The notes under the pieces: model-generated
What the model was told of the DNA's origin: nothing
The model's database searches: none
What the model saw: only the letters and a program-made list of their open reading frames with translations
Sequence record: PV295200.1
Length of the DNA: 64,000 nucleotides
Source: Escherichia phage vB_Eco_BCPEco_001
Direction: 5' to 3' (one strand)
Made by a program: the position numbers and the translations under genes
In this document: in pieces, positions 1 to 64,000 of the stretch
How positions within the stretch are numbered: position 1 is the stretch's first letter
Layout of the letters: every line of letters starts with the position of its first letter

Positions 1-2147
1 GCGCGACCAACTTCTGAATTTCCCCAATTGTTGATAGAGAATCGTTCAGAGCTATTATTCATCTGATTTAGGTATAATGTACCATCAGTGAATGTTTCGC
101 CAAAGAAACGAGTTTTAATTGCACCTGTCGCTAAAGTACGTTCAGTGGAAAAATGGGCGCCTTGACTATCTTCTAACTGGATGATGTTATCGCGCGCATT
201 ATTACTATCACCCCAATGGTTAAATTTAAAATAATCTCGTGATCCTAAACGTCCGGCATCAAAAGTCATCAAGCCTTTTATATTAATATCACCACCAAAA
301 AATGCGGTGAGAGAATCGCGTTTTAATTTTAAAACGTTAGCACCACTAGCACCACCCAAAGTAACATCACCAGTTCTTAATTCATAACGGAAAGGTCTAT
401 TTGTATTAAAGTTTCCATCTTGATCATCTTCGTCGGTGGAAAGAATATAAAGACTCTCTCCATCATTACGTAAAATTGTACCAAATTTTCCGCCATACAT
501 ACGGAATGCATTCAATGAGCGGAATTTAACTTCTGTTTTAAATGTGGTAGTGTTATTAAGGTTAACAGTAGAGTTAAAATTGGTAGGAGCACCGAAGTTA
601 ACAGCACCATTAAAATCTTGTTGAGCTGTCCATGTGTGGCGACCATCTTCAAGAACAACACGGCGGACTGTGCAAGTTCTATTTCCAGAATTACCGAACA
701 CACGAACGACAAAATAACGGTAGTTTGTCTGGGATACAGTACCGCGCCAAACCTGAACAGTACGCCCTGTGCCAGTGTGTTCGCTAGGACCAACGGAAAA
801 CATAACCAAGTTTCCGTCAATCGTCCCCCAATCCATATTTGCTGGCATATTCTTTATTTTGTTCAAAGGAACACTAAACATACTACCAGGAACAAAATCA
901 AATGTTTGCCAATCTAACTCCGCTAATTGAGCTTTAATACCACCCATACCCAAAGTAATTGGAAGAGAATAAGATGTATATACTTCGTTCCATGCACCCC
1001 ACGCACCACCAGTATATGCACGCTCAAAAATACGATCGCGAGTAGTTGCACCCGTTCCGGCAGTAGTAAATTTTTGGAAAATAGCACCACCAGAAGCACG
1101 CTGTTTAACTTCCAGCAAACCAACAATAACGGCTGGTAAACCTTCACCAGTAGGACAGTTAATAACGGCATCAGTGCCTAAAATGTTATATAACCCAGGA
1201 GTTTTAAAATCATTCAGATCTCCATCATAGAAAGTCGCTGGTGTGCCATGACCAACCTGCTTCCATTCCTCCCACTTAGGTGCACTAGCATCCCATGCAG
1301 CAGCGAGACAACGAGTATAAACCATACCCATGCGGGTAGTATAACGCTGCGTTCTTGCGTATAAACCACCTTCAAATATTTCTAAAAATCCTTGTGCGGC
1401 TGATCCTTCTTCTGGATAATGGCGATCAAATGATGCGATTGCGCTTGAACTGTTTCTCCATAAGCCACAATGTTCTAATTCTCCCAAGCTATCAAGGTCA
1501 ATCGTTTGTGAAAGTGGACGAGTTGACGCTTGAACATTACGCCACACACCCCATGGACCATCGACGCCATTCCATTTAGCAGATAAGGAACGAATATAGA
1601 CGTTACCAGATCTTACAGTATAACGCTGAGTGCCAGCAAATTGGCCGGCCACAAATACTTCTAGTACACCTACGGCATTTTCTTCTGGGAATTTATTTGC
1701 TGGTTGCGCATTTGTTGAAGTAGATTTCGACCAAACACCAAGATATTCTTCAATGGGCCCATACGTATCTAAATTAGCATCAGTAGGTAATTCGCCATTA
1801 TTTTTTATAAATGTTGTGCTATTGACATTTATGTCAGATGGAGTTAGCGTGATATCTTTTGACCCATCAAAAGATATACCATTAATTTTCCTAGGTGTTT
1901 GCAATTTAGTAGCTGTGCTAGAATTTCCAATTAAAGTTCCAGTTATATTTTCTGTAACCTCTAAAGACCCATTTATAGTTCCTCCATATTTTAAACCTAA
2001 TTCTATAACACTACCTGAGTCATCTTTTGTGAAAATTGTTTTATCTTTTAAGTTTATAGCCAATTCACCTTCGGCTAATACTGAAGCAGCAGGACGTTGA
2101 CCTGCGGTTTTGCTTCTTTTAAATTGTATTTGTTTTAAAGTAGCCAT
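1..2147 (-). CDS. 37: long tail fibre distal subunit gp37, N-terminal ~715 codons (3' end of gene lies beyond window start)
   Basis: Minus-strand ATG at 2147 gives [13 protein letters not shown]..., the gp37 N-terminus as recalled; frame checked open at both ends of the segment; follows gene 36 as in T4. Confidence 0.85.
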
Positions 2148-2155
2148 AAGTCCTC

Positions 2156-2806
2156 TTAATAATAGCCGAAATCTTGAACAGAATCCTTCATTACGATTTG
2201 GTCAAATCGTGGAACGTGTGAAGGTTGAGATGCAGGATTCTGCGAAAAAAGGTTTGGCGCAGTTAAATTTCCTGTCATAGTGTCTCCAGAGCGTAATACC
2301 CTAGAGTTTGCATTTGCTGTAACAGTATTTATTGCTCCATCAACATAATCTTTGCGAGTAACATCAGATGCTGCGGAAGGAGTAGATGTAACAGTTACAG
2401 ATGGAGCCGTTACAGCTTTGGTAAATGTTGTCAAACCTTCTGGCGTAATAGTAATTTGTCCAGTAGTGATTTCACTACCTGCAGGTCTAAAACTAATACC
2501 GCCGGAAGAGCCGCCAACTACAAGAGTATTACCGGTACCGCCACCAGAACGAATTCGAATGGGGGTTTCATTATTACTTAATTGAAGATAACTATTTACC
2601 CCGTAATTAATAGTAATTGGACCGGTGTAAGTACCACCATTAGCTTTAGAAACGAAATCGTTATCAGCTGCCTGTGGTTTATTATATTCTGAATATATTT
2701 TAAATGATTTGTAGAGTACATCGTCACCGGCTGAATTCAATGGAAAATTTCCTTGATGCCAAATGACAGATCCACCTACAGTTGAACCTACTTTTAAATC
2801 AGCCAT
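2156..2806 (-). CDS. 36: long tail fibre distal connector gp36
   Basis: 216-aa [15 protein letters not shown]...; size and position between 35 and 37 match T4 gp36. Confidence 0.9.
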
Positions 2807-2829
2807 TATATGCCCCTTTATTTTAATAT

Positions 2830-2837
2830 TATTTATA
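2830..2837 (-). promoter_or_regulatory. late promoter (TATAAATA) for gene 36
   Basis: Exact TATAAATA on minus strand ~24 nt upstream of gene 36 ATG, followed by AAGGGG. Confidence 0.6.
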
Positions 2838-2840
2838 AAG

Positions 2841-2863
2841 AAAAAGGGAACCCGAAGGCTCCC
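2841..2863 (-). terminator. hairpin plus U-run between genes 35 and 36
   Basis: Minus strand GGGAGCC-TTCG-GGTTCCC followed by TTTTT. Confidence 0.5.
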
Positions 2864-2868
2864 TCAGT

Positions 2869-3984
2869 TTAAACTTCTCTAAATTCTTGCCCAAACACTT
2901 TGCCAGTTTTAGAAGAGGCTTGTGTAGGAAGTACCATTATATCTGGAGGTGAAGCCGATTCGCAGACATAATTAACGCGAATACCGTTGACGCCAAATTC
3001 GGCAGGTTTTGAAATGCCGCCATTTCTTGATACTTCAGAAAAGCTTAAATTTCTCATGCCGCCTTGACCTGCTTGGGCAGTTCTTTGTGTGTATATCGTA
3101 AATCCTACTGCATTTTCAGGAACAACTACATAATCTTCTTTTAATTCCCAAGACCCAGCTTGCCCAGTAAACTCAGCTTGGGTAGAGGAAATATATCCAT
3201 TTGATGCATCATAAAAACGAATGGATATGTTTGTAGTTCCAAGATCAAGTAAATCAGCATCAGCATATAACTGTGCTTTAAGATAAAGAACATCACCAGG
3301 AATTAAATTATAGTCAGAAAGTTTACTTATAGCAGCTGAAGTTGGCAATCGCGCAATTTCGTTATTAGTTCCACCAACTGCTGACATGAATTGCTCTACA
3401 CTTTCATAAGTTCTTTTTGGAAATCCTGTCGCTCCGACGTCTTCTAAACTATCAAATACAACATCTAAAATAGTTTGATAATCATCTGTGCTTTTTCTAT
3501 TACTTAGTTTAACATGCTCTAATGCAATAGCTCTTTTAGAAGAAGTATAAAAAGCAGCATATGACACGTCAAATCTTGACAATACTGAATCTGATGGAAA
3601 AACTGAAGTTCCTGCTCCCCTTAACCAAGATACCACTTCAGGAGGAAAATTAACCTTTCCGCTAGTTAATATAGCAACAAGTCTATTGTTTGACAAAGAA
3701 TTCATGAAACTGACAAAAGTGGTAGATGTTGTATTGTTTGAAGCAGAAAAAGCATATGACTTACTATCAACTAATGCTCCCGTAGAAGGGTCAAAAACTC
3801 TTAAATGAAGACCTGCACTAAATGTTTGATTTCCAACGGGATTATCCTGAAATTTAACATATGGTCCCGCAGTAGAAAGCGGGCAAGAACCCGCTATGCT
3901 TATTTTATATCTTACTGAATTGCTTTCCGATAAAAATGGCGTTTGGACATATCCTTGTCCAAACTCTGCCATAAATTTTTCCAT
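2869..3984 (-). CDS. 35: long tail fibre hinge protein gp35
   Basis: 371-aa ORF MEKFMAEFGQGYVQTPF...; length and synteny match T4 gp35. Confidence 0.9.
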   Translation of the reverse strand: MEKFMAEFGQGYVQTPFLSESNSVRYKISIAGSCPLSTAGPYVKFQDNPVGNQTFSAGLHLRVFDPSTGALVDSKSYAFSASNNTTSTTFVSFMNSLSNNRLVAILTSGKVNFPPEVVSWLRGAGTSVFPSDSVLSRFDVSYAAFYTSSKRAIALEHVKLSNRKSTDDYQTILDVVFDSLEDVGATGFPKRTYESVEQFMSAVGGTNNEIARLPTSAAISKLSDYNLIPGDVLYLKAQLYADADLLDLGTTNISIRFYDASNGYISSTQAEFTGQAGSWELKEDYVVVPENAVGFTIYTQRTAQAGQGGMRNLSFSEVSRNGGISKPAEFGVNGIRVNYVCESASPPDIMVLPTQASSKTGKVFGQEFREV

Positions 3985-3992
3985 AATACCTC

Positions 3993-6900
3993 TTATTCAA
4001 CCCATTCAAATTTAACAGTTTTATTCACTGGGTCAGGAATAATGCGAACATTACCAATTCGTAAGAAATCACGAATAGTAAGATTACCTATTATTCCATT
4101 ATCAGATGGGATTGCTCCTATATCCGAAGGTTGAGGAGGGTTACCTCCGTCAAATACCTGAACAAAACTTGACCAAGAGTTTTTGGTTTTCTGCCATGTA
4201 CGTGTCCAGCGAGTGGTACGTGCTTCTGGAGTTGTTGGATAAGTAATCCAATCTTGATAAAGCGAATCAAGCGTGTTACCAAACTGAGTCAATGTACCAG
4301 GAGATTTAACCTCTTCGCCACGTTCTAAGTATGGAAGTCCAGTCACTTCATTAGTTTTTTCAACCATCTTAAAATAACCTGGGAACTGGTTATAAGTGGC
4401 TGAATCATTAATATCTATTGACCAGAATCCTACAGTATCAGATGTTGGCGCACGAGTATATAAATCAGAGGTTTTAGTACCCTGAGAACGAATTCTCGAG
4501 TTGACAGTTAAACCACCTGAATTTATAGTAGCACCTTTGGCGATGATTAAGCTTTCACCAATCGTTACTTGACCAGATGCATTATTGATAGCTAAAGGAC
4601 GCAATCCATTAAATCCACCAGTCTGATCACCCGATGCAGTAAGCATAAAATGCGTTACTGACCCACCATTGCGAATAAAGAATCCATAATCACCATTTAT
4701 TGCTCTAAAAGCATTCGACGATTTACTGATAATTTCACCAGTTGCAGTGACTGAATTACCAAATGTTGCTACGCCGTTTGCATTCAATGTTCCTGAAGCA
4801 TTAACATTTATCGGTGTTACTGTACCGTTAATATTAAATGTTATATTTCCAGCTTTATTACGCTGAGAATAAAAATGACTAGACGTTTCATCACTAACTT
4901 CAAATACGGTAGAACGTGTTGTGTCTGATTCCCCACTAAATTGATTACCCCACACTCTGACTGTCATCGTTTGAGCAGGGTTTGTTCCAGTTTGAGGTCC
5001 TTTCTCAAAAATCAGACGAGTTGCCGTTCCAGTATTAGAAATAGTTAATGTACTATTTGCTGAAACTGATCCACCGAATGTAGCAGTACTAGATGATACA
5101 AGAGGGGCACTCAGATTCGTTTGTTGGGTTAAGGTTAGTGAACCATTAACTGTTTGTGCAATGTCCCTACGAATGAACTGGAGCGAATCTAGACCATCTA
5201 ATAAATTACTATCTACAGCTTTTGCTTTTAATGGCAAATAATTTGCTAATACGCGATTTAATTCATATGGTGATACTGCATAACCATTTTTCTCATATGA
5301 TTCTAATGGCTGTGTTGAACCTACCGTATCATTACCAACGAATGTAATTGAACCAGATGAAGTTTTAACAAAGCCTCTTATTGCAGTAGTAGCTGCCCAA
5401 GTAGGTTCACTCTGCACAATCCATTTTAAATTTTTTGGAGATACAGCAGTATTTGCTGATGTTCCAGTCACAGTTTCAGACTGAGTTGCAACTTTAATAA
5501 CACCTTCCTGTGCTTCAGTAGATTTAGTACCTAAAAGCTTTTTAGGAGTTATTAAAACATTATCTAATGTTCCTGCAGCAGCTTCAACTTGTGTAGCTAC
5601 ACGAAGTGTACCACGCTGTGTCTCATTTGCTTCAAGAATATTAAGTGTATAATGGTCCCAGAGAGTTCCTGATTCAACTAATCCAGATAGAGCAACAACA
5701 GAAGTACGATCAGTACTATTAAATCTAGTTTTAATTTTTAATGGTGTAGAGATACGAGTATCGTCGACGCCTGCGTCGAATTCAACCTGTGTAGCAATTT
5801 CAGCTATACCACTTAAACTTTCAGTTGCTCTACGGTCATTTAAAGTTTTAGGAGTGACTGCACGAGTATAGTCAGTTCCTGTATTAACTTCACTTTGCGT
5901 AGCAATTTCAATTAAACCAATTCTTCCATCAGTTGATGTCTTTTTATGTAACGTTTCTGGCGTTACAACCGCATTTGCCCATCCTTCTTGGCTTTGTCCA
6001 GCAATTACTTCACTTTCAACTGCTAAAATTACTGCGCCTTGTTGCGTTGGAGTAGCTTTATACTGATCCAAAGCTTTAGGTGAAACAACTAAATTATTAG
6101 TGTTTTTATTATAAACATTCGTACCATTTAATTCACGGCTAGAAGCTGGAGTAGCTCCTGCAGTAGATACATAAGTTACAATACCAGATAATGATTCAGA
6201 ACCTTGGCGAGCTTGAAGCTTTTTAGGAGTGATGATTGTAGTATCATCAGTACCTGTATTAGTTTCCTGCTGCGTAGCAATTTCAGCGACACCTCTACGA
6301 GTTTCTGTAGCAGTTCTTTCATTCAGCTTTTTAGGAGTGATGATAAGGTCATCTGCAAAAGAGAATGTGGTGTTCTGATTCACTTGAGCAGTAGTTGCTA
6401 TTCTTGCAATACCTCTGCGAGTTTCTGTAGCAGTACGATTAGCTAACGTTTCTGGAGTAATTGCTAATTCTTTTTGTGGAGAATTTTCTAAATCAGCATT
6501 TGCTTGAGCTTGCGTAGCTAAAGCAATTACGCCTAATCTTGCTCTAGTAGAAGCATTTAAAGAGTCTACTCTTTCTACAGTTGGAACGTTTTGCTGTACA
6601 ACCCAGCATTTTCCATCAGAATCTTCTATATAAGCAAGTTGTAAAACTGGTACATAATTAGTTTCACCGTTAAAAACTAATTCTTGAACTGTTACCCATT
6701 CAGCTTCAGGCGGATATTCTGAACGTTTTGGGAATTGCAGCAATTGAACTGAAGAAGCAATTTTATCTTCACCAGCAGCTTTGATTTTAACTGTTTGTCC
6801 TTTTCTCATGTAATTCATGGAAATTTTAACAGTATCACCAACAGAAATATCAGTCGGAAGCTGAAGTTCAATTGTTTGGGTTGTTCCATTATTCGCGCCA

Positions 6901-7862
6901 AATACCATGACTTCTTCATTTGGACGAATATTTGAATTAGTTGTTATAATGCGTAAACGTGCTTTACTATCCCCGTCAAACAATCTCCACAATTTCTCAT
7001 TATCGTCAAACATCAAGAAACCGTCAATCGATGTACGGCCTTCAATGGAATGAGTTCCAACTTCTTGTACTGAAGTCGTTTCATCGTATGTAGTAACAAT
7101 TGTATGATAAAGTGGATTCAGTTTATCTAAATCAACGAAATTAATAATATCGCCATGATTAGCAAATCTCGGAAGTTTAACATTAATTGGCGCAGCAGAA
7201 GTAAATCTACGTACGATAAAATCATTAGATTGTGCTTGATATGCAGTCGATGGAGTAACAATCGCAGCTTCTCTGCTATAATCAGCAATATACATTTGCC
7301 ACAAACGATTATTAAAAATGAATACCATCTGTGACTTTGGATGAGTCATTAAAACTGAACGTACCTGTTCACCTCTAAAATTGACAATACTCTGATTTGA
7401 AGAATTTATTTTAACCTGATTTATGCCAGGTTTTCCACCGATATCTTGAATTATTACGGTTTCTCCATCAAGCGGAGAAGGTGGTAAAGTAAACTCAATG
7501 TCATTGCCAACTGATGTATCTACTGAAATTGCTTCTCCGGATTTTAATTGATATGGTCCAGATGATACGGTTGTATATACAGCATCAGTACGTAATGCTT
7601 TCCAACGAATTCTATTAAAATTTCCAGCAGGTTTTGGAATATTATCCGTTGCTGCCCAAAAACGATTATTATAAATGATTACAAAATCTTTTAAATATCC
7701 ACGAGTTGGATCATATTGCTGAACTGTGTTTTCTTGAATTAAGTAATCAACGTTAACACCGTCAGTTCCTACGGTACGATCAGCTAAAGCTACGTTGATT
7801 ATTTTATCGCCACCTGCGTCCAGACCATCTTCTGCTCTGAACTTTCTTTTAATCTCGGCCAT
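3993..7862 (-). CDS. 34: long tail fibre proximal subunit gp34
   Basis: 1289-aa ORF MAEIKRKFRAEDGLDAGGDKIINVALADR...; same length as T4 gp34. Confidence 0.95.
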   Translation of the reverse strand: MAEIKRKFRAEDGLDAGGDKIINVALADRTVGTDGVNVDYLIQENTVQQYDPTRGYLKDFVIIYNNRFWAATDNIPKPAGNFNRIRWKALRTDAVYTTVSSGPYQLKSGEAISVDTSVGNDIEFTLPPSPLDGETVIIQDIGGKPGINQVKINSSNQSIVNFRGEQVRSVLMTHPKSQMVFIFNNRLWQMYIADYSREAAIVTPSTAYQAQSNDFIVRRFTSAAPINVKLPRFANHGDIINFVDLDKLNPLYHTIVTTYDETTSVQEVGTHSIEGRTSIDGFLMFDDNEKLWRLFDGDSKARLRIITTNSNIRPNEEVMVFGANNGTTQTIELQLPTDISVGDTVKISMNYMRKGQTVKIKAAGEDKIASSVQLLQFPKRSEYPPEAEWVTVQELVFNGETNYVPVLQLAYIEDSDGKCWVVQQNVPTVERVDSLNASTRARLGVIALATQAQANADLENSPQKELAITPETLANRTATETRRGIARIATTAQVNQNTTFSFADDLIITPKKLNERTATETRRGVAEIATQQETNTGTDDTTIITPKKLQARQGSESLSGIVTYVSTAGATPASSRELNGTNVYNKNTNNLVVSPKALDQYKATPTQQGAVILAVESEVIAGQSQEGWANAVVTPETLHKKTSTDGRIGLIEIATQSEVNTGTDYTRAVTPKTLNDRRATESLSGIAEIATQVEFDAGVDDTRISTPLKIKTRFNSTDRTSVVALSGLVESGTLWDHYTLNILEANETQRGTLRVATQVEAAAGTLDNVLITPKKLLGTKSTEAQEGVIKVATQSETVTGTSANTAVSPKNLKWIVQSEPTWAATTAIRGFVKTSSGSITFVGNDTVGSTQPLESYEKNGYAVSPYELNRVLANYLPLKAKAVDSNLLDGLDSLQFIRRDIAQTVNGSLTLTQQTNLSAPLVSSSTATFGGSVSANSTLTISNTGTATRLIFEKGPQTGTNPAQTMTVRVWGNQFSGESDTTRSTVFEVSDETSSHFYSQRNKAGNITFNINGTVTPINVNASGTLNANGVATFGNSVTATGEIISKSSNAFRAINGDYGFFIRNGGSVTHFMLTASGDQTGGFNGLRPLAINNASGQVTIGESLIIAKGATINSGGLTVNSRIRSQGTKTSDLYTRAPTSDTVGFWSIDINDSATYNQFPGYFKMVEKTNEVTGLPYLERGEEVKSPGTLTQFGNTLDSLYQDWITYPTTPEARTTRWTRTWQKTKNSWSSFVQVFDGGNPPQPSDIGAIPSDNGIIGNLTIRDFLRIGNVRIIPDPVNKTVKFEWVE

Positions 7863-7896
7863 TCTCCCGGGCTCCTATTGTGTTTTCAATAATAAG

Positions 7897-7904
7897 TATT
7901 TATA
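7897..7904 (-). promoter_or_regulatory. late promoter (TATAAATA) for gene 34
   Basis: Exact TATAAATA on minus strand ~35 nt upstream of gene 34 ATG. Confidence 0.6.
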
Positions 7905-7907
7905 CCT

Positions 7908-7937
7908 GTTTACTTTAAGATTTAGATAGTATATAAT
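7908..7937 (+). promoter_or_regulatory. sigma70-type early promoter for rnh
   Basis: GTTTAC, 18-nt spacer, TATAAT, ending ~30 nt before rnh ATG. Confidence 0.4.
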
Positions 7938-7966
7938 AGAAATCTCACTAATTGAACGAGGTTCAT

Positions 7967-8884
7967 ATGGATTTAGAAATGATGCTGGATGAAGATTACA
8001 AAGAAGGAATTTGCTTTATTGACTTTAGTCAAATTGCTCTTTCAACTGCTCTGGTAAACTTCCCAGATAAAGAAAAAATTAATTTATCAATGGTTCGTCA
8101 TTTGATATTGAACTCAATTAAGTTTAATGTCAAAAAAGCAAAAACGCTTGGATACACTAAAATTGTGCTGTGTATTGATAACGCGAAATCTGGATACTGG
8201 CGTCGTGATTTCGCTTACTATTACAAGAAAAACCGTGGAAAAGCACGAGAAGAATCTACTTGGGACTGGGAAGGTTATTTTGAATCCAGCCATAAAGTTA
8301 TAGATGAATTGAAAGCTTATATGCCATACATTGTTATGGATATTGATAAGTATGAAGCGGATGACCACATTGCTGTTCTTGTTAAAAAGTTCTCTTTAGA
8401 AGGACACAAGATTTTAATCATTTCGTCGGATGGTGACTTTACACAGCTTCACAAATATCCAAATGTTAAGCAATGGTCACCGATGCATAAGAAATGGGTT
8501 AAAATTAAAAGCGGTTCTGCTGAAATTGACTGTATGACTAAAATCCTTAAAGGCGACAAAAAGGATAACGTTGCTTCAGTTAAAGTACGATCTGACTTTT
8601 GGTTTACCAGAGTTGAAGGTGAACGAACTCCTTCAATGAAAACTTCAATCGTTGAAGCTATTGCTAATGACCGTGAGCAAGCTAAGGTGCTTCTCTCAGA
8701 ATCTGAGTATAATCGTTATAAAGAAAATTTAGTTCTAATTGATTTTGATTATATTCCTGATAATATTGCTTCAAACATTGTGAATTACTATAATTCATAT
8801 AAATTACCACCGCGTGGCAAAATTTATTCATATTTTGTAAAAGCGGGTCTTTCTAAATTAACTAATAGCATTAATGAATTTTGA
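7967..8884 (+). CDS. rnh: RNase H (5'-3' exonuclease / flap endonuclease)
   Basis: MDLEMMLDEDYKEG... 305 aa from ATG 7967 with GAGG 6 nt upstream; ORF track start 7952 is an in-frame TTG. Confidence 0.93.
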   Translation: MDLEMMLDEDYKEGICFIDFSQIALSTALVNFPDKEKINLSMVRHLILNSIKFNVKKAKTLGYTKIVLCIDNAKSGYWRRDFAYYYKKNRGKAREESTWDWEGYFESSHKVIDELKAYMPYIVMDIDKYEADDHIAVLVKKFSLEGHKILIISSDGDFTQLHKYPNVKQWSPMHKKWVKIKSGSAEIDCMTKILKGDKKDNVASVKVRSDFWFTRVEGERTPSMKTSIVEAIANDREQAKVLLSESEYNRYKENLVLIDFDYIPDNIASNIVNYYNSYKLPPRGKIYSYFVKAGLSKLTNSINEF

Positions 8885-8892
8885 GGTGAATA

Positions 8893-9162
8893 ATGGCTAA
8901 AAAAGAAATGGTTGAATTTGATGAAGCTATCCATGGCGAAGACTTGGCTAAATTTATTAAAGAAGCATCTGATCATAAACTGAAAATTTCCGGTTATAAT
9001 GAATTGATTAAAGATATTCGAATTCGTGCCAAAGATGAACTTGGCGTTGATGGTAAGATGTTTAATCGTCTATTAGCTTTGTATCATAAAGATAACCGTG
9101 ATGTGTTTGAAGCTGAAACTGAAGAGGTAGTTGAACTTTATGACACAGTTTTCTCTAAATGA
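8893..9162 (+). CDS. dsbA: dsDNA-binding protein DsbA
   Basis: 89-aa ORF between rnh and gene 33, as in T4. Confidence 0.8.
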   Translation: MAKKEMVEFDEAIHGEDLAKFIKEASDHKLKISGYNELIKDIRIRAKDELGVDGKMFNRLLALYHKDNRDVFEAETEEVVELYDTVFSK

Positions 9163-9478
9163 CATTCGTCCGGTCGATGAGACCGGTCTTTCAGAAAAAG
9201 AACTTTCAATTAAGAAAGAAAAGGATGAAATTGCAAAGCTTCTTGACCGCCAAGAAAATGGATTTATTATTGAAAAAATGGTAGAAGAGTTTGGAATGAG
9301 TTATCTTGAAGCTACAACAGCATTCTTAGAAGAAAATTCTATTCCTGAAACTCAATTTGCTAAATTTATTCCTTCGGGTATAATTGAAAAAATTCAGTCA
9401 GAAGCTATTGACGAAAATCTTTTACGTCCTTCTGTTGTTCGTTGTGAAAAAACTAATACATTAGATTTTCTACTATGA
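9140..9478 (+). CDS. 33: late transcription accessory protein gp33
   Basis: MTQFSLNDIRPVDETG... 112 aa from ATG 9140 (GAGGTAG upstream); ORF track start 9131 is TTG. Confidence 0.85.
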   Translation: MTQFSLNDIRPVDETGLSEKELSIKKEKDEIAKLLDRQENGFIIEKMVEEFGMSYLEATTAFLEENSIPETQFAKFIPSGIIEKIQSEAIDENLLRPSVVRCEKTNTLDFLL

Positions 9479-10128
9479 TTAAACTCCGCATGCCTGCTGG
9501 TGGTGAAAGATACATTGATGGTAAATCAGTTTATAAATTATACTTAATGATAAAACAACATATGAATGGAAAGTATGATGTTATTAAGTATAATTGGTGC
9601 ATGCGGGTGTCTGATGCCGCTTATCAAAAGCGAAGGGATAAGTATTTTTTCCAGAAGTTATCAGAAAAATATAAATTAAAGGAACTTGCTTTAATTTTTA
9701 TAAGTAATTTGGTTGCTAACCAAGATGCTTGGATTGGTGACATCTCTGACGCTGATGCACTTGTGTTTTATCGTGAATATATCGGACGCTTAAAGCAAAT
9801 TAAATTTAAGTTTGAAGAAGATATTCGCAACATTTATTATTTTAGTAAAAAAGTTGAAGTTTCTGCTTTTAAAGAAATCTTTGAGTATAATCCAAAAGTC
9901 CAATCAAGTTATATTTTTAAACTACTTCAATCGAATATAATTTCGTTTGAAACGTTTATCTTGCTTGATTCGTTTTTAAATATAATTGATAAACACGATG
10001 AACAGACTGATAATTTAGTCTGGAATAATTATTCTATAAAGTTAAAGGCTTATAGAAAAATTTTAAATATTGATTCACAGAAAGCTAAAAGTGTTTTCAT
10101 TGAAACTGTGAAATCTTGTAAGTATTAA
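9475..10128 (+). CDS. 59: helicase loader gp59
   Basis: 217-aa ORF MIKLRMPAGGERYIDGKSVYKLYLMIKQHM...; length and synteny match T4 gp59. Confidence 0.9.
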   Translation: MIKLRMPAGGERYIDGKSVYKLYLMIKQHMNGKYDVIKYNWCMRVSDAAYQKRRDKYFFQKLSEKYKLKELALIFISNLVANQDAWIGDISDADALVFYREYIGRLKQIKFKFEEDIRNIYYFSKKVEVSAFKEIFEYNPKVQSSYIFKLLQSNIISFETFILLDSFLNIIDKHDEQTDNLVWNNYSIKLKAYRKILNIDSQKAKSVFIETVKSCKY

Positions 10129-10153
10129 TTGCTTATTATAAATAGATTATAAT
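10127..10153 (+). promoter_or_regulatory. MotA-type middle promoter for gene 32, with overlapping TATAAATA late promoter (10137-10144)
   Basis: TTGCTTA MotA box then TATAAT 11 nt downstream; exact TATAAATA in the spacer. Confidence 0.5.
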
Positions 10154-10160
10154 TATTTCA

Positions 10161-10227
10161 CTGACCAGCTATGAGGTCATACATCGTCATAGCACCAACT
10201 GTTAATTAAATTAAAAAGGAAATAAAA
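10161..10227 (+). promoter_or_regulatory. gene 32 translational operator (H-type pseudoknot plus A/U-rich gp32 binding tract)
   Basis: UGACC/GGUCA and GCUAUG/CAUAGC interleaved stems (10162-10193) followed by UUAAUUAAAUUAAAAAGGAAAUAAAA before the AUG. Confidence 0.75.
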
Positions 10228-11136
10228 ATGTTTAAACGTAAATCTACTGCTGAACTCGCTGCACAAATGGCTAAACTGGCTGGAAATAAAGGTGGTTTTT
10301 CTTCTGAAGATAAAGGCGAGTGGAAACTGAAACTCGACAATGCGGGTAACGGTCAAGCAGTAATTCGTTTTCTTCCGTCTAAAAATGATGAACAAGCACC
10401 ATTCGCAATTCTTGTAAATCACGGTTTCAAGAAAAATGGTAAATGGTATATTGAAACATGTTCATCTACTCACGGTGATTACGATTCTTGCCCAGTATGT
10501 CAATACATCAGTAAAAATGATCTGTACAACACTGACAATAAAGAGTACAGTCTTGTTAAACGTAAAACTTCTTACTGGGCTAACATTCTTGTTGTAAAAG
10601 ACCCAGCTGCTCCAGAAAACGAAGGTAAAGTATTTAAATACCGTTTCGGTAAGAAAATCTGGGATAAAATCAATGCAATGATTGCGGTTGATGTCGAAAT
10701 GGGTGAAACTCCGGTTGATGTAACTTGTCCGTGGGAAGGTGCTAACTTTGTACTGAAAGTTAAACAAGTTTCTGGATTTAGTAACTACGATGAATCTAAA
10801 TTCCTGAATCAATCTGCGATTCCAAACATTGACGATGAATCTTTCCAGAAAGAACTGTTCGAACAAATGGTTGACCTTTCTGAAATGACTTCTAAAGATA
10901 AATTCAAATCGTTTGAAGAACTGAGCACTAAGTTCAGTCAAGTTATGGGAACTGCTGCTATGGGTGGTGCCGCTGCAACTGCTGCTAAGAAAGCTGATAA
11001 AGTTGCTGATGATTTGGATGCATTCAATGTTGATGACTTCAATACAAAAACTGAAGATGATTTTATGAGCTCAAGCTCTGGCAGTTCATCTAGTGCTGAT
11101 GACACGGATCTGGATGACCTTTTAAATGACCTTTAA
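10228..11136 (+). CDS. 32: single-stranded DNA-binding protein gp32
   Basis: [17 protein letters not shown]... with zinc-binding Cys/His region and acidic Ser/Asp-rich C-terminus; preceded by the classic gene 32 translational operator. Confidence 0.95.
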
Positions 11137-11158
11137 TAAATTATATTACTAATTAATT

Positions 11159-11185
11159 GGGGACCCTAGAGGTCCCCTTTTTTAT
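11159..11185 (+). terminator. rho-independent terminator after gene 32
   Basis: GGGGACC-CTAGA-GGTCCCC followed by TTTTTTAT. Confidence 0.7.
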
Positions 11186-11209
11186 TTCAAAAATTTTTTC
11201 ACAAAACGG

Positions 11210-11238
11210 TTTACATCCTTGTCCTTCCATGGTACTAT
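11210..11238 (+). promoter_or_regulatory. sigma70-type early promoter
   Basis: TTTACA, 17-nt spacer, TACTAT upstream of ORF at 11282. Confidence 0.4.
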
Positions 11239-11281
11239 ACAACTATCAGCAATACTGCTAATAATTGAAGAGGAAAATAAT

Positions 11282-11509
11282 ATGGCTAAAGTTGATATTG
11301 ACATCGTTGATTTTGAATATATTGAAGAGATTATTCGTAATCGTTATCCTGAACTTAGTATTACAAGCGTGCAAGATTCTAAGTTTTGGAGTATTCAAAT
11401 CGTTATTGAAGGTCCTCTTGAAGACCTCACCCGCTTTATGGCTAATGAATATTGTGATGGCATGGATTCTGAAGACGCAGAATTTTACATGGGACTGATT
11501 GAACAATAA
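11282..11509 (+). CDS. hypothetical protein (frd.x-region small ORF)
   Basis: ATG 11282 preceded by GAGGAAA; ORF track start 11219 would overlap the predicted promoter. Confidence 0.5.
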
Positions 11510-11554
11510 TTATCAAGGGGCTATTAAGCCCCTATTAAAATGAGGAAAATCAAA

Positions 11555-11941
11555 ATGGAAATCGGCAAAAAATACGAGTTAAATCCACATCGTATTAAAT
11601 CTTTCATTGATATTAGTTCATCAAATGCTAATATGGTCGGCATCATTCAAGAAAATGGTGGTTGGTTTGAAGTTAAATCAATATCAAGTTTAGATGGCTT
11701 TGATTATGTAACCGAAATCATTTGTGCTAATGGTGAAATCTATAATGATGATGGTATGGGTGATGATTATTTTGAACTTAGTGAAGAAGAGTTTTATTGT
11801 TTCCGCGAATATAAAGAACCGACTTCTGAAGAAGATGAAGTCAAAGACAAGGTTTATGGCGTAACAAAAATTCACTGCATTGTAGACGAAAACAATGTAG
11901 ATGAAATCATTGAACTTTTGCGAAAAACTTTCAAAAAGTAG
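11555..11941 (+). CDS. hypothetical protein (frd.x-region ORF)
   Basis: MEIGKKYELNPH...; ATG 11555 follows GAGGA; ORF track start 11540 also possible. Confidence 0.5.
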   Translation: MEIGKKYELNPHRIKSFIDISSSNANMVGIIQENGGWFEVKSISSLDGFDYVTEIICANGEIYNDDGMGDDYFELSEEEFYCFREYKEPTSEEDEVKDKVYGVTKIHCIVDENNVDEIIELLRKTFKK

Positions 11942-11975
11942 TTTACAACAGGGTAGTAGTGTGATACTATTACCC
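11941..11975 (+). promoter_or_regulatory. early promoter embedded in inverted repeat (PeSL-like)
   Basis: GTTTACA, 17 nt, TACTAT; arms GGGTAGTAGT / ACTATTACCC flank the -10. Confidence 0.45.
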
Positions 11976-12000
11976 TATCAAAATTAATGGAGAAAAGAAA

Positions 12001-12069
12001 ATGTTCGCACCTTATATTATGGCAGCAGTTATGTTGGTCTGTTTATACCTTTTGATTAAAGCTTGCTAA
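12001..12069 (+). CDS. possible 22-aa hydrophobic micropeptide
   Basis: MFAPYIMAAVMLVCLYLLIKAC, preceded by GGAGAAAAG; below ORF-track size cutoff. Confidence 0.25.
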   Translation: MFAPYIMAAVMLVCLYLLIKAC

Positions 12070-12080
12070 GGAGAATAAAA

Positions 12081-12323
12081 ATGAGATTACAACGTCAGAG
12101 CATCAAAGATTCAGAAGTTAGAGGTAAATGGTATTTTAATATCATCGGTAAAGATTCTGAGCTTGTTGAAAAAGCTGAACACCTTTTACGTGATATGGGG
12201 TGGGAAGATGAATGTGATGGATGTCCTCTTTATGAAGACGGAGAAAGCGCAGGATTCTGGATTTACCATTCTGACGTCGAGCAGTTTAAAGCTGATTGGA
12301 AAATTGTGAAAAAGTCTGTTTAA
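12081..12323 (+). CDS. hypothetical protein (frd.x-region ORF)
   Basis: ATG 12081 preceded by AAGGAGA; ORF track start 12063 is TTG. Confidence 0.5.
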   Translation: MRLQRQSIKDSEVRGKWYFNIIGKDSELVEKAEHLLRDMGWEDECDGCPLYEDGESAGFWIYHSDVEQFKADWKIVKKSV

Positions 12324-12333
12324 GGAAAATAAT

Positions 12334-13160
<827 letters not shown>

Positions 13161-13180
13161 AATAACGCGTGGCGGAAAAT

Positions 13181-13528
13181 ATGAATTTTAATTATTACCC
13201 TATTCTATTAGAAAAAGACGTGAAACAACCTAAATGGCAGGGTCCTCAGTTTATTAAAGGTGTCTATCAATTAGTAGTTCCTAAAGACAAGATTTATAGC
13301 AGTTGTTTCACTGAATCTGCTTGCAGTATTTTCGGTAATAGTTCTCCGTATTGGAATTTTGACATAAAGCTGGATAGAAATATCGATATTTGGTTGAAAG
13401 CTATGGATATTGGTAATATTACGTTTGATGAGAATAATTATCATATTATTGGTCGCTTTTCCAAACGCGGTAAAGAATTGTATTTCACGCCTGAAATTGA
13501 AAGAAAATTTGATGCTAAACCGTATTGA
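13181..13528 (+). CDS. hypothetical protein; ORF occupying an frd-td intergenic insertion
   Basis: 115 aa from ATG 13181 (119 aa from GTG 13169); no recognisable motif; T4 frd and td overlap directly, so this ORF is extra. Confidence 0.45.
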   Translation: MNFNYYPILLEKDVKQPKWQGPQFIKGVYQLVVPKDKIYSSCFTESACSIFGNSSPYWNFDIKLDRNIDIWLKAMDIGNITFDENNYHIIGRFSKRGKELYFTPEIERKFDAKPY

Positions 13529-13573
13529 TTATTTAGCTTCATAAAATGTATTATAATTTATATAAGGTACTAA

Positions 13574-14122
13574 ATGAAACAATACCAATTTTTAATTAAA
13601 GATATCCTGGAAAATGGCTACGAAACCGATGACCGAACAGGCACAGGAACAATTGCTTTGTTCGGTACTAAATTACGCTGGGATTTAACTAAAGGTTTTC
13701 CTGCAGTAACAACTAAGAAGCTCGCCTGGAAAGCTTGCATTGCTGAGCTAATATGGTTTTTATCGGGAAGCACAAATGTCAATGATTTACGATTAATTCA
13801 GCATGATTCGTTAATCCAAGGCAAAACAGTCTGGGATGAAAATTACGAAAATCAAGCAAAAGATTTAGGATACCATAGCGGTGAACTTGGTCCAATTTAT
13901 GGAAAACAATGGCGCGATTTTGGCGGTGTAGACCAAATTATAGAAGTTGTTGATCGTATTAAAAAATTGCCAAATGATAGACGTCAAATTGTTTCAGCAT
14001 GGAATCCAGCTGAACTCAAGCAGATGGCATTACCGCCTTGTCATATGTTCTATCAGTTTAATGTGCGTAATGGCTATTTGGATTTGCAGTGGTATCAACG
14101 ATCAGTAGATGTTTTCTTGGGT
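13574..14122 (+). CDS. td: thymidylate synthase, exon 1
   Basis: MKQYQFLIKDILENGYETDDRTGTGT...QRSVDVFLG; in-frame TAA at 14123 is the first intron codon. Confidence 0.9.
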
Positions 14123-15138
14123 TAATTGAGGCCTGAGTATAAGGTGACTTATACTTGTAATCTATCTAAACGGGGAACCTCTCTAGTAGACAATCCCGTG
14201 CTAAATTGTAGGACTGCCCTTTAATAAATACTTCTATATTTAAAGAGGTATTTATGAAAAGCGGAATTTATCAGATTAAAAATACTTTAAACAATAAAGT
14301 ATATGTAGGAAGTGCTAAAGATTTTGAAAAGAGATGGAAGAGGCATTTTAAAGATTTAGAAAAAGGATGCCATTCTTCTATAAAGCTTCAGAGGTCTTTT
14401 AACAAACATGGTAATGTGTTTGAATGTTCTATTTTGGAAGAAATTCCATATGAGAAAGATTTGATTATTGAACGAGAAAATTTTTGGATTAAAGAGCTTA
14501 ATTCTAAAATTAATGGATACAATATTGCTGATGCAACGTTTGGTGATACATGTTCTACGCATCCATTAAAAGAAGAAATTATTAAGAAACGTTCTGAAAC
14601 TGTTAAAGCTAAGATGCTTAAACTTGGACCTGATGGTCGGAAAGCTCTTTACAGTAAACCCGGAAGTAAAAACGGGCGTTGGAATCCAGAAACCCATAAG
14701 TTTTGTAAGTGCGGTGTTCGCATACAAACTTCTGCTTATACTTGTAGTAAATGCAGAAATCGTTCAGGTGAAAATAATTCATTCTTTAATCATAAGCATT
14801 CAGACATAACTAAATCTAAAATATCAGAAAAGATGAAAGGTAAAAAGCCTAGTAATATTAAAAAGATTTCATGTGATGGGGTTATTTTTGATTGTGCAGC
14901 AGATGCAGCTAGACATTTTAAAATTTCGTCTGGATTAGTTACTTATCGTGTAAAATCTGATAAATGGAATTGGTTCTACATAAATGCCTAACGACTATCC
15001 CTTTGGGGAGTAGGGTCAAGTGACTCGAAACGATAGACAACTTGCTTTAACAAGTTGGAGATATAGTCTGATCTGCATGGTGACATGCAGCTGGATATAA
15101 TTCCGGGGTAAGATTAACGACCTTATCTGAACATAATG
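14123..15138 (+). mobile_element. group I self-splicing intron in td (1016 nt) carrying homing endonuclease I-TevI
   Basis: Exon ends ...TTGGGT; intron starts TAATTGAGGCCTGAG and ends ...ACATAATG (terminal G); contains conserved core blocks GTAGGGTCAAGTGACTCGAAA and ATATAGTCTGATCTGCATGGTGACATGCAGC. Confidence 0.9.
14254..14991 (+). CDS. I-TevI: intron-encoded GIY-YIG homing endonuclease I-TevI
   Basis: 245-aa ORF MKSGIYQIKNTLNNKVYVGSAKDFEKRWKRH... (GIY-YIG motif); located inside td intron. Confidence 0.9.
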   Translation: MKSGIYQIKNTLNNKVYVGSAKDFEKRWKRHFKDLEKGCHSSIKLQRSFNKHGNVFECSILEEIPYEKDLIIERENFWIKELNSKINGYNIADATFGDTCSTHPLKEEIIKKRSETVKAKMLKLGPDGRKALYSKPGSKNGRWNPETHKFCKCGVRIQTSAYTCSKCRNRSGENNSFFNHKHSDITKSKISEKMKGKKPSNIKKISCDGVIFDCAADAARHFKISSGLVTYRVKSDKWNWFYINA

Positions 15139-15450
15139 CTACCATTTAATATTGCATCATATGCTACGTTAGTTCATATTGTAGCTAAGATGTGTAATCT
15201 TATTCCAGGAGATTTGATATTTTCTGGTGGTAATACTCATATCTATATGAATCACGTAGAACAGTGTAAAGAAATTTTGAGGCGTGAACCTAAAGAGCTT
15301 TGTGAGCTGGTAATAAGTGGTCTACCTTATAAATTCCGATATCTTTCTACTAAAGAACAATTAAAATATGTTCTTAAACTTAGGCCTAAAGATTTCGTTC
15401 TTAACAACTATGTATCTCACCCGCCAATTAAAGGAAAGATGGCGGTATAA
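15139..15450 (+). CDS. td: thymidylate synthase, exon 2
   Basis: LPFNIASYATLVHIVAKMC... continues TS frame; exon1+exon2 = 286 aa as in T4 TS. Confidence 0.9.
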   Translation, partial: LPFNIASYATLVHIVAKMCNLIPGDLIFSGGNTHIYMNHVEQCKEILRREPKELCELVISGLPYKFRYLSTKEQLKYVLKLRPKDFVLNNYVSHPPIKGKMAV

Positions 15451-15461
15451 TTTTAATTTAA

Positions 15462-15737
15462 TTGAGAGGATATATGATTTTACGATTTAAAGATATTTCT
15501 GGTGCCATTCTTTTTACACTTCCTAACCCAAGCGAGTTAGAAGTTCCAGGACCAAATCAGCCTATTATCATTTATGGTAAAAAATATTATACTCATAAAA
15601 TGACCCGTGAGTATTTTGATAATAAAATTTCCACAGTTAAAACTTCTTCTGATTGTTACTATGATATTACTGTTTTAACGGAAAAACAATATGCCGAATT
15701 ATCACCGCGCGGGCCGTCTATGCCAGGTAGTGAATAA
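15462..15737 (+). CDS. hypothetical protein (nrdA.2-position ORF)
   Basis: 91-aa ORF between td and nrdA. Confidence 0.5.
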
Positions 15738-16017
15738 ATATAAATCCGACTTTGATGTTAATATTCACCGTGGTACATTTTGGGGAAATTACGTCGGTAA
15801 AGATGCTGGCAGCCGGGAGGCTGCCATTGAATTATTCAAAAAAGATTTTATACGTCGAATTAAATCCGGAGAAATAACTAAAGCACATTTAGAGCCTTTA
15901 CGTGGAATGAGGCTAGGATGCACATGTAAACCAAAGCCGTGTCATGGTGATATAATAGCTCATATAGTTAACCGACTGTTTAAAGACGATTTTCAAGTTG
16001 AGGACTTATGCAATTAA
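15691..16017 (+). CDS. hypothetical protein (nrdA.1-position ORF); start uncertain
   Basis: 108-aa ORF with Cys/His-rich C-terminus ([12 protein letters not shown]); overlaps previous ORF by 47 nt so the true start may be downstream. Confidence 0.45.
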
Positions 16018-18272
16018 TTAATGTTATCAAAAGTAGTGGTGTTTCTCAGAGCTTTGACCCGCAAAAAATTATTAAAGTTTTATCTTGGGCAGCTGAAGGA
16101 ACATCAGTAGATCCTTATGAATTATATGAAAATATTAAATCTTATCTCCGTGATGGAATGACAACTGATGATATTCAGACTATTGTCATTAAGGCCGCTG
16201 CGAATTCTATTTCGGTTGAAGAGCCTGATTATCAATATGTAGCTGCACGCTGTTTAATGTTCGCTCTTCGTAAGCATGTTTATGGGCAGTATGAACCACG
16301 TTCATTTATTGACCATATTTCTTACTGTGTAAATGAAGGTAAATACGACCCTGAATTGTTGTCAAAATATTCAGCAGAAGAAATTACATTTTTAGAATCA
16401 AAAATTAAGCACGAGCGGGATATGGAATTTACTTATTCCGGGGCGATGCAATTAAAAGAAAAATATCTAGTTAAAGATAAAACCACTGGTCAAATTTATG
16501 AAACTCCACAGTTTGCATTTATGACTATTGGAATGGCATTGCATCAAGATGAACCTGTTGATAGATTAAAACATGTTATTCGTTTTTATGAAGCAGTATC
16601 TACTCGACAGATTTCATTGCCAACTCCTATTATGGCTGGTTGTCGTACTCCAACTCGACAGTTTAGTTCATGCGTTGTTATTGAGGCAGGTGATTCATTA
16701 AAGTCTATCAATAAGGCTTCTGCTTCAATTGTTGAGTATATCTCCAAACGCGCTGGAATTGGTATTAACGTTGGTATGATTCGTGCCGAAGGTTCTAAGA
16801 TTGGCATGGGTGAAGTACGTCATACTGGTGTTATTCCTTTTTGGAAACATTTTCAGACTGCAGTTAAATCATGTTCACAGGGTGGAATTCGTGGCGGCGC
16901 TGCTACTGCTTATTATCCTATTTGGCATTTGGAAGTTGAAAATCTTCTCGTTTTGAAAAATAACAAAGGCGTAGAAGAAAACCGCATTCGTCATATGGAT
17001 TATGGCGTTCAACTGAATGATTTGATGATGGAACGTTTTGGAAAGAACGATTACATTACTTTGTTCAGTCCGCATGAAATGGGTGGCGAGCTTTATTATT
17101 CTTATTTTAAAGACCAAGACCGTTTCCGTGAATTATACGAAGCAGCAGAAAAAGACCCTAATATTCGTAAAAAGCGTATTAAAGCCCGTGAACTATTTGA
17201 ATTGCTCATGACTGAACGTTCAGGAACAGCAAGGATTTATGTACAGTTCATTGATAATACGAATAACTATACTCCGTTTATTCGTGAAAAGGCACCTATT
17301 CGTCAGAGTAACTTGTGCTGTGAAATTGCTATTCCAACAAATGATGTGAATAGTCCTGATGCTGAAATTGGATTGTGTACTCTCTCTGCATTCGTACTAG
17401 ATAATTTTGACTGGCAAGACCAAGATAAAATTAATGAATTGGCAGAAGTTCAAGTTCGTGCTCTTGATAATCTTTTGGATTACCAAGGATATCCAGTTCC
17501 TGAAGCAGAAAAAGCTAAAAAGCGTCGTAACCTCGGTGTAGGTGTTACAAACTATGCAGCTTGGCTGGCAAGTAACTTTGCTTCTTATGAAGATGCCAAC
17601 GATTTAACACATGAACTATTTGAGAGATTACAGTATGGACTCATTAAAGCATCCATTAAGCTCGCCAAAGAAAAAGGACCTTGCGAATATTATTCAGACA
17701 CTCGTTGGTCTCGAGGCGAATTACCTATCGACTGGTACAATAAAAAGATTGACCAAATCGCAGCTCCAAAATACGTTTGTGACTGGTCGTCGCTGCGGGA
17801 AGACCTTAAGCTCTTTGGCATCCGTAATAGCACATTATCAGCACTTATGCCATGTGAGTCATCTTCCCAAGTTTCTAACAGTACAAACGGTATCGAGCCT
17901 CCACGTGGACCAGTCTCTGTTAAAGAATCAAAAGAGGGCTCCTTTAATCAAGTCGTGCCCAATATTGAGCATAACATAGACCTTTACGACTATACATGGA
18001 AATTAGCTAAGAAAGGTAATAAACCTTATCTTACGCAGGTAGCTATTATGCTGAAATGGGTATGTCAATCAGCTTCAGCGAATACATACTATGACCCGCA
18101 GATTTTTCCAAAAGGAAAGGTTCCAATGTCAATAATGATTGATGACCTTTTGTATTTCTGGTATTTTGGCGGAAAAAATTTCTATTATCATAATACCCGT
18201 GATGGTTCTGGTACTGATGATTATGAAATAGAAACTCCAAAAGCTGAAGATTGTTCATCCTGTAAATTATGA
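16008..18272 (+). CDS. nrdA: ribonucleotide reductase large subunit
   Basis: 754-aa ORF, same length as T4 NrdA; class Ia RNR features. Confidence 0.95.
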   Translation: MQLINVIKSSGVSQSFDPQKIIKVLSWAAEGTSVDPYELYENIKSYLRDGMTTDDIQTIVIKAAANSISVEEPDYQYVAARCLMFALRKHVYGQYEPRSFIDHISYCVNEGKYDPELLSKYSAEEITFLESKIKHERDMEFTYSGAMQLKEKYLVKDKTTGQIYETPQFAFMTIGMALHQDEPVDRLKHVIRFYEAVSTRQISLPTPIMAGCRTPTRQFSSCVVIEAGDSLKSINKASASIVEYISKRAGIGINVGMIRAEGSKIGMGEVRHTGVIPFWKHFQTAVKSCSQGGIRGGAATAYYPIWHLEVENLLVLKNNKGVEENRIRHMDYGVQLNDLMMERFGKNDYITLFSPHEMGGELYYSYFKDQDRFRELYEAAEKDPNIRKKRIKARELFELLMTERSGTARIYVQFIDNTNNYTPFIREKAPIRQSNLCCEIAIPTNDVNSPDAEIGLCTLSAFVLDNFDWQDQDKINELAEVQVRALDNLLDYQGYPVPEAEKAKKRRNLGVGVTNYAAWLASNFASYEDANDLTHELFERLQYGLIKASIKLAKEKGPCEYYSDTRWSRGELPIDWYNKKIDQIAAPKYVCDWSSLREDLKLFGIRNSTLSALMPCESSSQVSNSTNGIEPPRGPVSVKESKEGSFNQVVPNIEHNIDLYDYTWKLAKKGNKPYLTQVAIMLKWVCQSASANTYYDPQIFPKGKVPMSIMIDDLLYFWYFGGKNFYYHNTRDGSGTDDYEIETPKAEDCSSCKL

Positions 18273-18323
18273 TATAATTTGACTCATGGACGAGTCACTA
18301 TCTATTAACTAAGTGGAAAATTT

Positions 18324-18999
18324 ATGAGCACAGTTTTTAATACAAACCCAGTTGATGTTTTAAAAGAACCTATGTTTTTTGGTTCAGGTCTTGGTATTGC
18401 GCGTTATGATATTCAACGGCATCGAGTATTTGAAGAACTTACTGAGAAATCTTTATCATTTTTCTGGCGTCCTGAAGAAGTAAACTTAATGATGGATGCT
18501 GCGCAATTTAATAAGCTTCCTCAATATCAGCAAAATATTTTTACTAACAACCTGAAGTATCAATCACTTTTGGATAGCATTCAGGGTCGTGCACCTTCTG
18601 CTGTACTTATGTCATTAATTTCAGACCCGAGTCTTGATACATGGGTTGCTACATGGACTTTTAGTGAAACTATTCACAGCCGTTCATATACACATATCAT
18701 GCGAAATCTTTATACTGATCCGTCAAAGGTATTTGATGAGATTGTATTAGATGAAGCTATTATGAAACGTGCTGAATCCATTGGACGCTATTATGATGAC
18801 GTTCTGATTAAAACCCGTGAATGGGAAAATGCTAAAGAATTTGTAGAACTAGCTAAAGAATCTCCTGATGCTGTCTTTCGTTTAAACCGAGCTATTAAAC
18901 AAGAAGCCGAAGCTAAACGTGCTTTAATGAAATCTCTTTACCTCTGTTTGCACGTTATTAATGCCTTAGAAGCAATTCGTTTTTATGTATCTTTTGCGT
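18324..18999 (+). CDS. nrdB: ribonucleotide reductase small subunit, exon 1
   Basis: MSTVFNTNPVDVLKEP...ALEAIRFYVSFA; 3' boundary inferred (exon ends in U; possible P1 pairing GCGU with intron GCGC); boundary +/- a few nt. Confidence 0.75.
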
Positions 19000-20089
19000 A
19001 AAATGCGCCTTTAAACGGTAACGTTTATCGAAAACTCCTTTAATTGCTGGAAAGTCCTTTATAGGAAAACTAGCAGCCAAGGTTTTGCTTGCACCTTTAA
19101 TTAGTATAATATAAATATGATTATACTTTTAAGAGGATGCACAATTGAACTATAGAAAAATTTGGATAGATGCTAACGGACCTATACCTAAAGATTCTGA
19201 TGGAAGAACATACGAAATCCATCATAAAGACGGTAACCGTGAAAATAATGATTTAGATAATTTGATGTGCCTTTCTATACAGGAACATTATGATATACAT
19301 TTAGCTCAAAAAGATTACCAGGCTTGTCATGCTATAAAGCTTAGAATGAAATATTCTCCTGAAGAAATTTCTGAATTAGCTTCTAAAGCCGCAAAATCTA
19401 GAGAAATCCAGATTTTTAATATCCCTGAAGTACGAGCTAAAAATATTGCCTCTATTAAATCTAAGATAGAAAATGGTACATTTCATCTTTTAGATGGTGA
19501 AATACAGCGTAAATCTAATTTAAATAGAGCTGCATTAGGTATACATAATTTTCAACAAGCTGAGCATATTGCAAAAGTTAAAGAACGCAATATTGCAGCT
19601 ATAAAAGAAGGTACTCATGTATTTTGCGGTGGTAAAATGCAGTCAGAAACTCAATCAAAACGGGTAAATGACGGTTCACATCATTTCTTATCAGAAGACC
19701 ATAAGAAAAGAACATCAGCAAAAACATTAGAAATGGTTAAGAACGGGACCCATCCTGCACAAAAAGAAATCACATGTGATTTCTGTGGTCACATTGGTAA
19801 AGGTCCTGGATTTTATCTAAAACATAATGACAGATGTAAATTAAATCCAAATAGAATTCAATTGAATTGTCCATATTGTGATAAGAAAGATTTATCACCA
19901 TCAACATATAAACGATGGCACGGCGACAATTGCAAAACAAGGTTCAACGACTAGTCTTCGGACGTAGGGTCAAGCGACTCGAAATGGGGAGAATCCCTCC
20001 GGGATTGTGATATAGTCTGGACTGCATGGTAACATGCAGCAGTTCATAAGAGAACGGGTTGAGAATTAGCGAGCTCAATCGAACATACG
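19000..20089 (+). mobile_element. group I self-splicing intron in nrdB (~1090 nt) carrying full-length HNH endonuclease I-TevIII
   Basis: Interrupts NrdB between ...YVSFA and (C)TFNFHKNMEIMEGNAKI; shares core blocks GTAGGGTCAAGCGACTCGAAA and ATATAGTCTGGACTGCATGGTAACATGCAGC with td intron. Confidence 0.8.
19145..19954 (+). CDS. I-TevIII: intron-encoded HNH homing endonuclease I-TevIII (full length)
   Basis: 269-aa ORF from TTG 19145 (AAGAGGA 7 nt upstream); HNH motif EIHHKDGNRENNDLDNLMCLSIQEH; C-terminal Cys clusters (CDFCGH, CPYCD). Confidence 0.8.
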   Translation: MNYRKIWIDANGPIPKDSDGRTYEIHHKDGNRENNDLDNLMCLSIQEHYDIHLAQKDYQACHAIKLRMKYSPEEISELASKAAKSREIQIFNIPEVRAKNIASIKSKIENGTFHLLDGEIQRKSNLNRAALGIHNFQQAEHIAKVKERNIAAIKEGTHVFCGGKMQSETQSKRVNDGSHHFLSEDHKKRTSAKTLEMVKNGTHPAQKEITCDFCGHIGKGPGFYLKHNDRCKLNPNRIQLNCPYCDKKDLSPSTYKRWHGDNCKTRFND

Positions 20090-20592
20090 GTACCTTTAAC
20101 TTCCATAAGAATATGGAAATTATGGAAGGTAATGCAAAGATTATGAAGTTCATTGCACGTGATGAGCAGCTTCATCTTAAAGGCACCCAATATATTATTC
20201 GTCAGCTTCAATCCGGTACTGATGGCGATGAATGGGTTAAAATTGCTCAAGAGTGTGAACAAGAAGCAGTTGATATTTTCATGGAAGTTAACCGCCAAGA
20301 AAAAGATTGGGCAGTTCATTTATTTAAAGATGGAGATGTTCCTGGATTAAATACAAATAGCATGTGGAGCTTTATTGATTACTTAACTGTATCTCGTATG
20401 AAGCAGTGTGGTCTTCCATGCCCAATTACCGATGCTCCGGTTAAACATCCATATCCTTGGATTCGTGAATATCTTAATTCTGATAATGTTCAATCTGCGC
20501 CACAAGAAGTAGAATTGTCATCTTACCTTGTTGCACAGATTGATAATGATGTTGATGATAAAGTTATGATGAGTTTTAAAAAATACTTTTAA
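20090..20592 (+). CDS. nrdB: ribonucleotide reductase small subunit, exon 2
   Basis: ...MEGNAKIMKFIARDEQLHLKGTQYI... continues RNR R2 frame to stop at 20592; 5' boundary inferred. Confidence 0.75.
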
Positions 20593-20596
20593 GGAG

Positions 20597-20612
20597 TGGG
20601 CCGCAAGGCCCA
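20597..20612 (+). promoter_or_regulatory. hairpin between Shine-Dalgarno and start codon of denA (split RBS); may also act as nrdB terminator
   Basis: AAGGAG, then GGGCC-GCAA-GGCCC hairpin, then TTTTATT-ATG(20620). Confidence 0.45.
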
Positions 20613-20619
20613 TTTTATT

Positions 20620-22207
<1,588 letters not shown>

Positions 22208-22210
22208 GCT

Positions 22211-22265
22211 GTTTACAAGTCCCTCATGTTGTGTTATAGTAGTCTTACTGACATAACATGAGGAC
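22211..22265 (+). repeat. promoter-early stem-loop (PeSL-like) cassette, copy 1
   Basis: GTTTACA-17 nt-TATAGT promoter inside inverted repeat CCTCATGTT...AACATGAGG; right arm contains the GAGGA Shine-Dalgarno of alc; 53/55 identical to copy at 36793. Confidence 0.6.
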
Positions 22266-22268
22266 TTT

Positions 22269-22775
22269 ATGATGGATTTACAACTTATTACTACTGAAAT
22301 GGTCGTTGAAGCATACGGTGATACTACAGATGGGATTTCTGTATTCAAAGGAAATCGTCGAGTTGGATATATCACCGATCTTAAGAAAGATTTAGCTAAG
22401 CAAGTCAAGCGGAAAACGACCATTAAAGAATATCGAAATCGTCGTCTTGAGCAAGCCCGTGATATGCTTCCTGATGCGGTTGAAGAGATGAAAGTCTTTT
22501 TAGAAAATCAACTTGCTAAGTATGATTGTGAAGTGTTCATTAATCAGACTCAACCTAATGTTCATATCAATAGTTGTAAATGCTATATCATCGTTAATCC
22601 TTTGACTGGAAAGCATCGTCTTGGAATTAGTAATCCAAATCGTAGTGCATCGGATATGGCAGAAGATGTTGAGGCATGCTTTAAAATTTCTAAATCTCCA
22701 GCTGAACATCATATTTTAATTAACGGTCTTTCTCAAGACGATATTGTAGAGGTTATTAAAACTTTATGCATGTAA
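22269..22775 (+). CDS. alc: Alc, inhibitor of host transcription
   Basis: MMDLQLITTEMVVEAYGDTTDG...; ~167 aa; start may be the second ATG (22272). Confidence 0.8.
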   Translation: MMDLQLITTEMVVEAYGDTTDGISVFKGNRRVGYITDLKKDLAKQVKRKTTIKEYRNRRLEQARDMLPDAVEEMKVFLENQLAKYDCEVFINQTQPNVHINSCKCYIIVNPLTGKHRLGISNPNRSASDMAEDVEACFKISKSPAEHHILINGLSQDDIVEVIKTLCM

Positions 22776-23119
22776 GTAATTTTACAGCTGGATTGCTATT
22801 ACTTGTAATAGCATTTGGCGGAACATCTATTATTTTAAAAAATAAGGTAGAAAGATTAGAAACATCAGTTACTGAAATTACAAAAACGGCCAATGAAAAC
22901 GCCTTAGCATTAAATAATTTGCGAATTCAGTATAATTATATTGATGCGATGAATAATAAAAATCGTGAGGCAATTGCTGCTATTGAGCGTGAAAATGAAA
23001 AACTGCGCAAAGATGCAAAGAAGGCGGATGTGGTGGCTCATAAGCCAGGATTGGTTGAAAAACAAATCAACAACTCCTTCAACAAGTTCGCAGAAGACAT
23101 CCAGGACCTTTCTAAATGA
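22766..23119 (+). CDS. pseT.3: i-spanin (inner-membrane spanin subunit)
   Basis: 117 aa with N-terminal transmembrane helix (FTAGLLLLVIAFGGTSIIL) then coiled-coil-like region; immediately precedes a lipoprotein ORF. Confidence 0.7.
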   Translation: MHVSNFTAGLLLLVIAFGGTSIILKNKVERLETSVTEITKTANENALALNNLRIQYNYIDAMNNKNREAIAAIERENEKLRKDAKKADVVAHKPGLVEKQINNSFNKFAEDIQDLSK

Positions 23120-23415
23120 TTAAACTATCAGCAGTAATATTATCTATTGGTCTTCTAGTTGGTTGTTCGACAAAGCCTCTAGAAGTAAAGAAAGAAACAG
23201 TTCATCCTAATTGGCCTGTGCAAATAAAGTCATATGATGAAGCTAAACTATCTTGGCAAGTTAAAGTTATCGATGGTAAAGCTTGGGTAGGTATGCCATT
23301 TGAAGATTCCCAGGAATTTCGTATTTGGCTTAATGATGTAAAACGATATGTACATGACCAAAAAACTATGATATGTTATTATCGTCAAGAGCTAAAAGAG
23401 GATAAATGTAAATGA
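23116..23415 (+). CDS. pseT.2: o-spanin (outer-membrane lipoprotein spanin subunit)
   Basis: 99 aa; signal peptide with lipobox LLVGC (MIKLSAVILSIGLLVGCSTKP). Confidence 0.7.
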   Translation: MIKLSAVILSIGLLVGCSTKPLEVKKETVHPNWPVQIKSYDEAKLSWQVKVIDGKAWVGMPFEDSQEFRIWLNDVKRYVHDQKTMICYYRQELKEDKCK

Positions 23416-23638
23416 TTTCATGTCATCAATTTGAACATCTCAAAGGATTGATTTATGAATCTGAGATGGCTGCAATGATTTATGGACGCCAGATTCAACG
23501 ATTAGAATCTTTGCCTCCAACTAATGATGTTTTATTAGCTCAATCTCGGGCTAATCTTAAAAATGAATACCAAAATAAGTGGGGTAAAGCATCTAAAGAC
23601 CTGCATGATTATATTCAATCATTGGTTGAGAAAAATAA

Positions 23639-23642
<4 letters not shown>
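23412..23642 (+). CDS. hypothetical protein
   Basis: 76-aa ORF translationally coupled to neighbours. Confidence 0.5.
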
Positions 23643-24864
<1,222 letters not shown>

Positions 24865-24928
24865 TGGCTTTGCACCATGAAACTTGGGATATTATTAATT
24901 GGCTTGAAGAAAATTATGTGAGGTAAAT

Positions 24929-25204
24929 ATGTTTCCGACTTACTCTAAAATCGTAGAAGTAGTGTTTAGCCAAATTATCGCTAATAATATGTTTGAAAAG
25001 CTTGATAACGCAGCCGAGCTTCGAATCCATGCTCAAGTGACTCATGTATTGAATACTTTGCTTCCAGACCAGGTGGATTCTGTTGCCATCACGTTGTATC
25101 CAGGTTCCGCGCATATCATTGTCGTATTTGGTCTTGATGCTGAGCTAGTCATCAAAGGCGATATTCGCTTTGAATCACAGACATCAGAATTCAAAGCAAT
25201 TTAA
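24929..25204 (+). CDS. hypothetical protein
   Basis: 91-aa ORF. Confidence 0.45.
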   Translation: MFPTYSKIVEVVFSQIIANNMFEKLDNAAELRIHAQVTHVLNTLLPDQVDSVAITLYPGSAHIIVVFGLDAELVIKGDIRFESQTSEFKAI

Positions 25205-25206
25205 TA

Positions 25207-25245
25207 GTTTACTTTACGGTAGAGTTGTGATATTATAGCTCTACC
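25207..25245 (+). promoter_or_regulatory. early promoter embedded in inverted repeat (PeSL-like)
   Basis: GTTTAC, spacer, TATTAT; arms GGTAGAG / CTCTACC flank the -10. Confidence 0.45.
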
Positions 25246-25266
25246 AAAACAAATGAGGAAATTGAA

Positions 25267-25797
25267 ATGAGCGAATGGTTTGAAGAAGATAAGGTTTATC
25301 GCTTTAAAGCTGGATATAAAGATATTTTTAATGAAACTTGCGGGGCTAATAAACGAATTGCCCAGTTTATTGGGGAAAATTCATTTAAAGTAAAAATTGA
25401 CCCTGCAAAGAATGTTATTAGCATTAAACGCGAAATTGATGACTGCTGGTATAAAGCTATTGATGTAATGGGCGAATCCTATAAAGATAGCCCGTTATTT
25501 TCAATTGCTTATATGTTAGAATATTCTTTTTTCGAAGAAGTTCAAAAAGATGATTCTGTCAGTAAATTTGAAATTAAAGCTGATAAAGAAATTAAGTGGA
25601 AAGTAGTAGGTATTACTGGTTGTATGTTTTATATCTATGCTCAAACTGATACGAAGGAAGAAGCTAAAAAGAAAGCTCTAGAATATCTTGAAGAGTATGA
25701 AGAAGGTCCGGTAATGATTACTCAAGATGCTGAATTAGTTTCTGTCAAATTAGTTAAAAACGTTGAAAGTAAGGAGCTGGGATCAACATGCTACTAA
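25267..25797 (+). CDS. hypothetical protein
   Basis: 176-aa ORF with GAGGA upstream, downstream of an early promoter-like element. Confidence 0.5.
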   Translation: MSEWFEEDKVYRFKAGYKDIFNETCGANKRIAQFIGENSFKVKIDPAKNVISIKREIDDCWYKAIDVMGESYKDSPLFSIAYMLEYSFFEEVQKDDSVSKFEIKADKEIKWKVVGITGCMFYIYAQTDTKEEAKKKALEYLEEYEEGPVMITQDAELVSVKLVKNVESKELGSTCY

Positions 25798-26027
25798 GTG
25801 AAAAACCAATCACTGTTAAAGAATTCCAAGAAAAAGTTAAACTATTTGCACAGGAATTAGTAAATAAGGTTTCTGAACGATTTCCTGAAACATCGGTTCG
25901 TGTTATTACCGAAACTCCTCGTTCAGTATTAGTAATTGTGAATCCAGGTGATGGCGATCAAATATCGCATCTTAAACTGGATTTTGATGGATTAGTTGAA
26001 GCACAAAGGGTGTATGGCGTACTATGA
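25788..26027 (+). CDS. hypothetical protein
   Basis: 79-aa ORF. Confidence 0.5.
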   Translation: MLLSEKPITVKEFQEKVKLFAQELVNKVSERFPETSVRVITETPRSVLVIVNPGDGDQISHLKLDFDGLVEAQRVYGVL

Positions 26028-26362
26028 TGAATTTAACTGATATAATTGATAATTGTCTTGAAAATGATACTGGCGATCATAGAGCGCTTGATTCTGAAAC
26101 AGCAAAGTTCATTAGAATAACTTTAATGAATGATACTCTGGTGAATAGTATTCATCCTTCTGTGTATGATGCTATTATTGTGACGAAGTATCCAGTTGAG
26201 CTTCACAAAAAGATGACTGGCGCAGTTTTTATTGATAAGAAAAACCGCTTTAAAGATGGGCAGAATATAATTAGTTCTGTTATTAAAAGTATAACTAAAC
26301 TTCGTCACGAAATTTATCGTGTTGAAACTGCTAAATCTGCTTATCTGGTGATTATGAAATGA
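26024..26362 (+). CDS. hypothetical protein
   Basis: 112-aa ORF. Confidence 0.5.
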   Translation: MMNLTDIIDNCLENDTGDHRALDSETAKFIRITLMNDTLVNSIHPSVYDAIIVTKYPVELHKKMTGAVFIDKKNRFKDGQNIISSVIKSITKLRHEIYRVETAKSAYLVIMK

Positions 26363-26940
26363 AAGCGAGTACAGTACTTCAAATTGCATATTTAGTATCG
26401 CAGGAATCAAAATGTTGCTCCTGGAAGGTAGGAGCAGTAATTGAAAAGAATGGACGTATTATTTCTACTGGGTATAATGGTTCACCCGCAGGGGGTGTGA
26501 ACTGTTGTGATTATGCTGCTGAGCAAGGTTGGTTGTTGAATAAGCCTAAACATACTATCATTCAAGGTCATAAGCCTGAATTCGTATCATTTGGTTCAAC
26601 TGATCGTTTTGTCTTGGCGAAAGAACATCGTAATGCTCACTCAGAATGGTCATCTAAAAATGAAATTCATGCTGAACTAAATGCAATTTTGTTTGCTGCA
26701 CGAAATGGTTCTTCTATTGAAGGTGCTACTATGTATGTAACACTTTCTCCTTGTCCAGATTGTGCAAAAGCGATAGCTCAATCTGGAATTAAAAAACTGG
26801 TTTATTGCGAAACATATGATAAGAATAAACCTGGCTGGGATGATATTCTGCGAAATGCAGGTATTGAAGTGTTCAATGTTCCTAAGAAAAACTTGAATAA
26901 GTTAAACTGGGAAAATATCAACGAATTCTGTGGTGAATAA
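26359..26940 (+). CDS. cd: dCMP deaminase
   Basis: 193 aa; cytidine/deoxycytidylate deaminase zinc motifs HAELNA and SPCPDCAKAI. Confidence 0.9.
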   Translation: MKASTVLQIAYLVSQESKCCSWKVGAVIEKNGRIISTGYNGSPAGGVNCCDYAAEQGWLLNKPKHTIIQGHKPEFVSFGSTDRFVLAKEHRNAHSEWSSKNEIHAELNAILFAARNGSSIEGATMYVTLSPCPDCAKAIAQSGIKKLVYCETYDKNKPGWDDILRNAGIEVFNVPKKNLNKLNWENINEFCGE

Positions 26941-27176
26941 TGAAATTTCGTTTGGTAAAGCTCACAGCAATTAGTTCTTATTCTAACGAGAACATCTCAT
27001 TTGCTGTAGAGTATAAGAAATATTTTTTCTCTAAATGGAAACAGTATTATAAAACTGATTGGACTAGTATTGATAGACCATATAGTTGGAAATCTGATTT
27101 AGAAAAATGCCAAAAATTACTTTCCACCCTTAAAGAACGTGGAACAACTCATATTAAAACTGTAATAGGTAAATAA
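26940..27176 (+). CDS. hypothetical protein
   Basis: 78-aa ORF. Confidence 0.5.
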   Translation: MKFRLVKLTAISSYSNENISFAVEYKKYFFSKWKQYYKTDWTSIDRPYSWKSDLEKCQKLLSTLKERGTTHIKTVIGK

Positions 27177-27485
27177 ATGAAACTGACAACTGAGCAGAAA
27201 GTAGCAATTCGTGAAATTTTGAAAACTAAATTGTCCATGGGTGTTTCAAACATAGTTTTCGAAAAGTCTGATGGTACTATTCGTACTATGAAAGGTACTC
27301 GTGATGCAGACTTTATGCCAACCATGCAAACCGGTAAATTGACTGAATCTACTCGGAAAGAATCTACTGACATGATTCCAGTATTTGATGTTGAACTTGG
27401 TGCATGGCGAGGTTTTTCTATTGACAAATTAATTTCTGTTAATGGTATGAAAGTTGAGCATTTACTCCAATTTATTGGTAAATAA
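27177..27485 (+). CDS. hypothetical protein
   Basis: 102-aa ORF. Confidence 0.5.
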   Translation: MKLTTEQKVAIREILKTKLSMGVSNIVFEKSDGTIRTMKGTRDADFMPTMQTGKLTESTRKESTDMIPVFDVELGAWRGFSIDKLISVNGMKVEHLLQFIGK

Positions 27486-27511
27486 ATGCTTTAAGAATTA
27501 TTTGTTATTAT
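27484..27511 (+). promoter_or_regulatory. MotA-type middle promoter for gene 31
   Basis: AAATGCTTTA box, 12-nt gap, TATTAT, ~30 nt before ATG. Confidence 0.5.
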
Positions 27512-27541
27512 TAATTCATCTGTTAACAAAAAGGAAAAACG

Positions 27542-27877
27542 ATGTCTGAAGTACAACAGCTACCAATTCGTGCTGTCGGTGAATATGTTATTTTAGTTTC
27601 TGAACCTGCACAAGCCGGTGATGAAGAAGTTACAGAATCAGGACTTATTATTGGTAAACGTGTTCAAGGTGAAGTTCCTGAACTGTGTGTAGTTCACTCT
27701 GTCGGTCCTGATGTTCCTGAAGGTTTCTGCGAAGTTGGCGATTTGACTTCTCTTCCAGTTGGTCAAATTCGAAATGTTCCGCATCCTTTTGTAGCTCTGG
27801 GTCTTAAGCAGCCAAAAGAAATTAAACAAAAATTCGTTACTTGTCACTATAAAGCTATTCCATGTCTTTATAAGTGA
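27542..27877 (+). CDS. 31: head assembly co-chaperonin (GroES analogue) gp31
   Basis: 111-aa [27 protein letters not shown]...; same length as T4 gp31. Confidence 0.9.
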
Positions 27878-27885
27878 TATAAATA
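27878..27885 (+). promoter_or_regulatory. late promoter motif (TATAAATA) upstream of rIII
   Basis: Exact TATAAATA immediately after gene 31 stop. Confidence 0.4.
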
Positions 27886-28025
27886 ATAATATGAATTAGG
27901 TGTCGGAATAATAAGTTAACCGAACAATTCTATGTGGTAGTCTACAACTGAGAGATCTGTCGAAAGAAGATGAAATTCAGAAGAACGTGACTACCGAGTT
28001 TTAATCTCTAACGAGAATTTTTTAA

Positions 28026-28274
28026 ATGATTAAACAATTACAACACGCTCTTGAACTGCAACGAAACGCATGGAATAATGGTCACGAAAACTATGGCGCA
28101 TCTATTGATGTTGAAGCCGAAGCTCTTGAAATCCTGCGTTATTTCAAACATCTGAATCCTGCTCAAACTGCATTAGCTGCTGAGCTTCAGGAAAAAGATG
28201 AACTTAAATATGCTAAGCCTTTGGCTTCTGCTGCACGAAAAGCAGTTCGTCACTTTGTGGTAACACTGAAGTAA
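28026..28274 (+). CDS. rIII: rIII lysis inhibition accessory protein
   Basis: 82-aa ORF MIKQLQHALELQRNAWNNGHENYG...; same length and position as T4 rIII. Confidence 0.8.
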   Translation: MIKQLQHALELQRNAWNNGHENYGASIDVEAEALEILRYFKHLNPAQTALAAELQEKDELKYAKPLASAARKAVRHFVVTLK

Positions 28275-28393
28275 TTATGTTGACGAGGTTTATGGTTATC
28301 CTGTCGGTAAATATTCAAAACCTAAGTACCCCTTGAGGGCTTGCGCAGGCAATGCCAATAAGTCCTGCATTTTCATTTAAAAGAGAATTTATA

Positions 28394-28570
28394 ATGGCAA
28401 AACAAGCTAAAGCAAAGAAAGCAGTTGAAAAGAAAGTTGGTGATTCTAAACGCGCTGGTTACAAGCGTGGGTCTAACTCTCGTATCAATCAAACTGTTGA
28501 GAAGATCATGCGCCGAGCACGTGCGGTTCTTCGAGATGATGCTTCTCGTTTTGGTAAGCAGAAAGCATAA
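28394..28570 (+). CDS. hypothetical small basic protein
   Basis: MAKQAKAKKAVEKKVGDSKRAGYKRG...; ORF track start 28352 also possible; followed by a terminator. Confidence 0.4.
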   Translation: MAKQAKAKKAVEKKVGDSKRAGYKRGSNSRINQTVEKIMRRARAVLRDDASRFGKQKA

Positions 28571-28575
28571 GTTGA

Positions 28576-28604
28576 GGACTCCTTCGGGAGTCCTTTTTTA
28601 TTTT
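28576..28604 (+). terminator. rho-independent terminator
   Basis: GGACTCC-TTCG-GGAGTCC followed by TTTTTTATTTT. Confidence 0.7.
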
Positions 28605-28623
28605 CCAAAGATTGCACAAAGTT

Positions 28624-28656
28624 GTTTACAGTACGATTTCTTTGTGATAGTATTAT
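28624..28656 (+). promoter_or_regulatory. sigma70-type early promoter
   Basis: GTTTACA, spacer, TGATAGTATTAT; followed by GGGC-TTCG-GCCC hairpin and GAGGAAA. Confidence 0.45.
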
Positions 28657-28705
28657 CTTATACAAACAAAAGAAAAGGGCTTCGGCCCCTATTGAGGAAA
28701 ATGTT

Positions 28706-28993
28706 ATGTTTATGACTACTTATTTTGATACCCGCAAAAATTTCTGTGAAGTGGTTTTCTCAAAGGCACCTAAAGACCTTCCTGCACATTTGCAACCTAC
28801 TAGCGAATCGATTAAAAACTACGTTGATGTGGTTTGTCCTTTAGAGTTTCGTACTGTAAATGGGCGCGATACTTTAGCTATCACTAAACTCAATCGCGAA
28901 ATTGACATTGACCCTTTAATTGCGCGCGAAATTAATAGTTCTGATATTAATGGCGGTAACGTTAAATCGCACGGTTTTCAGATGAGGTTCTAA
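28706..28993 (+). CDS. hypothetical protein
   Basis: ATG 28706 after GAGGAAA; ORF track start 28622 would overlap the predicted promoter. Confidence 0.45.
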   Translation: MFMTTYFDTRKNFCEVVFSKAPKDLPAHLQPTSESIKNYVDVVCPLEFRTVNGRDTLAITKLNREIDIDPLIAREINSSDINGGNVKSHGFQMRF

Positions 28994-29190
28994 TGAAATT
29001 CTTTTTAGGTCAAACTGTTGAATTAAAGGGAGTTGGTATACCTGGATTAATTTCTAAGGTTCTACCTCCATTTAAATGGAGTGGTATTCAAATAAAAGAG
29101 GCTTATATTGTTTCCTGGGTAGATGGAAATGAAGACCTTCGTATGGGTGATGAATTATCTCCTATTTACGGATTAAAGGAATTAGTATGA
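28993..29190 (+). CDS. hypothetical protein
   Basis: 65-aa ORF. Confidence 0.45.
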   Translation: MKFFLGQTVELKGVGIPGLISKVLPPFKWSGIQIKEAYIVSWVDGNEDLRMGDELSPIYGLKELV

Positions 29191-29393
29191 ATATAATTAA
29201 TAAGATTTTTGGAATTCAGTACATTAAGGTTACATATAAAGTAACAGATAAAAATCCGTATACCGATGAACACGAAGAACCACAAGTTAAGTCTATTATA
29301 TTAGAAAAAGGCAGTGACTGGCCAGTTGAATTTCGTCTTCCTTGCTATGGTCATTGGGCTGATGTTGAAATTATAAGCATTGAAAATGTCTGA
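29187..29393 (+). CDS. hypothetical protein
   Basis: 68-aa ORF. Confidence 0.45.
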   Translation: MNIINKIFGIQYIKVTYKVTDKNPYTDEHEEPQVKSIILEKGSDWPVEFRLPCYGHWADVEIISIENV

Positions 29394-29844
29394 GTTAGAG
29401 ATTAGAAGCAATTTTAGGTGGCCATCATGCGCATTAAGTAATTTCGCCCATTGGCCTTTCGTCATGGATGGTATTCAATTTGGAGGTCTCGAAGGATTCC
29501 TCCAAGGATGTAAGGTGAAAAATGTTGAACAACAACGTCGTATATTTGGGTTATCCGGGCTTGCCGCCCAACAAGCTGGAAGGTCTTATGCTAGAGCTCA
29601 GGACCGTGGGACCCTCTTCTGGCTTGGAGTTCCGTTTTCAAGATACTCCCCGGCGTGGAAAGAATTATACACAAATGCATATTTTGAAGCAGCGATCCAA
29701 AACAAGGGCTTTCGTGATGCATTACAAGCCTCGAAAGGAAAAGTTTTGAAGCATAGCATGGCTAGTGGTCTAACAAAAGATGATACAATACTAACCGAAG
29801 CTGAATTTATTGATGTGTTAAACCTATTAAGAGACTCTCTATGA
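29380..29844 (+). CDS. NADAR/YbiA-like domain protein (DUF1768-like)
   Basis: 154 aa; CALSNFAHWPFVMDGIQFGGLEGFLQGCKVK resembles the NADAR signature LSNF..PF..dG..F.s.E..fQ..K. Confidence 0.5.
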   Translation: MKMSELEIRSNFRWPSCALSNFAHWPFVMDGIQFGGLEGFLQGCKVKNVEQQRRIFGLSGLAAQQAGRSYARAQDRGTLFWLGVPFSRYSPAWKELYTNAYFEAAIQNKGFRDALQASKGKVLKHSMASGLTKDDTILTEAEFIDVLNLLRDSL

Positions 29845-30677
29845 AGCCTACTATTTTAACTGATATTGATGGAGTATGTTTAAGCTGGCAATCAGGCCTT
29901 CCTTATTTTGCTCAGAAATATAATCTTCCGTTAGAACATATTTTAAAAATGATCCAAGATGAAAAATTTATTTCACCTGGTAAACTCTTTAATTGTGATG
30001 AAGAACTTGGCGTTAAGCTAATTGAAAAATACAATCGATCAGATTTTATTCGTTACTTGTCTCCATATAAAGATGCTCTGTGTGTAATTAACAAATTAAA
30101 AGAAGATTATAATTTTGTAGCTGTTACAGCATTGGGTGATTCTATTGACGCTCTGTTGAATCGTCAATTTAATTTGAATGCTCTTTTTCCTGGTGCCTTC
30201 TCAGAAGTAATGATGTGTGGTCATGATTCTTCAAAAGAAGAGTTGTTCAAAAAGGCAAAAGAGAAATATAACGTAATTTGTTATATTGACGATCTCGCTC
30301 ACCACTGCGATCATGCGAGTGAAATATTACGTGTTCCTGTGTATTGGATGGCTCGAGGGGAACGTGACAGTATTCCAAAAACTGCTCAGCGAGTTTATAC
30401 ATGGAATGATGTAGAAAATAAGCTTTTTTCACCGAAGGAAAATAAAGAAAGTTTTGATAGTGAAAAAGCTATAAAAGATGCAATCGAGAAGATGATTAAA
30501 AACGATTCTTTTCCTTGGAACACTACCTGGAGAACTCCTGGATTTAATCCTTATAATCTATATCATCCATATCAGACGCATCCGTTTCAGACATGGAACT
30601 ATATTAAACCTGGCGGCATAGAGTATTTGTATAATAGACCTACTTGTGGTGATAATATTTTCCAAGGAGCATTCTAA
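29841..30677 (+). CDS. HAD-superfamily hydrolase-like protein (5'(3')-deoxyribonucleotidase-like)
   Basis: N-terminal ILTDIDGVC (DxDG motif I) and later YIDDLAHH (DD motif) typical of HAD phosphatases. Confidence 0.5.
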   Translation: MKPTILTDIDGVCLSWQSGLPYFAQKYNLPLEHILKMIQDEKFISPGKLFNCDEELGVKLIEKYNRSDFIRYLSPYKDALCVINKLKEDYNFVAVTALGDSIDALLNRQFNLNALFPGAFSEVMMCGHDSSKEELFKKAKEKYNVICYIDDLAHHCDHASEILRVPVYWMARGERDSIPKTAQRVYTWNDVENKLFSPKENKESFDSEKAIKDAIEKMIKNDSFPWNTTWRTPGFNPYNLYHPYQTHPFQTWNYIKPGGIEYLYNRPTCGDNIFQGAF

Positions 30678-30946
30678 TGTTTGTTGTTCACACTATTTAT
30701 GAAAATGAAGGTAATACTACACGTGATTACGGTCACGTAAATCAATTTTTTAGATGCAATCCAGAATTCCGAGCTCAAAAAGACGAACGAATTTTTAAAA
30801 AATGTGTAGAGCAAGGTTTCATTTACGTCAAGCATTGGATGCAAGGAAATAAAGTTAGAACCACGTACCACAGGTCTTTGACTGAGCTTAATGATGAATT
30901 GATTTATAATAGAGCTGTAAACCAAACTCTAAAGGATGAACAATGA
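30677..30946 (+). CDS. hypothetical protein
   Basis: 89-aa ORF immediately upstream of DNA ligase. Confidence 0.5.
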   Translation: MFVVHTIYENEGNTTRDYGHVNQFFRCNPEFRAQKDERIFKKCVEQGFIYVKHWMQGNKVRTTYHRSLTELNDELIYNRAVNQTLKDEQ

Positions 30947-32406
30947 TTCTTAAAATTCTGAACGAAATAGCATCTATTGGTTCAACTAAACAGAAGCAAG
31001 CAATTCTTGAAAAGAATAAAGATAATGAATTGCTTAAACGAGTATATCGTCTGACTTATTCTCGTGGGTTGCAGTATTATATCAAGAAATGGCCTAAACC
31101 TGGTATTGCTACCCAGAGTTTTGGAATGTTGACTCTTACCGATATGCTTGACTTCATTGAATTCACATTAGCTACTCGGAAATTGACTGGAAATGCGGCA
31201 ATTGAAGAATTAACTGGATATATCACCGATGGTAAAAAAGATGATGTTGAAGTTTTGCGTCGAGTGATGATGCGAGACCTTGAATGTGGTGCTTCAGTAT
31301 CTATTGCAAACAAAGTTTGGCCAGGTTTAATTCCTGAACAACCTCAAATGCTTGCAAGTTCTTATGATGAAAAAGGCATTAATAAGAATATCAAATTTCC
31401 AGCTTTTGCCCAGTTAAAAGCTGATGGAGCTCGGTGCTTTGCCGAAGTCAGAGGTGATGAATTAGATGATGTTCGTCTTTTATCACGAGCCGGTAATGAA
31501 TATCTAGGATTAGATCTTCTTAAGGAAGAGTTAATCAAAATGACCGCTGAAGCCCGCCAGATTCATCCAGAAGGTGTGTTGATTGATGGCGAATTGGTAT
31601 ACCATGAGCAAGTTAAAAAGGAGCCAGAAGGCCTAGATTTTCTTTTTGATGCTCATCCTGAAAACAGTAAAGTTAAAGAATTCGCCGAAGTAGCTGAATC
31701 ACGTACTGCATCTAATGGAATCGCCAATAAATCTTTAAAGGGAACTATTTCAGAAAAAGAAGCACAATGCATGAAGTTTCAGGTCTGGGATTATGTCCCG
31801 TTGGTAGAAATATATGGTCTTCCAGCATTTCGTTTGAAGTATGATGTACGTTTTTCTAAACTAGAACAAATGACATCAGGCTATGATAAAGTAATTTTAA
31901 TTGAAAACCAGGTAGTAAATAACCTAGATGAAGCTAAGGTAATTTATAAAAAGTATATTGACCAAGGTCTTGAAGGTATTATTCTCAAAAATATCGATGG
32001 ATTATGGGAAAATGCTCGTTCAAAAAATCTCTATAAATTTAAAGAAGTAATTGATGTTGATTTAAAAATTGTAGGAATTTATCCTCACCGTAAAGACCCT
32101 ACTAAAGCAGGTGGATTTATTCTTGAGTCAGAGTGTGGAAAAATTAAGGTAAATGCTGGTTCAGGCTTAAAAGATAAAGCCGGTGTAAAATCACATGAAC
32201 TTGACCGTACTCGCATTATGGAAAACCAAAATTATTATATTGGAAAAATTCTAGAGTGCGAATGCAACGGTTGGTTAAAATCCGATGGCCGCACTGATTA
32301 CGTTAAATTATTTCTTCCGATTGCGATTCGTTTACGCGAAGATAAAACTAAAGCTAATACGTTCGAAGATGTATTTGGTGATTTTCATGAGGTAACTGGT
32401 TTATGA
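30943..32406 (+). CDS. 30: ATP-dependent DNA ligase
   Basis: 487 aa, same length as T4 ligase; adenylation motif region FAQLKADGARCF. Confidence 0.95.
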   Translation: MILKILNEIASIGSTKQKQAILEKNKDNELLKRVYRLTYSRGLQYYIKKWPKPGIATQSFGMLTLTDMLDFIEFTLATRKLTGNAAIEELTGYITDGKKDDVEVLRRVMMRDLECGASVSIANKVWPGLIPEQPQMLASSYDEKGINKNIKFPAFAQLKADGARCFAEVRGDELDDVRLLSRAGNEYLGLDLLKEELIKMTAEARQIHPEGVLIDGELVYHEQVKKEPEGLDFLFDAHPENSKVKEFAEVAESRTASNGIANKSLKGTISEKEAQCMKFQVWDYVPLVEIYGLPAFRLKYDVRFSKLEQMTSGYDKVILIENQVVNNLDEAKVIYKKYIDQGLEGIILKNIDGLWENARSKNLYKFKEVIDVDLKIVGIYPHRKDPTKAGGFILESECGKIKVNAGSGLKDKAGVKSHELDRTRIMENQNYYIGKILECECNGWLKSDGRTDYVKLFLPIAIRLREDKTKANTFEDVFGDFHEVTGL

Positions 32407-32591
32407 AAGCTTACTTAGAAACAATTGTCGTGGCTCAAAAAGAAGGTGGAGATGTTTCTACTTCTGTATCACAAATCATGATTGAATTTATCGATGCATA
32501 TGCTTATAATAAATTCACAGAAACTTTTGATGCTTATGAAAAAGGTCCAAAGTTTGAAATATATCGTACTCTCTTACCTATAGATTATTAA
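32403..32591 (+). CDS. hypothetical protein
   Basis: 62-aa ORF overlapping ligase stop; followed by hairpin terminator. Confidence 0.4.
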   Translation: MKAYLETIVVAQKEGGDVSTSVSQIMIEFIDAYAYNKFTETFDAYEKGPKFEIYRTLLPIDY

Positions 32592-32607
32592 AGGCCTTCG
32601 GGCCTTT
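32590..32607 (+). terminator. hairpin terminator after gene 30 operon
   Basis: AAAGGCC-TTCG-GGCCTTT followed by AATTTTA. Confidence 0.55.
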
Positions 32608-32612
32608 AATTT

Positions 32613-32620
32613 TATAAATA
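32613..32620 (+). promoter_or_regulatory. late promoter (TATAAATA) for alt
   Basis: Exact TATAAATA 20 nt upstream of alt ATG, followed by AGAGAGGA. Confidence 0.65.
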
Positions 32621-32643
32621 GAATAAACACTAGAGAGGATATG

Positions 32644-34731
32644 ATGGAACTCATTACAGAATTATTTGACGAAGATACTACTCTTCCGATTACAAACTTA
32701 AATCCAAAGAAGAAAATACCACAAATTTTTTCAGTTCATGTTGATGATGCAATTGAACAACCAGGCTTTCGTTTATGTACCTATACATCTGGAGGTGATA
32801 CTAATCGCGATTTAAAGATGGGCGATAAAATGATGCATATTGTTCCTTTTACATTAACTGCTAAAGGTTCAATTGCTAAATTGAAAGGTCTTGGTCCAAG
32901 CCCAATTAATTATATCAATTCAGTTTTTACTGTTGCAATGCAAACAATGCGTCAATATAAAATTGATGCCTGTATGCTCCGTATTCTTAAGTCTAAAACC
33001 GCTGGTCAAGCTCGACAAATTCAAGTTATTGCTGATAGACTTATCCGTAGTCGTTCAGGTGGCAGATACGTCCTTCTTAAGGAACTCTGGGATTATGATA
33101 AAAAGTATGCATATATTCTTATACATCGCAAAAATGTATCACTAGAAGACATTCCAGGAGTTCCGGAAATTAGTACTGAGCTCTTTACTAAAGTTGAATC
33201 GAAGGTCGGTGATGTTTATATCAATAAAGATACTGGAGCTCAAGTAACTAAAAATGAGGCAATTGCAGCATCTATTGCACAAGAAAATGATAAACGTTCT
33301 GACCAAGCTGTAATTGTTAAAGTTAAAATTTCACGTAGAGCAATTGCGCAAAGTCAATCGTTAGAGTCTTCTAGATTTGAAAGTGAATTATTCCAGAAGT
33401 ATGAATCTACCGCAGCTAATTTCAATAAACCTGCTACCGCTCCTTTAATTCCCGAAGCAGAAGAAATGAAGCTTGGAATTAATTCATTAGCTTCTAAAAC
33501 TAAGGCAGCAAAAATTATTGCCGAAGGAACTGCGAATGAACTTCACTATGACTATAAATTCTTTTCAAAAAGTGAGGTTGATGAAGTTTCTGAAAAAATT
33601 AAAGATGTAATTCTTAACGCAATCAAAAATGAACCAACTACTTCAATAAAATGTTTAGAGAAATACGCAGCAGCTGTTAATAAATTCTTTGAAGAATATA
33701 AAGATAATTGGCTTGATAAACATAATAAAACTCGTAAAGGGCAACCAGATGAAGTCTGGGGAGAAATAACTAAAAATGCCTGGAATGCAGCAAAAACTAA
33801 ATTCCTCAAACGAATGATTTATAGTTTTTCTGGAATTGGTGCTGGTCCAATGATTGATATTACTATTGCCCGTGATGGTTCTAAATATACTCCATCACAA
33901 AAGCGCGGCATTAGAGAATATTGTGGCTCAGGATATACAGACATTAATAATCTTCTTTTAGGTCGTTACAATCCAGAACGATATGATGTAATGAGTGAAA
34001 AAGAAATTGAATCTGCTATAAATAATTTAGATTCAGCTTTTGAAAATGGTGACCGTATACCGGAAGGCATTACAGTTTATCGTGCTCAAAGTATGACTGC
34101 TCCTATATACGAAGCACTAGTTAAAAATAAAGTGTTCTATTTCAGAAATTTTGTATCTACTTCTTTAACTCCTATCATTTTTGGACGTTTTGGAATTACA
34201 CATGCTGGTATTGGTCTTTTAGAACCAGAAGCTCGCAATGAATTAACAGTTGATAAAAATGAAGAAGGAATAACTATTAATCCAAACGAAATAAGAGCGT
34301 ATAAAGAAAATCCTGAATACGTTAAAGTTCAAATAGGATGGGCAATTGATGGAGCTCATAAAGTTAATGTTGTATATCCAGGAAGTCTCGGAATAGCAAC
34401 AGAAGCTGAAGTTATTCTACCGCGCGGATTAATGGTTAAAGTTAATAAAATAACTGATGCTTCTAATAATGACGGAACAACATCTAATAATACAAAACTC
34501 ATTCAAGCTGAAGTTATGACCACAGAAGAACTCACCGAATCGGTAATCTATGACGGAGACCATTTAATGGAAACTGGTGAATTGGTTACAATGACAGGTG
34601 ATATAGAAGATAGAGTTGACTTTGCATCATTTGTTTCATCAAATGTTAAACAGAAAGTAGAATCATCTCTTGGAATTATTGCGTCTTGCATAGATATTAC
34701 AAACATGCCTTACAAGTTCGTTCAAGGATAA
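32644..34731 (+). CDS. alt: Alt-family mono-ADP-ribosyltransferase (head-packaged, copy 1)
   Basis: MELITELFDEDTTLPITNL...; C-terminal ART triad: VYRAQ (Arg), FVSTSL (Ser-Thr-Ser), ATEAEVILPRG (Glu-x-Glu); late promoter TATAAATA upstream; ORF track start 32641. Confidence 0.85.
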   Translation: MELITELFDEDTTLPITNLNPKKKIPQIFSVHVDDAIEQPGFRLCTYTSGGDTNRDLKMGDKMMHIVPFTLTAKGSIAKLKGLGPSPINYINSVFTVAMQTMRQYKIDACMLRILKSKTAGQARQIQVIADRLIRSRSGGRYVLLKELWDYDKKYAYILIHRKNVSLEDIPGVPEISTELFTKVESKVGDVYINKDTGAQVTKNEAIAASIAQENDKRSDQAVIVKVKISRRAIAQSQSLESSRFESELFQKYESTAANFNKPATAPLIPEAEEMKLGINSLASKTKAAKIIAEGTANELHYDYKFFSKSEVDEVSEKIKDVILNAIKNEPTTSIKCLEKYAAAVNKFFEEYKDNWLDKHNKTRKGQPDEVWGEITKNAWNAAKTKFLKRMIYSFSGIGAGPMIDITIARDGSKYTPSQKRGIREYCGSGYTDINNLLLGRYNPERYDVMSEKEIESAINNLDSAFENGDRIPEGITVYRAQSMTAPIYEALVKNKVFYFRNFVSTSLTPIIFGRFGITHAGIGLLEPEARNELTVDKNEEGITINPNEIRAYKENPEYVKVQIGWAIDGAHKVNVVYPGSLGIATEAEVILPRGLMVKVNKITDASNNDGTTSNNTKLIQAEVMTTEELTESVIYDGDHLMETGELVTMTGDIEDRVDFASFVSSNVKQKVESSLGIIASCIDITNMPYKFVQG

Positions 34732-34734
34732 ATC

Positions 34735-36792
34735 ATGGAACTTATTACAGAATTATTTGACGGCGCTTCGGCGCCGGTTGTTAACTTAAATCCTAAGCAT
34801 AAAATACCACAAATTTTTGCTATCCAAACCGGCGAAGAAAGCGTGCTTCCTGGATTTAGATTTTGTACATACACCTCTGGTGGTGATACGAATAAAAACG
34901 TTAAGCCAGGCGATAAAATGATGCATATCGTAATGATAGGTGTCAACGAGAAATTATCGCTGGTTAAGCTTAGAAACTTGGGTGGAAATCCAATTGGCGT
35001 CATTAATGCTGTTTTTGATACTGCTCTTCAAACAATGAAGCAGTATAAAATCGACGCATGCTTATTCCGCGTACTAAAAAGTAAAACAAATGGCGCAGCT
35101 CGTCAAATGCAAGTTATTGCTGACCGTTTAGTACGTACTAAAGGAGCAGGTCGATATGTTCTTTTAAAGGAAATCTGGGACTATGATAAAAAGTATGCAT
35201 ATATTATGGTTTACCGTAAAAATGCCAATTTAGAAGACATTCCAGGTGTACCTCCTATTTCAACTGAGTTATTCACAAAAGTTGAATCAAAGGTCGGTGA
35301 TGTTTATGTAGATGTTAAAACAGGTGATGCTGTTCCTAAAGCTGTCGCTGTTGCTGCTTCTATTGCTTTAGAAAATGATAAGCGCACGGATCAAGCTGTT
35401 ATTCAGAAAACTAAAATTAGTCGTCGATTAGCAGCACAAGCTCAATATTCTACTGTTGATGCTTCACTTCAGGGTGATAGCTTCGCTGCTAAGAAATATC
35501 AAGAGTTTGAATCTAAAGTTCCGGTATATAAAGCAGAAGGACCAATGAACTCTGGCGTTATTCAGATTGGTTCAAACTTCAACAAAGGAGCTATCGGTGG
35601 TATGAGAAGTGCTTCTCGTTTTAAATCTAGCGATTATGAACTAGAAAACTTCCGAAATCATATTGCATTAGCCCATGCACGTTTACGTGATCCATCTATC
35701 AAGTTGCAGAGCGATATAACATATCAAGGTTCTCAAGAATATTTAAAGAATAAAGAATTCTTTGATTATAAAACTGATAAAATTTTAAGCGATCTTGCTG
35801 ACATTAATATTTCTAATAGCTTTGATGTTATTAAGAAAATTATCAATGATTTGGTTAAAGGTTCTAATGCTACGCCAGATGAAAAGACAGCTATTATTCA
35901 ATTTGTCATGAATGGCATTTATAAATTGATTAATGAATCTGCTGCTCAGGCATATGAATATGCAAGTACTGAAGTAACTCCAAAAGGACTGACTCAGGCT
36001 GAGTCTGATGTAATTGAAGATTATTGTGCAGATTCATATGTTGAAATGAACTCGTTCCTTTTGGGTAAACCAGATTCTACCCGTGAAGAATATATGGAAC
36101 GAGCTATTAAGCACATCGAGACGTTGGATTCTGCCTTTGCCAAAGGATCAGTTCTTCCTCCAGGAACTACACTTTACCGTGGACAAGAAGTTACCTTTAA
36201 AACTTTGCGTCATAACATTGAAAACAAAATGTTCTATTTCAAGAACTTCGTATCCACATCGCTTAAACCAAATATCTTCGGTGAGCATGGTAAAAACTAT
36301 ATGGCTCTAGATGATTCCGGCGCAGTATTTTCTGGTGAAGGAGAAGGTTCCGTTGATGCAGAAGATTTGATGCATATGGGTAGTCATTCTACATATGCTA
36401 ATGAAGATGCTGAAACTAGCGTGGGTATGGTAATTAAAGGAGCTGAGCGAATCAAAGTTATCGTTCCAGGTCATTTATCAGGATTTCCATCAGAAGCTGA
36501 AGTTATTCTACCGCGTGGAATTTTACTGAAGATTAATAAAGTAAGTACGTACTTTATGAAAGAAACTGCTTATAACAAGTATCTAATCGAAGGTACAATC
36601 GTTCCTCCTTCTGAACAATTAGAAGAATCAGTATATGATGGCGACCATCTAATGGAAACTGGTGAAGTTCGTCCAATGGTTGGATTTAATCAATTCCTTG
36701 TAGAAGAATCAAAAGAAGAGGAAAACGAAGTTTCTCAAATCTTGGCTTCTTTGGTTAACATCAACGGAATGTCTAAAAAGTTCAAAATGTAG
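34735..36792 (+). CDS. Alt-family mono-ADP-ribosyltransferase paralog (copy 2)
   Basis: 685 aa MELITELFDGASAPVVNL...; homologous to copy 1 throughout; ART motifs LYRGQ, FVSTSL, PSEAEVILPRG retained; divergent central region. Confidence 0.8.
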   Translation: MELITELFDGASAPVVNLNPKHKIPQIFAIQTGEESVLPGFRFCTYTSGGDTNKNVKPGDKMMHIVMIGVNEKLSLVKLRNLGGNPIGVINAVFDTALQTMKQYKIDACLFRVLKSKTNGAARQMQVIADRLVRTKGAGRYVLLKEIWDYDKKYAYIMVYRKNANLEDIPGVPPISTELFTKVESKVGDVYVDVKTGDAVPKAVAVAASIALENDKRTDQAVIQKTKISRRLAAQAQYSTVDASLQGDSFAAKKYQEFESKVPVYKAEGPMNSGVIQIGSNFNKGAIGGMRSASRFKSSDYELENFRNHIALAHARLRDPSIKLQSDITYQGSQEYLKNKEFFDYKTDKILSDLADINISNSFDVIKKIINDLVKGSNATPDEKTAIIQFVMNGIYKLINESAAQAYEYASTEVTPKGLTQAESDVIEDYCADSYVEMNSFLLGKPDSTREEYMERAIKHIETLDSAFAKGSVLPPGTTLYRGQEVTFKTLRHNIENKMFYFKNFVSTSLKPNIFGEHGKNYMALDDSGAVFSGEGEGSVDAEDLMHMGSHSTYANEDAETSVGMVIKGAERIKVIVPGHLSGFPSEAEVILPRGILLKINKVSTYFMKETAYNKYLIEGTIVPPSEQLEESVYDGDHLMETGEVRPMVGFNQFLVEESKEEENEVSQILASLVNINGMSKKFKM

Positions 36793-36847
36793 TTTACAAG
36801 TTCCTTATGTTGTGTTATAGTAGTCTTACTGACATAACATGAGGAAC
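36793..36847 (+). repeat. promoter-early stem-loop (PeSL-like) cassette, copy 2
   Basis: Same 55-bp element as 22211-22265 with 2 substitutions; right arm again supplies GAGGA for the downstream ORF. Confidence 0.6.
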
Positions 36848-36852
36848 ACAAA

Positions 36853-37143
36853 ATGAAATCTTCTTTGCGCTTTTTAGGTCAAGAACTTGTAGTTGAAGGC
36901 GTTATTCCTGCTGATAACGTTTTTAATGAAGCAGTTTACGATGAATTTATCAAAATTTTTGGAACAGATAAAAAGTTCGGAATTTTTCCTTCTGAAAATT
37001 TTTCAAAGCCAGAACAGACTGAAAGTATTTTTCAGGGTGTAGTAACAGGTAAATTTGAGTCAGAAGCTCCGGTAAAAATTGAAGTTTATATTGAAGACAG
37101 TTTAGTTGCTTCAGTTGCTGCTTTCATTTCATTCCGTAAATAA
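36853..37143 (+). CDS. hypothetical protein
   Basis: 96-aa ORF downstream of second PeSL-like cassette; GAGGA 8 nt upstream of ATG; followed by bidirectional terminator. Confidence 0.5.
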   Translation: MKSSLRFLGQELVVEGVIPADNVFNEAVYDEFIKIFGTDKKFGIFPSENFSKPEQTESIFQGVVTGKFESEAPVKIEVYIEDSLVASVAAFISFRK

Positions 37144-37149
37144 AAATAT

Positions 37150-37167
37150 GGGGACCGAAAGGTCCCC
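37150..37167. terminator. bidirectional hairpin terminator between convergent ORF 36853-37143 and gene 54
   Basis: GGGGACC-GAAA-GGTCCCC with T-rich tracts on both strands. Confidence 0.65.
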
Positions 37168-37171
37168 ATTG

Positions 37172-38137
37172 TTATATTGCTCCTAATATTTTACTCTGCG
37201 AATTGACAATTCCTGTCATAGTATTAATGTTTGAAATGCTTCCTGCAGTTCCCCCTAATCTACTGAGTCGTGAAAGCGAATTAGATAGTCCAGTAACACC
37301 TCCACTATTTCCGAGAACGCTTTGAATACCATTTATAGCAGCAGATTCAAGCCATTCAAGCGCAGCTTGTCTATCAACTGCTCCAGCCTGCATGACTCTA
37401 TACGCAAAAGTAACATCAAATGTAGTTATTTGGTTATCTCCATCATATGATAATTCAGGAGCGCTCACTGACACTGGAATGCATCCGATGAACATTACCG
37501 CAGTATGAGGTAATCCATTGCGAGAATGAAGATTAACCTGAATATCTGCCTCGACATCTTGCGGCAAAGCACGCAATCCAGTTACTGGGTCTTGAACAGA
37601 GTTAACCCAGTCTTGCATTGCACGATAGTTACAAGCTTCTGAATCCATTCTAAATGAAATAACCAAAGGGTCTAATTCTCTTCCGGTTATACGAATATTA
37701 GGAGAATTATAGTTCCAGTCAGTTTCATAGGATAATCTATTCTCTGGCATTTTTACAGAATATATCATCAATCCAGATGAGTTATATGCCATGTTAAAGA
37801 AGTCAATTAAATATGTACCAACTGTAAATGAGCCCAATAAACTTTGAACTGTACGTTGACTCATGGCACCAATAAGATATTTACTAACCCCTGATTTTCT
37901 TATCAGTTTTTGTGTGCCAGCTGTAATTAGCGTGGTAATTCCCTGATTAATATCACCTTGAGTTAATCCTAGCCAATCTGAATTTAGGCCCAAGTTATTA
38001 TAAGAAAAGTTGCTAATTGAACTTATCAACGAAGAGCTTTTAGTTGATGGAGTTGTTGCAAAAACGCAGCTAAACATATTATTACGTTGGAAATCTGCGT
38101 TTATTGCTTGATTATTAAATTCCTCTAAAGAATACAT
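37172..38137 (-). CDS. 54: baseplate tail tube initiator gp54
   Basis: 321-aa ORF; length and synteny (next to 48, 29) as in T4. Confidence 0.88.
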   Translation of the reverse strand: MYSLEEFNNQAINADFQRNNMFSCVFATTPSTKSSSLISSISNFSYNNLGLNSDWLGLTQGDINQGITTLITAGTQKLIRKSGVSKYLIGAMSQRTVQSLLGSFTVGTYLIDFFNMAYNSSGLMIYSVKMPENRLSYETDWNYNSPNIRITGRELDPLVISFRMDSEACNYRAMQDWVNSVQDPVTGLRALPQDVEADIQVNLHSRNGLPHTAVMFIGCIPVSVSAPELSYDGDNQITTFDVTFAYRVMQAGAVDRQAALEWLESAAINGIQSVLGNSGGVTGLSNSLSRLSRLGGTAGSISNINTMTGIVNSQSKILGAI

Positions 38138-39231
38138 TAAAAAGTCCCCGCATATAAAGAAGCACGGTTTAACGTGATAATTTCTCTCATAGTAATCTCG
38201 AGAGTAAATGTACTAGGGAGGTTTGGAGCAATAGCTAATCCGTTAAAGTTACCATTAGGTGTTTTATCAAATCTGATGCTTTGTATTTGGCATGGGCCAA
38301 ATATTTCCGTTTTTCCATCAAACTTAGATGTTGCACCAAAGTTTTTCACCATCCAAATTGTCGGGTTTGAAACTACTAGAACGTTAGTTAAACTCGATGT
38401 CATTTTCTCAAATAGTGTTTTATTTTTAGCTGCGTCTTCTGGAGATAAAGGTTCAATTAACGTAGAACGATACCAATCATCTAAATACCCCTTTATTTCA
38501 GCAGCATATTGAGATTTACCCGTTTCACCATAAGAAAAATAGTTAAAATATTGATAGATATTAATAATAGCCATTAAATCTTCTGTTGAACGTGGAGTCA
38601 AATCCCATGTAAACACTTTAGTTCTATTTTCAGCACCACCATACATACTTCTGGCTGTCGTATAAATCTGTTCATTATTATCAGCCATTATACCTTGTGT
38701 TATACTTTCCAGTGCCCCAAATACTGCGGTTGAAGCAATATTACTTAGCACACCAGTAGCAGTACCTCCGCCTCTGCTGATAAGACTTTCTTGAACATCA
38801 TTAAATCTATGTGATGATGTATCAACATCAGATTTAGATCTCGGTAAAAGAATGTTTGCGACAGGAGCTTTACTTATTGTTCCTGAATTATTGTTTGATA
38901 TTAATCCATTTGATAGTTTTGATACTGTACTACTAATAGTGTTTCTTGCTGTACTTAAAATACTCGAAGATGAAGAAGAGTAGTTAGATCTCATCGATCT
39001 AAGACTTCCAGAATCCCTAGATGACATATTGTATGCAGTAAATAATAATCCATTCTTATACAGATCTGTTACCTGGAAGTCCCCTGTAGTGTCATTACCA
39101 CTAGCACGCCCAGTTGGAAACTGGGCTGTGTATGTTTTAGTTCCTACTTCTGATTTAGTACTCTGTCCGGCTGAAATTTTCTCACCGGACTTTTTAATTA
39201 AATCAGCAGTTATTTCTTTAACAATTGCCAT
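38137..39231 (-). CDS. 48: baseplate tail tube cap gp48
   Basis: 364-aa ORF, same length as T4 gp48. Confidence 0.88.
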   Translation of the reverse strand: MAIVKEITADLIKKSGEKISAGQSTKSEVGTKTYTAQFPTGRASGNDTTGDFQVTDLYKNGLLFTAYNMSSRDSGSLRSMRSNYSSSSSSILSTARNTISSTVSKLSNGLISNNNSGTISKAPVANILLPRSKSDVDTSSHRFNDVQESLISRGGGTATGVLSNIASTAVFGALESITQGIMADNNEQIYTTARSMYGGAENRTKVFTWDLTPRSTEDLMAIINIYQYFNYFSYGETGKSQYAAEIKGYLDDWYRSTLIEPLSPEDAAKNKTLFEKMTSSLTNVLVVSNPTIWMVKNFGATSKFDGKTEIFGPCQIQSIRFDKTPNGNFNGLAIAPNLPSTFTLEITMREIITLNRASLYAGTF

Positions 39232-39239
39232 ATTATTCC

Positions 39240-41012
39240 TTAATTAACTCCAGTCGCATCAAATACACCAGGAGCAGTCGTGCTCGTTACGGGTGTCATA
39301 TTATGAACGACAGTATTTTTCTTAATAACATTATTAGTATTATTGATCGAAGGAGATGCTTGTTGAACAGGAGCTTGCTGTGCTTTATTCTTTTCTATTA
39401 CCTGGACTTGTTTTGCTTCTGGTGATTTAGCAGAAGTTTCAGGTTTGGCATTAGGCTGATTTTTCTTGAGCTCTTGATAAGTAGCATCAATTTTAGAAAA
39501 TCTAGCAGCAAGTTCTTTTTTAACTGCTGGTGAATTATTTAAATCCGGGTCATCCATCCGTTTTTTAAGGTCTTCATAGGCAGATTCAACTGATTTAACT
39601 GTTGAGTCTTTACTCATATCAGCTGAATCGGCATATTTTTCAAAACGAATCATCGCGGCACGTGCTTCATTAGCCTTCATTAAAGCATTTTTTCTTTCTT
39701 CAGGTGAAAGCTGCTTTAATTTTTCTTCTTCTGCTGCACGTTCTTCGTCGGTAGTTAGTGCTTCTTTATTATCAACGCCACGAATCCAGTTAGATGCACG
39801 AGTTTTCCAATTAGCAATTTTATCTAATCCTTTTGCTATCGGACCAAGGTCTCCATTCATTCGTTTATCTTGATAATTTGCAACTTTTTCCTGGTCTTCT
39901 TTATTGAGAGATGCTCCAGTAGAATTTTGGAAATTTTCCAGCGCTCTTCCTTCTACTTCATCAGCGGTATCCTTCATACCAGGAATGACTCGAAGAATTG
40001 CAGCAGATAATTTAGCCATACCTAATTGAATAAGCTCTCCTAAATTAAAAAGAACACTTCCGAGTCCTTCTACGATAGCTGCTGTCAATCCACCCCAATC
40101 TCCCGCTTCCCAAAGTTGTTTAATTTTATCAATAGAATCAAAGATGCTCTGTAATAAAGGACCCCAAGTTCCGGTTTCGCTAGAGAATTTAGTAAAGTCA
40201 GTATTAAATAAATCCCAGGCTTTTGAAAATTTATCTGACCAATATTTAAAGTGAACCATCAGCAGATCTATTCCAACAACAACAGCCAATATCATTGCAG
40301 TCATTTTAGCGGCTTCAATAGCAGCACTGATGGTGTACTTAAATAACATGCTTGATATTTTATCACTAATTGAAATGGATTTCTTAAATCCAAAATCAAC
40401 AGTCTTTGTTAATTTATCTAAAGCTTGAGATAATTTTAAGTTAAATGCTTCTTTTTTCTGTTTTTCTTCTGGTGATTCTTGTTTGGGTTCAACTGGCTGA
40501 GGGGTAGGGAAAAAATCAGCGTCAGGATCATTATTAACTGCTTCAGGAGCTGGTAATAAAGGACCCACAGATTCAGCAGTATCATCCTCAACGACTTTAA
40601 CAGGAATAGCGCTTTCAACAGTGGCTAAACTAGTTCCAGTCTGTTGAATTCCAGCTGTCTGGATTTTTTGCTCTAATAAACTTGTTAATTTATCTAATTT
40701 GCTTCCGAGCGATTCACCGATTTCTTTATTAATATTATTGCCAATTTCGACAGTTTCAGCAATTAACTCAGAACCAGCAGTAGTATCACTCACTGCACTT
40801 TCTACATTGTCAATTGCTCCAATTATTTCATTCGATTTTTCTTCGACAGTTTGAGCTATTAATTCAGAAGCAGCTTGAGCATCATCCAATTTCGTAGATA
40901 TATCATTAAGTCCAGATAAAGTGTTAGAAGCGGATTTAGCCGCTTCCTGTGTTGGTTTATTATCTGAAATAACTTTTCTACGCATCGTTTGCATTTCTTG
41001 TGGCTTTTTCAT
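39240..41012 (-). CDS. 29: baseplate hub subunit / tail length tape measure gp29
   Basis: 590-aa ORF, same length as T4 gp29. Confidence 0.9.
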   Translation of the reverse strand: MKKPQEMQTMRRKVISDNKPTQEAAKSASNTLSGLNDISTKLDDAQAASELIAQTVEEKSNEIIGAIDNVESAVSDTTAGSELIAETVEIGNNINKEIGESLGSKLDKLTSLLEQKIQTAGIQQTGTSLATVESAIPVKVVEDDTAESVGPLLPAPEAVNNDPDADFFPTPQPVEPKQESPEEKQKKEAFNLKLSQALDKLTKTVDFGFKKSISISDKISSMLFKYTISAAIEAAKMTAMILAVVVGIDLLMVHFKYWSDKFSKAWDLFNTDFTKFSSETGTWGPLLQSIFDSIDKIKQLWEAGDWGGLTAAIVEGLGSVLFNLGELIQLGMAKLSAAILRVIPGMKDTADEVEGRALENFQNSTGASLNKEDQEKVANYQDKRMNGDLGPIAKGLDKIANWKTRASNWIRGVDNKEALTTDEERAAEEEKLKQLSPEERKNALMKANEARAAMIRFEKYADSADMSKDSTVKSVESAYEDLKKRMDDPDLNNSPAVKKELAARFSKIDATYQELKKNQPNAKPETSAKSPEAKQVQVIEKNKAQQAPVQQASPSINNTNNVIKKNTVVHNMTPVTSTTAPGVFDATGVN

Positions 41013-41542
41013 TCAAATAATCCAATAATATTGCCAATTCCAGTTATTGGACCATTAGGGCCAGGAATTGCTAAAGTTGTAAAAATATCATTTGCCCATT
41101 TTAAAACGAATGCTGGCATCTCAAGAAAATTAATTTCTTTAACTTCATCGTTGACCTTAAGCAAGCATTTAGATAACATATCGCTCACCGTTAAAAATTG
41201 TTCAAATTTTCCAGGAGGTCTAAAATAAAATGTATTTCCTTGGTATTGAAATTCTAATCTTTGGCATACATAAACATCATTAATGTCATAAGTATAGCCA
41301 TCTATTTCTTTACGAGATTTAATCTTTCCATTAAATTCCAATAAATGAATAGAAACGAAATCAACTTCTGCCGGTGACAAATTCGGACAAATAGAATCAA
41401 TAAGAAGTTTTAAATTTTCATCAGGGCCTTTAACATCTTTTAAAATGTTATAATGTTTAAGACCCATTTTAGGAATAGAAACTTCTTTATTGCTTATTGG
41501 AAGAACTACTTTCTTCAGTGGTAGTATCAGATTTAAATTCAT
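41009..41542 (-). CDS. 28: baseplate hub distal subunit gp28
   Basis: 177-aa ORF, same length as T4 gp28; overlaps gene 27 end. Confidence 0.85.
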
Positions 41543-42662
41543 TTTTAACCTTAACTGGGTCTATTGTTTCCAGTTTCGTTGCATTAGTGAACATATATAG
41601 ATGAGTTACTGAATTATTATTGGATAATTCATGGATAACTTCATCAACGTAAAATTCTGTTTTAAATTGGTTTTTACTATCATTAAAAATAATTTTAACA
41701 CCAGGAGTCAAGTTAAAATTACCGACAGTAGAACATTTAGCATAGCCGTCATATTGTGCCATAGTTTGAAGACGAATAGCTTCTTCATATCCATTCCTAT
41801 AAGTCATTTCAGAATAAGCACCTGACCTTGACACTACAATAGAGTTTTCACCCTTTCCTGTAGTAATCATTGGCAATGAAGAATCTAAAAATGAATGCGC
41901 ATAGATAGTAGCGTTTTTCATTGGGTCACGTTTGTGAGGATTCGATTTAGTCAACCAAACAAAATCATATGCTAATGGATATTTTAATTCTTGGACAAAT
42001 TGACCTATTAAAGATGGCTCACCGACAATCATTGGATATGGTTCTTGATTTATCATCATATCATAGTCCATCATGTTAACTCCCATGATGTCTTGCCATA
42101 CAAATACAAATTTGTCGCTTCCTACAGCTAGAGCAACTTCTCTTACATAGGACAAATAGTTTTCAAATGTGCTAGTCCATGGAATATCAGGAACATAAGC
42201 ATTTATAGCATTTATCGCTGGAGTTAATAATGTACGGTCTTGATAAATGACGCCAAGCATTTCTTTTATAGATTCACCTGCATCAGGGAAAAATGGTCTA
42301 CCAAATTTAAGATTTTCTATAGAATGAATAGTTCCCAATTCAATAGCAATGATGTTATCGCCTTTTGAATCTACTGACACGGAAAAATGCTTGCATCCAT
42401 AAATTCGTGTTTTAACATTATTAATATCGTTTGCATTAGCTACAGAAATTTGAATTATTTCATTTCCATCCATTTTTGTGTGGATATTTTTAGAATCATA
42501 AAACTGCAGCATTCCTTCATTTCGACCATAAAGAGAGTCACGCATAGTTAATGTGGTAATAGTAGCAGCTAATTCAACAAATCTATTATTACTCCAAGCG
42601 TCATAACTCTCAAATAATTTAACGCTGAGATTTGGATATCCAGGACGTTGTAACATACTCAT
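41487..42662 (-). CDS. 27: baseplate hub subunit gp27
   Basis: 391-aa ORF, same length as T4 gp27. Confidence 0.9.
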
Positions 42663-43411
42663 TGATGTTTATCCTTCTCAATCAGTTTTAATACGAATCC
42701 GCGCTCGGCAGGAATCATTTTCATTATTGAATTTAAGCTATAATTACTTTTTACAAGCGTGTGATTAATTTGATAAAAAGTAAATATCTCATCTGGATTA
42801 ACTAATAGCTTAAACACATCTACTATATCAGTGTATTTTTTAATGTACTTATCACAACACGACATGTGCAATGTTAAATTAATAGGATTCATTGCATCGA
42901 GAATTTTTTCTAATGTTTCTATCTCGATGGCGTCAACTAGTTCTATTTGACTGGACTCGCTAATTTCCTTCCAATCATACCATATTTCATCTACTTGAAC
43001 AGAATGAATATTTTCAGTAATCATCTTTGCTTTATTTTCATAAAACTCAGAAGGAAACTTTAATTTAATTTTAACATTAGCTACATCAAAAACAGGTTCC
43101 TTTAGTTCTTTTTGATATATTTCAAATGGAACTGTCTTTTCTTTTTTACATTTTGGACATACAAATGTGACCGGTACTTTAGTTTTACCTATTGAACCTA
43201 CAAATACCTGCAAAAATATAAATGGTTGCCAAGTCTTCGGATAGTCTCCAAAATAATCATCAATTAAATCAGTAATTATTTCTTTTTGTTCTTGTGGTGA
43301 CCGATGTTCTATATCGTTTCGAACTAACAAAAAATCTCGATAATCTTCTACCGTAAATGGTTTAAAACGATGAACACCATCTGGTAATTTACAACGAATA
43401 ATGTTTGCCAT
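42659..43411 (-). CDS. 51: baseplate hub assembly catalyst gp51
   Basis: 250-aa ORF with Cys pairs (CPKCKK...); late promoter upstream. Confidence 0.85.
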
Positions 43412-43428
43412 AGATGCTCCTTTTATTC

Positions 43429-43440
43429 TATTTATAAATA
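43429..43440. promoter_or_regulatory. overlapping divergent late promoters for gene 51 (minus) and gene 26 (plus)
   Basis: TATTTATAAATA contains TATAAATA on both strands, between divergent genes 51 and 26. Confidence 0.6.
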
Positions 43441-43461
43441 TGATAAATAAAGGAGCTAAAT

Positions 43462-44088
43462 ATGTATGAATACAAATTTGATGTGAGAGTTGGTTCTAAA
43501 ATAATCAATTGTCGCGCATTCACGCTTAAAGAATATCTAGAACTTATTACTGCCAAAAATAATGGTTCAGTAGAAGTAGTTGTTAAAAAGCTAATCAAAG
43601 ACTGCACAAATGCAAAAGATTTAAACCGCCAAGAATCAGAACTATTGTTGATTCATTTATGGGCACATTCTCTCGGTGAAGTTAATCACGAAAACTCCTG
43701 GAAGTGCACCTGTGGAACTGAAATACCAACCCATATAAATCTATTACATACGCAAATAGATGCACCAGAAGACCTCTGGTATACACTGGGTGACATTAAA
43801 ATTAAGTTCCATTACCCCAAAATTTTTGATGATAAAAATATAGCCCACATGATAGTATCATGTATAGAAACGATTCATGCTAACGGGGAAAGCATTCCAA
43901 TTGAAGACTTGAATGAAAAAGAGTTGGAAGATTTATATTCTATCATCACAGAGTCAGATATTGTAGCTATAAAAGATATGCTTTTAAAGCCTACTGTTTA
44001 TTTGGCTGTTCCAATTAAGTGTCCAGAGTGTGGAAAAACCCATGCTCACGTAATAAGAGGACTCAAAGAATTCTTTGAGCTATTGTAA
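43462..44088 (+). CDS. 26: baseplate hub subunit gp26
   Basis: 208-aa ORF, same length as T4 gp26; divergent from gene 51. Confidence 0.85.
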
Positions 44089-44486
44089 TGGCAAATATTA
44101 ATAAGCTTTATTCTGATATTGACCCAGAGATGAAAATGGATTGGAACAAAGACGTTTCAAGATCACTTGGATTAAGGTCAATTAAAAATAGTCTTTTAGG
44201 AATTATTACAACAAGAAAAGGTTCAAGACCGTTTGACCCTGAATTTGGATGCGATTTATCTGACCAACTTTTTGAGAATATGACTCCTCTTACTGCTGAC
44301 ACGGTTGAGCGTAATATCGAAAGCGCAGTAAGAAACTATGAGCCACGTATTGATAAATTAGCAGTTAATGTAATACCGGTTTATGATGATTATACTTTGA
44401 TAGTAGAAATACGCTTTTCAGTCATCGATAACCCTGATGATATTGAGCAGATAAAACTACAACTGGCTTCCAGTAATAGAGTATAA
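44088..44486 (+). CDS. 25: baseplate wedge subunit gp25
   Basis: 132-aa [31 protein letters not shown]..., same length as T4 gp25. Confidence 0.9.
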   Translation: MANINKLYSDIDPEMKMDWNKDVSRSLGLRSIKNSLLGIITTRKGSRPFDPEFGCDLSDQLFENMTPLTADTVERNIESAVRNYEPRIDKLAVNVIPVYDDYTLIVEIRFSVIDNPDDIEQIKLQLASSNRV

Positions 44487-44512
44487 TGCTTCACGTATAA
44501 ACGTGGTATAAT
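44484..44512 (+). promoter_or_regulatory. MotA-type middle promoter for uvsY
   Basis: TAATGCTTCA box, 13-nt gap, TATAAT, ~40 nt upstream of ATG. Confidence 0.55.
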
Positions 44513-44552
44513 GAATCTAAGTCCATCCAATAACAATTGAATAGAGAACAAT

Positions 44553-44966
44553 ATGAGATTAGAAGATCTTCAAGAAGAATTGAAGAAAGATGTGTTTATA
44601 GATTCGACTAAATTACAGTATGAAGCAGCTAATAATGTGATGTTATATAGTAAATGGCTTAATAAGCATTCAAGTATTAAAAAGGAAATGCTTAGAATTG
44701 ATGCACAGAAAAAAGTTGCTCTTAAAGCTAAATTAGACTACTACTCGGGACGAGGAGATGGTGATGAATTTAGTATGGATCGTTACGAGAAATCAGAAAT
44801 GAAGACAGTTCTATCAGCTGATAAGGATGTTTTAAAGGTTGATACCTCGTTACAGTATTGGGGGATTTTATTAGATTTCTGTAGCGGAGCTCTTGATGCT
44901 ATTAAATCACGTGGATTTGCTATTAAGCATATTCAAGACATGCGAGCATTTGAGGCTGGAAAATAA
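44553..44966 (+). CDS. uvsY: recombination mediator protein UvsY
   Basis: 137-aa ORF, same length as T4 UvsY; MotA-type middle promoter upstream. Confidence 0.9.
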   Translation: MRLEDLQEELKKDVFIDSTKLQYEAANNVMLYSKWLNKHSSIKKEMLRIDAQKKVALKAKLDYYSGRGDGDEFSMDRYEKSEMKTVLSADKDVLKVDTSLQYWGILLDFCSGALDAIKSRGFAIKHIQDMRAFEAGK

Positions 44967-45190
44967 TGAGATATAACATTGATGATGCTTTTAATTATGA
45001 AGAAGAATTTGAAACGGAAATTCAATTCTTAATGAAAAAGCATAATCTTAAGCGTCAGGATATTTGTATCCTGGCCGACCACCCGTGTGGTGAAGATGTC
45101 CTTTATATTAAAGGAAAATTTGCCGGATATCTTGATGAATATTTTTATTCTAAAGATATGGGCATTGATATGCATATGAGAGTTGTATAA
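44966..45190 (+). CDS. hypothetical protein (uvsY.-1 position)
   Basis: 74-aa ORF overlapping uvsY stop. Confidence 0.5.
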   Translation: MRYNIDDAFNYEEEFETEIQFLMKKHNLKRQDICILADHPCGEDVLYIKGKFAGYLDEYFYSKDMGIDMHMRVV

Positions 45191-45193
45191 ATA
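45186..45193 (+). promoter_or_regulatory. late promoter (TATAAATA) upstream of 55-aa ORF
   Basis: Exact TATAAATA overlapping stop of preceding ORF. Confidence 0.45.
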
Positions 45194-45218
45194 GATATAT
45201 AATTCAGAGGAGACAATC

Positions 45219-45386
45219 ATGTCAGATAAGATTTGTGTTGTCTGTAAAACTCCAATCGATTCTGCATTGGTTGTTGAAACAGACAAAGGTCCTGTACATC
45301 CTGGGCCTTGCTATAATTACATTAAAGAACTACCAGTTTCAGAAAGTTCGGAAGAACAATTAAATGAAACACAACTTTTGCTATAG
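45219..45386 (+). CDS. hypothetical small Cys-containing protein (uvsY.-2 position)
   Basis: 55 aa MSDKICVVCKTPIDS...HPGPCYNY (CxxC...C); TATAAATA 26 nt upstream; below ORF-track cutoff. Confidence 0.4.
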   Translation: MSDKICVVCKTPIDSALVVETDKGPVHPGPCYNYIKELPVSESSEEQLNETQLLL

Positions 45387-45409
45387 TGTGACCTTTAGTC
45401 TATAGTTTT

Positions 45410-45438
45410 GGCCCTTCCTTTTTGGTTGGGCCTTTTTT
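45410..45438 (+). terminator. rho-independent terminator ending the uvsY operon
   Basis: GGCCC-13 nt loop-GGGCC followed by TTTTTT. Confidence 0.55.
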
Positions 45439-45441
45439 AAT

Positions 45442-45684
45442 TTAAAAGCTTTCTTCTACTTCATCATCTGAATCTTCTAATTCAGCTCTTTTTCCTGCCA
45501 AAGCATCTCTCACAGAGATGTCATCAGTATCTTTTAATTCAGTTTCTTTGACTCTTTTCTTATAATAAGCTTCAAGTTCTTCTAAACCTTCTAATGTTTG
45601 ACAAGAGGCAATTTTACCCATAAATTCATCAATAGAAGCTTCATAAAGAAATTGTTTAAATTCTAGTAACATCTTTTTCTCCAA
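45442..45684 (-). CDS. hypothetical protein (uvsW.1 position)
   Basis: 80-aa acidic ORF immediately downstream of uvsW. Confidence 0.6.
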   Translation of the reverse strand: MEKKMLLEFKQFLYEASIDEFMGKIASCQTLEGLEELEAYYKKRVKETELKDTDDISVRDALAGKRAELEDSDDEVEESF

Positions 45685-45697
45685 AGGGCCGAAGCCC

Positions 45698-47209
45698 TTA
45701 TAAATTAACTGTTTTCATTACGTAATTAAATTTTTCATCTGCGTAGCGCTGAATACGATCAATGCCGTGTTTTAAAAGATAGTTCAAATGAACATATTTC
45801 TTTTTTGTATTAGCAGATTTTGGCTTAACACCGCAATCATCTATGAGGTCCCAGACTGTTGCTATTGTCTTAGAACCATGCTTACGTAATACACGACCGA
45901 TTGTTTGCAATACAATGATTTTTGATTTAACACCGTGCGCTAAAACAACGTGATGCAGATTTTTAACTGAAATACCAGTAGAAAATACACCATAACTAGC
46001 TACTATAATTATTCCTTTACCATTTTCAGCTAAGGTTTTCATTATATTGCGGGTTTCGGTATCAACTTCCCCTGATACGTAATAAACTTTATCGTATTCA
46101 TTTTTAATTAAATCGAAAATAGCTTTACCGTGCGATACATGTTTAAACATGACAAAAGCGTTTTCATCTTTTTGCGCAAGCTTAATAGCTAATTTAGCGA
46201 TCCATTTATTTCTTTTACTAAGCCCAGTAATAATTTTTATTTCTTCTTGGTAAGTTTTTCCCTTTAATTTAGTAGTGAACTCATCGGGATAGCGAAGAAA
46301 AATACTATTAATTTTTAGCTCAGTTACTTGTCCATCTTCCATTAATTTAGAAGTCGTTACTGGCTTAAATATTTCACCAAACATTCCAACATACTGCATG
46401 ATATTGGCTTTGCCATCACGTAATGAACCTGATAGACCAAATTTAAACATACAGTTATTTAATCCTGATATGATAGATGAAATACTTTTTCCTGTAGCAA
46501 GATGGCATTCATCATTCATCATCATTCCAAACTGTGAGAACCATTCTTTTGGTTGTTTAACTACAGTTTGCCATGTACCAACGACGACTGGTGCATCATT
46601 TTTATATTTATCATCTTTTGATGCTCCGCCACCGATTTTCTTTATCATTGCATGACTGAATAAACGATAATCAACAAAGTCATCAGCCATCTGAGTTGTC
46701 AGAGCAGTTGTTGGAACAATGATAAGAATTTTACCTTCATAATTTTCCAAATAATATCGCGCAAGCAAAGCTTGAATTAAAGATTTACCCGCAGATGTTG
46801 GAAGATTAAGAATTCTACGACGATTAACTAATCCTTCGAACACTGCATCTTTTTGATACCAGTGTGGTTCAATTCTTTTATTTCCTGAATAGATTTCTAA
46901 TTTAGAAAGCCATTCATCAAAATCTTTTCTTGATAATTCTTCTTTTTCGTTAATTTGCGGGTCAATCCAGGCTTTATAGCCAAAATTATCACAGAACTTT
47001 TTAATTTGCCCGACTAAGCCGAATGGAAGAAGACGATTATAATCTAAAAGACGGATTCGTCCATCCCAGTTGCCATATCTGAAGCGAGGATTAAACCTAT
47101 ATCCATCAGCTTCAAAGCTAAAGAAATCACGGAGTTCATGAAATGTACTTTCTTCACAATCAATTCTCACGTGACTAAAATCATAAAAATGTACTTTAAT
47201 GTCAGTCAT
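45698..47209 (-). CDS. uvsW: UvsW RNA-DNA / DNA helicase
   Basis: 503 aa; SF2 helicase motifs (Walker A PTSAGKS, DECH box NDECHLA). Confidence 0.9.
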   Translation of the reverse strand: MTDIKVHFYDFSHVRIDCEESTFHELRDFFSFEADGYRFNPRFRYGNWDGRIRLLDYNRLLPFGLVGQIKKFCDNFGYKAWIDPQINEKEELSRKDFDEWLSKLEIYSGNKRIEPHWYQKDAVFEGLVNRRRILNLPTSAGKSLIQALLARYYLENYEGKILIIVPTTALTTQMADDFVDYRLFSHAMIKKIGGGASKDDKYKNDAPVVVGTWQTVVKQPKEWFSQFGMMMNDECHLATGKSISSIISGLNNCMFKFGLSGSLRDGKANIMQYVGMFGEIFKPVTTSKLMEDGQVTELKINSIFLRYPDEFTTKLKGKTYQEEIKIITGLSKRNKWIAKLAIKLAQKDENAFVMFKHVSHGKAIFDLIKNEYDKVYYVSGEVDTETRNIMKTLAENGKGIIIVASYGVFSTGISVKNLHHVVLAHGVKSKIIVLQTIGRVLRKHGSKTIATVWDLIDDCGVKPKSANTKKKYVHLNYLLKHGIDRIQRYADEKFNYVMKTVNL

Positions 47210-47238
47210 GTCTAAATACCATGTAATAAATATATCTA

Positions 47239-47246
47239 TATTTATA
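47239..47246 (-). promoter_or_regulatory. late promoter (TATAAATA) for uvsW
   Basis: Exact TATAAATA on minus strand ~30 nt upstream of uvsW ATG. Confidence 0.55.
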
Positions 47247-47259
47247 CTGAGGAAATATT

Positions 47260-47940
47260 ATGATAGATAAAGATTATATTGCAGAGCTGAAGGCTCTTGA
47301 TGATAACAAAGAAGCTAAAGCTAAATTAGCTGAATATGCTGAACAGTTTGGTATAAAGGTCAAAAAGAATAAATCTTTTGATAATATCGTTGTTGATATT
47401 GAAGAAGCCCTCCAGAAGCTCGCTAGTGAACCTATGCCGGAGACTGATGGGTTATCTATTAAAGACTTAATTGATGCTGCTGATGCTGCAGAGGGGTTAA
47501 AATATGACGATGAAGAAGTCAATCCAGAAGCAGCACTTCTGATTGATTCTCCGGTTAAATCTGACATTAAAATTGAAGTAGTAAAAACGGATAAAATTCC
47601 TGAAAATACCTCAGTTTTGATTGAAGATACTCCTTTTGTTGAAGAAAAATTCGAACAGGCTGTAGCTGAGATTATTGAATCTGAAAAGCCGTCTGTATTT
47701 ACTCTTCCGGAAAACTTTAGCCCAAATCTTCAGCTGATTGGAAAAAATCCAGGATTCTGTACTGTTCCTTGGTGGATTTATCAATGGATTGCTGAAACTC
47801 CGGATTGGAAATCTCACCCAACTAGTTTTGAACATGCGTCAGCACACCAAACTTTATTTAGCTTAATTTATTACATTAACCGTGACGGATCAGTTTTAAT
47901 TCGTGAAACACGCAACTCTTCTTTCGTAACATTAAAATAA
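47260..47940 (+). CDS. inh: Inh, inhibitor of prohead protease
   Basis: 226-aa ORF directly upstream of hoc, as in T4. Confidence 0.8.
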   Translation: MIDKDYIAELKALDDNKEAKAKLAEYAEQFGIKVKKNKSFDNIVVDIEEALQKLASEPMPETDGLSIKDLIDAADAAEGLKYDDEEVNPEAALLIDSPVKSDIKIEVVKTDKIPENTSVLIEDTPFVEEKFEQAVAEIIESEKPSVFTLPENFSPNLQLIGKNPGFCTVPWWIYQWIAETPDWKSHPTSFEHASAHQTLFSLIYYINRDGSVLIRETRNSSFVTLK

Positions 47941-47949
47941 GGATAACTT

Positions 47950-49370
47950 ATGACTTTTACAGTTGATATAACTCCTAAAACACCGACAGGGGGTTATTGA
48001 TGAAACTAAGCAGTTTACTGCTACACCCAGTGGTGAAACTGGAGGCGGAACTATTACATATGCTTGGACTGTAGATGATGCTCCACAAGATGGAGCTGAA
48101 GCAACTTTTGATTATGTATTAAAAGGACCTGCTGGACAAAAGACTATTAAAGTAGTTGCAACAAATACAGTTCCAGATACTGATGCTGAAACAGCAGAAG
48201 CTACTACAACTATCACAGTTCAAAATAAGACACAAACGACTACCTTAGCTGTAACTCCTAATAGTCCTCCGGAAGGAGTAATCGGAACAGCTGTTGAATT
48301 TACCGCTGCCTTAGATTCGCAGCCACCTGGCGCATCTGCTACGTATCAATGGCACGTTGACGGTTCTCCTGCGGGCGAAGCAACTTCTGCTACATTCAAT
48401 TACACTCCTACCACAAGCGGAGTTAAAACAATTAAGTGTGTGGCTCAAGTAACCGCAACAGATTATGATGCAAAAGAAGTTACTTCTAATGAAGTGTCAC
48501 TGACTGTTAATAAAAAGACACAGACAACTACCTTAGCCGTAACTCCTGATAGTCCTTCAGCTGGAGTAATTGGAACCCCCAGTTCAATTTACTGCTGCCT
48601 TAGCTTCTCAACCAGTTGGAGCGTCTGCTACGTATCAGTGGTATGTAGATGATTCACAAGTTGGTGGAGAAACTAACTCTACATTTAGCTATACTCCAAC
48701 TACAAGTGGAGTAAAAAGAATTAAATGCGTAGCCCAAGTAACTGCTGAAAATTACAATGAAAAGGAAGTTACTTCTAATGAAGTATCATTAACGGTTAAT
48801 AAGAAGACAATGAATCCACAGGTTACATTGACTCCTCCTTCTATTAACGTGCAGCAAGATGCTTTGGCTACATTTACCGCTAATGTCACTGATGCTCCAG
48901 AAGAAGCGCAAATTGCGTATTCATGGAAGAAAGATTCTTCTCCTGTAGAAGGGTCAACTAATGTATATACCGTTGATACCTCATCTATTGGAAGTCAAAC
49001 TATTGAAGTTACTGCAACTGTTACTGCTGCTGATTATGATAGCAAAACTATTACGGCAGAAGGTCAAGTTCAGGTAACTGATAAAGTTGCTCCGGAACCA
49101 GAAGGTGAATTACCTTATGTTCATCCTCTTCCACACCGTAGCTCAGCTTACATCTGGTGTGGTTGGTGGGTTATGGATGAAATCCAAAAAATGACTGAAG
49201 AAGGTAAAGATTGGAAAACTGAAGATCCAGATAGTAAATACTACCTGCATCGTTACACTCTTCAGAAGATGATGAAAGACTATCCAGAAGTTGATGTCCA
49301 AGAATCACGTAATGGATACATCATTCATAAAACTGCTTTAGAAACTGGTATCATCTATACCTATCCATAA
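47950..49370 (+). pseudogene. hoc: hoc (highly immunogenic outer capsid protein) interrupted by two +1 frameshifts; also carries an extra Ig-like domain
   Basis: ATG 47950 gives MTFTVDITPKTPTGG then stop at 47998; frame continues in +1 after a G5 run (47989-47993) and again in +1 after a C5 run (48576-48580); C-terminus ...GIIYTYP. Confidence 0.8.
48227..48803 (+). repeat. tandem duplication (2 x ~288 bp) inside hoc encoding two Ig-like domains
   Basis: Copies start AAGACACAAACGACTACCTTAGC (48227) and AAGACACAGACAACTACCTTAGC (48515); encoded 96-aa units ~78% identical. Confidence 0.8.
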
Positions 49371-49374
49371 TCGT

Positions 49375-49399
49375 AAGGGGCTTCGGCCCCTTTCTTCAT
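49375..49399 (+). terminator. rho-independent terminator after hoc
   Basis: AAGGGGC-TTCG-GCCCCTT followed by TCTTCATTTT. Confidence 0.65.
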
Positions 49400-49459
49400 T
49401 TTGAAAGCATACAAAACACAACTTGAGATTGATGTATATAATGGCACCAACTCGATAAC

Positions 49460-49675
49460 ATGAGATTGATTATGAGAACTGAGGTTGTGGTGTTTACTCT
49501 TCATGAGTCTGGAAAGTCATTCATTGAAATTGCTCGTGAATTAAACTTACAGGCAAAGGAAGTGGCTGTATTATGGGCTCGAGCTATGACTGCTAAGAAT
49601 AAATTTGAAACTCGAGAAAAAGTTGTCTATAGAAAAAGACATATCAATAAAAAGGTGAAAAATGGAACAGTATGA
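49460..49675 (+). CDS. hypothetical protein, possible helix-turn-helix (24.3 position)
   Basis: 71-aa ORF; GKSFIEIARELNLQAKEVAVLWARA looks like an HTH. Confidence 0.45.
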   Translation: MRLIMRTEVVVFTLHESGKSFIEIARELNLQAKEVAVLWARAMTAKNKFETREKVVYRKRHINKKVKNGTV

Positions 49676-49940
49676 TCTTTATGAAAATGAATCTTTTGCT
49701 AATCAATTACGCGAAAAAGCATTCAAAAGTAAACAGTTTAAGCTAGAGTGTTTTATTAAAGATTTTTCAGAACTTGCTAATAAAGCAGCTGAACAAGGTA
49801 AAACATATTTTAGTTATTATTGTACTGCTCGCGATAAATTGATTACTGAAGAAATTGGTGATTGGTTGAGAAAAGAAGGATTTAATTTTAAAGTCAATAG
49901 TGATCAGCGTGATGGTGATTGGTTAGAAATTACATTTTGA
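49662..49940 (+). CDS. hypothetical protein (24.2 position)
   Basis: 92-aa ORF. Confidence 0.5.
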   Translation: MEQYDLYENESFANQLREKAFKSKQFKLECFIKDFSELANKAAEQGKTYFSYYCTARDKLITEEIGDWLRKEGFNFKVNSDQRDGDWLEITF

Positions 49941-49949
49941 GGATTAATT

Positions 49950-50954
49950 ATGTTTAAAAAGTATAGCAGTCTTGAAAATCATTACAACTCTAAATTTATT
50001 GAAAAACTTTATAGCTTGGGATTGACTGGTGGGGAGTGGGTAGCTCGTGAAAAGATTCACGGCACAAATTTCTCATTGATTATTGAGCGTGATAAAGTAA
50101 CTTGCGCTAAACGTACTGGACCGATTCTTCCTGCTGAAGATTTCTTTGGGTATGAAATTATTCTAAAGAATTACGAAGATTCTATTAAAGCAGTACAAGA
50201 TATTATGGAAACCTCAGCGGTTGTATCTTATCAAGTCTTTGGCGAATTCGCTGGACCTGGCATTCAGAAGAATGTCGATTATGGCGATAAAGATTTTTAT
50301 GTATTTGACATTATTGTCACTACAGAAAGTGGTGATGTGACTTATGTCGATGATTATATGATGGAATCATTTTGTAATACATTTAAATTTAAAATGGCTC
50401 CACTTTTAGGTCGCGGTAAATTTGAAGAGCTTATTAAATTGCCAAATGATTTAGATTCTGTCGTCCAAGATTATAATTTTACAGTAGACCATGCCGGATT
50501 AGTTGATGCAAATAAATGCATTTGGAATGCCGAAGCAAAAGGCGAAGTATTTACCGCTGAAGGATATGTATTGAAACCTTGTTATCCTTCTTGGCTTCAT
50601 AATGGAAATCGTGTAGCCATCAAATGCAAGAATTCCAAATTTAGTGAAAAGAAAAAGTCTGATAAGCCTATTAAAGCTAAAGTTGAACTATCAGAAGCTG
50701 ATAACAAATTGGTGGGAATTTTAGCTTGCTACGTTACACTGAACCGAGTAAATAACGTTATTTCTAAAATTGGTGAAATTGGTCCGAAGGATTTTGGAAA
50801 GGTGATGGGACTAACTGTTCAAGATATTTTGGAAGAAACTTCTCGTGAAGGTATTACTCTAACTCAAGCAGATAATCCTTCTTTGGTTAAAAAGGAATTA
50901 GTTAAAATGGTACAAGATGTACTTCGTCCGGCTTGGATTGAATTGGTAAGTTAA
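49950..50954 (+). CDS. rnlB: RNA ligase 2
   Basis: 334 aa; nucleotidyltransferase lysine motif KIHGTN; same length as T4 Rnl2. Confidence 0.9.
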
Positions 50955-50957
50955 ATA

Positions 50958-50988
50958 AAAAGGGACCGAAAGGTCCCTTTGTTTTATT
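50958..50988. terminator. bidirectional terminator between convergent rnlB and gene 24
   Basis: AAAGGGACC-GAA-AGGTCCCTTT followed by GTTTTATT. Confidence 0.65.
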
Positions 50989-52267
50989 CATCAACGATAA
51001 TTTTTGGTAGCTTAACACCTAATAAAACAGACAAATCTGAACGACCCGCCATTTTATCCATGTCTCCACCATCAATTACTCTTGCTTCTTTTTCATCTTT
51101 TGCTACGGTGTAAGGATTTGCAGATAAAGCATATCTAACTAATAAACCGATAGATGGCTGCAAACTTTCTGGGTCAACTACAACTTTAAATGCACCTACA
51201 TGTTCAGGGTCATCTAAGTCAAGACCTTCTGTATACGGAGCATAGAAAATTGACCCAACAATTTCTTTTTCACCGATATTTTCTACTACGCCAACGATTA
51301 CATAATCTAATGGGCTGTTAGTATCGCAATAAAGCGGTAAACCATTAGCTAAGAACCCGTAGGCATTTTGTGAAAGATACTTATCATCTTCTGGTTTATG
51401 TTTTAACCAACCAGATGCAGCAAGAATCGCAGCGGCACGAGCTGAAGCAACACAGAACGTTGCCGTATAAGTTGATTCTTTTTGGATATGCGAAACCATT
51501 TCACATACCATTCGGTATAATGAACGACCAGCTTCAGGTGCAGATGCATAACTCAAATCAATGAATCCAGTATCAGTAATTCCTGTAACTTTATAACGTT
51601 TTGATACTGTAATCAAAGACTGCAGAATATCTTTATTGATTTCATCTGCCATTTCAGTTGCAAGCAAATCTTCCAAGAAATTAGGAGCATCGAATCCATT
51701 TGCTTCTAAATCTTGCGCTAATTCAACTGTGATACCAGTTTTAAGTTTACGAGATTTAACTGCGGTTTGCCATTTATTAATCTGGAATCTAGCATCCGCA
51801 ATTTCACTATCAGAGCTTTCAAATTTGCTTGTTGACGCTGCGTCAGAAAATAGACGAACCTTTAAAAGAACAATTGCAATCTGAAGAGCTAATTCTAAAT
51901 CGCTTTCTTCAATATCAGCAAATGGTGTATCTTCTAATACTTTATAAACGATATTATTATATTTGAATAAATCGCCCTTATTGAGAGTTAATTTAGACTC
52001 TTCTGTTAATTCTGTGATTTGTTCTCGGTCTACATATCCAGCTTCGCCAGCGTAAGTAGCACCAGTTTTAAATGTAAATTCGTTGTCTGGGTTAAGGTAT
52101 TTGATACCATAAAAAGCAGCAACAGGTTGATTAGTTCTTTGCGTTGCTACAATGTCAGAATATATTAATTTAGTGGTAGCGCGAGTCAAAGCAACGAGAT
52201 TTGGGCGACCGATTGAGTTGCTATTCGTTGTGGTTGATTCGCGCAGAAGTTCGTTGATTTTAGCCAT
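50984..52267 (-). CDS. 24: head vertex protein gp24
   Basis: 427-aa ORF, capsid-protein paralog; same length as T4 gp24. Confidence 0.9.
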   Translation of the reverse strand: MAKINELLRESTTTNSNSIGRPNLVALTRATTKLIYSDIVATQRTNQPVAAFYGIKYLNPDNEFTFKTGATYAGEAGYVDREQITELTEESKLTLNKGDLFKYNNIVYKVLEDTPFADIEESDLELALQIAIVLLKVRLFSDAASTSKFESSDSEIADARFQINKWQTAVKSRKLKTGITVELAQDLEANGFDAPNFLEDLLATEMADEINKDILQSLITVSKRYKVTGITDTGFIDLSYASAPEAGRSLYRMVCEMVSHIQKESTYTATFCVASARAAAILAASGWLKHKPEDDKYLSQNAYGFLANGLPLYCDTNSPLDYVIVGVVENIGEKEIVGSIFYAPYTEGLDLDDPEHVGAFKVVVDPESLQPSIGLLVRYALSANPYTVAKDEKEARVIDGGDMDKMAGRSDLSVLLGVKLPKIIVDE

Positions 52268-52294
52268 TGTATTTTCCTTGTTGAAATATAATAC

Positions 52295-52302
52295 TATTTA
52301 TA
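52295..52302 (-). promoter_or_regulatory. late promoter (TATAAATA) for gene 24
   Basis: Exact TATAAATA on minus strand ~28 nt upstream of gene 24 ATG. Confidence 0.6.
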
Positions 52303-52308
52303 AAGTTA

Positions 52309-52337
52309 TTTACAAGACCAAAGTAATATGATATTAT
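52309..52337 (+). promoter_or_regulatory. sigma70-type early promoter for segD
   Basis: TTTACA, 17-nt spacer, TATTAT. Confidence 0.4.
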
Positions 52338-52365
52338 ATTCATATACAAATGGAGTAGTGTTTAA

Positions 52366-53029
52366 AATGAAATATTTAATATATCAAATTACTAATATCA
52401 TCAATGGAAAAATTTACATCGGAGCTCATGCTACTCTTGACGAAAACGATGGTTATATGGGTTCTGGCGTAAACATCAAAAAATCCATCAAAAAATATGG
52501 TATTCATAACTTTAAAAAAGAAATTCTTTATTCTTTCTCCTCATCTGAGGAGATGTATAAAATGGAAGCTTTACTAGTCAATGAGGAATTCGTTATGAGA
52601 ACTGATACTTATAATGCTGCTATTGGTGGTAGAGGAAATCCAGTTATAGTTCATTTGCAAGATCCTTCATATCGTAATATGTTATCAATGCGAACAAAAG
52701 AAGGAATGACTGCGGAAGCTAAACGAAAAATATCAAAGGCAAAAACAGGCGTTAAGCAATCTGATGAAACTATTACGAAGCGAGTTAAAGGGCGCAATGA
52801 ATATTATAAAACACATGTTCATCCACGAAAAAATAAACCTATATCGATTTCACATCGTAAAGCTATTTCTGAAAAACTTGGTGGTATTAAAAAATTTATT
52901 CCAATATGTATAAAGGGCGTTAAATTTGATAATCCTGATTACGCAGCGGAGCATTTTAAAGTTAGTCCTAAAACTATTCGCAATTGGATAAATGCGGATG
53001 ATATGCCTGATTGCTATCGTATAAAATAG
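52366..53029 (+). CDS. segD: free-standing GIY-YIG homing endonuclease (SegD-like)
   Basis: MKYLIYQITNIINGKIYIGAH... GIY-YIG motif; inserted between genes 24 and 23 on the opposite strand; ORF track start 52328 also possible. Confidence 0.75.
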
Positions 53030-53034
53030 AAAAA

Positions 53035-53052
53035 GGGAACCCGAAGGTTCCC
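53035..53052. terminator. bidirectional hairpin between convergent segD and gene 23
   Basis: GGGAACC-CGAA-GGTTCCC flanked by A/T tracts. Confidence 0.6.
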
Positions 53053-53078
53053 TAAAATTGTGTTTCTATCGTTAGAGA

Positions 53079-54644
53079 TTAGATACCTTTAACATATACA
53101 CGTCTAAAGTAAGCGTTTTTACCAAGGCTATTCAGAATAGAAGGCATACCGCTCTGGATGCGAGAAGCCGGAGCCTGAGCAGCGGATTCTGCAAATGGGT
53201 TGATACCGATACCGTAACGAGTTTTGAATCCCATTACCGGTTGGAAGTTCTTCGGATCGGAACCACGCAGCGGAGTCAGAGCTACATATGGAGCATAGTA
53301 AATACCAGCATCCATTTCGTTCGGACCTTTATAACCTACAGTGAAATAATCCTGTTTAGCATACTGGTCGATATATACACGGTATTTACCACCCAGAACA
53401 CCAGCAAATACTGACTTGGTAGTATCAGTGTTGAAGCCAGTAGCCAGACCCTGTGCAGCATAAGAAATGCCGGTATCAACTGAAGCCAGAACGTTAACTA
53501 CGTTACGGGAAGCGATAATGAAGTTACCTTCACCACGACCAGTCTGACGAGCAATTTCAACTGCTTCTTTGTCAATCTGGAACAACAGAGCTTTAAAGGA
53601 TTCACCTGCCCAGCGAGCACCACGAATATCGATTGGGTCTTGGAAGTCAAATACACCAGCTTTAGAACCCGGAGTCAGGGTCATACCAGATTTACCAACC
53701 TGAGCTGAGTAGTTAATCCAATCAACAACTTCACGGTTGATTTCCAGCATAATTTCTGTAGCCAGAATACCAGACAGTTCAGCATCAGCATCCATACCGT
53801 GAACAGCGCGGAGGTCTTGTGCTAATTCGATAGAGTAAGCAGCTTTCAGCTGACGAGATTTAGCTTCGATAACTTGTTTATCGATACGGAAGCCCATTTC
53901 ATTCCATGGGTTATCGGTAGAACCGTTGAAACCTTCCTGAAGTTCAGCGATAGAAGTAGCCATACCTTCAGCGATTTCTACCAGTACACCAGCTTCCATT
54001 TGTTTCTTAACTTCGGCATCTAATTTAGCAGCATCAGTCGCACCAGCATCGATTGTTACTACAGCGGAAGCTTGCAGATACACGGTACCAGTTTCCTGGA
54101 AGAAGTGAGTATAGATATCACCTACAACGGTTTGTGTGCTAGCAGCCAGAGCTGGGAATTTCTTAGCAGCACCCTGACCAGAGAACATTGCATCTGGACC
54201 ATACATCGGATGGAATGCTTCTTTAGCACCGGAAGCGATTGGATCTTTACCATATACTGCGCGCAGTGCGAATACCTGGCCAGTCGGGCTGTTCATCGGC
54301 TGAACACCACAAATATCGAAAGCAATCAGGTTAGGAATAGCACGACGTACCATACCCATAACAGCTGGGCCAATCTGAGTCACTGCGCCAGAAGTCTGAC
54401 CAGCAGCGATGTTAGTAGCATTGTAACCGTGGTCACCACCGATTTCAGCTTCTGTTAAGAAAGAACCGAATGCCTGAGCAATTTTTTCGTCTTTATATTC
54501 CGGAGCTGTCTGGAAATCTTTTTCCTGGTTTTCAAAGATTTTAGCGATAATCGCTTGTTTGCTATTAGCAATTTCCGGTAAACCTTCACCTTCCAGTAAT
54601 GGCTTCCATTTGTTCAAAAGTTCAGCTTTAGTTTTGATAGTCAT
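53079..54644 (-). CDS. 23: major capsid protein gp23
   Basis: 521-aa ORF MTIKTKAELLNKWKPLLEGEGLPEIANSKQ...; matches T4 gp23. Confidence 0.97.
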   Translation of the reverse strand: MTIKTKAELLNKWKPLLEGEGLPEIANSKQAIIAKIFENQEKDFQTAPEYKDEKIAQAFGSFLTEAEIGGDHGYNATNIAAGQTSGAVTQIGPAVMGMVRRAIPNLIAFDICGVQPMNSPTGQVFALRAVYGKDPIASGAKEAFHPMYGPDAMFSGQGAAKKFPALAASTQTVVGDIYTHFFQETGTVYLQASAVVTIDAGATDAAKLDAEVKKQMEAGVLVEIAEGMATSIAELQEGFNGSTDNPWNEMGFRIDKQVIEAKSRQLKAAYSIELAQDLRAVHGMDADAELSGILATEIMLEINREVVDWINYSAQVGKSGMTLTPGSKAGVFDFQDPIDIRGARWAGESFKALLFQIDKEAVEIARQTGRGEGNFIIASRNVVNVLASVDTGISYAAQGLATGFNTDTTKSVFAGVLGGKYRVYIDQYAKQDYFTVGYKGPNEMDAGIYYAPYVALTPLRGSDPKNFQPVMGFKTRYGIGINPFAESAAQAPASRIQSGMPSILNSLGKNAYFRRVYVKGI

Positions 54645-54662
54645 TTGTGTTAACCTTTAAAA

Positions 54663-55472
54663 TTAGAAACGAGATGCGACTTTCGCATATACACTTACAA
54701 TATCTTCTGCACCCTGTGCAGCTTTATCTTCTACAGCTTCAGTGACGAAATTCAGTCCGGCTGCTTCAGTATCAGGAGTATTTATACTCTCAGTAATAGT
54801 GCTTTCATCTTTATTAGATTTCTTCACCATTTCTACGATTGCACTCAATTTACTTGAGAATGCATCTGAATAATCCATACCTTCGACCAGAGCAGAGACT
54901 TTTTCTTTTTGAGACTCAGTCAGATCTTTAGTACTTTCGCTCAATGCCACTTCACGCTGCACATAATTGATATATGCGTCACGCTTATTGAGTTCTTCGA
55001 ACAGACGAGCTGATTCTTCTTTATGTTCTTGCAGCTCTTCTTCCATTTCAGCTACAACATCAACTGATTCTTCTGGAACAACAACGTTGTGTTCAACAAA
55101 GAGCTCTTTTAATCCACCAAGCATGGATTCAAACAGTTCGGCTTTGATACCTTTATCAACTGCTAATTTATTTTCAGCGAGCCATTCTTTCGCAAGATGG
55201 TCAAGGAATTTAGAAGCTTGCTCAGCGATTTTCTTCTCAGCTTTTTCTTCGGCTTCTTCTTTATTTTTTTCTACTTCTTCTTCTGCTTTTTCAGCAATTT
55301 TAGCGATATGAGATTCAGCTAATTTAACGGCGTGCTGCTTGACGGTAGCTTCGAATACAGTGCCGAAAGTTTCTTTTGCTTCCGGAGAAATATTAACTGA
55401 TTCGAAAATACTATCAAGAGCAACGGAAGCATCAATTTTCTGCGCTTCGGCAATCAGTTGTTCTTTAAGCAT
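54663..55472 (-). CDS. 22: prohead core scaffold protein gp22
   Basis: 269-aa highly acidic coiled-coil-like ORF MLKEQLIAEAQKID... Confidence 0.9.
   Translation of the reverse strand: MLKEQLIAEAQKIDASVALDSIFESVNISPEAKETFGTVFEATVKQHAVKLAESHIAKIAEKAEEEVEKNKEEAEEKAEKKIAEQASKFLDHLAKEWLAENKLAVDKGIKAELFESMLGGLKELFVEHNVVVPEESVDVVAEMEEELQEHKEESARLFEELNKRDAYINYVQREVALSESTKDLTESQKEKVSALVEGMDYSDAFSSKLSAIVEMVKKSNKDESTITESINTPDTEAAGLNFVTEAVEDKAAQGAEDIVSVYAKVASRF
54779..54786 (-). promoter_or_regulatory. candidate late promoter (TATAAATA) for gene 23, inside gene 22 3' end
   Basis: Exact TATAAATA on minus strand ~135 nt upstream of gene 23 ATG; coordinates +/-1. Confidence 0.35.
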
Positions 55473-55502
55473 TTTGTAGTCCTGTTGTTTAGATAATAAT
55501 AT

Positions 55503-56141
55503 TTATAACGCTTTTTTCATGGCCTCTGCGAGAGCCATATAGGCGTCATCGGCACTTGTATCGGCTTCCGCCGTCTGTGATTCGGTAATTTCCTTAGGAG
55601 TTACCCATGCATCTGGAGCACTTGGACCCCATACTGCATCAACACCTACAGTTAATTTGAATCCTTCGTTTACGATACGATAACCTTTATTTGTGTCAGT
55701 CAATGAACCTAATCCACGAGAAGAAACTCCTGGAATCCATCCGGCACGAATATTAGCTGCTAATTTATCTCCAGGACCGTGGTCACCTTCAATAACACGA
55801 GCTCGTCCGTATACGTCATTTCCTTTCCACCACATATCTTCTATAATGATAGCGGCTTGCATCGGGTCAACATTAGCGCGTGGAGGATGATTTAATTCTC
55901 CGAGAGCTTGTTTAGTTAAAACTTGCTCATTAATATAGTCTTTTACCGCTTTTTCTAATATACGTTTTGGATAAAGACGTTTATTTCTATTGACGACTTC
56001 CGCTTGCATGAATATTCCTTCGATGTATAAACCCGGTTTTAAACCTAAGTCTTTTCCATCATGAGATTCAAGCATTGGTACGCCATCAATAATTTCGCCA
56101 GGTTGACCCCAAGTTTCAATTAGTAATTGGGGTTCATTCAT
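55503..56141 (-). CDS. 21: prohead core protease gp21
   Basis: 212-aa ORF, same length as T4 gp21. Confidence 0.9.
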   Translation of the reverse strand: MNEPQLLIETWGQPGEIIDGVPMLESHDGKDLGLKPGLYIEGIFMQAEVVNRNKRLYPKRILEKAVKDYINEQVLTKQALGELNHPPRANVDPMQAAIIIEDMWWKGNDVYGRARVIEGDHGPGDKLAANIRAGWIPGVSSRGLGSLTDTNKGYRIVNEGFKLTVGVDAVWGPSAPDAWVTPKEITESQTAEADTSADDAYMALAEAMKKAL

Positions 56142-56566
56142 TAGCTTAATCCTAATGCTTTACGGCGTTTAAGAGCTTTTTTACGCTTACGCTGAGCACG
56201 AGATTGACCTGCTGGATTGGCAATCTTCGTTTTGGTAGCTTTACGAGCAATTTGTCTACGTTTTGCTTTAGACAACCCGGTAGTTTGAAATGCATTACGT
56301 TCGCGGGTTTTGCGATCTTTAGTGCGAGTAATTTCACCACGGGCAGAAACATGTTTAACGATAAATTCATTTAACGGCATATTTTCATTAATAGAAGCTA
56401 ATGCAACCGCTAAATCAGTTTCATCATCAAGCATATTCTCGACAATTGTATTTATATCGTCTTTATTTAAAGCAGAAGACAATTCGTCAAAGCGACCCTG
56501 TGCTTCAGGAATAAGTGCTTCGACATTCTCGAGAACTAATTCATGAGTTTCAGGGATCAGAAGCAT
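56141..56566 (-). CDS. 68: prohead core protein gp68
   Basis: 141-aa ORF between 21 and 67. Confidence 0.8.
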
Positions 56567-56798
56567 TATTCATCATCCTCGTCTTCGTCAGAGTCTTTGT
56601 CTTTTTTGTCGTCTTTATCATCACTATCTTCGTCATCATCCTCGTCATCAGGTTCTTCACCTTCGATTAAGAAATTACGAGCGATAGCGATTTTTTCTTC
56701 TTTAATTAAATCAGTCGTTCTTGCAGCCATGGCTTCAGCAAATAATTTACGAGCGGCTACGAGGTCGTTTGATTTAATAGCTTCAATTAAACCTTCCA

Positions 56799-56799
<1 letters not shown>
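56566..56799 (-). CDS. 67: prohead core protein gp67
   Basis: 77-aa ORF with poly-acidic C-terminus ([17 protein letters not shown]...). Confidence 0.8.
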
Positions 56800-58424
<1,625 letters not shown>

Positions 58425-58432
58425 TTAAGCAG

Positions 58433-58449
58433 GATGGGGATTTCTCCCC
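58433..58449 (-). terminator. hairpin downstream of gene 19
   Basis: GGGGA-GAAA-TCCCC on minus strand just after gene 19 stop. Confidence 0.4.
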
Positions 58450-58456
58450 ATTCATT

Positions 58457-58948
58457 TTATTCCCAATAATCGAGAGCGAGAGTTACTTCAAAGGTTTGGA
58501 TTTCATTGTTTGAATCCCAATCTAATTGAAGTTCACCCACGTTAGTAGGCCACAGACCTTTAATTTCAATTTCTTTTGTTACTGTTTTAGCGTCACGAGC
58601 ATATTGACGAACGATAGCGCTCTTTTTATACTCTGCAGGTTTTCCACCAGTAATTTCGTTTCCTTGACCAGCAGCAATGCTTTGCCAATCAACAAACTTC
58701 TGGCGAGCATCATGAGCTTCATCGTTCATTACTGTAACAGTCCAGTCATCGAATGTACGATCGCCTGCTACGTTAATTTTACGGTTCATAAATCCGACTG
58801 GAATTTTTTCTACAATACCAGCTGGTAAAGCAGTGGCTTTACATTGGAATGTAAAATTTTGTCCAAGATAAGAAATTTCTACTTGGAATAAGTTAGGTCG
58901 AGCAAAATCACCAGATTCAAACGCTCGTGTTACATCATCTACAAACAT
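58457..58948 (-). CDS. 19: tail tube protein gp19
   Basis: 163-aa ORF, same length as T4 gp19. Confidence 0.9.
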   Translation of the reverse strand: MFVDDVTRAFESGDFARPNLFQVEISYLGQNFTFQCKATALPAGIVEKIPVGFMNRKINVAGDRTFDDWTVTVMNDEAHDARQKFVDWQSIAAGQGNEITGGKPAEYKKSAIVRQYARDAKTVTKEIEIKGLWPTNVGELQLDWDSNNEIQTFEVTLALDYWE

Positions 58949-58962
58949 ATTAGCCTCTGTAG

Positions 58963-58970
58963 TATTTATA
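58963..58970 (-). promoter_or_regulatory. late promoter (TATAAATA) proximal to gene 19
   Basis: Exact TATAAATA on minus strand 14 nt upstream of ATG, GAGG between; a second exact copy lies at 59022-59029. Confidence 0.5.
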
Positions 58971-59030
58971 TCCCTATGTTTAACCTAGGGCATATAGAAT
59001 TAAAGAATTAAGGATATAGTGTATTTATAT

Positions 59031-59048
59031 GGCCTGCCGAAACAGGCC
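59031..59048 (-). terminator. hairpin downstream of gene 18
   Basis: GGCCTG-TTTCGG-CAGGCC on minus strand after gene 18 stop. Confidence 0.45.
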
Positions 59049-59064
59049 TTTAGAATGCACCATA

Positions 59065-61044
59065 TTAACCAGCAAGACCAGTTAACTCATCGAAATCTGC
59101 ACCAGTAGCAGTCGCAACGAAGTTAAGCTGGATATAATTTATACTGCGCGCCGGTTGGATGTAGAATGTTGCAACAAACTCATTTCTATCAATTACTGAC
59201 GGAGTGTTATTTGTTGTATCGCAAACTACACGATATTCATAAATTCCGCCAAGAGCTTTAATTCCTTGCAAGTACTGAGCAGTTTCTGTACGGAATGAAG
59301 AACGAGTAAACGCATTGTTTAATTCGAACAAACGATATTTTGAACTACGTCCGATATTCGTTTTCAACATATTAAACAGACGACGAACGTTAATACGATC
59401 AAACGGAGAAGGAACAGAAGTAGCTGTTTTATCACCATACAATACGTAACCATCACCACCTGTACCAGTTACCGGGTTGATAGCTTCTTGGTATAAACGG
59501 TCGCGCTGAGCCTGGCGAGTTTCAATAGCCAGTTTAATAACGTTCAAAATTTGGCCACGATTATAACCAGCTGGAGACATCCAAGTCTGAGATACGTTAT
59601 CAGTTCTTGCGCATAAACCAGCAATATCAGCTGCTAATGGAACCCAACGATTCACATCATTATATTTGTCATACTGATATTTGTAGTTACCATCAATTGC
59701 TGCGTAGGTTGAACTAATATTAAAGTTATTATCAGTATATGAACCTGTGGCAGTTCTCCAATTGACTAAGTTATCAACAGCACGGGTTACAGGAATTCCA
59801 ACTACAGTTTCACGCGGAGGAGAGCACAATACTAAGCAATCTTGGCGAGCATCCCCAATTGAAACGACGTGTTTTTGGACAGTAGATGCTGTTTCTAAAG
59901 ATTCACCGGCACAAGAACCCGCAATAAACAGTTGAACATCAACAGATTCACGGTCAGCAAAGAAGTCCCAAGCTTCCATCAAATCTCCTGCTGTAACTTC
60001 AGCATTTGATGATAATCCACCAGAAAGAGTTAAAATTCCAGAGAATCCTTCTGGCCAGTTTTGTGCAGTTGCAAAAATATATTCTGAACCACCTTTTGCG
60101 AAAAAGTCATCGATATAGATGTTACTATCGTAAATATCTTTTTCACCACGCTTAGTTGAAAGAACAACGCTTTGAACAATAGCATCATTTCGACGAACTA
60201 TAATAGCGTACTGTGAGTCAGTCTGCGGCCCATATCCAAATACTGCCTTGGCAGTAGATGCACGAGTACCACCACCTGGATAAATTGGCAGTAATGCAGA
60301 AGCGCCTTTCGCATAGTCAGCTTTAGATACGATTTCAATTTCAATTTTATCGCCTAATTCGCCTGGATAGAGAGCTACTACTCCTGGAATTCCATATTTT
60401 TCAAGATTTGCCTGAAAATCAACTGCTGTCATAGCAGTTTCAGCGCTCTCGATTTCAGCTAATAAAATACCGGAATCAGTAATAATTTTTCCAAGAGTTA
60501 TTACTGCAGCTAAACCGGAAGAAGATGAAGAAATTTCTGCAGTCCAGTTAGAACCTAATGTTGGGTATTCGCCAACTTCTTTAGCTTTAGCAATAATTTT
60601 TGCAGTAGGAATATTAATTTTCTTAATTTTTCCATCAGCATCTACTTCGGTAATTTTACCTTCTGTTTCAACATCTTCTGAAACATATTTGACCGTGATT
60701 TTATCTCCAACCGCGTAGTTACTACCTGGGGTAGAAATTGTGTATTCAATATTACCAGCAATCGGAGATGAGTTTTTAGCGGTATCTCTATCGACAGCGC
60801 GCACAACTCGCAAATCATTTCCATATTGTAAGAAATTCATTGCAGACATAAAATAGTCAGCAGTTTCAGCTGTAGGTTGACCAAAAGTATTAACTAAATC
60901 TACTTCGTTTGTAACCTGTTTAATCTGAAAAGCAGGACCCCACTGGAATTTACCGGCCAAAGCTGCTGTACCAGTAGAGTTATTAACCACGGTGCTTTGA
61001 ACCGTAGTTTCTTTGAGCTCAATGCCCGGAGATAATAAAGTCAT
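59065..61044 (-). CDS. 18: tail sheath protein gp18
   Basis: 659-aa ORF, same length as T4 gp18. Confidence 0.95.
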   Translation of the reverse strand: MTLLSPGIELKETTVQSTVVNNSTGTAALAGKFQWGPAFQIKQVTNEVDLVNTFGQPTAETADYFMSAMNFLQYGNDLRVVRAVDRDTAKNSSPIAGNIEYTISTPGSNYAVGDKITVKYVSEDVETEGKITEVDADGKIKKINIPTAKIIAKAKEVGEYPTLGSNWTAEISSSSSGLAAVITLGKIITDSGILLAEIESAETAMTAVDFQANLEKYGIPGVVALYPGELGDKIEIEIVSKADYAKGASALLPIYPGGGTRASTAKAVFGYGPQTDSQYAIIVRRNDAIVQSVVLSTKRGEKDIYDSNIYIDDFFAKGGSEYIFATAQNWPEGFSGILTLSGGLSSNAEVTAGDLMEAWDFFADRESVDVQLFIAGSCAGESLETASTVQKHVVSIGDARQDCLVLCSPPRETVVGIPVTRAVDNLVNWRTATGSYTDNNFNISSTYAAIDGNYKYQYDKYNDVNRWVPLAADIAGLCARTDNVSQTWMSPAGYNRGQILNVIKLAIETRQAQRDRLYQEAINPVTGTGGDGYVLYGDKTATSVPSPFDRINVRRLFNMLKTNIGRSSKYRLFELNNAFTRSSFRTETAQYLQGIKALGGIYEYRVVCDTTNNTPSVIDRNEFVATFYIQPARSINYIQLNFVATATGADFDELTGLAG

Positions 61045-61072
61045 TTTTAATCCTCTTTAATATGCTTTAATA

Positions 61073-64000
<2,928 letters not shown>

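Follow-up and report, generated by a model that had tools for sequence, protein, structure and literature searches.

The nrdB gene of Escherichia phage vB_Eco_BCPEco_001, analyzed here in a window of 64,000 nucleotides from sequence record PV295200.1, is interrupted by an insertion that carries an open reading frame of its own. The question raised by this locus is what kind of element the insertion represents, and whether it still encodes a working homing endonuclease. The original prediction described a ~1090-nt group I intron at 19000-20089 containing a full-length HNH endonuclease ORF, and took the intact state of this ORF as a sign of an active homing system. The analysis presented here supports this reading, and the segment 19000..20089 is almost certainly an undeleted, RB3-type allele of the T-even nrdB group IA self-splicing intron, with an intact I-TevIII gene in its P6a loop. 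An nrdB intron encoding I-TevIII is already known and is common in sequenced phages, and the identical sequence is present in GenBank.

The nrdB frame opens at 18324, but reading through into the insertion leads to a TAA stop at 18999-19001, and the frame is picked up again near 20090 in a different register. To delimit the insertion, the window was aligned with nrdB of phage HP3, which lacks the intron, and with the T4 and RB3 genes, which are interrupted. The comparison with HP3 placed the insert at 19000..20089 (1090 nt), so that the predicted limits were right to the base. When either boundary is shifted by one base the HP3 sequence is no longer recovered, and the intron boundaries are therefore unambiguous. 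The resulting layout of the gene is the following:

18324..18999, plus strand: nrdB exon 1, 676 nt, ending ...TTTGCGT, from the alignment with HP3, T4 and RB3.
19000..20089, plus strand: nrdB intron, group IA, 1090 nt, AAAAUGCGCC ... CGAACAUACG, its last base being the terminal G.
20090..20592, plus strand: nrdB exon 2, starting GTACC and ending with the TAA stop, 503 nt in all.

The peptides flanking the insert are ...RFYVSFA before it and TFNFHKNMEIMEGNAKI after it. Both had been named correctly in the original prediction, which nevertheless left out a Cys codon split over the exon junction, with its first base (T18999) in exon 1 and GT in exon 2. The predicted spliced junction would read ...UUUGCGU followed directly by GUACCUUU. 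Joined in this way, NrdB comprises 392 aa, 388 of which (99%) are identical to HP3 NrdB in a gapless alignment, and the protein also aligns across the junction with the E. coli R2 subunit (...NALEAIRFYVSFAC joined to TFNF, versus NALEAIRFYVSFACSFAF in E. coli; E=2.5e-126). As had been suspected, the protein is slightly longer than its T4 counterpart, for which arithmetic gives 388 aa (subtracting the 598-nt intron from the 1765-nt join leaves 1167 nt). The 4-aa difference is explained by a variable patch at ~18836-18915, different and shorter in T4, which is distant from the splice sites and unrelated to them; the 392-aa form is common to the window, RB3 and HP3. An intein was also considered as an explanation for the insert and was rejected, since the insert does not encode protein in the nrdB frame and the stop codon mentioned above closes that frame at its very start.

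Several GenBank records show two NrdB CDSs at this place, with a 'hypothetical protein' or a 'homing endonuclease' annotated between them. The records of Shigella phages SHFML-11 and vB_Shso_BCPShso_001 and of Salmonella phage vB_Sen_BCPSen_003, which carry the same element, likewise split nrdB into two CDSs with no join. Taken literally, such annotations would mean that nrdB truly consists of two genes (nrdB_1 and nrdB_2) separated by a free-standing HNH cassette, without RNA splicing. However, no start codon or RBS is found for exon 2 at the junction, joining of the exons restores the conserved FYVSFAC motif, the curated T4 and RB3 records carry a joined CDS, and the sequences flanking the ORF make up a complete group I core that covaries strongly (see below), all of which makes the existence of two separate genes vanishingly improbable. 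Many public phage records, then, mis-annotate nrdB as two genes.

The interpretation of the insert as a self-splicing intron was examined at the level of RNA structure. The structure was drawn by hand from P1 to P9.2 and then tested by covariation, because an MFE fold cannot give both helices of the P3/P7 pseudoknot. Its elements are listed below:

18996..19008, plus strand: P1, formed by exon GCGU (18996-18999) and guide GCGC (19005-19008).
19012..19027, plus strand: P2 hairpin, UAAACG-GUAA-CGUUUA, with all 6 pairs changed on both sides.
19035..19088, plus strand: 5' half of the core, with the P3 5' strand (19035-40), P4 (19044-50/19070-76), P5 (19055-58/19063-66), the P6 5' strand (19077-78) and the P6a 5' strand (19082-88).
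19089..19931, plus strand: L6a, an 843-nt loop closed by P6a, which houses most of the I-TevIII ORF together with its regulatory region.
19932..20080, plus strand: 3' half of the core and periphery, with P6a' (19932-38), P6' (19941-42), P7 (19949-53/20013-17), P7.1 (19954-63), P7.2 (19967-80), P3' (19986-91) and P8 (19992-20006), followed by P9 (20022-39), P9.1 (20042-55) and P9.2 (20057-80).

The 5' splice site is marked by the wobble U18999-G19005, a U-G pair in 9 of the 10 aligned introns with letters at this position, and the 3' splice site by G20089, the terminal guanosine, whose place is set by the intronless HP3 allele. P6a', P6', J6/7 and P7 (5' strand) share sequence with the final 23 nt of the ORF (19932-19954), whose TAG stop overlaps the last bases of P7.

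Covariation was evaluated over 11 introns, comprising six T-even nrdB cores from which the ORF loop had been removed and the introns of Twort, SPG24, EF5, phiKZ and A147. Standard pairs occupied 95.6% of the pair cells, as against 35-44% in controls in which the 3' partners were slid by 1-3 columns. Changes on both sides were found in 40 of the 73 pairs, and none of 500 shuffles matched the observed values. Pairing across the set was complete (100%) in P3, P4, P5 (three aligned pairs), P6 and P7 and reached 95.5% in P8, with compensatory changes in P3 (4 pairs), P4 (3), P5 (2), P6 (1), P6a (7) and P8 (5). P7 was invariant, as expected of the guanosine-binding helix, and P7.1 and P7.2 were 93.9% and 90.9% paired, also with compensatory changes. 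Extra hairpins of this type between P7 and P3' are the hallmark of subgroup IA in the Michel-Westhof classification. The pair counts, the invariance of P7, the U-G pair at the splice site and the terminal G20089 together indicate the fold of a subgroup IA group I intron, and the nrdB insert is confidently predicted to adopt it, P3/P7 pseudoknot included. The MFE fold of an ORF-deleted core, in which the P6a loop was swapped for GAAA, contained P1, P2 (in some sequences), P4-P6a, P7.1, P7.2, P9, P9.1 and P9.2.

The assignment to group I, already made in the original prediction, draws further support from the Rfam family Intron_gpI and from identity to the T4 core. An Rfam scan of the whole window at gathering thresholds returned no match, which does not count against an intron; the threshold serves detection and does not define the class biologically. 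A local scan gave Intron_gpI (RF00028) 35.7 bits (E=3.7e-7; gathering score 50), with the 3' half (J6/7, P7, P3', P8, P9) correctly aligned and the 5' half forced onto the ORF. The score falls below the threshold because the 843-nt ORF loop splits the two halves of the core. Indeed, the nrdB introns of T4 and AV118, which retain ORF remnants, also miss the RF00028 threshold, and the ORF-less introns of Twort, SPG24, EF5, phiKZ and A147 pass it with 87-97 bits each. The td intron of the window falls short as well (42.5 bits), so that the Rfam gathering threshold misses both ORF-bearing introns of this DNA. When blastn was run with the ORF-deleted core, the intron of orf142 of Staphylococcus phage Twort was found with 71.8% identity over 99% of the query. 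The ORF-less introns (Twort orf142 intron 2, SPG24, EF5, phiKZ and A147) share a homologous core, P1-P9 including P7.1/P7.2, but they reside in other host genes and are devoid of P9.1/P9.2 and of an endonuclease ORF.

The reading frame lodged in the P6a loop, described originally as a 269-codon ORF with an HNH motif and C-terminal Cys clusters, was recovered with all of these features, and the Cys clusters correspond to two CX2CX12-13HX3C motifs, that is, DNA-binding zinc fingers:

19145..19954, plus strand: I-TevIII ORF, TTG start, 269 aa followed by TAG, containing EIHHKDGNRENNDLDNLMCLSIQEH.
19220-19288, plus strand: HNH motif, H26..H48.
19775-19837, plus strand: zinc finger 1, residues 211-231, CX2CX12HX3C.
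19868-19933, plus strand: zinc finger 2, residues 242-263, CX2CX13HX3C.

The TTG lies 8 nt downstream of AAGAGG, and the same TTG is the start of the annotated RB3 I-TevIII; a start codon of this kind implies low translation efficiency. Residues 4-48 match Pfam HNH_3 (E=6e-13), and the whole protein (1-269/269) matches PHROG 12324, 'intron-like DNA endonuclease' (E=5.6e-193). These matches, together with the fact that three deposited phage genomes agree with the region in 100% of its nucleotides, argue against a pattern arisen by chance. Searching the I-TevIII sequence against PDB chains yielded nothing meaningful (top E=0.48, glucosamine-6-phosphate deaminase); at the level of sequence, no relative with a solved structure is detectable. 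A Pfam FlgM match (residues 74-114, 26.6 bits with a cut-off of 25) was treated as a chance likeness of a helical repeat.

The RB3 nrdB intron and its I-TevIII were reportedly described by Eddy and Gold in 1991. The enzyme was later characterized biochemically (Robbins et al., 2007; PMC1865063), and it served here as the reference for ORF integrity. The two proteins are of equal length and align without gaps, with 266 of 269 residues identical. The three substitutions are D23Y, V129A and A265T, RB3 I-TevIII carrying D23, V129 and A265. T265 is also found in HY03 and T4, whereas A129 is absent from the three other full-length alleles examined and is particular to the allele group of the window. 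Mutations H26A, H27A, N39A and H48A each abolish cleavage by the RB3 enzyme, and the double mutations C211A/C214A and C242A/C245A abolish its zinc and DNA binding (PMC1865063). H26, H27, N39, H48, C211, C214, C242 and C245 are all present in the window protein, and both zinc fingers are invariant among four alleles. Between full-length I-TevIII alleles, dN/dS ranges from 0.09 to 0.24 with dS up to 0.58, indicating that the ORF is maintained by purifying selection. The claim of an intact ORF thus held on alignment, and by these comparisons the ORF of the window evidently encodes an intact I-TevIII.

Upstream of the ORF, and still within L6a, the following regulatory elements were identified:

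19090..19141, plus strand: SD-sequestering hairpin, dG -14.9 kcal/mol, z -3.3.
19110..19117, plus strand: late-promoter box of the T4 type, TATAAATA, in the hairpin loop, 28 nt upstream of the start codon.
19091..19110, plus strand: putative I-TevIII operator, matching the opening 20 nt of exon 2 at 14/20 positions.

The hairpin pairs the Shine-Dalgarno sequence AGAGG (19132-19136) with CCUUU (19094-19098). Late-promoter boxes number 20 in the window, compared with 9 expected by chance. Early and middle transcripts of the three T4 intron ORFs have their RBS sequestered; late transcripts start inside the hairpin, which frees the RBS (PMC2988022). The arrangement of hairpin and promoter at the I-TevIII gene of the window is that of these T4 ORFs (PMC2988022). 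The segment 19091-19110 is the best match within the whole intron to the start of exon 2, which forms half of the homing site; an intronic operator for autorepression by I-TevIII has been proposed, not demonstrated (PMC2988022).

The genomic surroundings place the element in a lineage other than laboratory T4, in agreement with the original prediction. The gene run is T4-like, with nrdA (16008..18272), nrdB, denA (20620..21030) and rnlA. In T4, however, mobE and nrdB.1 lie upstream of nrdB, and the nrdA-nrdB interval of the window contains neither. RB3 has mobE between nrdA and nrdB, whereas SHFML-11 shows the same mobE-less junction as the window. Over 24 kb, the nearest records are vB_Sen_BCPSen_003 (99.6%), vB_Shso_BCPShso_001 (99.2%) and SHFML-11 (98.6%), and the region 18900-20200 is 100% identical in all three. 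The source phage can thus be assigned, by sequence comparison, to Tequatrovirus, and within it to the SHFML-11 type.

Aligning the intron with those of T4 and RB3 gave two distinct relationships. The T4 intron (598 nt) uses the same splice sites and is equal to that of the window minus 491 nt and minus one A (19063, in P5/L5), the rest being 100% identical; this bears out the claim that T4 carries a deleted, inactive ORF, and the T4 record itself labels its I-TevIII ORF as defective. RB3 has the same insertion site and architecture: its P6a loop holds an ORF of 269 aa that starts with TTG, and promoter, hairpin and SD are the same, at 98.5% nucleotide identity over intron and flanks. The RB3 intron measures 1091 nt, with one extra A near its 3' end. 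Differences in the RB3 core preserve the structure: P6a has a U-G wobble, the loop of P8 is altered, and P9 shows a compensatory G-C to A-U exchange plus a G-C to G-U change.

It could still be argued that the intron splices while its I-TevIII allele is dead or unexpressed, a passive passenger that would persist through vertical descent or through co-conversion by other nucleases. The window protein differs at three residues from the sole enzyme tested, and one of the substitutions, D23Y, lies three residues before H26; Y23 is nevertheless also found in NP4 and HY03, which makes the D23 of RB3 the outlier. The TTG start codon and the commonness of degenerate alleles would also fit a silent gene, as would the feebleness of the RB3 enzyme itself, which is weak and labile (~2 U/ug, Kd ~0.8 uM; PMC1865063). 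On the other hand, the catalytic and zinc-binding residues defined by mutation are all intact, the full-length ORF is subject to purifying selection (dN/dS ~0.1), and promoter, SD and hairpin are intact, unlike in the three G8-type deleted alleles examined, which have lost 6 nt of the promoter box. Moreover, the defunct T4 intron is mobilized only in trans, by MobE (PMC2790892), and the window offers no neighboring mobE for mobilization of this kind. As mobE is missing between nrdA and nrdB, any mobility of this intron must rely on I-TevIII. A dead passenger is therefore very unlikely, and an intact I-TevIII gene in a self-splicing intron remains the preferred explanation. The enzyme is likely active, but, given that RB3 I-TevIII is weak and labile, 'active' could mean modest activity only. 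For comparison, homing of the RB3 intron in crosses, which depended on the endonuclease, was 4.3% versus <0.1% (PMC1865063).

Splicing, expression timing, cleavage and homing would proceed in the window as they do in the T4 and RB3 experiments from which they are carried over. The nrdB transcript would fold into the P1-P9.2 ribozyme and excise itself with a guanosine cofactor, and ligation of U18999 to G20090 would restore the Cys codon and the 392-aa R2 subunit. In early and middle pre-mRNA, the ribosome-binding site of I-TevIII would be locked in the hairpin, whereas late transcripts initiated from TATAAATA would lack the 5' arm of the hairpin and allow the TTG-initiated protein of 269 aa to be made. 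This protein, with its N-terminal HNH nuclease and two C-terminal zinc fingers, would act as a dimer. During mixed infection it would bind intronless nrdB across the exon junction and cut 14 and 16 bp upstream, producing ends with 3' overhangs of 2 nt. The corresponding position is predicted to be the following:

18983..18986, plus strand: position in exon 1 placed by counting from PMC1865063.

Double-strand-break repair from an intron-bearing genome would then copy the intron and flanking exon into the cut allele, and the intron-bearing allele would itself be immune because its recognition site is split by the intron.

Two known systems help to place this mechanism. The td intron with I-TevI, known from T4, is also present in the window (~14.1-15.1 kb), and, like the nrdB intron, it belongs to group IA, interrupts a gene of nucleotide metabolism and has an endonuclease ORF inside it; both introns also carry a late promoter and a hairpin that sequesters the RBS (PMC2988022). 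The enzymes differ, I-TevI being a monomeric GIY-YIG endonuclease that cuts 23/25 nt upstream and I-TevIII a dimeric HNH endonuclease that cuts 14/16 bp upstream. I-HmuI of phage SPO1 and I-TevIII are both HNH enzymes encoded in introns, and both have extended DNA-binding regions (PMC1865063), but I-TevIII breaks both strands as a dimer and has two zinc fingers.

Among the 686 phage records that matched a 1301-nt query, 84 contained the full-length intron and ORF, with coverage of 80% or more of the query taken as the criterion. Deleted forms and many intronless alleles also turned up in a sample drawn at even intervals from the ranked matches. The same intron site is used in Tequatrovirus, in Gelderlandvirus (NP4, full length) and in Mosigvirus (AV118, deleted). 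This patchy distribution appears to be the footprint of a homing element.

The deleted forms are of particular relevance to the history of the T4 intron, which lacks the following segment:

19209..19699, plus strand: segment missing from laboratory T4 and RB55, 491 nt.

The deletion is flanked by the imperfect repeats GAAGAACATA and GAAGACCATA, takes codons 22-185, and with them the HNH motif and the greater part of the linker, and shifts the frame. A 491-nt deletion between GAAGA[A/C]CATA repeats is found in T4/RB55 and also in G8/LH2/FL23, which keep the other repeat copy, and AV118 has a 504-nt deletion of the HNH half. The zinc-finger half is kept in both the 491-nt and the 504-nt deletions. 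At least two losses of the HNH half of I-TevIII have taken place at this one short-repeat hot spot. Since 598 of the 598 retained bases of the T4 intron are identical, the laboratory-T4 intron may have arisen from the window allele as its intact progenitor.

What the window adds to the known account is an allele that corresponds exactly to the T4 intron but is undeleted, together with the recurrent loss of the HNH half at a repeat hot spot. In its mobE-free background, this allele would be a convenient isogenic reagent for homing experiments. It is conceivable, albeit unlikely, that the truncated zinc-finger protein is not debris but is kept by selection, for instance because it binds DNA at the nrdB target or operator and acts there as repressor or protector. 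If this were true, the mobE-less allele of the window would represent the autonomous stage in a life cycle through which the homing endonuclease passes repeatedly.

Complete identity was found between the intron of laboratory T4 and the corresponding bases of the window intron (598/598 bases, compared across 19000-20089), whereas the RB3 intron differs from that of the window at more than 10 positions. Judged by sequence, the window allele models the T4 progenitor more closely than the RB3 allele does.

The alleles lacking part of I-TevIII (region 19203-19715; loci L003, L007 and L013-L016) represent at least two types of deletion, and possibly three, at the following window positions.

19209-19699, 491 nt, deletion in T4 and RB55
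19203-19693, 491 nt, deletion in G8, LH2 and FL23
19204-19707, 504 nt, deletion in AV118 (Mosigvirus), between AAGAACAT repeats

The deletion in G8, LH2 and FL23 involves the same GAAGA[A/C]CATA repeat as that of T4 and RB55, with the opposite copy retained. In all three groups, the HNH half has been lost and the zinc-finger half kept. Alterations were also detected at the late-promoter box of the ORF, TATAAATA (region 19108-19118; loci L013, L014 and L015), which is short of 6 nt in the deleted alleles of G8, LH2 and FL23 and carries small insertions in AV118; the late promoter is undamaged in the full-length alleles examined. Within the linker and DNA-binding region of the intact protein (residues ~95-207; 19427-19765), five tandem units of 21-24 aa were recognised, each ending with a G-(T/S/I)-H/F-x-F-like motif (at residues 111, 132, 156, 177 and 201). 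The Pfam family FlgM matched marginally at residues 74-114, scoring 26.6 bits where the cut-off is 25.

The nrdA-nrdB spacer of the window comprises only 51 nt (18273-18323) and contains neither mobE, a free-standing HNH gene, nor the nrdB.1 of T4. The spacers of SHFML-11 and AV118 likewise lack mobE, but those of T4, RB3, HY03 and NP4 carry it, accompanied in T4 by nrdB.1. Intact I-TevIII is therefore found both with and without mobE. Within nrdB, a variable patch at about 18836-18915 differs in sequence in T4, where it is a net 12 nt shorter, which explains why NrdB has 388 aa in T4 versus 392 aa in the window; this patch aligns to a gapped, poorly conserved part of E. coli R2. In GenBank phage records (the database matches H1, H2, H3, H7 and H8, among others), nrdB is often annotated as two CDSs, nrdB_1 and nrdB_2, with a 'hypothetical protein' placed between them and no joined CDS with an intron. 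Two other genes of the window, denA downstream of nrdB and td, which is likewise split by an insert (~14126-15135), are arranged as follows.

20620-21030, denA (endonuclease II)
13574 to about 14125, first td exon
14254-14991, ORF of the td insert (245 aa, N-terminus MKSGIYQIKN...)
about 15136 to 15450, second td exon

ORF calling set the denA start at a GTG at 20596, which is probably too far upstream; the RB3 annotation uses the ATG equivalent to 20620. The gene product matches Pfam GIY-YIG weakly (E=4.8e-6). The td-insert ORF encodes what we take to be the GIY-YIG endonuclease I-TevI, and the insert matches Rfam Intron_gpI at 14860-15090 (42.5 bits, E=3.3e-9), below the gathering score, as was the case for the nrdB intron.

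Short matches to the P7'-P9.2 segment of the nrdB intron (20009-20087; 82-94% identity) were found in unrelated Pectobacterium, Klebsiella and Yersinia phages, some of them T7-like (about 40 kb), and some lie near DNA polymerase or HNH genes. These matches suggest that related group I intron cores are present in these phages.

Follow-up and report, generated by a model that had tools for sequence, protein, structure and literature searches.

A tetraloop hairpin between the Shine-Dalgarno sequence and the start codon of denA: a probable split translation initiation region at the nrdB-denA junction of T4-type phages

The junction between nrdB and denA in Escherichia phage vB_Eco_BCPEco_001 is probably a split translation initiation region of the kind described for T4 genes 38 and 25, in which a folded hairpin brings a distant Shine-Dalgarno sequence (SD) close to the start codon. 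Five features of the sequence support this assignment: the predicted structure, the covariation in its stem, the conserved geometry of the junction, the lack of an alternative conserved SD, and the design that the junction shares with the validated cases. That ribosomes use the split site in vivo, and that any transcription terminates there, we infer. The analysis was carried out on a stretch of 64,000 nucleotides (sequence record PV295200.1; hereafter the window), and positions refer to this stretch unless another record is named.

The gene content of the locus is nrdB exon 2, denA and rnlA, in the same order as in T4. In sequence, the nrdB-denA region matches that of Shigella phage SHFML-11 completely (100% identity) and that of T4 at about 98%. 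All parts of the junction lie on the + strand. The stop codon of nrdB, TAA at 20590-20592, was read from the sequence, where the open reading frame ends at 20592, and the same end of the coding sequence is annotated in MT984581.1 and MK373785.1. The SD of denA, AAGGAG at 20591-20596, overlaps this stop codon and forms the best duplex with the 3' tail of 16S rRNA (ACCUCCUUA), with a computed energy of -8.8 kcal/mol. Part of it, AGGA at 20592-20595, was already marked as a potential ribosome-binding site in the 1986 record X04140.1. The SD is followed by the core hairpin, defined by the computed fold and by covariation, which consists of UGGGCC (20597-20602), the GNRA tetraloop GCAA (20603-20606) and GGCCCA (20607-20612). 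A U-rich tail without an SD, UUUUAUU at 20613-20619, joins the hairpin to the AUG. The reading frame of denA, which encodes endonuclease II of 136 aa, extends from 20620 to 21030 and starts with the ATG at 20620-20622. The gap between the last G of AAGGAG and the A of the ATG is thus exactly 23 nt (20597-20619). The first-pass annotation had reported AAGGAG at 20591-20596, the 23-nt gap and the hairpin GGGCC-GCAA-GGCCC in front of the ATG at 20620, and a base-by-base reading showed each of these to be exact. U20597 and A20612 form a sixth pair beyond the five G-C pairs of GGGCC/GGCCC. Once the hairpin is folded, the path left between the SD and the AUG is about 7 nt, or 9 nt if the five G-C pairs alone are counted.

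The 16-nt core hairpin has a computed folding energy of -11.6 kcal/mol. For the 32-nt stretch around it the value was -16.4 kcal/mol (z = -4.6), and none of 200 dinucleotide shuffles was equally stable; z-scores computed for the leader ranged from -3.8 to -4.6. The conservation of the hairpin was analyzed in 36 IMG/VR loci encoding DenA at 60-99% identity, together with nine GenBank representatives of named genera. Covariation was examined in a loop-anchored alignment of 18 distinct orthologous stems against 500 shuffles. Standard pairs occupied 89.7% of the cells, versus 75.3% in the shuffles, and 22 cells were doubly changed, versus 7.6. The covariation score was 0.476, versus 0.191. For none of these three measures did any of the 500 shuffles reach the observed value. 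Changes on both sides were found at five of the seven stem pairs, versus 3.6 in the shuffles, 18 of which gave a number as high. The signal collapsed once the partner column was slid. Since the hairpin is conserved with covariation, a chance origin is ruled out. On this comparative evidence, the hairpin is a selected RNA structure.

Most lineages carry a C(UUCG)G loop, and those of the T4 clade carry GCAA or GUAA. C(UUCG)G and GNRA-type loops both belong to the extra-stable tetraloop classes. The G-U pairs of the orthologous stems occur on the + strand only, and the structure is therefore one of + strand RNA. An element working at the DNA level or on the minus strand was rejected, as the G-U pairs and the two types of loop fit + strand RNA only. 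A pattern scan of IMG/VR for stem variants of the T4 clade returned nothing beyond five loci already in the sample. A search of the whole window against Rfam gave no match at the gathering score; at 20500-20700 there were weak matches far under the gathering scores, the best with E = 0.015.

The layout of the junction is shared widely. An AAGG(A) overlapping the TAA is followed, after 0-2 nt, by a 12-18 nt hairpin and then by an SD-free tail of 5-10 nt that leads to the ATG; this order was present in 24 distinct orthologous leaders from at least nine genera of Tevenvirinae. These leaders come from Tequatrovirus, Mosigvirus, Kagamiyamavirus, Gelderlandvirus, Winklervirus, Gaprivervirus, Mosugukvirus and Kanagawavirus, as well as Klebsiella phages and Yersinia phage TG1. 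TAAGG(A) is kept just 5' of the hairpin in the 24 distinct leaders, and none of GGAG, GAGG, AGGA and AAGG occurs in the tail, either here or in these leaders. A split ribosome-binding site had been suggested by the first-pass annotation from this single junction, and everything that the suggestion predicts at the level of sequence was found, namely an SD that pairs with the 16S 3' tail but lies beyond linear reach (more than about 15 nt), the position of the hairpin, the SD-free tail, the covariation and a geometry equal to that of T4 genes 38 and 25.

The distance from the stop codon to the ATG is nearly constant among the orthologues (26-28 nt), which could reflect descent without insertions or deletions and not selection on the spacing. 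The bridged and the linear spacing are both tightly conserved, so that neither discriminates between a folded and a linear path, with one exception. EcS1 (Kagamiyamavirus) and X20 (Winklervirus) have the same flanks, and the stem of X20 is 2 bp longer in both arms; the linear distance therefore changes between the two phages while the flanks are unchanged.

Several relatives depart from the layout. In the Karamvirus CkP1 the order is hairpin, GAGG and ATG. In Krischvirus another gene lies upstream of denA, and the order is again hairpin, SD and ATG. Since the hairpin is kept in these phages, in which bridging is impossible, it should have some function other than bridging. Yersinia phage fHe-Yen9-01 has lost both the SD and the hairpin, and its nrdB and denA overlap as ATGA. 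It follows that denA can do without the arrangement and that coupling can take its place. The denA coding sequence of Aeromonas phages overlaps the upstream gene by 4 nt, which read ATGA in phage 25.

The assignment depends on the start codon of denA. The gene is 100% identical to the T4 DenA coding sequence (aa 1-136 in X04140.1), and the product has 136 aa counted from the ATG both in that record of 1986 and in most of the other records examined. The T4 record MT984581.1, however, annotates denA from an in-frame GTG (20596-20598 in the window), giving 144 aa. Among the orthologues compared, an in-frame upstream start is found only in the T4 clade and in one other clade; in three lineages the region upstream of the ATG contains in-frame stop codons, and its frame relative to nrdB varies. 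The conservation of the DenA protein begins at MK(E/D)IA, that is, at the ATG at 20620 and after the GTG-derived extension, and the crystallized EndoII (PDB ID: 2WSH), a construct of a tag and the 136 aa, reads MKEIATEY after the tag. The GTG also directly abuts AAGGAG and has no SD of its own. The GTG start was therefore rejected. The first-pass annotation had named the use of a different start codon as an outcome that would speak against a split site; this was checked, and the extension from GTG 20596 proved not to be conserved. We conclude that denA starts at ATG 20620, and that at least one T4 record starts it at the wrong codon. The other signal that denA could use in place of the split site is AAGG at 20605-20608, acting as the SD with the hairpin open. 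It is the second of two ribosome-binding-site features in X04140.1, where it is given as potential, and it lies 11 nt from the ATG. This AAGG, however, is buried in the hairpin of -11.6 kcal/mol and is missing from every lineage with a UUCG loop, and it was rejected as well. Initiation from either the GTG or the AAGG is, in our judgment, almost certainly not how denA is translated.

The energetics of the leader bear on whether the hairpin would help or hinder initiation. In the minimum-energy fold, GGAG (20593-20596) pairs with UUUU (20613-20616), and the stem is extended to 10 bp. This lower stem contributes about 5 kcal/mol and would partly hide the SD in the predicted ensemble; to release the SD from it costs 5.7 kcal/mol. 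To open the SD and the AUG region with the core hairpin still folded costs 7.6 kcal/mol, whereas 19.0 kcal/mol is needed to open the whole structure. A folded hairpin thus makes initiation cheaper, and no other geometry brings the SD within range. When a longer stretch is folded, CUUUUA (20586-20591) and UGAAAG (20621-20626) form an outer helix that touches the AUG. These pairings allow the opposite interpretation, that the extended hairpin and the outer helix hide the SD and the AUG and so hold the synthesis of the nuclease down, as do the inhibitory structures of T4 gene e and I-TevI (PMC3014915). The minimum-energy fold of the leader, which pairs GGAG and part of the AUG, the cost of releasing the SD and the probability that the AUG is unpaired (computed as about 0.4-0.6 for leaders of the T4 clade) are in line with such hiding. 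The lower and outer helices, however, are made up of A-U and G-U pairs, which are weak, and they are not conserved. In close relatives within the T4 clade a single C-to-U change is enough to abolish the outer helix, and the flanking pairings change from lineage to lineage. The duplex of the SD with the anti-SD (-8.8 kcal/mol) outweighs the lower stem. The SD of gene 25 is equally part-paired, yet its hairpin stimulates gene 25 (PMC3014915). In the gene e and I-TevI type a late promoter inside the structure can relieve the block; here there is none, and the pairs that involve the SD and the AUG are weak and not conserved. An inhibitory role thus appears very unlikely.

A role of the hairpin in transcription has to be weighed next to bridging. 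Shortly before the intron ORF, at 19110, there is a late-promoter motif (TATAAATA). From there on, the + strand between 19118 and 20620 contains no sigma-70-like, MotA-box or TATAAATA motif, and a promoter of denA's own between the intron late promoter and 20620 was rejected. The denA mRNA therefore contains the hairpin, and any termination at the hairpin is partial. The hairpin has the look of a terminator, a 6-bp stem followed by UUUUAUU, and it is annotated as such in several GenBank records, among them MK373785.1 (putative, by ARNOLD) and MK373775.1 (method unnamed). Its U-tract is short and varies among the orthologues. It belongs to a common class of T-even intercistronic tetraloop hairpins, in which a loop of 4 nt caps a short G-C stem and a short U-tract follows. 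One member of this class in the same nrd region, the mobE hairpin, is a mapped terminator and a weak one, with 30-50% termination (PMC2790892). A terminator or attenuator role of the denA hairpin, which the first-pass annotation had mentioned in passing, is plausible as a prediction; as a second role the hairpin probably works as an intrinsic terminator, weak and leaky, or as a 3'-end barrier for the nrdB mRNA. A terminator scan of the window did not flag it, which we attribute to a G-T-tolerant stem extension that consumes the T-run, and a search of the literature on mapping of T4 3' ends and terminators found nothing relevant.

It could be argued that this is all the hairpin does, and that it is a terminator, attenuator or 3'-end stabilizer of the nrdB mRNA only. 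denA would then be weakly translated by termination-reinitiation on read-through RNA, with AAGGAG beside the stop codon retaining the ribosomes that leave nrdB and with no folded bridge. Beside the G-C stem and the terminator annotations, this explanation is favored by the orthologous tails, of which 16 of 21 distinct ones have at least three U among their first four nucleotides, and by the persistence of the hairpin in CkP1 and Krischvirus, where the SD sits downstream of it. Coupling through ATGA is direct in fHe-Yen9-01 and an Aeromonas phage, and many similar tetraloop hairpins in the window follow genes and have longer U-tracts. The denA stem, however, is the shortest of this class in the window, and the terminator scan is silent at it. 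With no promoter motif of their own for denA and rnlA, termination must leak. Two orthologous loci (L033 and L034) keep the hairpin and an 8-nt tail without any U-tract (GUAAAGCU and AUAAAGCU). Termination alone also leaves the SD-free tail and the constant 5' AAGG(A) unexplained. We therefore regard it as unlikely that the hairpin acts on the nrdB transcript only. What is invariant is the hairpin, which is best understood as serving both for bridging and for termination (or as a 3'-end barrier). A terminator at this place is in itself compatible with a split site and does not exclude it.

The preferred interpretation, a split initiation site, would operate as follows. denA, having no promoter of its own, would be read from transcripts that run through nrdB. 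Its only SD, AAGGAG over the nrdB stop codon, lies 23 nt from the AUG and would be too far away on linear RNA. The tetraloop hairpin would fold by itself and remove 16 nt from the path, so that a 30S subunit bound to the SD would meet the AUG about 7 nt away. Initiation would then proceed with the hairpin still folded.

This scheme follows that of the known cases. In T4 genes 38 and 25 the SD-AUG spacings are 22 and 27 nt, and the structures cut them to 5 and 11 nt, respectively (PMC3014915). Mutations that destabilize these structures lower initiation; the gene 38 site was tested by mutation, and the gene 25 site was confirmed with reporter fusions and by DMS probing (PMC3014915). For comparison with denA, we counted the spacing from the last G of GGAG to the AUG and subtracted the Watson-Crick hairpin. 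The gene 38 junction of T4 (MT984581.1) reads GCA-UAA-GGAG, AGGGGC-UUCG-GCCCCU, UCUAAAU and AUG, and the denA junction (20590-20622) reads UAA-GGAG, UGGGCC-GCAA-GGCCCA, UUUUAUU and AUG. By this one convention both spacings fall from 23 to 7 nt. The two junctions also share TAAGGAG over the stop codon of the preceding gene (gene 37 in the case of gene 38), a hairpin of 16 nt, a tail of 7 nt and the start AUGAAA. Each hairpin carries a C-G-closed extra-stable tetraloop, UUCG in gene 38 and GCAA in denA. In some orthologues (e.g., loci L022 and L035) the denA hairpin even has exactly the sequence of the gene 38 hairpin. They differ in that gene 38 is a late gene whereas denA is prereplicative, with a split site predicted from its sequence, and in that the tail of denA is more U-rich and terminator-like.

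The junction of genes 26 and 25 (44057-44090) reads GAGGA, CUCAAAG-AAUU-CUUUGAG, CUAUUGUA and AUG, with a hairpin of 18 nt and a tail of 8 nt, and the spacing falls from 26 to 8 nt when counted from the A of GAGGA. As in denA, the SD can pair partly with the tail. The gene 25 hairpin, however, lies inside the gene 26 coding sequence and is A-U-rich, with -6.4 kcal/mol versus -11.6 kcal/mol for denA, and its SD is weaker (-5.8 versus -8.8 kcal/mol). The gene 25 arrangement has been reported in close T-even phages only (PMC3014915), whereas that of denA extends over at least nine genera. Taken with these comparisons, denA is likely to be a third example of the proven design of genes 38 and 25.

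The denA junction also differs from its other neighbors in kind. The other hairpins of this class in the window (e.g., 11516-11533 and 45699-45684) stand before a conventional SD or have no gene start after them, and among the tetraloop hairpins of the window that of denA alone has an SD on its 5' side and an AUG 7 nt from its 3' side. As in translational coupling, the denA SD shares bases with the stop codon of nrdB, and denA relies on the nrdB transcript. In the ATGA coupling of fHe-Yen9-01 and the Aeromonas phage denA, however, stop and start overlap, while here 27 nt and a stable hairpin part the stop from the start.

A more elaborate model can be drawn from the same parts, in which the one hairpin couples denA to the translation of nrdB twice, as an attenuation and translation-activation switch conserved across Tevenvirinae. 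A ribosome ending at the nrdB UAA, 4 nt before the stem, would cover the 5' arm. If it followed close behind the RNA polymerase, it would block the terminator hairpin and allow read-through into denA. Once the ribosome had gone, the hairpin would refold on the read-through RNA and present the SD to the AUG, turning denA on. The gene 37-38 junction might work by the same switch. We regard the switch as a whole as quite doubtful.

Hairpin-bridged ribosome-binding sites have been textbook curiosities, known from two T4 late genes. If the assignment is correct, denA would add a third case, in a prereplicative gene, and the design would be recurrent and not a one-off. The denA module would be built from the parts of gene 38, namely an SD lying across the stop codon, a tetraloop hairpin and a tail of 7 nt. 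With at least nine genera and clear covariation, the denA case is far broader than gene 25 as reported. Nature also supplies controls, one phage with the SD after the hairpin and one without both. Gene callers and ribosome-binding-site calculators that assume a linear SD-AUG spacing will misjudge such starts. The case also raises the possibility that one hairpin is used for termination as well as for initiation. Among the papers searched, we found none on this denA junction, but a mention in the older T4 literature is possible.

The GGAG of the junction was also considered as a site for RegB. This enzyme acts at intergenic unpaired GGAG with the 3' context GGAGRAYARAA, and structure protects from it (PMC3014915). 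The sequence here, GGAGUGGGCCG, is without the A-rich 3' context and enters the hairpin, and a RegB site was rejected.

How often such an arrangement arises was estimated with two patterns. In the strict motif, an SD is followed after 0-3 nt by a stem of five or more Watson-Crick pairs, at least four of them G-C, and an SD-free tail of 4-10 nt then leads to an ATG. In a shuffled window its expected number is 0.08; in the actual window it occurs once, at denA. The looser census pattern allowed any Watson-Crick stem of 5 bp or more, with a loop of 3-6 nt, that began 0-3 nt after an SD; an SD-free tail of 4-10 nt had to follow, and the ATG or GTG at its end had to open at least 30 codons; the chance expectation of the loose pattern is 1.6 per window over all ATG triplets. 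The census covered T4 positions 1-97,000 and 158,500-168,908 together with the window, about one T4-type genome by coordinate estimate. Exactly four sites matched, namely those of gene 38, gene 25 and denA and an ORF-internal ATG. This fourth ATG is found 175 codons into a long ORF that is probably gene 34.

At 44057-44090, the window contains the split initiation region already known for gene 25, which was used as an internal positive control. There GAGGA, an 18-nt hairpin and 8 nt precede the AUG, and the region overlaps the gene 26 stop. The T4 gene 37-38 junction (positions 1120-1155 of the fetched T4 locus L058; MT984581.1 159619-159654) carries the same module as the nrdB-denA junction. 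Since the gene 38 hairpin sequence of T4 is identical to the denA hairpin of some other genera (for example, in leaders L022 and L035), comparison of the sequences suggests that the module common to the two junctions is a recurrent design, or possibly one that has been exchanged.

Kagamiyamavirus EcS1 (L010/L045) and Winklervirus X20 (L014/L047) have identical flanks around stems of GGGGC/GCCCC versus GGGAGAC/GTCTCCC, respectively, the difference being a matched gain of 2 nt per arm on both arms. In Citrobacter phage CkP1 (Karamvirus, L052 150-215) and in Krischvirus (L041 1140-1200), a conventional SD, GAGG or GAGGAAAGGA, lies between the hairpin and denA. The Krischvirus leader also has AAGGTG immediately 5' of the hairpin, though it is unneeded there. 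The nrdB 3' end of Yersinia phage fHe-Yen9-01 (KY593455.1, L029 1430-1510) encodes a T4-like C-terminus and is linked by an ATGA overlap to a denA of the TG1/phiR1-RT type, with neither SD nor hairpin at the junction. The joint has the look of a site of deletion or recombination, and the phage represents a naturally occurring variant without the hairpin.

The annotated start of denA differs between records. It is a GTG, giving 144 aa, in T4 MT984581.1 (L002 1797-2231, corresponding to window 20596-21030), and an ATG, giving 136 aa, in X04140.1 and most other records examined. At the other end of the gene, the next annotated gene downstream, in most cases rnlA, has a start that overlaps the stop of denA in six of the eight other-genus records fetched (L045-L052); a spacer of about 50-55 nt follows denA in the window, T4 and Mosigvirus WFK.

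The pattern scan for split sites also matched GAGG, TGAACA-GGTA-CGTTCA, GTTTTA and ATG at window 7349 on the minus strand. This ATG lies 175 codons into a long ORF that is probably gene 34, and the match is probably due to chance. A family of G-C-rich hairpins whose loops are UUCG or UUUC was located at 28575-28594, 32587-32610, 34761-34776 and 49375-49392 on the plus strand and at 37169-37148, 45699-45684, 50980-50959 and 53053-53034 on the minus strand. Because several of them are followed by a U-tract or a conventional SD, these hairpins may be terminators or stabilisers; none of the eight listed has an SD on its 5' side.

Two near-identical hairpins, CTGCATG-GTGA/GTAA-CATGCAG, were found at window 15073-15090 and 20022-20039, each preceded by GATATAGTCTG, and the latter is situated at the nrdB intron's 3' end. 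They may represent a common core element of group I introns; the 64-kb window gave no match to a group I intron or any other Rfam family at the gathering score. The nrdB intron of the window contains a full-length HNH endonuclease ORF of 269 aa (19145-19954), with TATAAATA upstream of it at 19110-19117. T4, by contrast, retains only a 97-aa remnant, annotated as a defective form of I-TevIII whose homologue in RB3 is active.

What the first reader, a model, noticed from the sequence alone, without database searches (positions are those of the whole stretch)
22211..36847. Near-identical 55-bp promoter/stem-loop cassette present twice, ~14.6 kb apart
GTTTACAAGTCCCTCATGTTGTGTTATAGTAGTCTTACTGACATAACATGAGGA at 22211-22265 and the same sequence with 2 substitutions at 36793-36847. 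Each has an early-promoter layout (GTTTACA, 17 nt, TATAGT) inside an inverted repeat whose right arm carries the GAGGA Shine-Dalgarno of the downstream gene (alc; 96-aa ORF). Read-through transcripts would sequester the RBS while promoter-initiated transcripts would not. Such direct repeats match the promoter-early stem-loop (PeSL) cassettes proposed to drive modular shuffling in T4-type phages, and here bracket the alc-to-alt segment.
Basis: partly seen in the sequence, partly recalled or inferred. Interest (0 to 1): 0.5.

Follow-up and report, generated by a model that had tools for sequence, protein, structure and literature searches.

The report
Twin early-promoter hairpin cassettes in T4-like phage
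Two near-identical 54-base cassettes in a T4-like phage each combine a strong early promoter with a hairpin predicted to hide the next gene's ribosome-binding site on transcripts arriving from upstream; the hairpin is conserved by compensatory change in front of alc across related phage genera and was copied to a second gene in T4's own genus, but the pair shows no sign of shuffling genes.

Summary
The repeat is real: 54 nt at 22211-22264 and 36792-36845, 2 mismatches, none expected by chance. The window is a Tequatrovirus (T4-like). Copy 1 lies between rnlA and alc; copy 2 between the second alt paralogue and alt.-3. Each copy is a T4-type early promoter (TTTACA, 17 nt, TGn-TATAGT). Its spacer is the 5' arm of a 21-bp hairpin (-25 kcal/mol) whose 3' arm covers the GAGGA Shine-Dalgarno. 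The predicted start lies inside the hairpin, so promoter-initiated RNA is open.

At alc this design is old: 22 of 30 distinct leaders from other genera pair the SD with the spacer using different arm sequences (arm-swap test, 0 of 100,000 permutations). At alt.-3 it occurs only in Tequatrovirus, so the cassette was copied from alc. A two-site variant at both loci (G28, PP01, UFV09) and a 32-nt exchange in VR5 indicate further conversions.

The shuffling reading fails. About 499 relatives carry both copies at the same loci, the interval holds essential genes 30 and 31, and the one extra copy (G28) has junctions outside the cassette.

Verdict: promoter-gated translation, known in T4 for late promoters, in a PeSL-like layout. 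Modest novelty; function untested.

The parts
22211..22264 (+). Cassette copy 1, in the rnlA-alc intergenic region
   Evidence: Exact match to the quoted 54-mer; family D7
22212..22240 (+). Early (sigma-70-type) promoter of copy 1: -35 TTTACA at 22212-22217, 17-nt spacer, TG at 22232-22233, -10 TATAGT at 22235-22240. Predicted +1 is near A22247.
   Evidence: 10 of 12 matches, TG present. The +1 is inferred from spacing only. A 'promoter' is annotated at the homologous site in phage Lutter.
22217..22267 (+). Hairpin of copy 1 in read-through RNA. The 5' arm is the promoter spacer, the loop region holds the -10 and +1, and the 3' arm includes SD GAGGA (22260-22264).
   Evidence: -24.8 kcal/mol, z -4.9. 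RNA starting at 22247 folds at -1.8 kcal/mol, no better than shuffles.
22269..22775 (+). alc (inhibitor of host transcription). The T4 annotation starts at the second ATG (22272).
36792..36845 (+). Cassette copy 2, between the second alt paralogue and alt.-3. The alt stop codon TAG overlaps the G of GTTTACA.
   Evidence: 2 mismatches to copy 1
36793..36821 (+). Early promoter of copy 2: -35 at 36793-36798, TG at 36813-36814, -10 at 36816-36821. Predicted +1 is near 36828.
   Evidence: In T4, alt.-3 RNA is 'early' while the upstream alt.-1, alt.-2 and alt RNAs are 'middle' (PMC9697503 supplement).
36800..36847 (+). Hairpin of copy 2. The 3' arm includes SD GAGGA (36841-36845). The C->T at cassette position 11 turns a C/A mismatch into a U-A pair with this locus's own downstream sequence.
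   Evidence: -25.7 kcal/mol, z -5.7. RNA starting at 36828 is unstructured. T4's copy 2 carries the mismatch (-23.0).
36853..37143 (+). alt.-3 homologue (96 aa), a dispensable early protein
   Evidence: PMC11618068
37148..37169 (.). Bidirectional terminator-like hairpin between alt.-3 and gene 54. It ends the alt.-3 transcription unit.
32613..32620 (+). Late-promoter motif TATAAATA upstream of the first alt paralogue. It is the likely source of late read-through into cassette 2.
   Evidence: No + strand terminator-like site between it and 37148.
32641..36792 (+). Two tandem full-length alt paralogues (32641-34731 and 34735-36792), the genes upstream of copy 2
21047..22207 (+). rnlA (RNA ligase 1) ORF, upstream of copy 1. 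The true start is probably internal to this ORF.

Best explanation
Each cassette is a T4-type early promoter built into an RBS-occluding hairpin, which makes translation depend on which promoter produced the RNA. Host sigma-70 RNA polymerase starts about 7 nt after the -10, inside the hairpin. RNA made from the cassette's own promoter therefore lacks the 5' arm (the promoter spacer, which acts as an anti-SD) and has a free Shine-Dalgarno, so alc or alt.-3 is translated immediately after infection. RNA arriving from upstream (rnlA, or the late-transcribed alt genes) contains both arms and folds into a 21-bp hairpin that buries GAGGA, so the downstream gene stays untranslated on middle or late read-through transcripts. 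The result is early-only synthesis of Alc and Alt.-3. The design is ancestral at alc across Tevenvirinae. In the Tequatrovirus ancestor the alt.-3 promoter region was overwritten with the alc cassette by ectopic gene conversion between shared ends (GTTTACAA ... ACATGAGGA), with occasional later conversions. Shown here: the repeat, the promoter consensus, the folds, covariation at alc, the phylogenetic distribution and the shared haplotypes. Inferred: the start site, the translational block, and the direction and mechanism of transfer.
For: Both copies have promoter consensus with an extended -10. The hairpins fold at -24.8 and -25.7 kcal/mol (z about -5), while RNAs from the predicted +1 are unstructured. 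Outside Tequatrovirus, 22 of 30 distinct alc leaders pair the SD with the spacer using different arm sequences, for example TCTCCGTTT/AAACGGAGA, CTCCATTTCGTT/AACGAAATGGAG and CCTCGTTTGTT/AACAAACGAGG. In the arm-swap test over 18 arm families, own arms average -14.6 against -7.8 kcal/mol for swapped arms, the own partner ranks first in 11 of 18, and 0 of 100,000 permutations are as good. In T4, alc and alt.-3 are early RNA and early protein, alt, alt.-1 and alt.-2 RNA is middle, and rnlA and alt proteins are late (PMC9697503 supplements). A late-promoter motif lies upstream of alt with no + strand terminator before 37148. For the transfer: 0 of 9 distinct non-Tequatrovirus alt.-3 leaders show SD-spacer pairing, and within-genome shared stretches are 6-12 nt in 14 of 15 outgroup genomes against 52-54 of 54 in Tequatrovirus. 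The double variant TATAATAATC occurs at both loci in G28, PP01 and UFV09 but only at locus 2 in ECO95. VR5's alc and alt.-3 leaders share 32 identical nt that are absent from other Dhakavirus alc leaders. The mechanism is established in T4 for late promoters at e, soc, 49 and I-TevI (PMC3014915).
Against: No 5'-end mapping or translation data were available for either site, and I found no T4 start-site dataset. Mosigvirus and three other arm families lack the SD pairing at alc, and in Tegunavirus and L049 the hairpin stops just 5' of the SD, so SD occlusion is not universal. The structure is more stable on the sense strand only in Tequatrovirus (7 of 15 families overall), so an RNA-level role is not proven by asymmetry. 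Column-based covariation failed because the helix register shifts between clades. The window-type alleles at the two loci assort almost independently (overlap of 3 records against about 1.4 expected), so conversion is rare. rnlA RNA is itself classed as early, so the timing contrast at copy 1 is weaker than at copy 2.
Confidence: 0.6

Rival explanations
1. PeSL recombination cassettes: the two direct repeats mainly serve as substrates for homologous recombination that excises, inserts or shuffles the genes between or beside them, for example through mini-circles.
For: The layout fits the broad PeSL definition, and PeSLs were reported for the T4/PST pair. The two cassettes have exchanged sequence. 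The neighbouring alt copy number varies among genera: one in LH01, two in the window, three in WG01, remnants in T4.
Against: About 499 records carry roughly two copies at the same loci. No junction maps to a cassette. G28's extra copy comes from a duplication with end points inside rnlA and alc. T4's loss within the second alt paralogue keeps that gene's 3' end, so it is internal and not cassette-mediated. A deletion between the copies would remove essential genes 30 and 31. A 14.6-kb duplication would exceed T4's terminal redundancy (about 3% of the genome, my own knowledge of T4).
Confidence: 0.12
2. The hairpin acts on the upstream transcript rather than on translation. It would be a transcription attenuator or terminator, or a 3'-end stabiliser, for rnlA and alt mRNAs (the function proposed for PeSL stem-loops). 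SD overlap would then be incidental.
For: It is a very stable hairpin directly after the upstream stop codon. One RB49 PeSL stem-loop terminated transcription in a reporter (PMC2839356). In Tegunavirus and L049 the hairpin does not include the SD.
Against: No U tract follows either stem, and neither is listed as terminator-like. In 22 of 30 outgroup alc leaders the 3' arm sits exactly on the SD although the arm sequences differ, which a terminator would not need. The two roles are not mutually exclusive.
Confidence: 0.2
3. DNA-level role: the inverted repeat forms a cruciform or changes promoter melting, tuning promoter strength or marking a site for a DNA-binding or recombination protein.
For: The arms flank the -10 and +1. 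Outside Tequatrovirus the pairs are mostly Watson-Crick, so either strand or duplex extrusion is possible. The other early promoters at 11941 and 25207 have hairpins over the -10 that leave the SD free.
Against: In Tequatrovirus 2-3 G.U pairs make the sense strand 5-10 kcal/mol more stable than the antisense strand. The consistent placement of the 3' arm on the SD points to RNA. No protein partner is known.
Confidence: 0.05

Closest known systems
T4 RBS-sequestering leader hairpins with an internal promoter (genes e, soc, 49, I-TevI; reviewed in PMC3014915)
   Same: The SD is buried in a helix on long upstream-initiated transcripts. A promoter sits within the region encoding the 5' strand, so its own transcripts lack that strand and are translated. 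The outcome is promoter-specific, time-gated translation.
   Different: Those cases use late promoters (TATAAATA) and give late-only translation. Here the promoter is a sigma-70 early promoter whose 17-nt spacer is itself the anti-SD, which predicts early-only translation. The known cases are shown experimentally; this one is not.
PeSL (promoter-early stem-loop) cassettes of T4-type phages (Arbiol et al. 2010, PMC2839356; Comeau et al. 2014, PMC4122927)
   Same: An intergenic cassette running from the upstream stop codon through a sigma-70-like promoter with an overlapping stem-loop to the SD and ATG of the next gene. It is repeated in the genome, and the copies exchange sequence.
   Different: Only two copies of this sequence exist per genome. 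The stem reaches and covers the SD. There is no U tract or G/C-rich stem. No indels or shuffling are associated with it in about 499 relatives. The exchange seen is gene conversion of the cassette itself, not movement of flanking ORFs.
T4 early promoters (Pe; UP/-35/TGn/-10 type, Hinton 2010, PMC2988021)
   Same: GTTTAC -35, TGn extended -10, position directly upstream of early genes, and early RNA class of the downstream genes.
   Different: Most Pe are described by their polymerase-contact elements only. Here the spacer and leader carry an additional conserved RNA structure.
Early-promoter/stem-loop elements of the T-even internal-protein loci (Repoila et al. 1994, as discussed in PMC2839356)
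   Same: T4-type early promoters with AT-rich stem-loops, proposed to mediate exchange between related sequences.
   Different: Those flank highly variable IP genes and are linked to gene replacement. The present pair flanks a conserved, partly essential block.

Membership tests
PeSL cassette | Intergenic unit running from the upstream stop codon through a sigma-70-like -35/-10 to the SD and start codon of the next gene | tested here: met
   rnlA's stop TAA lies 4 nt before GTTTACA, and alt's stop TAG overlaps it. SD and ATG follow 12-19 nt after the predicted +1.
PeSL cassette | Stable stem-loop within or next to the promoter (between -35 and -10, overlapping a box, or flanking) | tested here: met
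   definition from PMC2839356 section 14. Here the stem starts in the spacer, encloses the -10 and, unusually, extends to the SD.
PeSL cassette | The stem-loop works as a transcription terminator or attenuator | not testable with these tools
   In silico only: no U tract, and not flagged as terminator-like.
PeSL cassette | Many related copies concentrated in hyperplastic regions | tested here: inconclusive
   This sequence has only 2 copies per genome. The window has 6 strong early-type promoters, four with some promoter-overlapping hairpin, but their sequences are otherwise unrelated.
PeSL cassette | Insertions, deletions or replacements between relatives with junctions at the cassettes | tested here: not met
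   Both loci are conserved in about 499 genomes, and the G28 duplication and the T4 alt remnant have junctions elsewhere. Only conversion of the cassette itself was seen.
T4 promoter-in-hairpin translational gates (e, soc, 49, I-TevI) | SD and/or AUG paired in a helix on upstream-initiated RNA | tested here: met
   (5 of 5 SD bases paired with the spacer in both window copies). Prediction only.
T4 promoter-in-hairpin translational gates (e, soc, 49, I-TevI) | The promoter is placed so that its own transcript lacks the 5' strand of the helix | tested here: met
   The predicted +1 (22247 and 36828) lies 3' of the whole left arm. RNAs from there fold at -1.8 and -3.3 kcal/mol. The start site is inferred, not mapped.
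T4 promoter-in-hairpin translational gates (e, soc, 49, I-TevI) | The internal promoter is a late (gp55, TATAAATA) promoter | tested here: not met
   No TATAAATA lies in either cassette. The promoter is the sigma-70 early type.
T4 promoter-in-hairpin translational gates (e, soc, 49, I-TevI) | Demonstrated inhibition of translation on long transcripts | not testable with these tools
   Needs reporter fusions, toeprinting or ribosome profiling.
T4 early promoter (Pe) | GTTTAC-type -35, about 17-nt spacer, TGn extended -10 | tested here: met
   These positions are invariant or nearly so across 34 aligned alc leaders.
T4 early promoter (Pe) | The downstream gene is transcribed immediately after infection | tested here: met
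   Literature data for T4 itself: alc and alt.-3 are early RNA and early protein, and the class changes from middle (alt.-2) to early (alt.-3) across copy 2 (PMC9697503 supplements).
T4 early promoter (Pe) | Mapped primary 5' end | not testable with these tools
   No start-site dataset for T4 was found. Miller et al. 2003 is not held.

The most novel reading that the evidence does not exclude
Placing the anti-Shine-Dalgarno inside the spacer of a strong early promoter is a conserved, selected device that limits Alc synthesis to promoter-proximal immediate-early transcripts throughout the Tevenvirinae. It would be the early-gene mirror image of the lysozyme-type late gate. This promoter-plus-leader module also moves between loci 14 kb apart by ectopic gene conversion: alc to alt.-3 in the Tequatrovirus ancestor, again within Tequatrovirus, and alt.-3 to alc in VR5. 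A gene's temporal translation programme would then be rewired without touching its coding sequence.
Probability: 0.45. Interest if true: 0.5.

Novelty: new member of a known kind. Interest (0 to 1): 0.35.

Why it matters
If the gate works as predicted, T4-like phages use one structural trick in both temporal directions. Late promoters inside hairpins give late-only proteins (lysozyme, Soc, endonuclease VII, I-TevI). Early promoters inside hairpins would give early-only proteins (Alc, the shut-off factor for cytosine-DNA transcription, and Alt.-3, whose mutants let T4 escape the CmdTAC defence). That would explain how an early gene can sit directly downstream of genes whose proteins are made late (RnlA, Alt) without a terminator. 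It would also give phage engineers a compact 54-bp part for expression from its own promoter only. The conversion events show that regulatory cassettes, not only genes, are exchanged within T4-type genomes. This refines the PeSL idea: the cassettes recombine with each other, but here the outcome is homogenised regulation rather than gene shuffling. If the gate does not work, these are simply two catalogued-type early promoters with an incidental palindrome.

Tried and rejected
1. RNAalifold on MAFFT alignments of alc leaders gave no consensus, because the helix register shifts by 1 nt between clades. I used an alignment-free arm-swap test instead.
2. A strand-asymmetry test for an RNA versus DNA role is clear only in Tequatrovirus and not general.
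3. I tested linkage of the window-type alleles at the two loci as a sign of ongoing homogenisation. There is no real association: 27 and 25 records, overlap 3 including a duplicate deposit, about 1.4 expected. Only the rarer double variant is informative.
4. Within-genome against between-genome leader identity in the outgroups shows no excess except in VR5, so recurrent exchange in every genus is rejected.
5. Rfam has no family anywhere in the window.
6. An IMG/VR pattern scan for the loop core returned only 9 loci, too few for population analysis.
7. An alignment-based locus search for Alt.-3 failed, so I used single proteins.
8. Literature: Miller et al. 2003 is not held and no T4 start-site dataset was found. 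The PeSL papers' figures and supplements listing individual PST/T4 PeSLs are not held, so I could not check whether these two sites were already listed.
9. I considered an intrinsic terminator and rejected it as the main role (no U tract).
Full report
OBSERVATION. The quoted sequence is 54 nt. It occurs exactly at window 22211-22264 and with two mismatches at 36792-36845, both on the + strand. No match was found in 100 dinucleotide-preserving shuffles, and the repeat finder recovers the same pair 14,581 nt apart. Both copies score 10 of 12 against the sigma-70 consensus (TTTACA, 17 nt, TATAGT) with a TG extended -10, and they are among the best promoter-like sites in 21000-38200.

CONTEXT. The window is a Tequatrovirus. 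The rnlA-alc region is 99.7% identical to Salmonella phage vB_Sen_BCPSen_003 and 97.6% identical to T4, and the + strand is T4's early-transcription strand. By comparison with annotated T4, copy 1 lies between rnlA (ORF 21047-22207) and alc (22269-22775). Copy 2 lies between the second of two tandem alt paralogues (34735-36792) and the alt.-3 homologue (36853-37143). A bidirectional terminator-like hairpin follows at 37148-37169, and then gene 54 on the other strand. T4 itself carries both copies.

ANATOMY. It has a 17-bp lower stem (with one bulged C in copy 1), a 2-nt bulge, a 4-bp upper stem and a GUCU loop. MFE is -24.8 and -25.7 kcal/mol, with z -4.9 and -5.7 and no shuffle folding as well. 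The 5' arm is the promoter spacer, the -10 and the predicted +1 (about 22247 and 36828) lie at the top, and the 3' arm ends with the GAGGA Shine-Dalgarno. RNAs that begin at the predicted +1 are unstructured: -1.8 and -3.3 kcal/mol, no better than shuffles. No U tract follows either stem, and neither is flagged as terminator-like. One of the two substitutions in copy 2 (C->T at position 11) replaces a C/A mismatch, still present in T4's copy 2, with a U-A pair to that locus's own downstream sequence.

DISTRIBUTION. A blastn search with the cassette finds 499 phage records and 997 places, about two per genome, essentially all of them Tequatrovirus. The closest full genome has exactly two. The only record with three (G28) has a roughly 350-bp tandem duplication of rnlA 3' end, cassette and alc 5' end. 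Its junctions lie inside the two genes, not in the cassette. A deletion between the copies would remove genes 30 (DNA ligase) and 31 (co-chaperonin), which are essential in T4 (plus established T4 genetics).

THE HAIRPIN AT alc IS ANCIENT AND CO-VARIES. Synteny (rnlA-alc ... alt-alt.-3-gene 54) holds in Dhakavirus, Mosigvirus, Gelderlandvirus, Kanagawavirus, Gaprivervirus, Tegunavirus, Marfavirus and Karamvirus. I collected alc leaders from these records and from 42 IMG/VR loci. All but the Gaprivervirus type keep the layout stop codon, GTTTACA, spacer, TGnTAnnnT, about 20 nt, SD, ATG. In 22 of 30 distinct non-Tequatrovirus leaders the MFE structure pairs the SD with the promoter spacer, although the arm sequences differ completely between clades. 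Examples are TCTCCGTTT/AAACGGAGA, TCTCCATTTGGTT/AACCAAATGGAGA, CTCCATTTCGTT/AACGAAATGGAG, CCTCGTTTGTT/AACAAACGAGG, TCCTCATCAG/CTGATGAGGA and AACCTCTCATTTT/AAAATGAGAGGTT. Three more leaders (Tegunavirus and L049) have a 11-13-bp hairpin around the -10 that ends just 5' of the SD. Five lack it (Mosigvirus, L062, L063, L065). MAFFT and RNAalifold failed because the helix register shifts between clades, so I used an alignment-free test. It computes the duplex energy of each spacer segment with its own leader segment and with those of the other 17 arm families. Own arms average -14.6 kcal/mol and swapped arms -7.8, the own partner ranks first in 11 of 18 families, and none of 100,000 permutations reaches the observed sum. 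This is strong evidence that the pairing is selected. That the selected property is SD occlusion is an inference from where the 3' arm sits.

THE alt.-3 COPY IS DERIVED. Outside Tequatrovirus, 0 of 9 distinct alt.-3 leaders pair the SD with the spacer. They have a small local hairpin inside the spacer (of the type ACCACA-AGGA-TGTGGT) and MFEs of -7 to -13 kcal/mol. In 15 outgroup genomes where both leaders are available, the longest exact stretch shared after GTTTACA is 6-12 nt, with one exception. In Tequatrovirus the two cassettes are 52-54 of 54 identical. The simplest reading is that the alc cassette overwrote the alt.-3 promoter region in the Tequatrovirus stem lineage. The tract would be bounded by sequence the two loci already shared: GTTTACAA on the left and (A)ACATGAGGA on the right, which is the native alt.-3 SD context in the outgroups. 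Downstream of GAGGA each locus keeps its own sequence.

FURTHER EXCHANGES. First, a linked double substitution (TATAGTAGTC to TATAATAATC, which gives a consensus -10) is present at both loci in G28, PP01 and UFV09, only at locus 2 in ECO95, and at neither in T4. The same two-site haplotype at two paralogous sites implies at least one more conversion. Second, in Dhakavirus VR5 the alc and alt.-3 leaders share 32 identical nt, from about +1 to the start codon. Six other Dhakavirus genomes have a different alc right half, so this is an independent event in the opposite direction. Conversion is not frequent: the window-type alleles at the two loci (27 and 25 exact-match records) overlap in only 3 records against about 1.4 expected.

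EXPRESSION DATA FROM T4. In the time-resolved data of Wolfram-Schauerte et al. 2022 (PMC9697503, supplementary files 4 and 6), alc and alt.-3 are early RNA and early protein. alt, alt.-1 and alt.-2 RNAs are middle, Alt protein is late, and RnlA is early RNA and late protein. The change of RNA class across copy 2 fits an active early promoter there. In the window a late-promoter motif (TATAAATA, 32613-32620) follows a terminator hairpin just upstream of the first alt paralogue, and no + strand terminator-like site occurs before 37148. Late alt transcripts should therefore run through cassette 2 and alt.-3, which is the situation where SD occlusion would matter. Alt.-3 is dispensable and of unknown function; C-terminal extension mutants let T4 escape CmdTAC (PMC11618068).

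MECHANISM AND RIVALS. The best-supported model is promoter-gated translation. The cassette's own early transcripts are open and translated, while upstream-initiated transcripts are closed. This is the established T4 mechanism for e, soc, 49 and I-TevI (PMC3014915), but with an early sigma-70 promoter whose spacer doubles as the anti-SD, and it predicts early-only rather than late-only translation. I put this at about 0.6. A terminator, attenuator or 3'-stabiliser role for the hairpin (the PeSL authors' reading) is possible and not exclusive, at about 0.2. It does not explain why the 3' arm tracks the SD, and there is no U tract. A role as recombination cassettes for modular shuffling is poorly supported for this pair, at about 0.12. 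A DNA-level role is least likely, at about 0.05. Strand asymmetry supports RNA only in Tequatrovirus.

COMPARISON WITH KNOWN SYSTEMS. The cassette fits the broad PeSL layout of Arbiol et al. 2010, in which the stem-loop may overlap the -10 and the unit ends in SD plus ATG. The PST/T4 paper found PeSLs by self dot-plots, so this pair may well be among them, but the figure is not held. It behaves like the late-promoter RBS gates but fails their defining late promoter. The 2010 review of T4 translational control does not mention alc or alt.-3, and Rfam has nothing in the window. I could not consult Miller et al. 2003, so prior description of these promoters or of the hairpin cannot be excluded.

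VERDICT. This is a T4-genus-wide pair of early promoter and leader cassettes whose hairpin is an ancient, co-varying feature of the alc leader, copied to alt.-3 by gene conversion. It is not an active shuffling device. Novelty is modest: a new member, and arguably a variant, of known T4 regulatory designs. Interest is 0.35.

Noticed in passing
window 32641-34731 and 34735-36792: There are two full-length tandem alt (ADP-ribosyltransferase) paralogues. T4 has one alt plus the remnants alt.-1 and alt.-2, Dhakavirus WG01 has three, and Mosigvirus LH01 has one. T4's loss is internal to the second paralogue and keeps its 3' end.
   Followed up: partly
L021 (MG867727.1, phage G28) 16640-17075: A roughly 350-bp tandem duplication of rnlA 3' end, cassette and alc 5' fragment creates a third cassette copy. 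The junctions lie inside rnlA and alc.
   Followed up: yes
L017 (KP007362.1, Gaprivervirus VR26) 18996-19300; also L036, L037, L064: An extra alc-like fragment ORF lies between rnlA and alc. It is preceded by a GGGG...CCCC hairpin with a T run (AAGGGGTGTACAAGCCCCTTCTTTCT), which is a classic terminator and looks like an RB49-type PeSL. The full alc there has no GTTTAC promoter.
   Followed up: no
L068 and L069 (KP007359.1, Dhakavirus VR5): The alc and alt.-3 leaders share an identical 32-nt transcribed segment (ACCTTACACAAACATGAGGAGAACATTATGAA) that other Dhakavirus alc leaders lack. This is an independent inter-locus exchange.
   Followed up: yes
alt.-3 leaders of L012, L013, L015, L017, L019, L020; alc leaders of Mosigvirus L013, L048 and of L063, L065: A second recurring promoter design: a small hairpin wholly inside the spacer with a GGA-containing loop (for example ACCACA-AGGA-TGTGGT and AACACCA-AGGA-TGGTGTT), with the SD left free. 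Its function is unknown.
   Followed up: partly
window 11941-12003 and 25207-25269 (+): Two other strong early-type promoters have 12-bp hairpins joining the spacer to the -10/+1 region and leaving the SD free. The promoter at 11209 shows weak SD-spacer pairing. Promoter-overlapping hairpins may be a general feature of T4-type early promoters.
   Followed up: partly
window 37120-37166 and 50931-50977: A 47-nt direct repeat (70% identity) centred on the terminator-like hairpin GGGACCGAAAGGTCCC (family D13). The first copy is the bidirectional terminator between alt.-3 and gene 54.
   Followed up: no
window 29001-29034 vs 36870-36903: A 34-nt stretch with 71% identity links the 5' end of alt.-3 and the start of the ORF at 28993-29190 (the position of T4 30.5), family D17. 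It could be distant paralogy or chance.
   Followed up: no
window 32591-32620: A terminator-like hairpin (AAAGGCCTTCGGGCCTTT plus a T run) is followed immediately by a late-promoter motif TATAAATA upstream of alt. This is a compact terminator-promoter junction on the early strand.
   Followed up: partly
MG010123.1 (record named 'Staphylococcus phage SAJK-IND', 32 kb): This record contains the cassette at 96% identity (H90), which is unexpected for a Staphylococcus phage. Contamination or mislabelling of a T4-like sequence is likely.
   Followed up: no

Follow-up and report, generated by a model that had tools for sequence, protein, structure and literature searches.

Gene 30.3 of a T4-like Escherichia phage as a NADAR-fold adfN allele, with the adjoining gene 30.2 as a predicted HAD-superfamily phosphatase

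[quoted passage not shown] In the same study, purified AdfN-T4 took ADP-ribose off DarT1-modified DNA, the E36A and K43 mutants lost function, the AlphaFold model of the protein matched three NADAR structures, and, in a phylogeny, DarT1-associated NADARs were the closest neighbours of the T4 cluster; RB69, which is sensitive to DarTG1, carries a frameshift that deletes the last helix of its AdfN (PMC11825919). AdfN-T4 leaves uninfected E. coli susceptible to DarT1 toxicity, and the protection that it gives to phages other than T-even ones is only partial (PMC11825919, PMC11125620). Biochemical work on NADARs (Toxins 2024, PMC11125620) reported that the 'T4 phage NADAR (gp30.3)' hydrolyses guanosine-ADPr and not thymidine-ADPr in vitro, and that the characteristic residue of the last strand is His in phage NADARs, Glu in the YbiA-type and Asp in the DarT1-linked ones. 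In the methods of that paper, the construct named 'E. coli T4 phage NADAR (gp30.3)' spans residues 1-208, compared with the 152 aa of T4 gp30.3; it may derive from another T4-like homologue, or additional sequence may be included in the count. A 2025 preprint based on HIDEN-SEQ reported a loss of transposon insertions in 30.3/adfN that was specific to a DarTG1 host (10.1101/2025.11.20.689424).

The window analysed here, a stretch of 64,000 nucleotides from Escherichia phage vB_Eco_BCPEco_001 (PV295200.1), belongs to a T4-like phage (Tequatrovirus), and its + strand is inverted relative to the T4 reference. When 2.1 kb around 30.3 and 30.2 served as a query, 671 phage records matched, the top one at 98.8% identity and nearly all of them Tequatrovirus-like, with Escherichia, Shigella, Salmonella, and Yersinia as hosts. 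Mapping of the T4 proteins onto the window gave the order cd, 31.2, 31.1, 31, rIII, 30.9, 30.6, 30.5, 30.4, 30.3, 30.2, 30.1, 30 (ligase), alt.1, and alt, so that the T4 early-gene string 30.6-30.5-30.4-30.3-30.2-30.1-30 (ligase) is present. The T4 genes 30.7 and 30.8 are missing from this phage, 30.9 (28394-28567) being followed directly by 30.6 (28706-28990), and the gap between them (28568-28705) contains a terminator-like hairpin (28574-28595) and a promoter-like site (28625-28653). A scan of positions 27900-32700 for promoters and terminators showed no excess of promoters, with 20 compared with 15.8 ± 3.8 in shuffled sequence. The genes around 30.3 are tightly packed: 30.4 and 30.3 overlap by 8 nt (ATGTCTGA, 29386-29393) and 30.3 and 30.2 by 4 nt (ATGA, 29841-29844), and these overlapping stop and start codons suggest that the string 30.4-30.3-30.2 is probably translationally coupled. 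Downstream, gene 30.1 (30677-30946, +), which encodes an 89-aa DUF3045 protein (Pfam PF11243, 2.9e-64) 98.9% identical to that of T4, lies between 30.2 and the ATP-dependent DNA ligase gene 30 (30943-32406, +; Pfam PF01068, 4.2e-33), whose product is 99.4% identical to the T4 ligase.

The initial annotation had singled out two open reading frames in this region, and both are real genes of the + strand, the first matching PF08010 (GP30.3) at 7.7e-70 in a direct Pfam scan and the second phrog_420 at 1.2e-92. The first, which had been delimited as 29380-29844, does contain the peptide LSNFAHWPFVMDGIQFGGLEGFLQGCKVK that was read as a NADAR signature, but its start has to be moved from the TTG at 29380 to the ATG at 29386, which agrees with the 152-aa T4 annotation and yields the published numbering of E36 and K43. 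Gene 30.3/adfN thus occupies positions 29386-29844 (+). The two extra codons of the mechanical ORF, TTG AAA (29380-29385, +), lie 5' of the annotated ATG and are probably not translated, the T4 reference CDS having 459 nt and 152 aa. The window protein has the same length as T4 gp30.3 and is identical to it at 150 of 152 residues (98.7%); its orthology to the T4 locus is further supported by the flanking genes 30.4 and 30.2, which follow the T4 order. Within adfN, a 75-aa ORF in another frame, 30.3' (29522-29749, +), is also kept and is 97% identical to T4 30.3', a product of internal translation according to the T4 annotation.

The superfamily placement of gp30.3 draws on profile, transitive, and structural evidence, since the window protein itself did not match PF08719 (NADAR) in the direct Pfam scan at E <= 0.1. 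Single-sequence searches (phmmer against the PDB, and NCBIfam) were likewise uninformative for gp30.3 and gp30.2. Among 70 full-length relatives drawn from a collection of 5.8 billion proteins, nine match PF08719 directly (best 1.5e-7), and the profile of the family has a sole match in the PDB, E. coli YbiA (2b3w, E = 0.0093), along an alignment that spans the SNF...E..FQ..K motif. The AlphaFold2 model built from the family alignment reaches a pLDDT of 93.5 and a pTM of 0.89. All 70 sequences keep S18, N19, F20, E36, G37, F38, Q40, and H123, and K43 is found in 68 of them. gp30.3 therefore belongs to the NADAR superfamily, with the YbiA fold, as had been proposed from the signature, and the catalytic residues are conserved; a Pfam search of the window protein on its own, which recovers PF08010 but not PF08719, would have given an ambiguous answer if taken literally. 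In some GenBank records, 'NADAR domain containing protein' is already in use as the name. Another reading would make gp30.3 a housekeeping N-glycosidase of the YbiA type, active on intermediates of the riboflavin pathway and not on DNA. We give it almost no credence, since the gp30.3 family has His in place of the Glu that is diagnostic of the YbiA family, the T4 cluster is closest to DarT1-associated NADARs, and both DNA de-ADP-ribosylation and counter-defence have been demonstrated (PMC11825919).

Gene 30.3 of the window is thus very probably an adfN whose product counters DarTG1, and, with the same high confidence, 30.2 is predicted to code for a HAD phosphatase that would depend on Mg, have a C1 cap, and most likely act on a nucleotide-like substrate. 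According to the mechanism that we favour for the first, host DarT1 would ADP-ribosylate guanines of the phage DNA and block replication, and AdfN would hydrolyse the bond between ADP-ribose and guanine, freeing ADP-ribose, restoring the base, and allowing the phage to replicate. AdfN would in this way act as a stand-alone NADAR-fold 'orphan antitoxin', a mimic of the host DarG1, with E36 and K43 serving in catalysis alongside H123, which replaces the last-strand Glu or Asp of cellular NADARs. The window allele is predicted to be active because it is full length, its C-terminal helix (138-151) is complete in the model and free of an RB69-type frameshift, and its only differences from T4, Q22H and I125M, fall at two variable positions, M being the majority residue at position 125 in the 70-sequence alignment. 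By analogy with T4, we infer that this allele shares the DNA ADP-ribosylglycohydrolase activity and the part played in counter-defence, and for annotation purposes the phage can be predicted to resist DarTG1. The suggestion, made from the letters of the sequence, that the first ORF counters host defence by removing ADP-ribose from DNA guanines agrees with what has been published for T4 AdfN, 98.7% identical (PMC11825919, PMC11125620), and is accordingly already known and not new; experiments did not establish the function until 2024-2025, and it was recognised here from raw sequence.

Reversal of DarTG1 might also be just one facet of a protein whose main substrate is ADP-ribosylated RNA or protein, such as the products of Alt/Mod or of other host defences. 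Two genes for Alt-type ADP-ribosyltransferases lie ~3 kb from 30.3, the authors who described AdfN proposed that further defences which ADP-ribosylate DNA or RNA may be targets (PMC11825919), and among NADARs the specificity in vivo is not predicted by the activity measured in vitro (PMC11125620). Set against this, the DarTG1 phenotype is strong and specific in genetics (PMC11825919, 10.1101/2025.11.20.689424), NADARs are not known to act on protein-linked ADP-ribose, Acinetobacter phage Acj61 carries alt on the other strand, and other phages have alt and the NADAR gene far apart. An RNA or protein as main substrate thus appears unlikely, and DarT1-modified DNA remains the substrate that we favour.

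The alt region of the window also differs from that of T4. The main alt gene (32641-34731, +) is just 70.6% identical to T4 Alt, amid nearly identical flanks (99.4% for the ligase and 100% for alt.1), which points to local mosaicism or fast evolution of this ADP-ribosyltransferase as a likely cause. It is adjoined by a second intact Alt-like ADP-ribosyltransferase gene (34735-36792, +), which encodes a 685-aa protein (PF03496, 6e-20) 41% identical to the first. All that T4 has at this second site is two short fragments, alt.-1 and alt.-2, which are 93-96% identical to the N-terminus of the second Alt-like protein and, judging from these sequences, look like remnants of a paralogue kept whole in the window phage.

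Gene 30.2 (29841-30677, +) encodes a protein of 278 aa, identical to T4 gp30.2 at 273 positions. The window protein matches no Pfam family in the direct scan and is a member of phrog_420, a group that carries no functional annotation. The two HAD motifs reported in the initial annotation, DIDGV and YIDDL, are indeed present, and the four motifs of the superfamily occur in the correct order and are conserved among 58 relatives: D8, D10, and G11 of motif I are found in all 58, T96 of motif II is T in 55 and S in three, K132 of motif III is again universal, and D150 and D151 of motif IV are each kept in 57. The second Asp of motif I (DxD, in full DxDx(T/V)) marks phosphoryl-transfer enzymes, not dehalogenases, and gp30.2, which has this form, would therefore be a phosphoryl-transfer enzyme. 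Pfam, silent on the window protein, does reach the superfamily through the relatives, seven of the 58 matching the generic PF00702 and five PF06941 (NT5C; best 1.2e-4); a few relatives also match HAD-IA models of NCBIfam. In the AlphaFold2 model, residues 1 to ~195 form a catalytic core and a helical C1 cap, located between motifs I and II, and every 10-residue block of residues 1-190 averages at least 94 pLDDT. We consider the membership of gp30.2 among HAD phosphatases to be firm. It is also known already, in the sense that several GenBank records call homologues of this widespread and conserved phage protein 'putative phosphatase' or 'HAD-like'; a full-text literature search for 'gp30.2' found no paper.

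The C-terminal tail of gp30.2 (30430-30677, residues ~197-278) is for the most part modelled with low confidence and rich in Trp, Tyr, Phe, Pro, and Asn; residues 226-231 and 239-278, with this abundance of aromatic residues, Pro, and Asn, have pLDDT values below 50. The tail is highly variable across the family (176-347 aa) and absent from many homologues, and it may serve as an interaction tail.

The substrate of gp30.2 can be predicted with less precision. The family profile detects the nucleotidase structure 2jao in the PDB at E = 0.052, and the top structural matches include cdN and 3bwv, tied with dehalogenases, epoxysuccinate hydrolases, and YfnB. The resemblance to 5'(3')-deoxyribonucleotidases put forward at the outset is thus the best single guess for this protein, but these structural scores, shared among HAD subfamilies, do not establish it. 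Most likely, gp30.2 acts on a small nucleotide-like phosphomonoester.

The overlap between 30.3 and 30.2 might reflect a two-enzyme anti-DarT module, in which gp30.2 would be the T-even factor behind the full activity of AdfN-T4 in vivo, would complete the repair, or would process or clear the released ADP-ribose product. gp30.2 is a legitimate candidate for such a role because full activity of AdfN-T4 in vivo needs a T-even factor: the enzyme is fully effective only during Tevenvirinae infection, and 30.2, mentioned once in that study, in a figure legend, was apparently outside the tests carried out there (PMC11825919). Apart from the shared ATGA, the two genes have near-equal distributions, with homologues of 30.3 in 1,510 phage records and of 30.2 in 1,452 and nearly identical host breakdowns, although this co-distribution says little because both are common in Straboviridae. 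AdfN-T4, however, is active in vitro when purified and alone (PMC11825919, PMC11125620), and the text of the transposon study describes 30.3 alone as conditionally essential on DarTG1 and nowhere mentions 30.2 (10.1101/2025.11.20.689424). Synteny argues in the same direction. The 30.3 and 30.2 homologues of Acinetobacter phage Acj61 and of Klebsiella phage Miro have one or two small ORFs between them, and no gp30.2 homologue was found within ~4 kb of the gp30.3-type NADAR in Vibrio phage VH1_2019, Aeromonas phage 31.2, Rhizobium phage RHph_I34, or Ralstonia phage RSP15. Conversely, the HAD gene of Aeromonas phage AS-sw is near the ligase, and no NADAR was found in its 7.5-kb HAD-ligase locus. 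Given the activity of AdfN alone in vitro, the synteny, and the silence of the DarTG1 transposon screen on 30.2, we regard a two-enzyme module as very unlikely; an obligate 30.2-30.3 module is also unlikely in view of the synteny and the published in vitro activity. We retain the reading in which 30.2, translationally coupled 3' of 30.3, would encode a predicted Mg-dependent HAD phosphatase with no mechanistic tie to AdfN.

Two observations concern the gene neighbourhoods of these distant phages. In Aeromonas phage 31.2 and Ralstonia phage RSP15, the gp30.3-type NADAR gene is inside a tRNA gene cluster and not by the ligase. In AS-sw, a 153-aa 'hydrolase' (4103-4564 of the examined locus) separates the gp30.2 homologue from the ligase, in the slot of T4 gene 30.1; we considered it as a possible NADAR in swapped order and rejected it, since tblastn shows no similarity to gp30.3.

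In T4, Acj61, Miro, and AS-sw, the HAD gene is directly upstream of the ligase gene or one small gene away, and, since the adjacency of 30.3 and 30.2 is lost with evolutionary distance, the HAD-ligase linkage is more conserved than the HAD-NADAR one. gp30.2 could be an enzyme of DNA metabolism tied to the ligase and replication genes and not to AdfN, either a nucleotidase with an effect on dNMP pools or a DNA 3'-phosphate phosphatase. This is a serious possibility that we hold only tentatively: conserved gene order is common in T4-like genomes and need not reflect function, the structural scores are flat over many HAD subfamilies, and T4 already possesses a 3'-phosphatase, PseT.

Compared with known systems, gp30.2 shares with HAD subfamily I (C1 cap) the Rossmann-like core, the helical cap, and the motifs DxDG, T, K, and DD. 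Its nearest specific family is that of the NT5C 5'(3')-deoxyribonucleotidases (cdN/mdN, PDB 2jao, 2i7d, 3bwv), and the highest target-normalised TM-scores (0.64-0.71) and smallest rmsd values are those of cdN and 3bwv. The identity to NT5C proteins is only 14-20%, with no Pfam NT5C match for the window protein, and, unlike them, gp30.2 has an extra C-terminal tail of ~80 residues, poorly predicted and of variable length. On the side of gp30.3, E. coli YbiA (PDB 2b3w; PF08719) differs by its last-strand Glu and its housekeeping role in riboflavin metabolism. The DarG1-type NADARs (Geobacter lovleyi, PDB 8bat) and the Phytophthora NADAR (8bau) are 14-19% identical to gp30.3, which lacks the N-terminal extension of DarG1 and a linked DarT toxin and has His, not Asp, in the last strand; moreover, in contrast with DarG1-type antitoxins, AdfN-T4 fails to neutralise DarT1 in uninfected cells (PMC11825919, PMC11125620). 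The nearest known system is AdfN-T4 itself (T4 gp30.3, NP_049816), with which the window protein shares 150 of 152 residues, the position between 30.4 and 30.2, the residues E36, K43, and H123, and the C-terminal helix. Only Q22H and I125M set the two alleles apart, and from the sequences no functional difference between them would be expected.

Follow-up and report, generated by a model that had tools for sequence, protein, structure and literature searches.

[quoted passage not shown] It is a core protein present in about 40 copies per head, and the prohead protease gp21 cuts it at ITE-6 and LTE-619 (PMC5694885, PMC9026906). T4 Alt ADP-ribosylates Arg265 of the RNA polymerase alpha subunit, and its target range is broad (PMC2988021). 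Paralogs of alt were described by Nolan et al. in 2006 (PMC1524935), and the paralog pair discussed below was described in a 2026 paper (PMC13600099). RB32 annotates alt together with alt.-2, the latter with the note "similar to alt", and two Alt-like genes are likewise annotated in T2, RB51, RB3 and a large number of RefSeq records. The second gene is listed as alt.-2 or as "Alt-like RNA polymerase ADP-ribosyltransferase" in RB32, T2, RB51, Sf21 and other phages. This two-gene arrangement is already known and annotated, and it is normal in most T2/T4-like phages. The first-pass annotation of our sequence had implied that the pair was unusual; since reference T-even genomes carry it in annotated form, it has to be considered ordinary. 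We give little weight to the gene pair itself, because reference genomes carry its annotation and published work refers to it. What we add to the known annotation is the origin of the T4 remnant, selection on the second gene, the gp21 motifs, the age of the paralogs and the mosaicism of the first gene.

The alt locus of a T2/RB32-like phage

The window is a 64,000-nucleotide stretch of Escherichia phage vB_Eco_BCPEco_001 (PV295200.1), a T2/RB32-like Tequatrovirus. The locus is 97.8% identical at the nucleotide level to T2 and RB32 and 99.9% identical to two 2025 records. We confirmed two adjacent open reading frames on the same strand, 32641..34731 (+) and 34735..36792 (+), in the following called copy 1 and copy 2 (Table 1). 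The proposal that these are two tandem, diverged Alt-family ART genes is borne out by end-to-end matches to phrog_802 (E 2e-273 for copy 1, 1.5e-255 for copy 2) and by PF03496 scores of 128.8 and 71.8 bits at a gathering score of 23.4. PF26846 (Tevenvirinae_ADPRT) is a precomputed assignment for the copy 2 cluster as well as for the two genes of the relative L008. The neighbors are conserved, with gene 30/alt.1 upstream and alt.-3/gene 54 downstream, as is the late promoter. We read the region as the alt locus in its usual two-gene form, a T2-type allele of alt followed by an intact alt.-2, with a probability of about 0.8.

Table 1. Features of the alt locus (positions in the window)
Feature	Position	Strand	Remarks
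Hairpin AAAGGCC-TTCG-GGCCTTT, then AATTTT	32590..32607	+	GC-rich; overlaps alt.1 stop codon; just upstream of late promoter
Late promoter motif TATAAATA, T4-type	32613..32620	+	24-31 nt upstream of copy 1 start
Copy 1 (alt)	32644..34731	+	695 aa; T2-type allele
Copy 1 Glu6, MELITE|LFD	32659..32661	+	predicted gp21 N-terminal site; sequence identical to T4 Alt
Internal TATAAATA in copy 1	34017..34024	+	A-I-N-N codons within AINNLDSAF; 718 nt ahead of copy 2
Copy 1 catalytic residues	R480 34081-34083; S505/S507 34156-34164; E587/E589 34402-34410	+	from alignments
Copy 1 Glu632, EELTE|SVIYDGDH	34537..34539	+	predicted gp21 C-terminal site; = LTE-619 of T4 Alt
Junction AAGGA-TAA-ATC-ATG	34724..34737	+	Shine-Dalgarno for copy 2 in last codons of copy 1
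Copy 2 (full-length alt.-2)	34735..36792	+	685 aa; starts MELITELFD
Copy 2 Glu6, MELITE|LFD	34750..34752	+	predicted gp21 N-terminal site; motif alignment
A5 run in copy 2	34894..34898	+	codons 54-55; A4 in T4
Left 9-bp direct repeat CTAAAAAGT	35074..35082	+	copy 2 nt 340-348; left end of T4 deletion
Copy 2 catalytic residues	R482 36178-36180; S507/S509 36253-36261; E587/E589 36493-36501	+	from alignments
Copy 2 Glu631, SEQLEE|SVYDGDH (L-x-E)	36625..36627	+	predicted gp21 C-terminal site; motif alignment
Right 9-bp direct repeat CTAAAAAGT	36773..36781	+	copy 2 nt 2039-2047; right end of T4 deletion
GC-rich hairpin terminator, bidirectional	37148..37169	.	between alt.-3 and converging gene 54

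The protein lengths agree with the roughly 695 and 685 aa given at first pass if copy 1 is read from the second of two in-frame ATG codons, which matches the N-terminus of T4 Alt. The first ATG, at 32641, would give a 696-aa protein starting with MMELITELFD. Both proteins (predicted size ~76-78 kDa) have the same four-part layout of an N-terminal alpha/beta module, a fast-evolving helical center, a C3/VIP2-type ART domain and an acidic C-terminal tail. In copy 2 these parts are predicted to span residues ~15-215, ~240-415, ~420-625 and 629-685, the last being disordered. A GNAT-like acyltransferase fold was considered for the common N-terminal module; confident structural or sequence matches to GNAT domains were not found.

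BLASTP aligns the two proteins over their full length with 41% identity (E 8e-159). The N-terminal 238 residues are 68% identical, close to the ~70% estimated before, and the center, already described as divergent, retains 14%; the ART domain and the C-terminus stand at 35% and 38%. Both proteins keep the catalytic residues attributed to them, as VYR480AQ, FVS505TS507L and E587-A-E589-VILPRG in copy 1 and as LYR482GQ, FVS507TS509L and E587-A-E589-VILPRG in copy 2. Careful alignment of copy 2 finds R, S-T-S and E-x-E all present and in order. Judged by sequence, both proteins are members of the R-S-ExE (C2/C3/VIP2-like) mono-ADP-ribosyltransferase family (PF03496).

Copy 1 is the positional ortholog of T4 Alt, with the same gp21 sites, promoter and ribosome-binding site. 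It is a mosaic allele: at its two ends (residues 1-235 and the final ~70) it matches T4 Alt with 100% identity, whereas identity falls to 10-40% in the central helical region and to 50-77% in the ART domain. The T2-type allele of alt occurs in 319 records and the T4-type allele in 175. Copy 2 is 99.1% identical over 685 aa to RB32 alt.-2 (YP_803136) and the second gene of T2. Position, neighbors (alt.1; alt.-3, gene 54) and the 4-nt offset from alt are all shared with the RB32 gene, and we see no difference of substance; copy 2 is another allele of it. T4 Alt and copy 2 have architecture, catalytic residues and cleavage motifs in common, but at 41-42% identity copy 2 represents a separate paralog lineage.

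The second gene in T4 and its relatives

T4, cited at first pass as a phage with one Alt, is not truly single-copy, as it retains a decayed second one. Blastn aligns T4 to copy 2 with 95% nucleotide identity and one 1-nt gap. This gap falls in the A5 run and represents a frameshift that splits T4 open reading frames alt.-1 (61 aa) and alt.-2 (67 aa). Together these are the same DNA as codons 1-~118 of copy 2, and their PHROG families match residues 1-56 and 62-117. A deletion of 1,699 bp between the CTAAAAAGT repeats removes codons ~117-680; the intact genes of our phage, RB32, RB51 and Sf21 have the repeat at both places. Given the frameshift and the deletion, T4 alt.-1 and alt.-2 are gene remnants and not independent small genes. 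The deletion junction is shared by 91 of 485 records, the remainder being intact, and about 400 records carry copy 2. The single-Alt condition of T4 is derived, by loss of most of the second gene. Nearly all knowledge of injected phage ARTs thus comes from a deletion derivative, and most relatives of T4 still have the second enzyme in intact form, maintained by selection and apparently uncharacterized.

Loss of most of the gene from T4 and 90 other records at no obvious cost might suggest that copy 2 is a duplicate in decay, or one that is catalytically dead, and that it persists, like the T4 remnant, just as a passenger with a structural or scaffold role. A literature search returned no experimental work on copy 2 and no virion proteomic data for it; that no activity is reported would also fit this explanation. 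We nevertheless regard it as very improbable. In 15 pairwise comparisons dN/dS of copy 2 was 0.036-0.096, the same range as for copy 1 against its orthologs (0.04-0.08), which indicates that purifying selection acts on copy 2. Its length is constant at 685 codons in six of six diverged orthologs. R482, S507, S509, E587 and E589 do not vary among five ART-domain types, nor among 22 homologs with identities down to 42%, and the 74%-identical ortholog in L008 retains every motif.

The predicted fold is intact as well. An AF2 model of copy 2 has a pLDDT of 75.6 overall and of 75-92 within the ART domain. The top 50 Foldseek matches of this model in the PDB are all ART toxins, the best being Vis, C3bot, Certhrax, CDTa and VIP2, and a PDB profile search returned the same toxin families. 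Target-normalized TM-scores against single-domain ART chains range from 0.56 to 0.70 for this predicted structure, which covers copy 2 only. Low dN/dS, constant length, invariant catalytic residues and the modeled ART fold together give good reason to believe that copy 2 is functional.

Expression, packaging and targets of the two enzymes

The first-pass annotation had assigned a late promoter to copy 1 only. The motif TATAAATA does precede copy 1, at the same spacing as in RB32, FL34, RB51, Sf21 and WL-3 and 5 nt closer than in T4. Because a second + strand TATAAATA lies within copy 1, the restriction to the first gene does not quite hold as far as motifs are concerned. All T2-type alleles checked have this internal motif, and Sf21, which has a T4-type allele and an intact copy 2, lacks it; the motif is possibly an internal late promoter, or a mere by-product of coding. 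The hairpin upstream of the late promoter is likely the terminator of gene 30/alt.1 transcription. It is kept in all orthologous loci, T4 and Dhakavirus AnYang included, and is not among the terminators listed by a consensus scan. On the + strand the same scan found no terminator between the two genes and none before 37148, so that the first one downstream of the alt promoter is the bidirectional hairpin next to gene 54.

The ATG of copy 2 is the fourth base past the copy 1 stop codon (TAA 34729-34731, 3-nt spacer ATC), as noted previously, and the 36-nt junction is identical in seven of seven Tequatrovirus loci checked, T4 among them. This layout suits translational coupling of copy 2. The absence of an intervening + strand terminator and the conserved Shine-Dalgarno/stop/start junction agree with the earlier suggestion of co-transcription, and the two genes probably form one late operon.

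Both proteins also carry gp21 motifs at either end, in copy 1 exactly as in T4 and in copy 2 at the aligned positions. Cleavage of copy 1 is predicted to release a 63-aa acidic propeptide and a mature protein of 626 aa (70.1 kDa), that of copy 2 a 54-aa propeptide and a mature protein of 625 aa (69.2 kDa). The confidence of the copy 2 model falls from residue 629 on, and the C-terminal L-x-E motif is retained in the L008 ortholog. For both proteins, packaging is something we infer from sequence, and a T-even ART is not necessarily part of the virion, as T4 ModA and ModB illustrate (PMC2988021). Copy 2 could accordingly be an active but unpackaged enzyme that acts late within the producing cell, like ModA/ModB with late timing. 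This we consider improbable, as copy 2 shares the N-terminal module with Alt, and this module is 92% identical between copy 2 orthologs whose centers are 58% identical. Alt and copy 2 also have in common the MELITE propeptide and, near the C-terminus, the L-x-E|S..YDGDHLMETGE site, features that make no sense unless the prohead protease acts on the protein, and copy 2 appears to lie in the same late operon as alt.

The most likely course is that both enzymes are late products that enter the head, are trimmed there by gp21 and reach the host by injection, and that their substrate ranges differ. Transcription of both genes would start at the TATAAATA ahead of copy 1, and copy 2 would be translated by coupling or from its own Shine-Dalgarno sequence. 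As shown for T4 Alt and suggested here by motif conservation, both proteins would enter the prohead core by means of the common N-terminal module or the propeptides. gp21 would cleave behind ITE-6 and behind the L-x-E that lies ~55-63 residues before the C-terminus, and once injected with the DNA both proteins would, as T4 Alt does, at once ADP-ribosylate host proteins using NAD+.

Do the two enzymes modify the same proteins? One family, common catalytic motifs and the already broad target range of T4 Alt (PMC2988021) would be compatible with redundancy, where both act on targets such as Arg265 of RNA polymerase alpha and the second copy provides dose or backup. A simple dosage duplicate would be expected to be homogenized or lost, and we find this explanation unlikely. 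Between the paralogs, synonymous sites have reached saturation (pS 0.6-0.8), and in different genera the center and the ART domain of each paralog keep to a lineage of their own, conserved with the respective ortholog. Dhakavirus AnYang contains three tandem Alt-like genes (694/681/707 aa), and alt arrays also occur in JS10, Bp7 and MX01, with the same locus, 4-nt gene offsets and four-part architecture as in our phage. The counterpart of copy 1 is AnYang-1 (ART 94%, center 65% identical) and that of copy 2 is AnYang-3 (ART 59%, center 45%, C-terminus 64%), and AnYang-2 represents a third paralog type in Dhakavirus. The N-terminal modules of one genome group together whatever their paralog type, with identities of 66-89% within AnYang and of 41-46% between genera. 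The comparison dates the copy 1 and copy 2 lineages to before the Tequatrovirus/Dhakavirus split. The two-gene layout is also found in a diverged metagenomic relative. Because the centers and ART domains have been separate since before that split, different substrate ranges of the two enzymes are probable.

More tentatively, copy 2 might be a second packaged and injected ART for host targets that Alt leaves alone, for example a component of defense or translation, and the N-terminal module might serve as a general head-delivery adaptor with exchangeable effector cassettes. Polymorphic toxins offer an analogy for such an adaptor with exchangeable cassettes. If copy 2 is a second injected enzyme, ~80% of T2/T4-like phages inject a two-enzyme cocktail that T4 has lost. 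For work on host takeover or defense evasion in T2, T6, RB phages or therapeutic Tequatrovirus isolates, the expectation should be two injected ARTs instead of one, along with three alt alleles in circulation by way of recombination.

Relation to other ADP-ribosyltransferases

C3 exoenzyme, VIP2, iota-Ia, CDTa, Vis and Certhrax (PF03496) have the same catalytic fold and the same R, S-T-S and E-x-E motifs as the Alt pair. These toxins are secreted bacterial proteins with other delivery domains. In the Alt pair, the ART domain is instead fused to a T-even-specific N-terminal module and a helical center and is probably delivered by the phage head. ModA and ModB of T4 belong to the same R-S-E clade of ARTs and, likewise encoded by the phage, modify host proteins of transcription and translation (PMC5512222, PMC2988021). 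Unlike the Alt pair, they are small, early and unpackaged enzymes without the N-terminal module, the helical center or propeptides cleaved by gp21.

Two diverged ADP-ribosyltransferase genes

The first-pass annotation had described two tandem, diverged Alt-family ADP-ribosyltransferase (ART) genes, and this observation is real and correctly interpreted. The ORF scan located two adjacent frames (table), and both translations match PF03496 (ADPrib_exo_Tox) far over the gathering score. The first frame opens with two in-frame ATG codons (ATGATGG); translation from the ATG at 32644, which on sequence reading has GAGAGGA a few nucleotides upstream, yields a 695-residue protein that begins with MELITELFD (copy 1; alt, a T2-type allele). 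The second frame encodes 685 residues (copy 2; a full-length alt.-2). BLASTP aligned the two proteins end to end with 41% identity (E 8e-159), and the pairwise alignment gave 68% over residues 1-238, the N-terminal module, 14% in the centre, 35% in the ART domain and 38% in the C-terminal tail. Both proteins retain the catalytic Arg, S-T-S and E-x-E, as had been claimed, and these residues are invariant in alignments of five divergent ART-domain types and 22 homologs.

Features of the alt region in the window
Feature	Coordinates	Strand	Remarks
alt.1	32403-32591		62 aa; Pfam PF24647 'Phage blade protein', E 7.5e-29
Late promoter motif TATAAATA	32613-32620	+	directly after a GC-rich hairpin overlapping the alt.1 stop codon
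First ORF (copy 1)	32641-34731	+	ORF scan
Second TATAAATA	34017-34024	+	perfect motif within copy 1, 718 nt before copy 2
Second ORF (copy 2)	34735-36792	+	ORF scan
T4-early-type promoter-like site of alt.-3	36793-36821		GTTTACA-17 nt-TATAGT, right after the copy 2 stop codon
alt.-3	36853-37143		downstream of copy 2; 96 aa, DUF5498, PF17602
Bidirectional hairpin terminator	37148-37169	both	first + strand terminator past the alt late promoter

Tandem alt genes are already known and annotated in T-even phages, where they are widespread. Across the 4.8-kb locus, identity is 99.9% with two 2025 phage records and 97.8% with T2, RB32 and RB33, and we therefore assign the window to a T2/RB32-like Tequatrovirus. 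The locus is matched by 542 phage records, 341 of them with at least 80% coverage. By tblastn, 402 records contain copy 2 at 80% identity or above, and 401 contain its specific central segment at 90% or above. Since copy 2 occurs in about 400 independent genomes, we can exclude an assembly or duplication artefact. The annotation of RB32 names the pair alt and alt.-2, the latter with the remark 'apparent insertion in alt.-2; similar to alt', and RefSeq calls both genes 'Alt-like RNA polymerase ADP-ribosyltransferase' in T2, RB32, RB51, RB3, Sf22 and many others. The depositors of Sf21 noted a 'putative ADP ribosyltransferase; distinct from T4 Alt...; N-terminus is similar to phage T4 Alt.-1'. 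Nolan et al. (2006, PMC1524935) described T4 alt.-1/alt.-2 and ORFs of RB49 and 44RR as paralogous duplications of alt, the duplicate in 44RR being full-length. Because the pair is annotated in reference genomes such as RB32, T2 and RB51 and such duplications have been published, the arrangement is ordinary, and not unusual as the first-pass annotation had implied.

Both proteins are full-length members of phrog_802 and carry the precomputed Pfam pair PF26846 ('Tevenvirinae_ADPRT') and PF03496; a search for an NCBIfam model of either protein found none. Our literature search for experimental data on the second paralog also found none, and an article on injected T-even proteins (PMC12373910) covers Ip1-3, with Alt absent from its scope.

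Decay of the second gene in T4 and its conservation elsewhere

T4 had been cited as a phage with a single Alt, but it is not truly single-copy: a decayed second copy is kept as alt.-1/alt.-2. These two tiny ORFs (61 and 67 aa) lie between alt and alt.-3, and their translations correspond to copy 2 residues 1-~55 and 62-~117, respectively. The PHROG families built on them score copy 2 with 135 and 129 bits versus 78 and 70 bits for copy 1. T4 DNA aligns with window positions 34683-35082 at 95% identity with one 1-nt gap, located in an A-run at 34894-34898 (A5 in the window, A4 in T4); we therefore attribute the T4 frameshift to the loss of this nucleotide. After 35082 the alignment resumes at 36773 onward, and the two segments share a 9-bp overlap, CTAAAAAGT. 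The intact copy 2 gene of the window, RB32, RB51 and Sf21 has this repeat at both nt 340 and nt 2039, and that of FL34 and WL-3 at nt 2039 only. Its presence at both ends in intact genes shows that recombination or slippage between short direct repeats removed 1,699 bp from T4.

A 91-nt probe spanning this deletion junction was scored in 485 records. The match is contiguous in 91 of them and split into two halves in the rest, in which the gene is therefore intact. Since the T4 junction is confined to this minority, the two-gene state is, as judged from these genomes, the majority and ancestral condition, and the 'insertion' remark in RB32 has the direction of change reversed.

Six copy 2 orthologs (window, RB32, FL34, RB51, Sf21 and WL-3) comprise 685 codons each with zero internal stops. 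Their pairwise dN/dS values of 0.036-0.096, at dS 0.08-0.27, fall in the same range as those of copy 1 (0.038-0.080). In a diverged metagenomic relative the two genes are arranged likewise; the copy 2 ortholog there shows 74% identity overall (N-terminal module 92%, centre 58%, ART domain 72%) and keeps every catalytic and cleavage motif.

The AlphaFold2 model of copy 2 (22-sequence alignment, mean pLDDT 75.6) consists of four parts: an N-terminal alpha/beta domain, an all-helical centre (pLDDT 80-92), the ART domain, and a tail of low confidence from residue 629 onward. The best Foldseek matches in the PDB are all R-S-E ART toxins (Vis, C3bot, Certhrax, CDTa and VIP2), and a PDB sequence-profile search returned the same families. 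Neither Alt nor a close relative has a solved structure: phmmer with copy 2 against PDB sequences gave zero matches at E < 0.01. A Pfam search of the central helical segments gave sub-threshold noise only. Among viral predicted structures, the non-Alt matches score modestly (E 1e-7 to 1e-4, query-normalised TM-score 0.4-0.5) and belong to unrelated myoviruses; these proteins are large and uncharacterised, and some are annotated with zeta-toxin, deaminase or ParB/Srx domains. The apparent resemblance of the N-terminal module to these proteins is a lead only.

Transcription, packaging and processing

The T4-type late promoter motif TATAAATA ahead of copy 1 stands as first reported; that only this gene has one does not, because a second motif lies inside copy 1. 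Every T2-type allele checked carries this internal motif, and T4-type alleles lack it. It is accounted for by the codons for A-I-N-N, and as a candidate promoter it may still fire. A role as the required promoter of copy 2 is unsupported, since copy 2 of Sf21 is intact and equally selected without it. In the 64-kb window, TATAAATA occurs 20 times, where chance alone would give 9.0 +/- 3.5; most sites are on the - strand beyond 43 kb, which fits the late structural-gene clusters in that part. ARAGORN predicted neither tRNA nor tmRNA genes anywhere in the window.

No + strand terminator was found in the alt region ahead of 37148, and the AAGGA-TAA-ATC-ATG junction is identical in all seven Tequatrovirus loci examined. 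As for the neighbouring genes, alt.1 starts with a 4-nt overlap onto the DNA ligase stop codon, and its own stop codon lies inside the hairpin preceding the alt late promoter. The alt.-3 allele has the wild-type length of 96 aa; T4 escapes the CmdTAC defence system through mutations that lengthen Alt.-3 at its C-terminus from 96 to 110 or 117 aa (PMC11618068).

In T4, Alt belongs to the prohead core, at about 40 copies, and is injected together with the DNA (PMC9026906; PMC2988021). Mass spectrometry has shown that the prohead protease gp21 removes six N-terminal (ITE-6) and 63 C-terminal residues (LTE-619; PMC5694885). Both sites in copy 1 are identical to those of T4 Alt. Copy 2 contains MELITE/LFD as in T4 Alt and QLEE/SVYDGDHLMETGE at the aligned C-terminal site, and the predicted cut at 631 falls where model confidence drops, from residue 629 onward. 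The predicted mature masses are 70.1 kDa (copy 1) and 69.2 kDa (copy 2). Because the conserved gp21 motifs, the modelled tail, the terminator-free span and the conserved junction agree, co-transcription, packaging and processing of both proteins is the best-supported model, each step of which we infer for this phage.

Alleles, paralog lineages and exchange

Copy 1 and T4 Alt share 100% identity in residues 1-235 and in the last ~70, but 10-40% in the centre and 50-77% across the ART domain; copy 1 is thus a mosaic allele and not simply T4 Alt. The T2-type centre occurs in 319 records versus 175 for the T4-type. Sf21 combines a T4-type alt with an intact copy 2, and vB_Eco_F25 a T2-type alt with the T4 deletion junction, a pattern that indicates independent assortment of alt alleles and copy 2.

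In the Dhakavirus AnYang the corresponding locus holds three Alt-like genes in tandem. Copy 1 pairs with the first (centre 65%, ART 94%, C-terminal 59%) and copy 2 with the third (centre 45%, ART 59%, C-terminal 64%). The N-terminal modules group by genome instead, with 68% identity in the window pair, 66-89% within AnYang and 41-46% across genera. Since copy 1 and the first AnYang Alt share only 46% identity in this module despite 94% in the ART domain, their similarity suggests that the effector cassette was recently exchanged between genera. We reject recent gene conversion as the source of the 68% identity, because synonymous sites between the N-terminal regions of the window have reached saturation (pS 0.6-0.8) and exact matches extend over 24-25 nt at most. 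We read the effector lineages as ancient and probably swapped as cassettes via recombination in conserved flanks. The N-terminal module would follow the phage lineage, which is what an interaction with head components specific to each lineage would predict.

The locus would thus fit a design of a delivery module plus a variable effector. In AnYang (NC_055782.1, 864-7124), the three genes encode 694, 681 and 707 aa, each starting 4 nt past the preceding stop; the second has Trp instead of Tyr ahead of the catalytic Arg, and the third has S-A-S in place of S-T-S.
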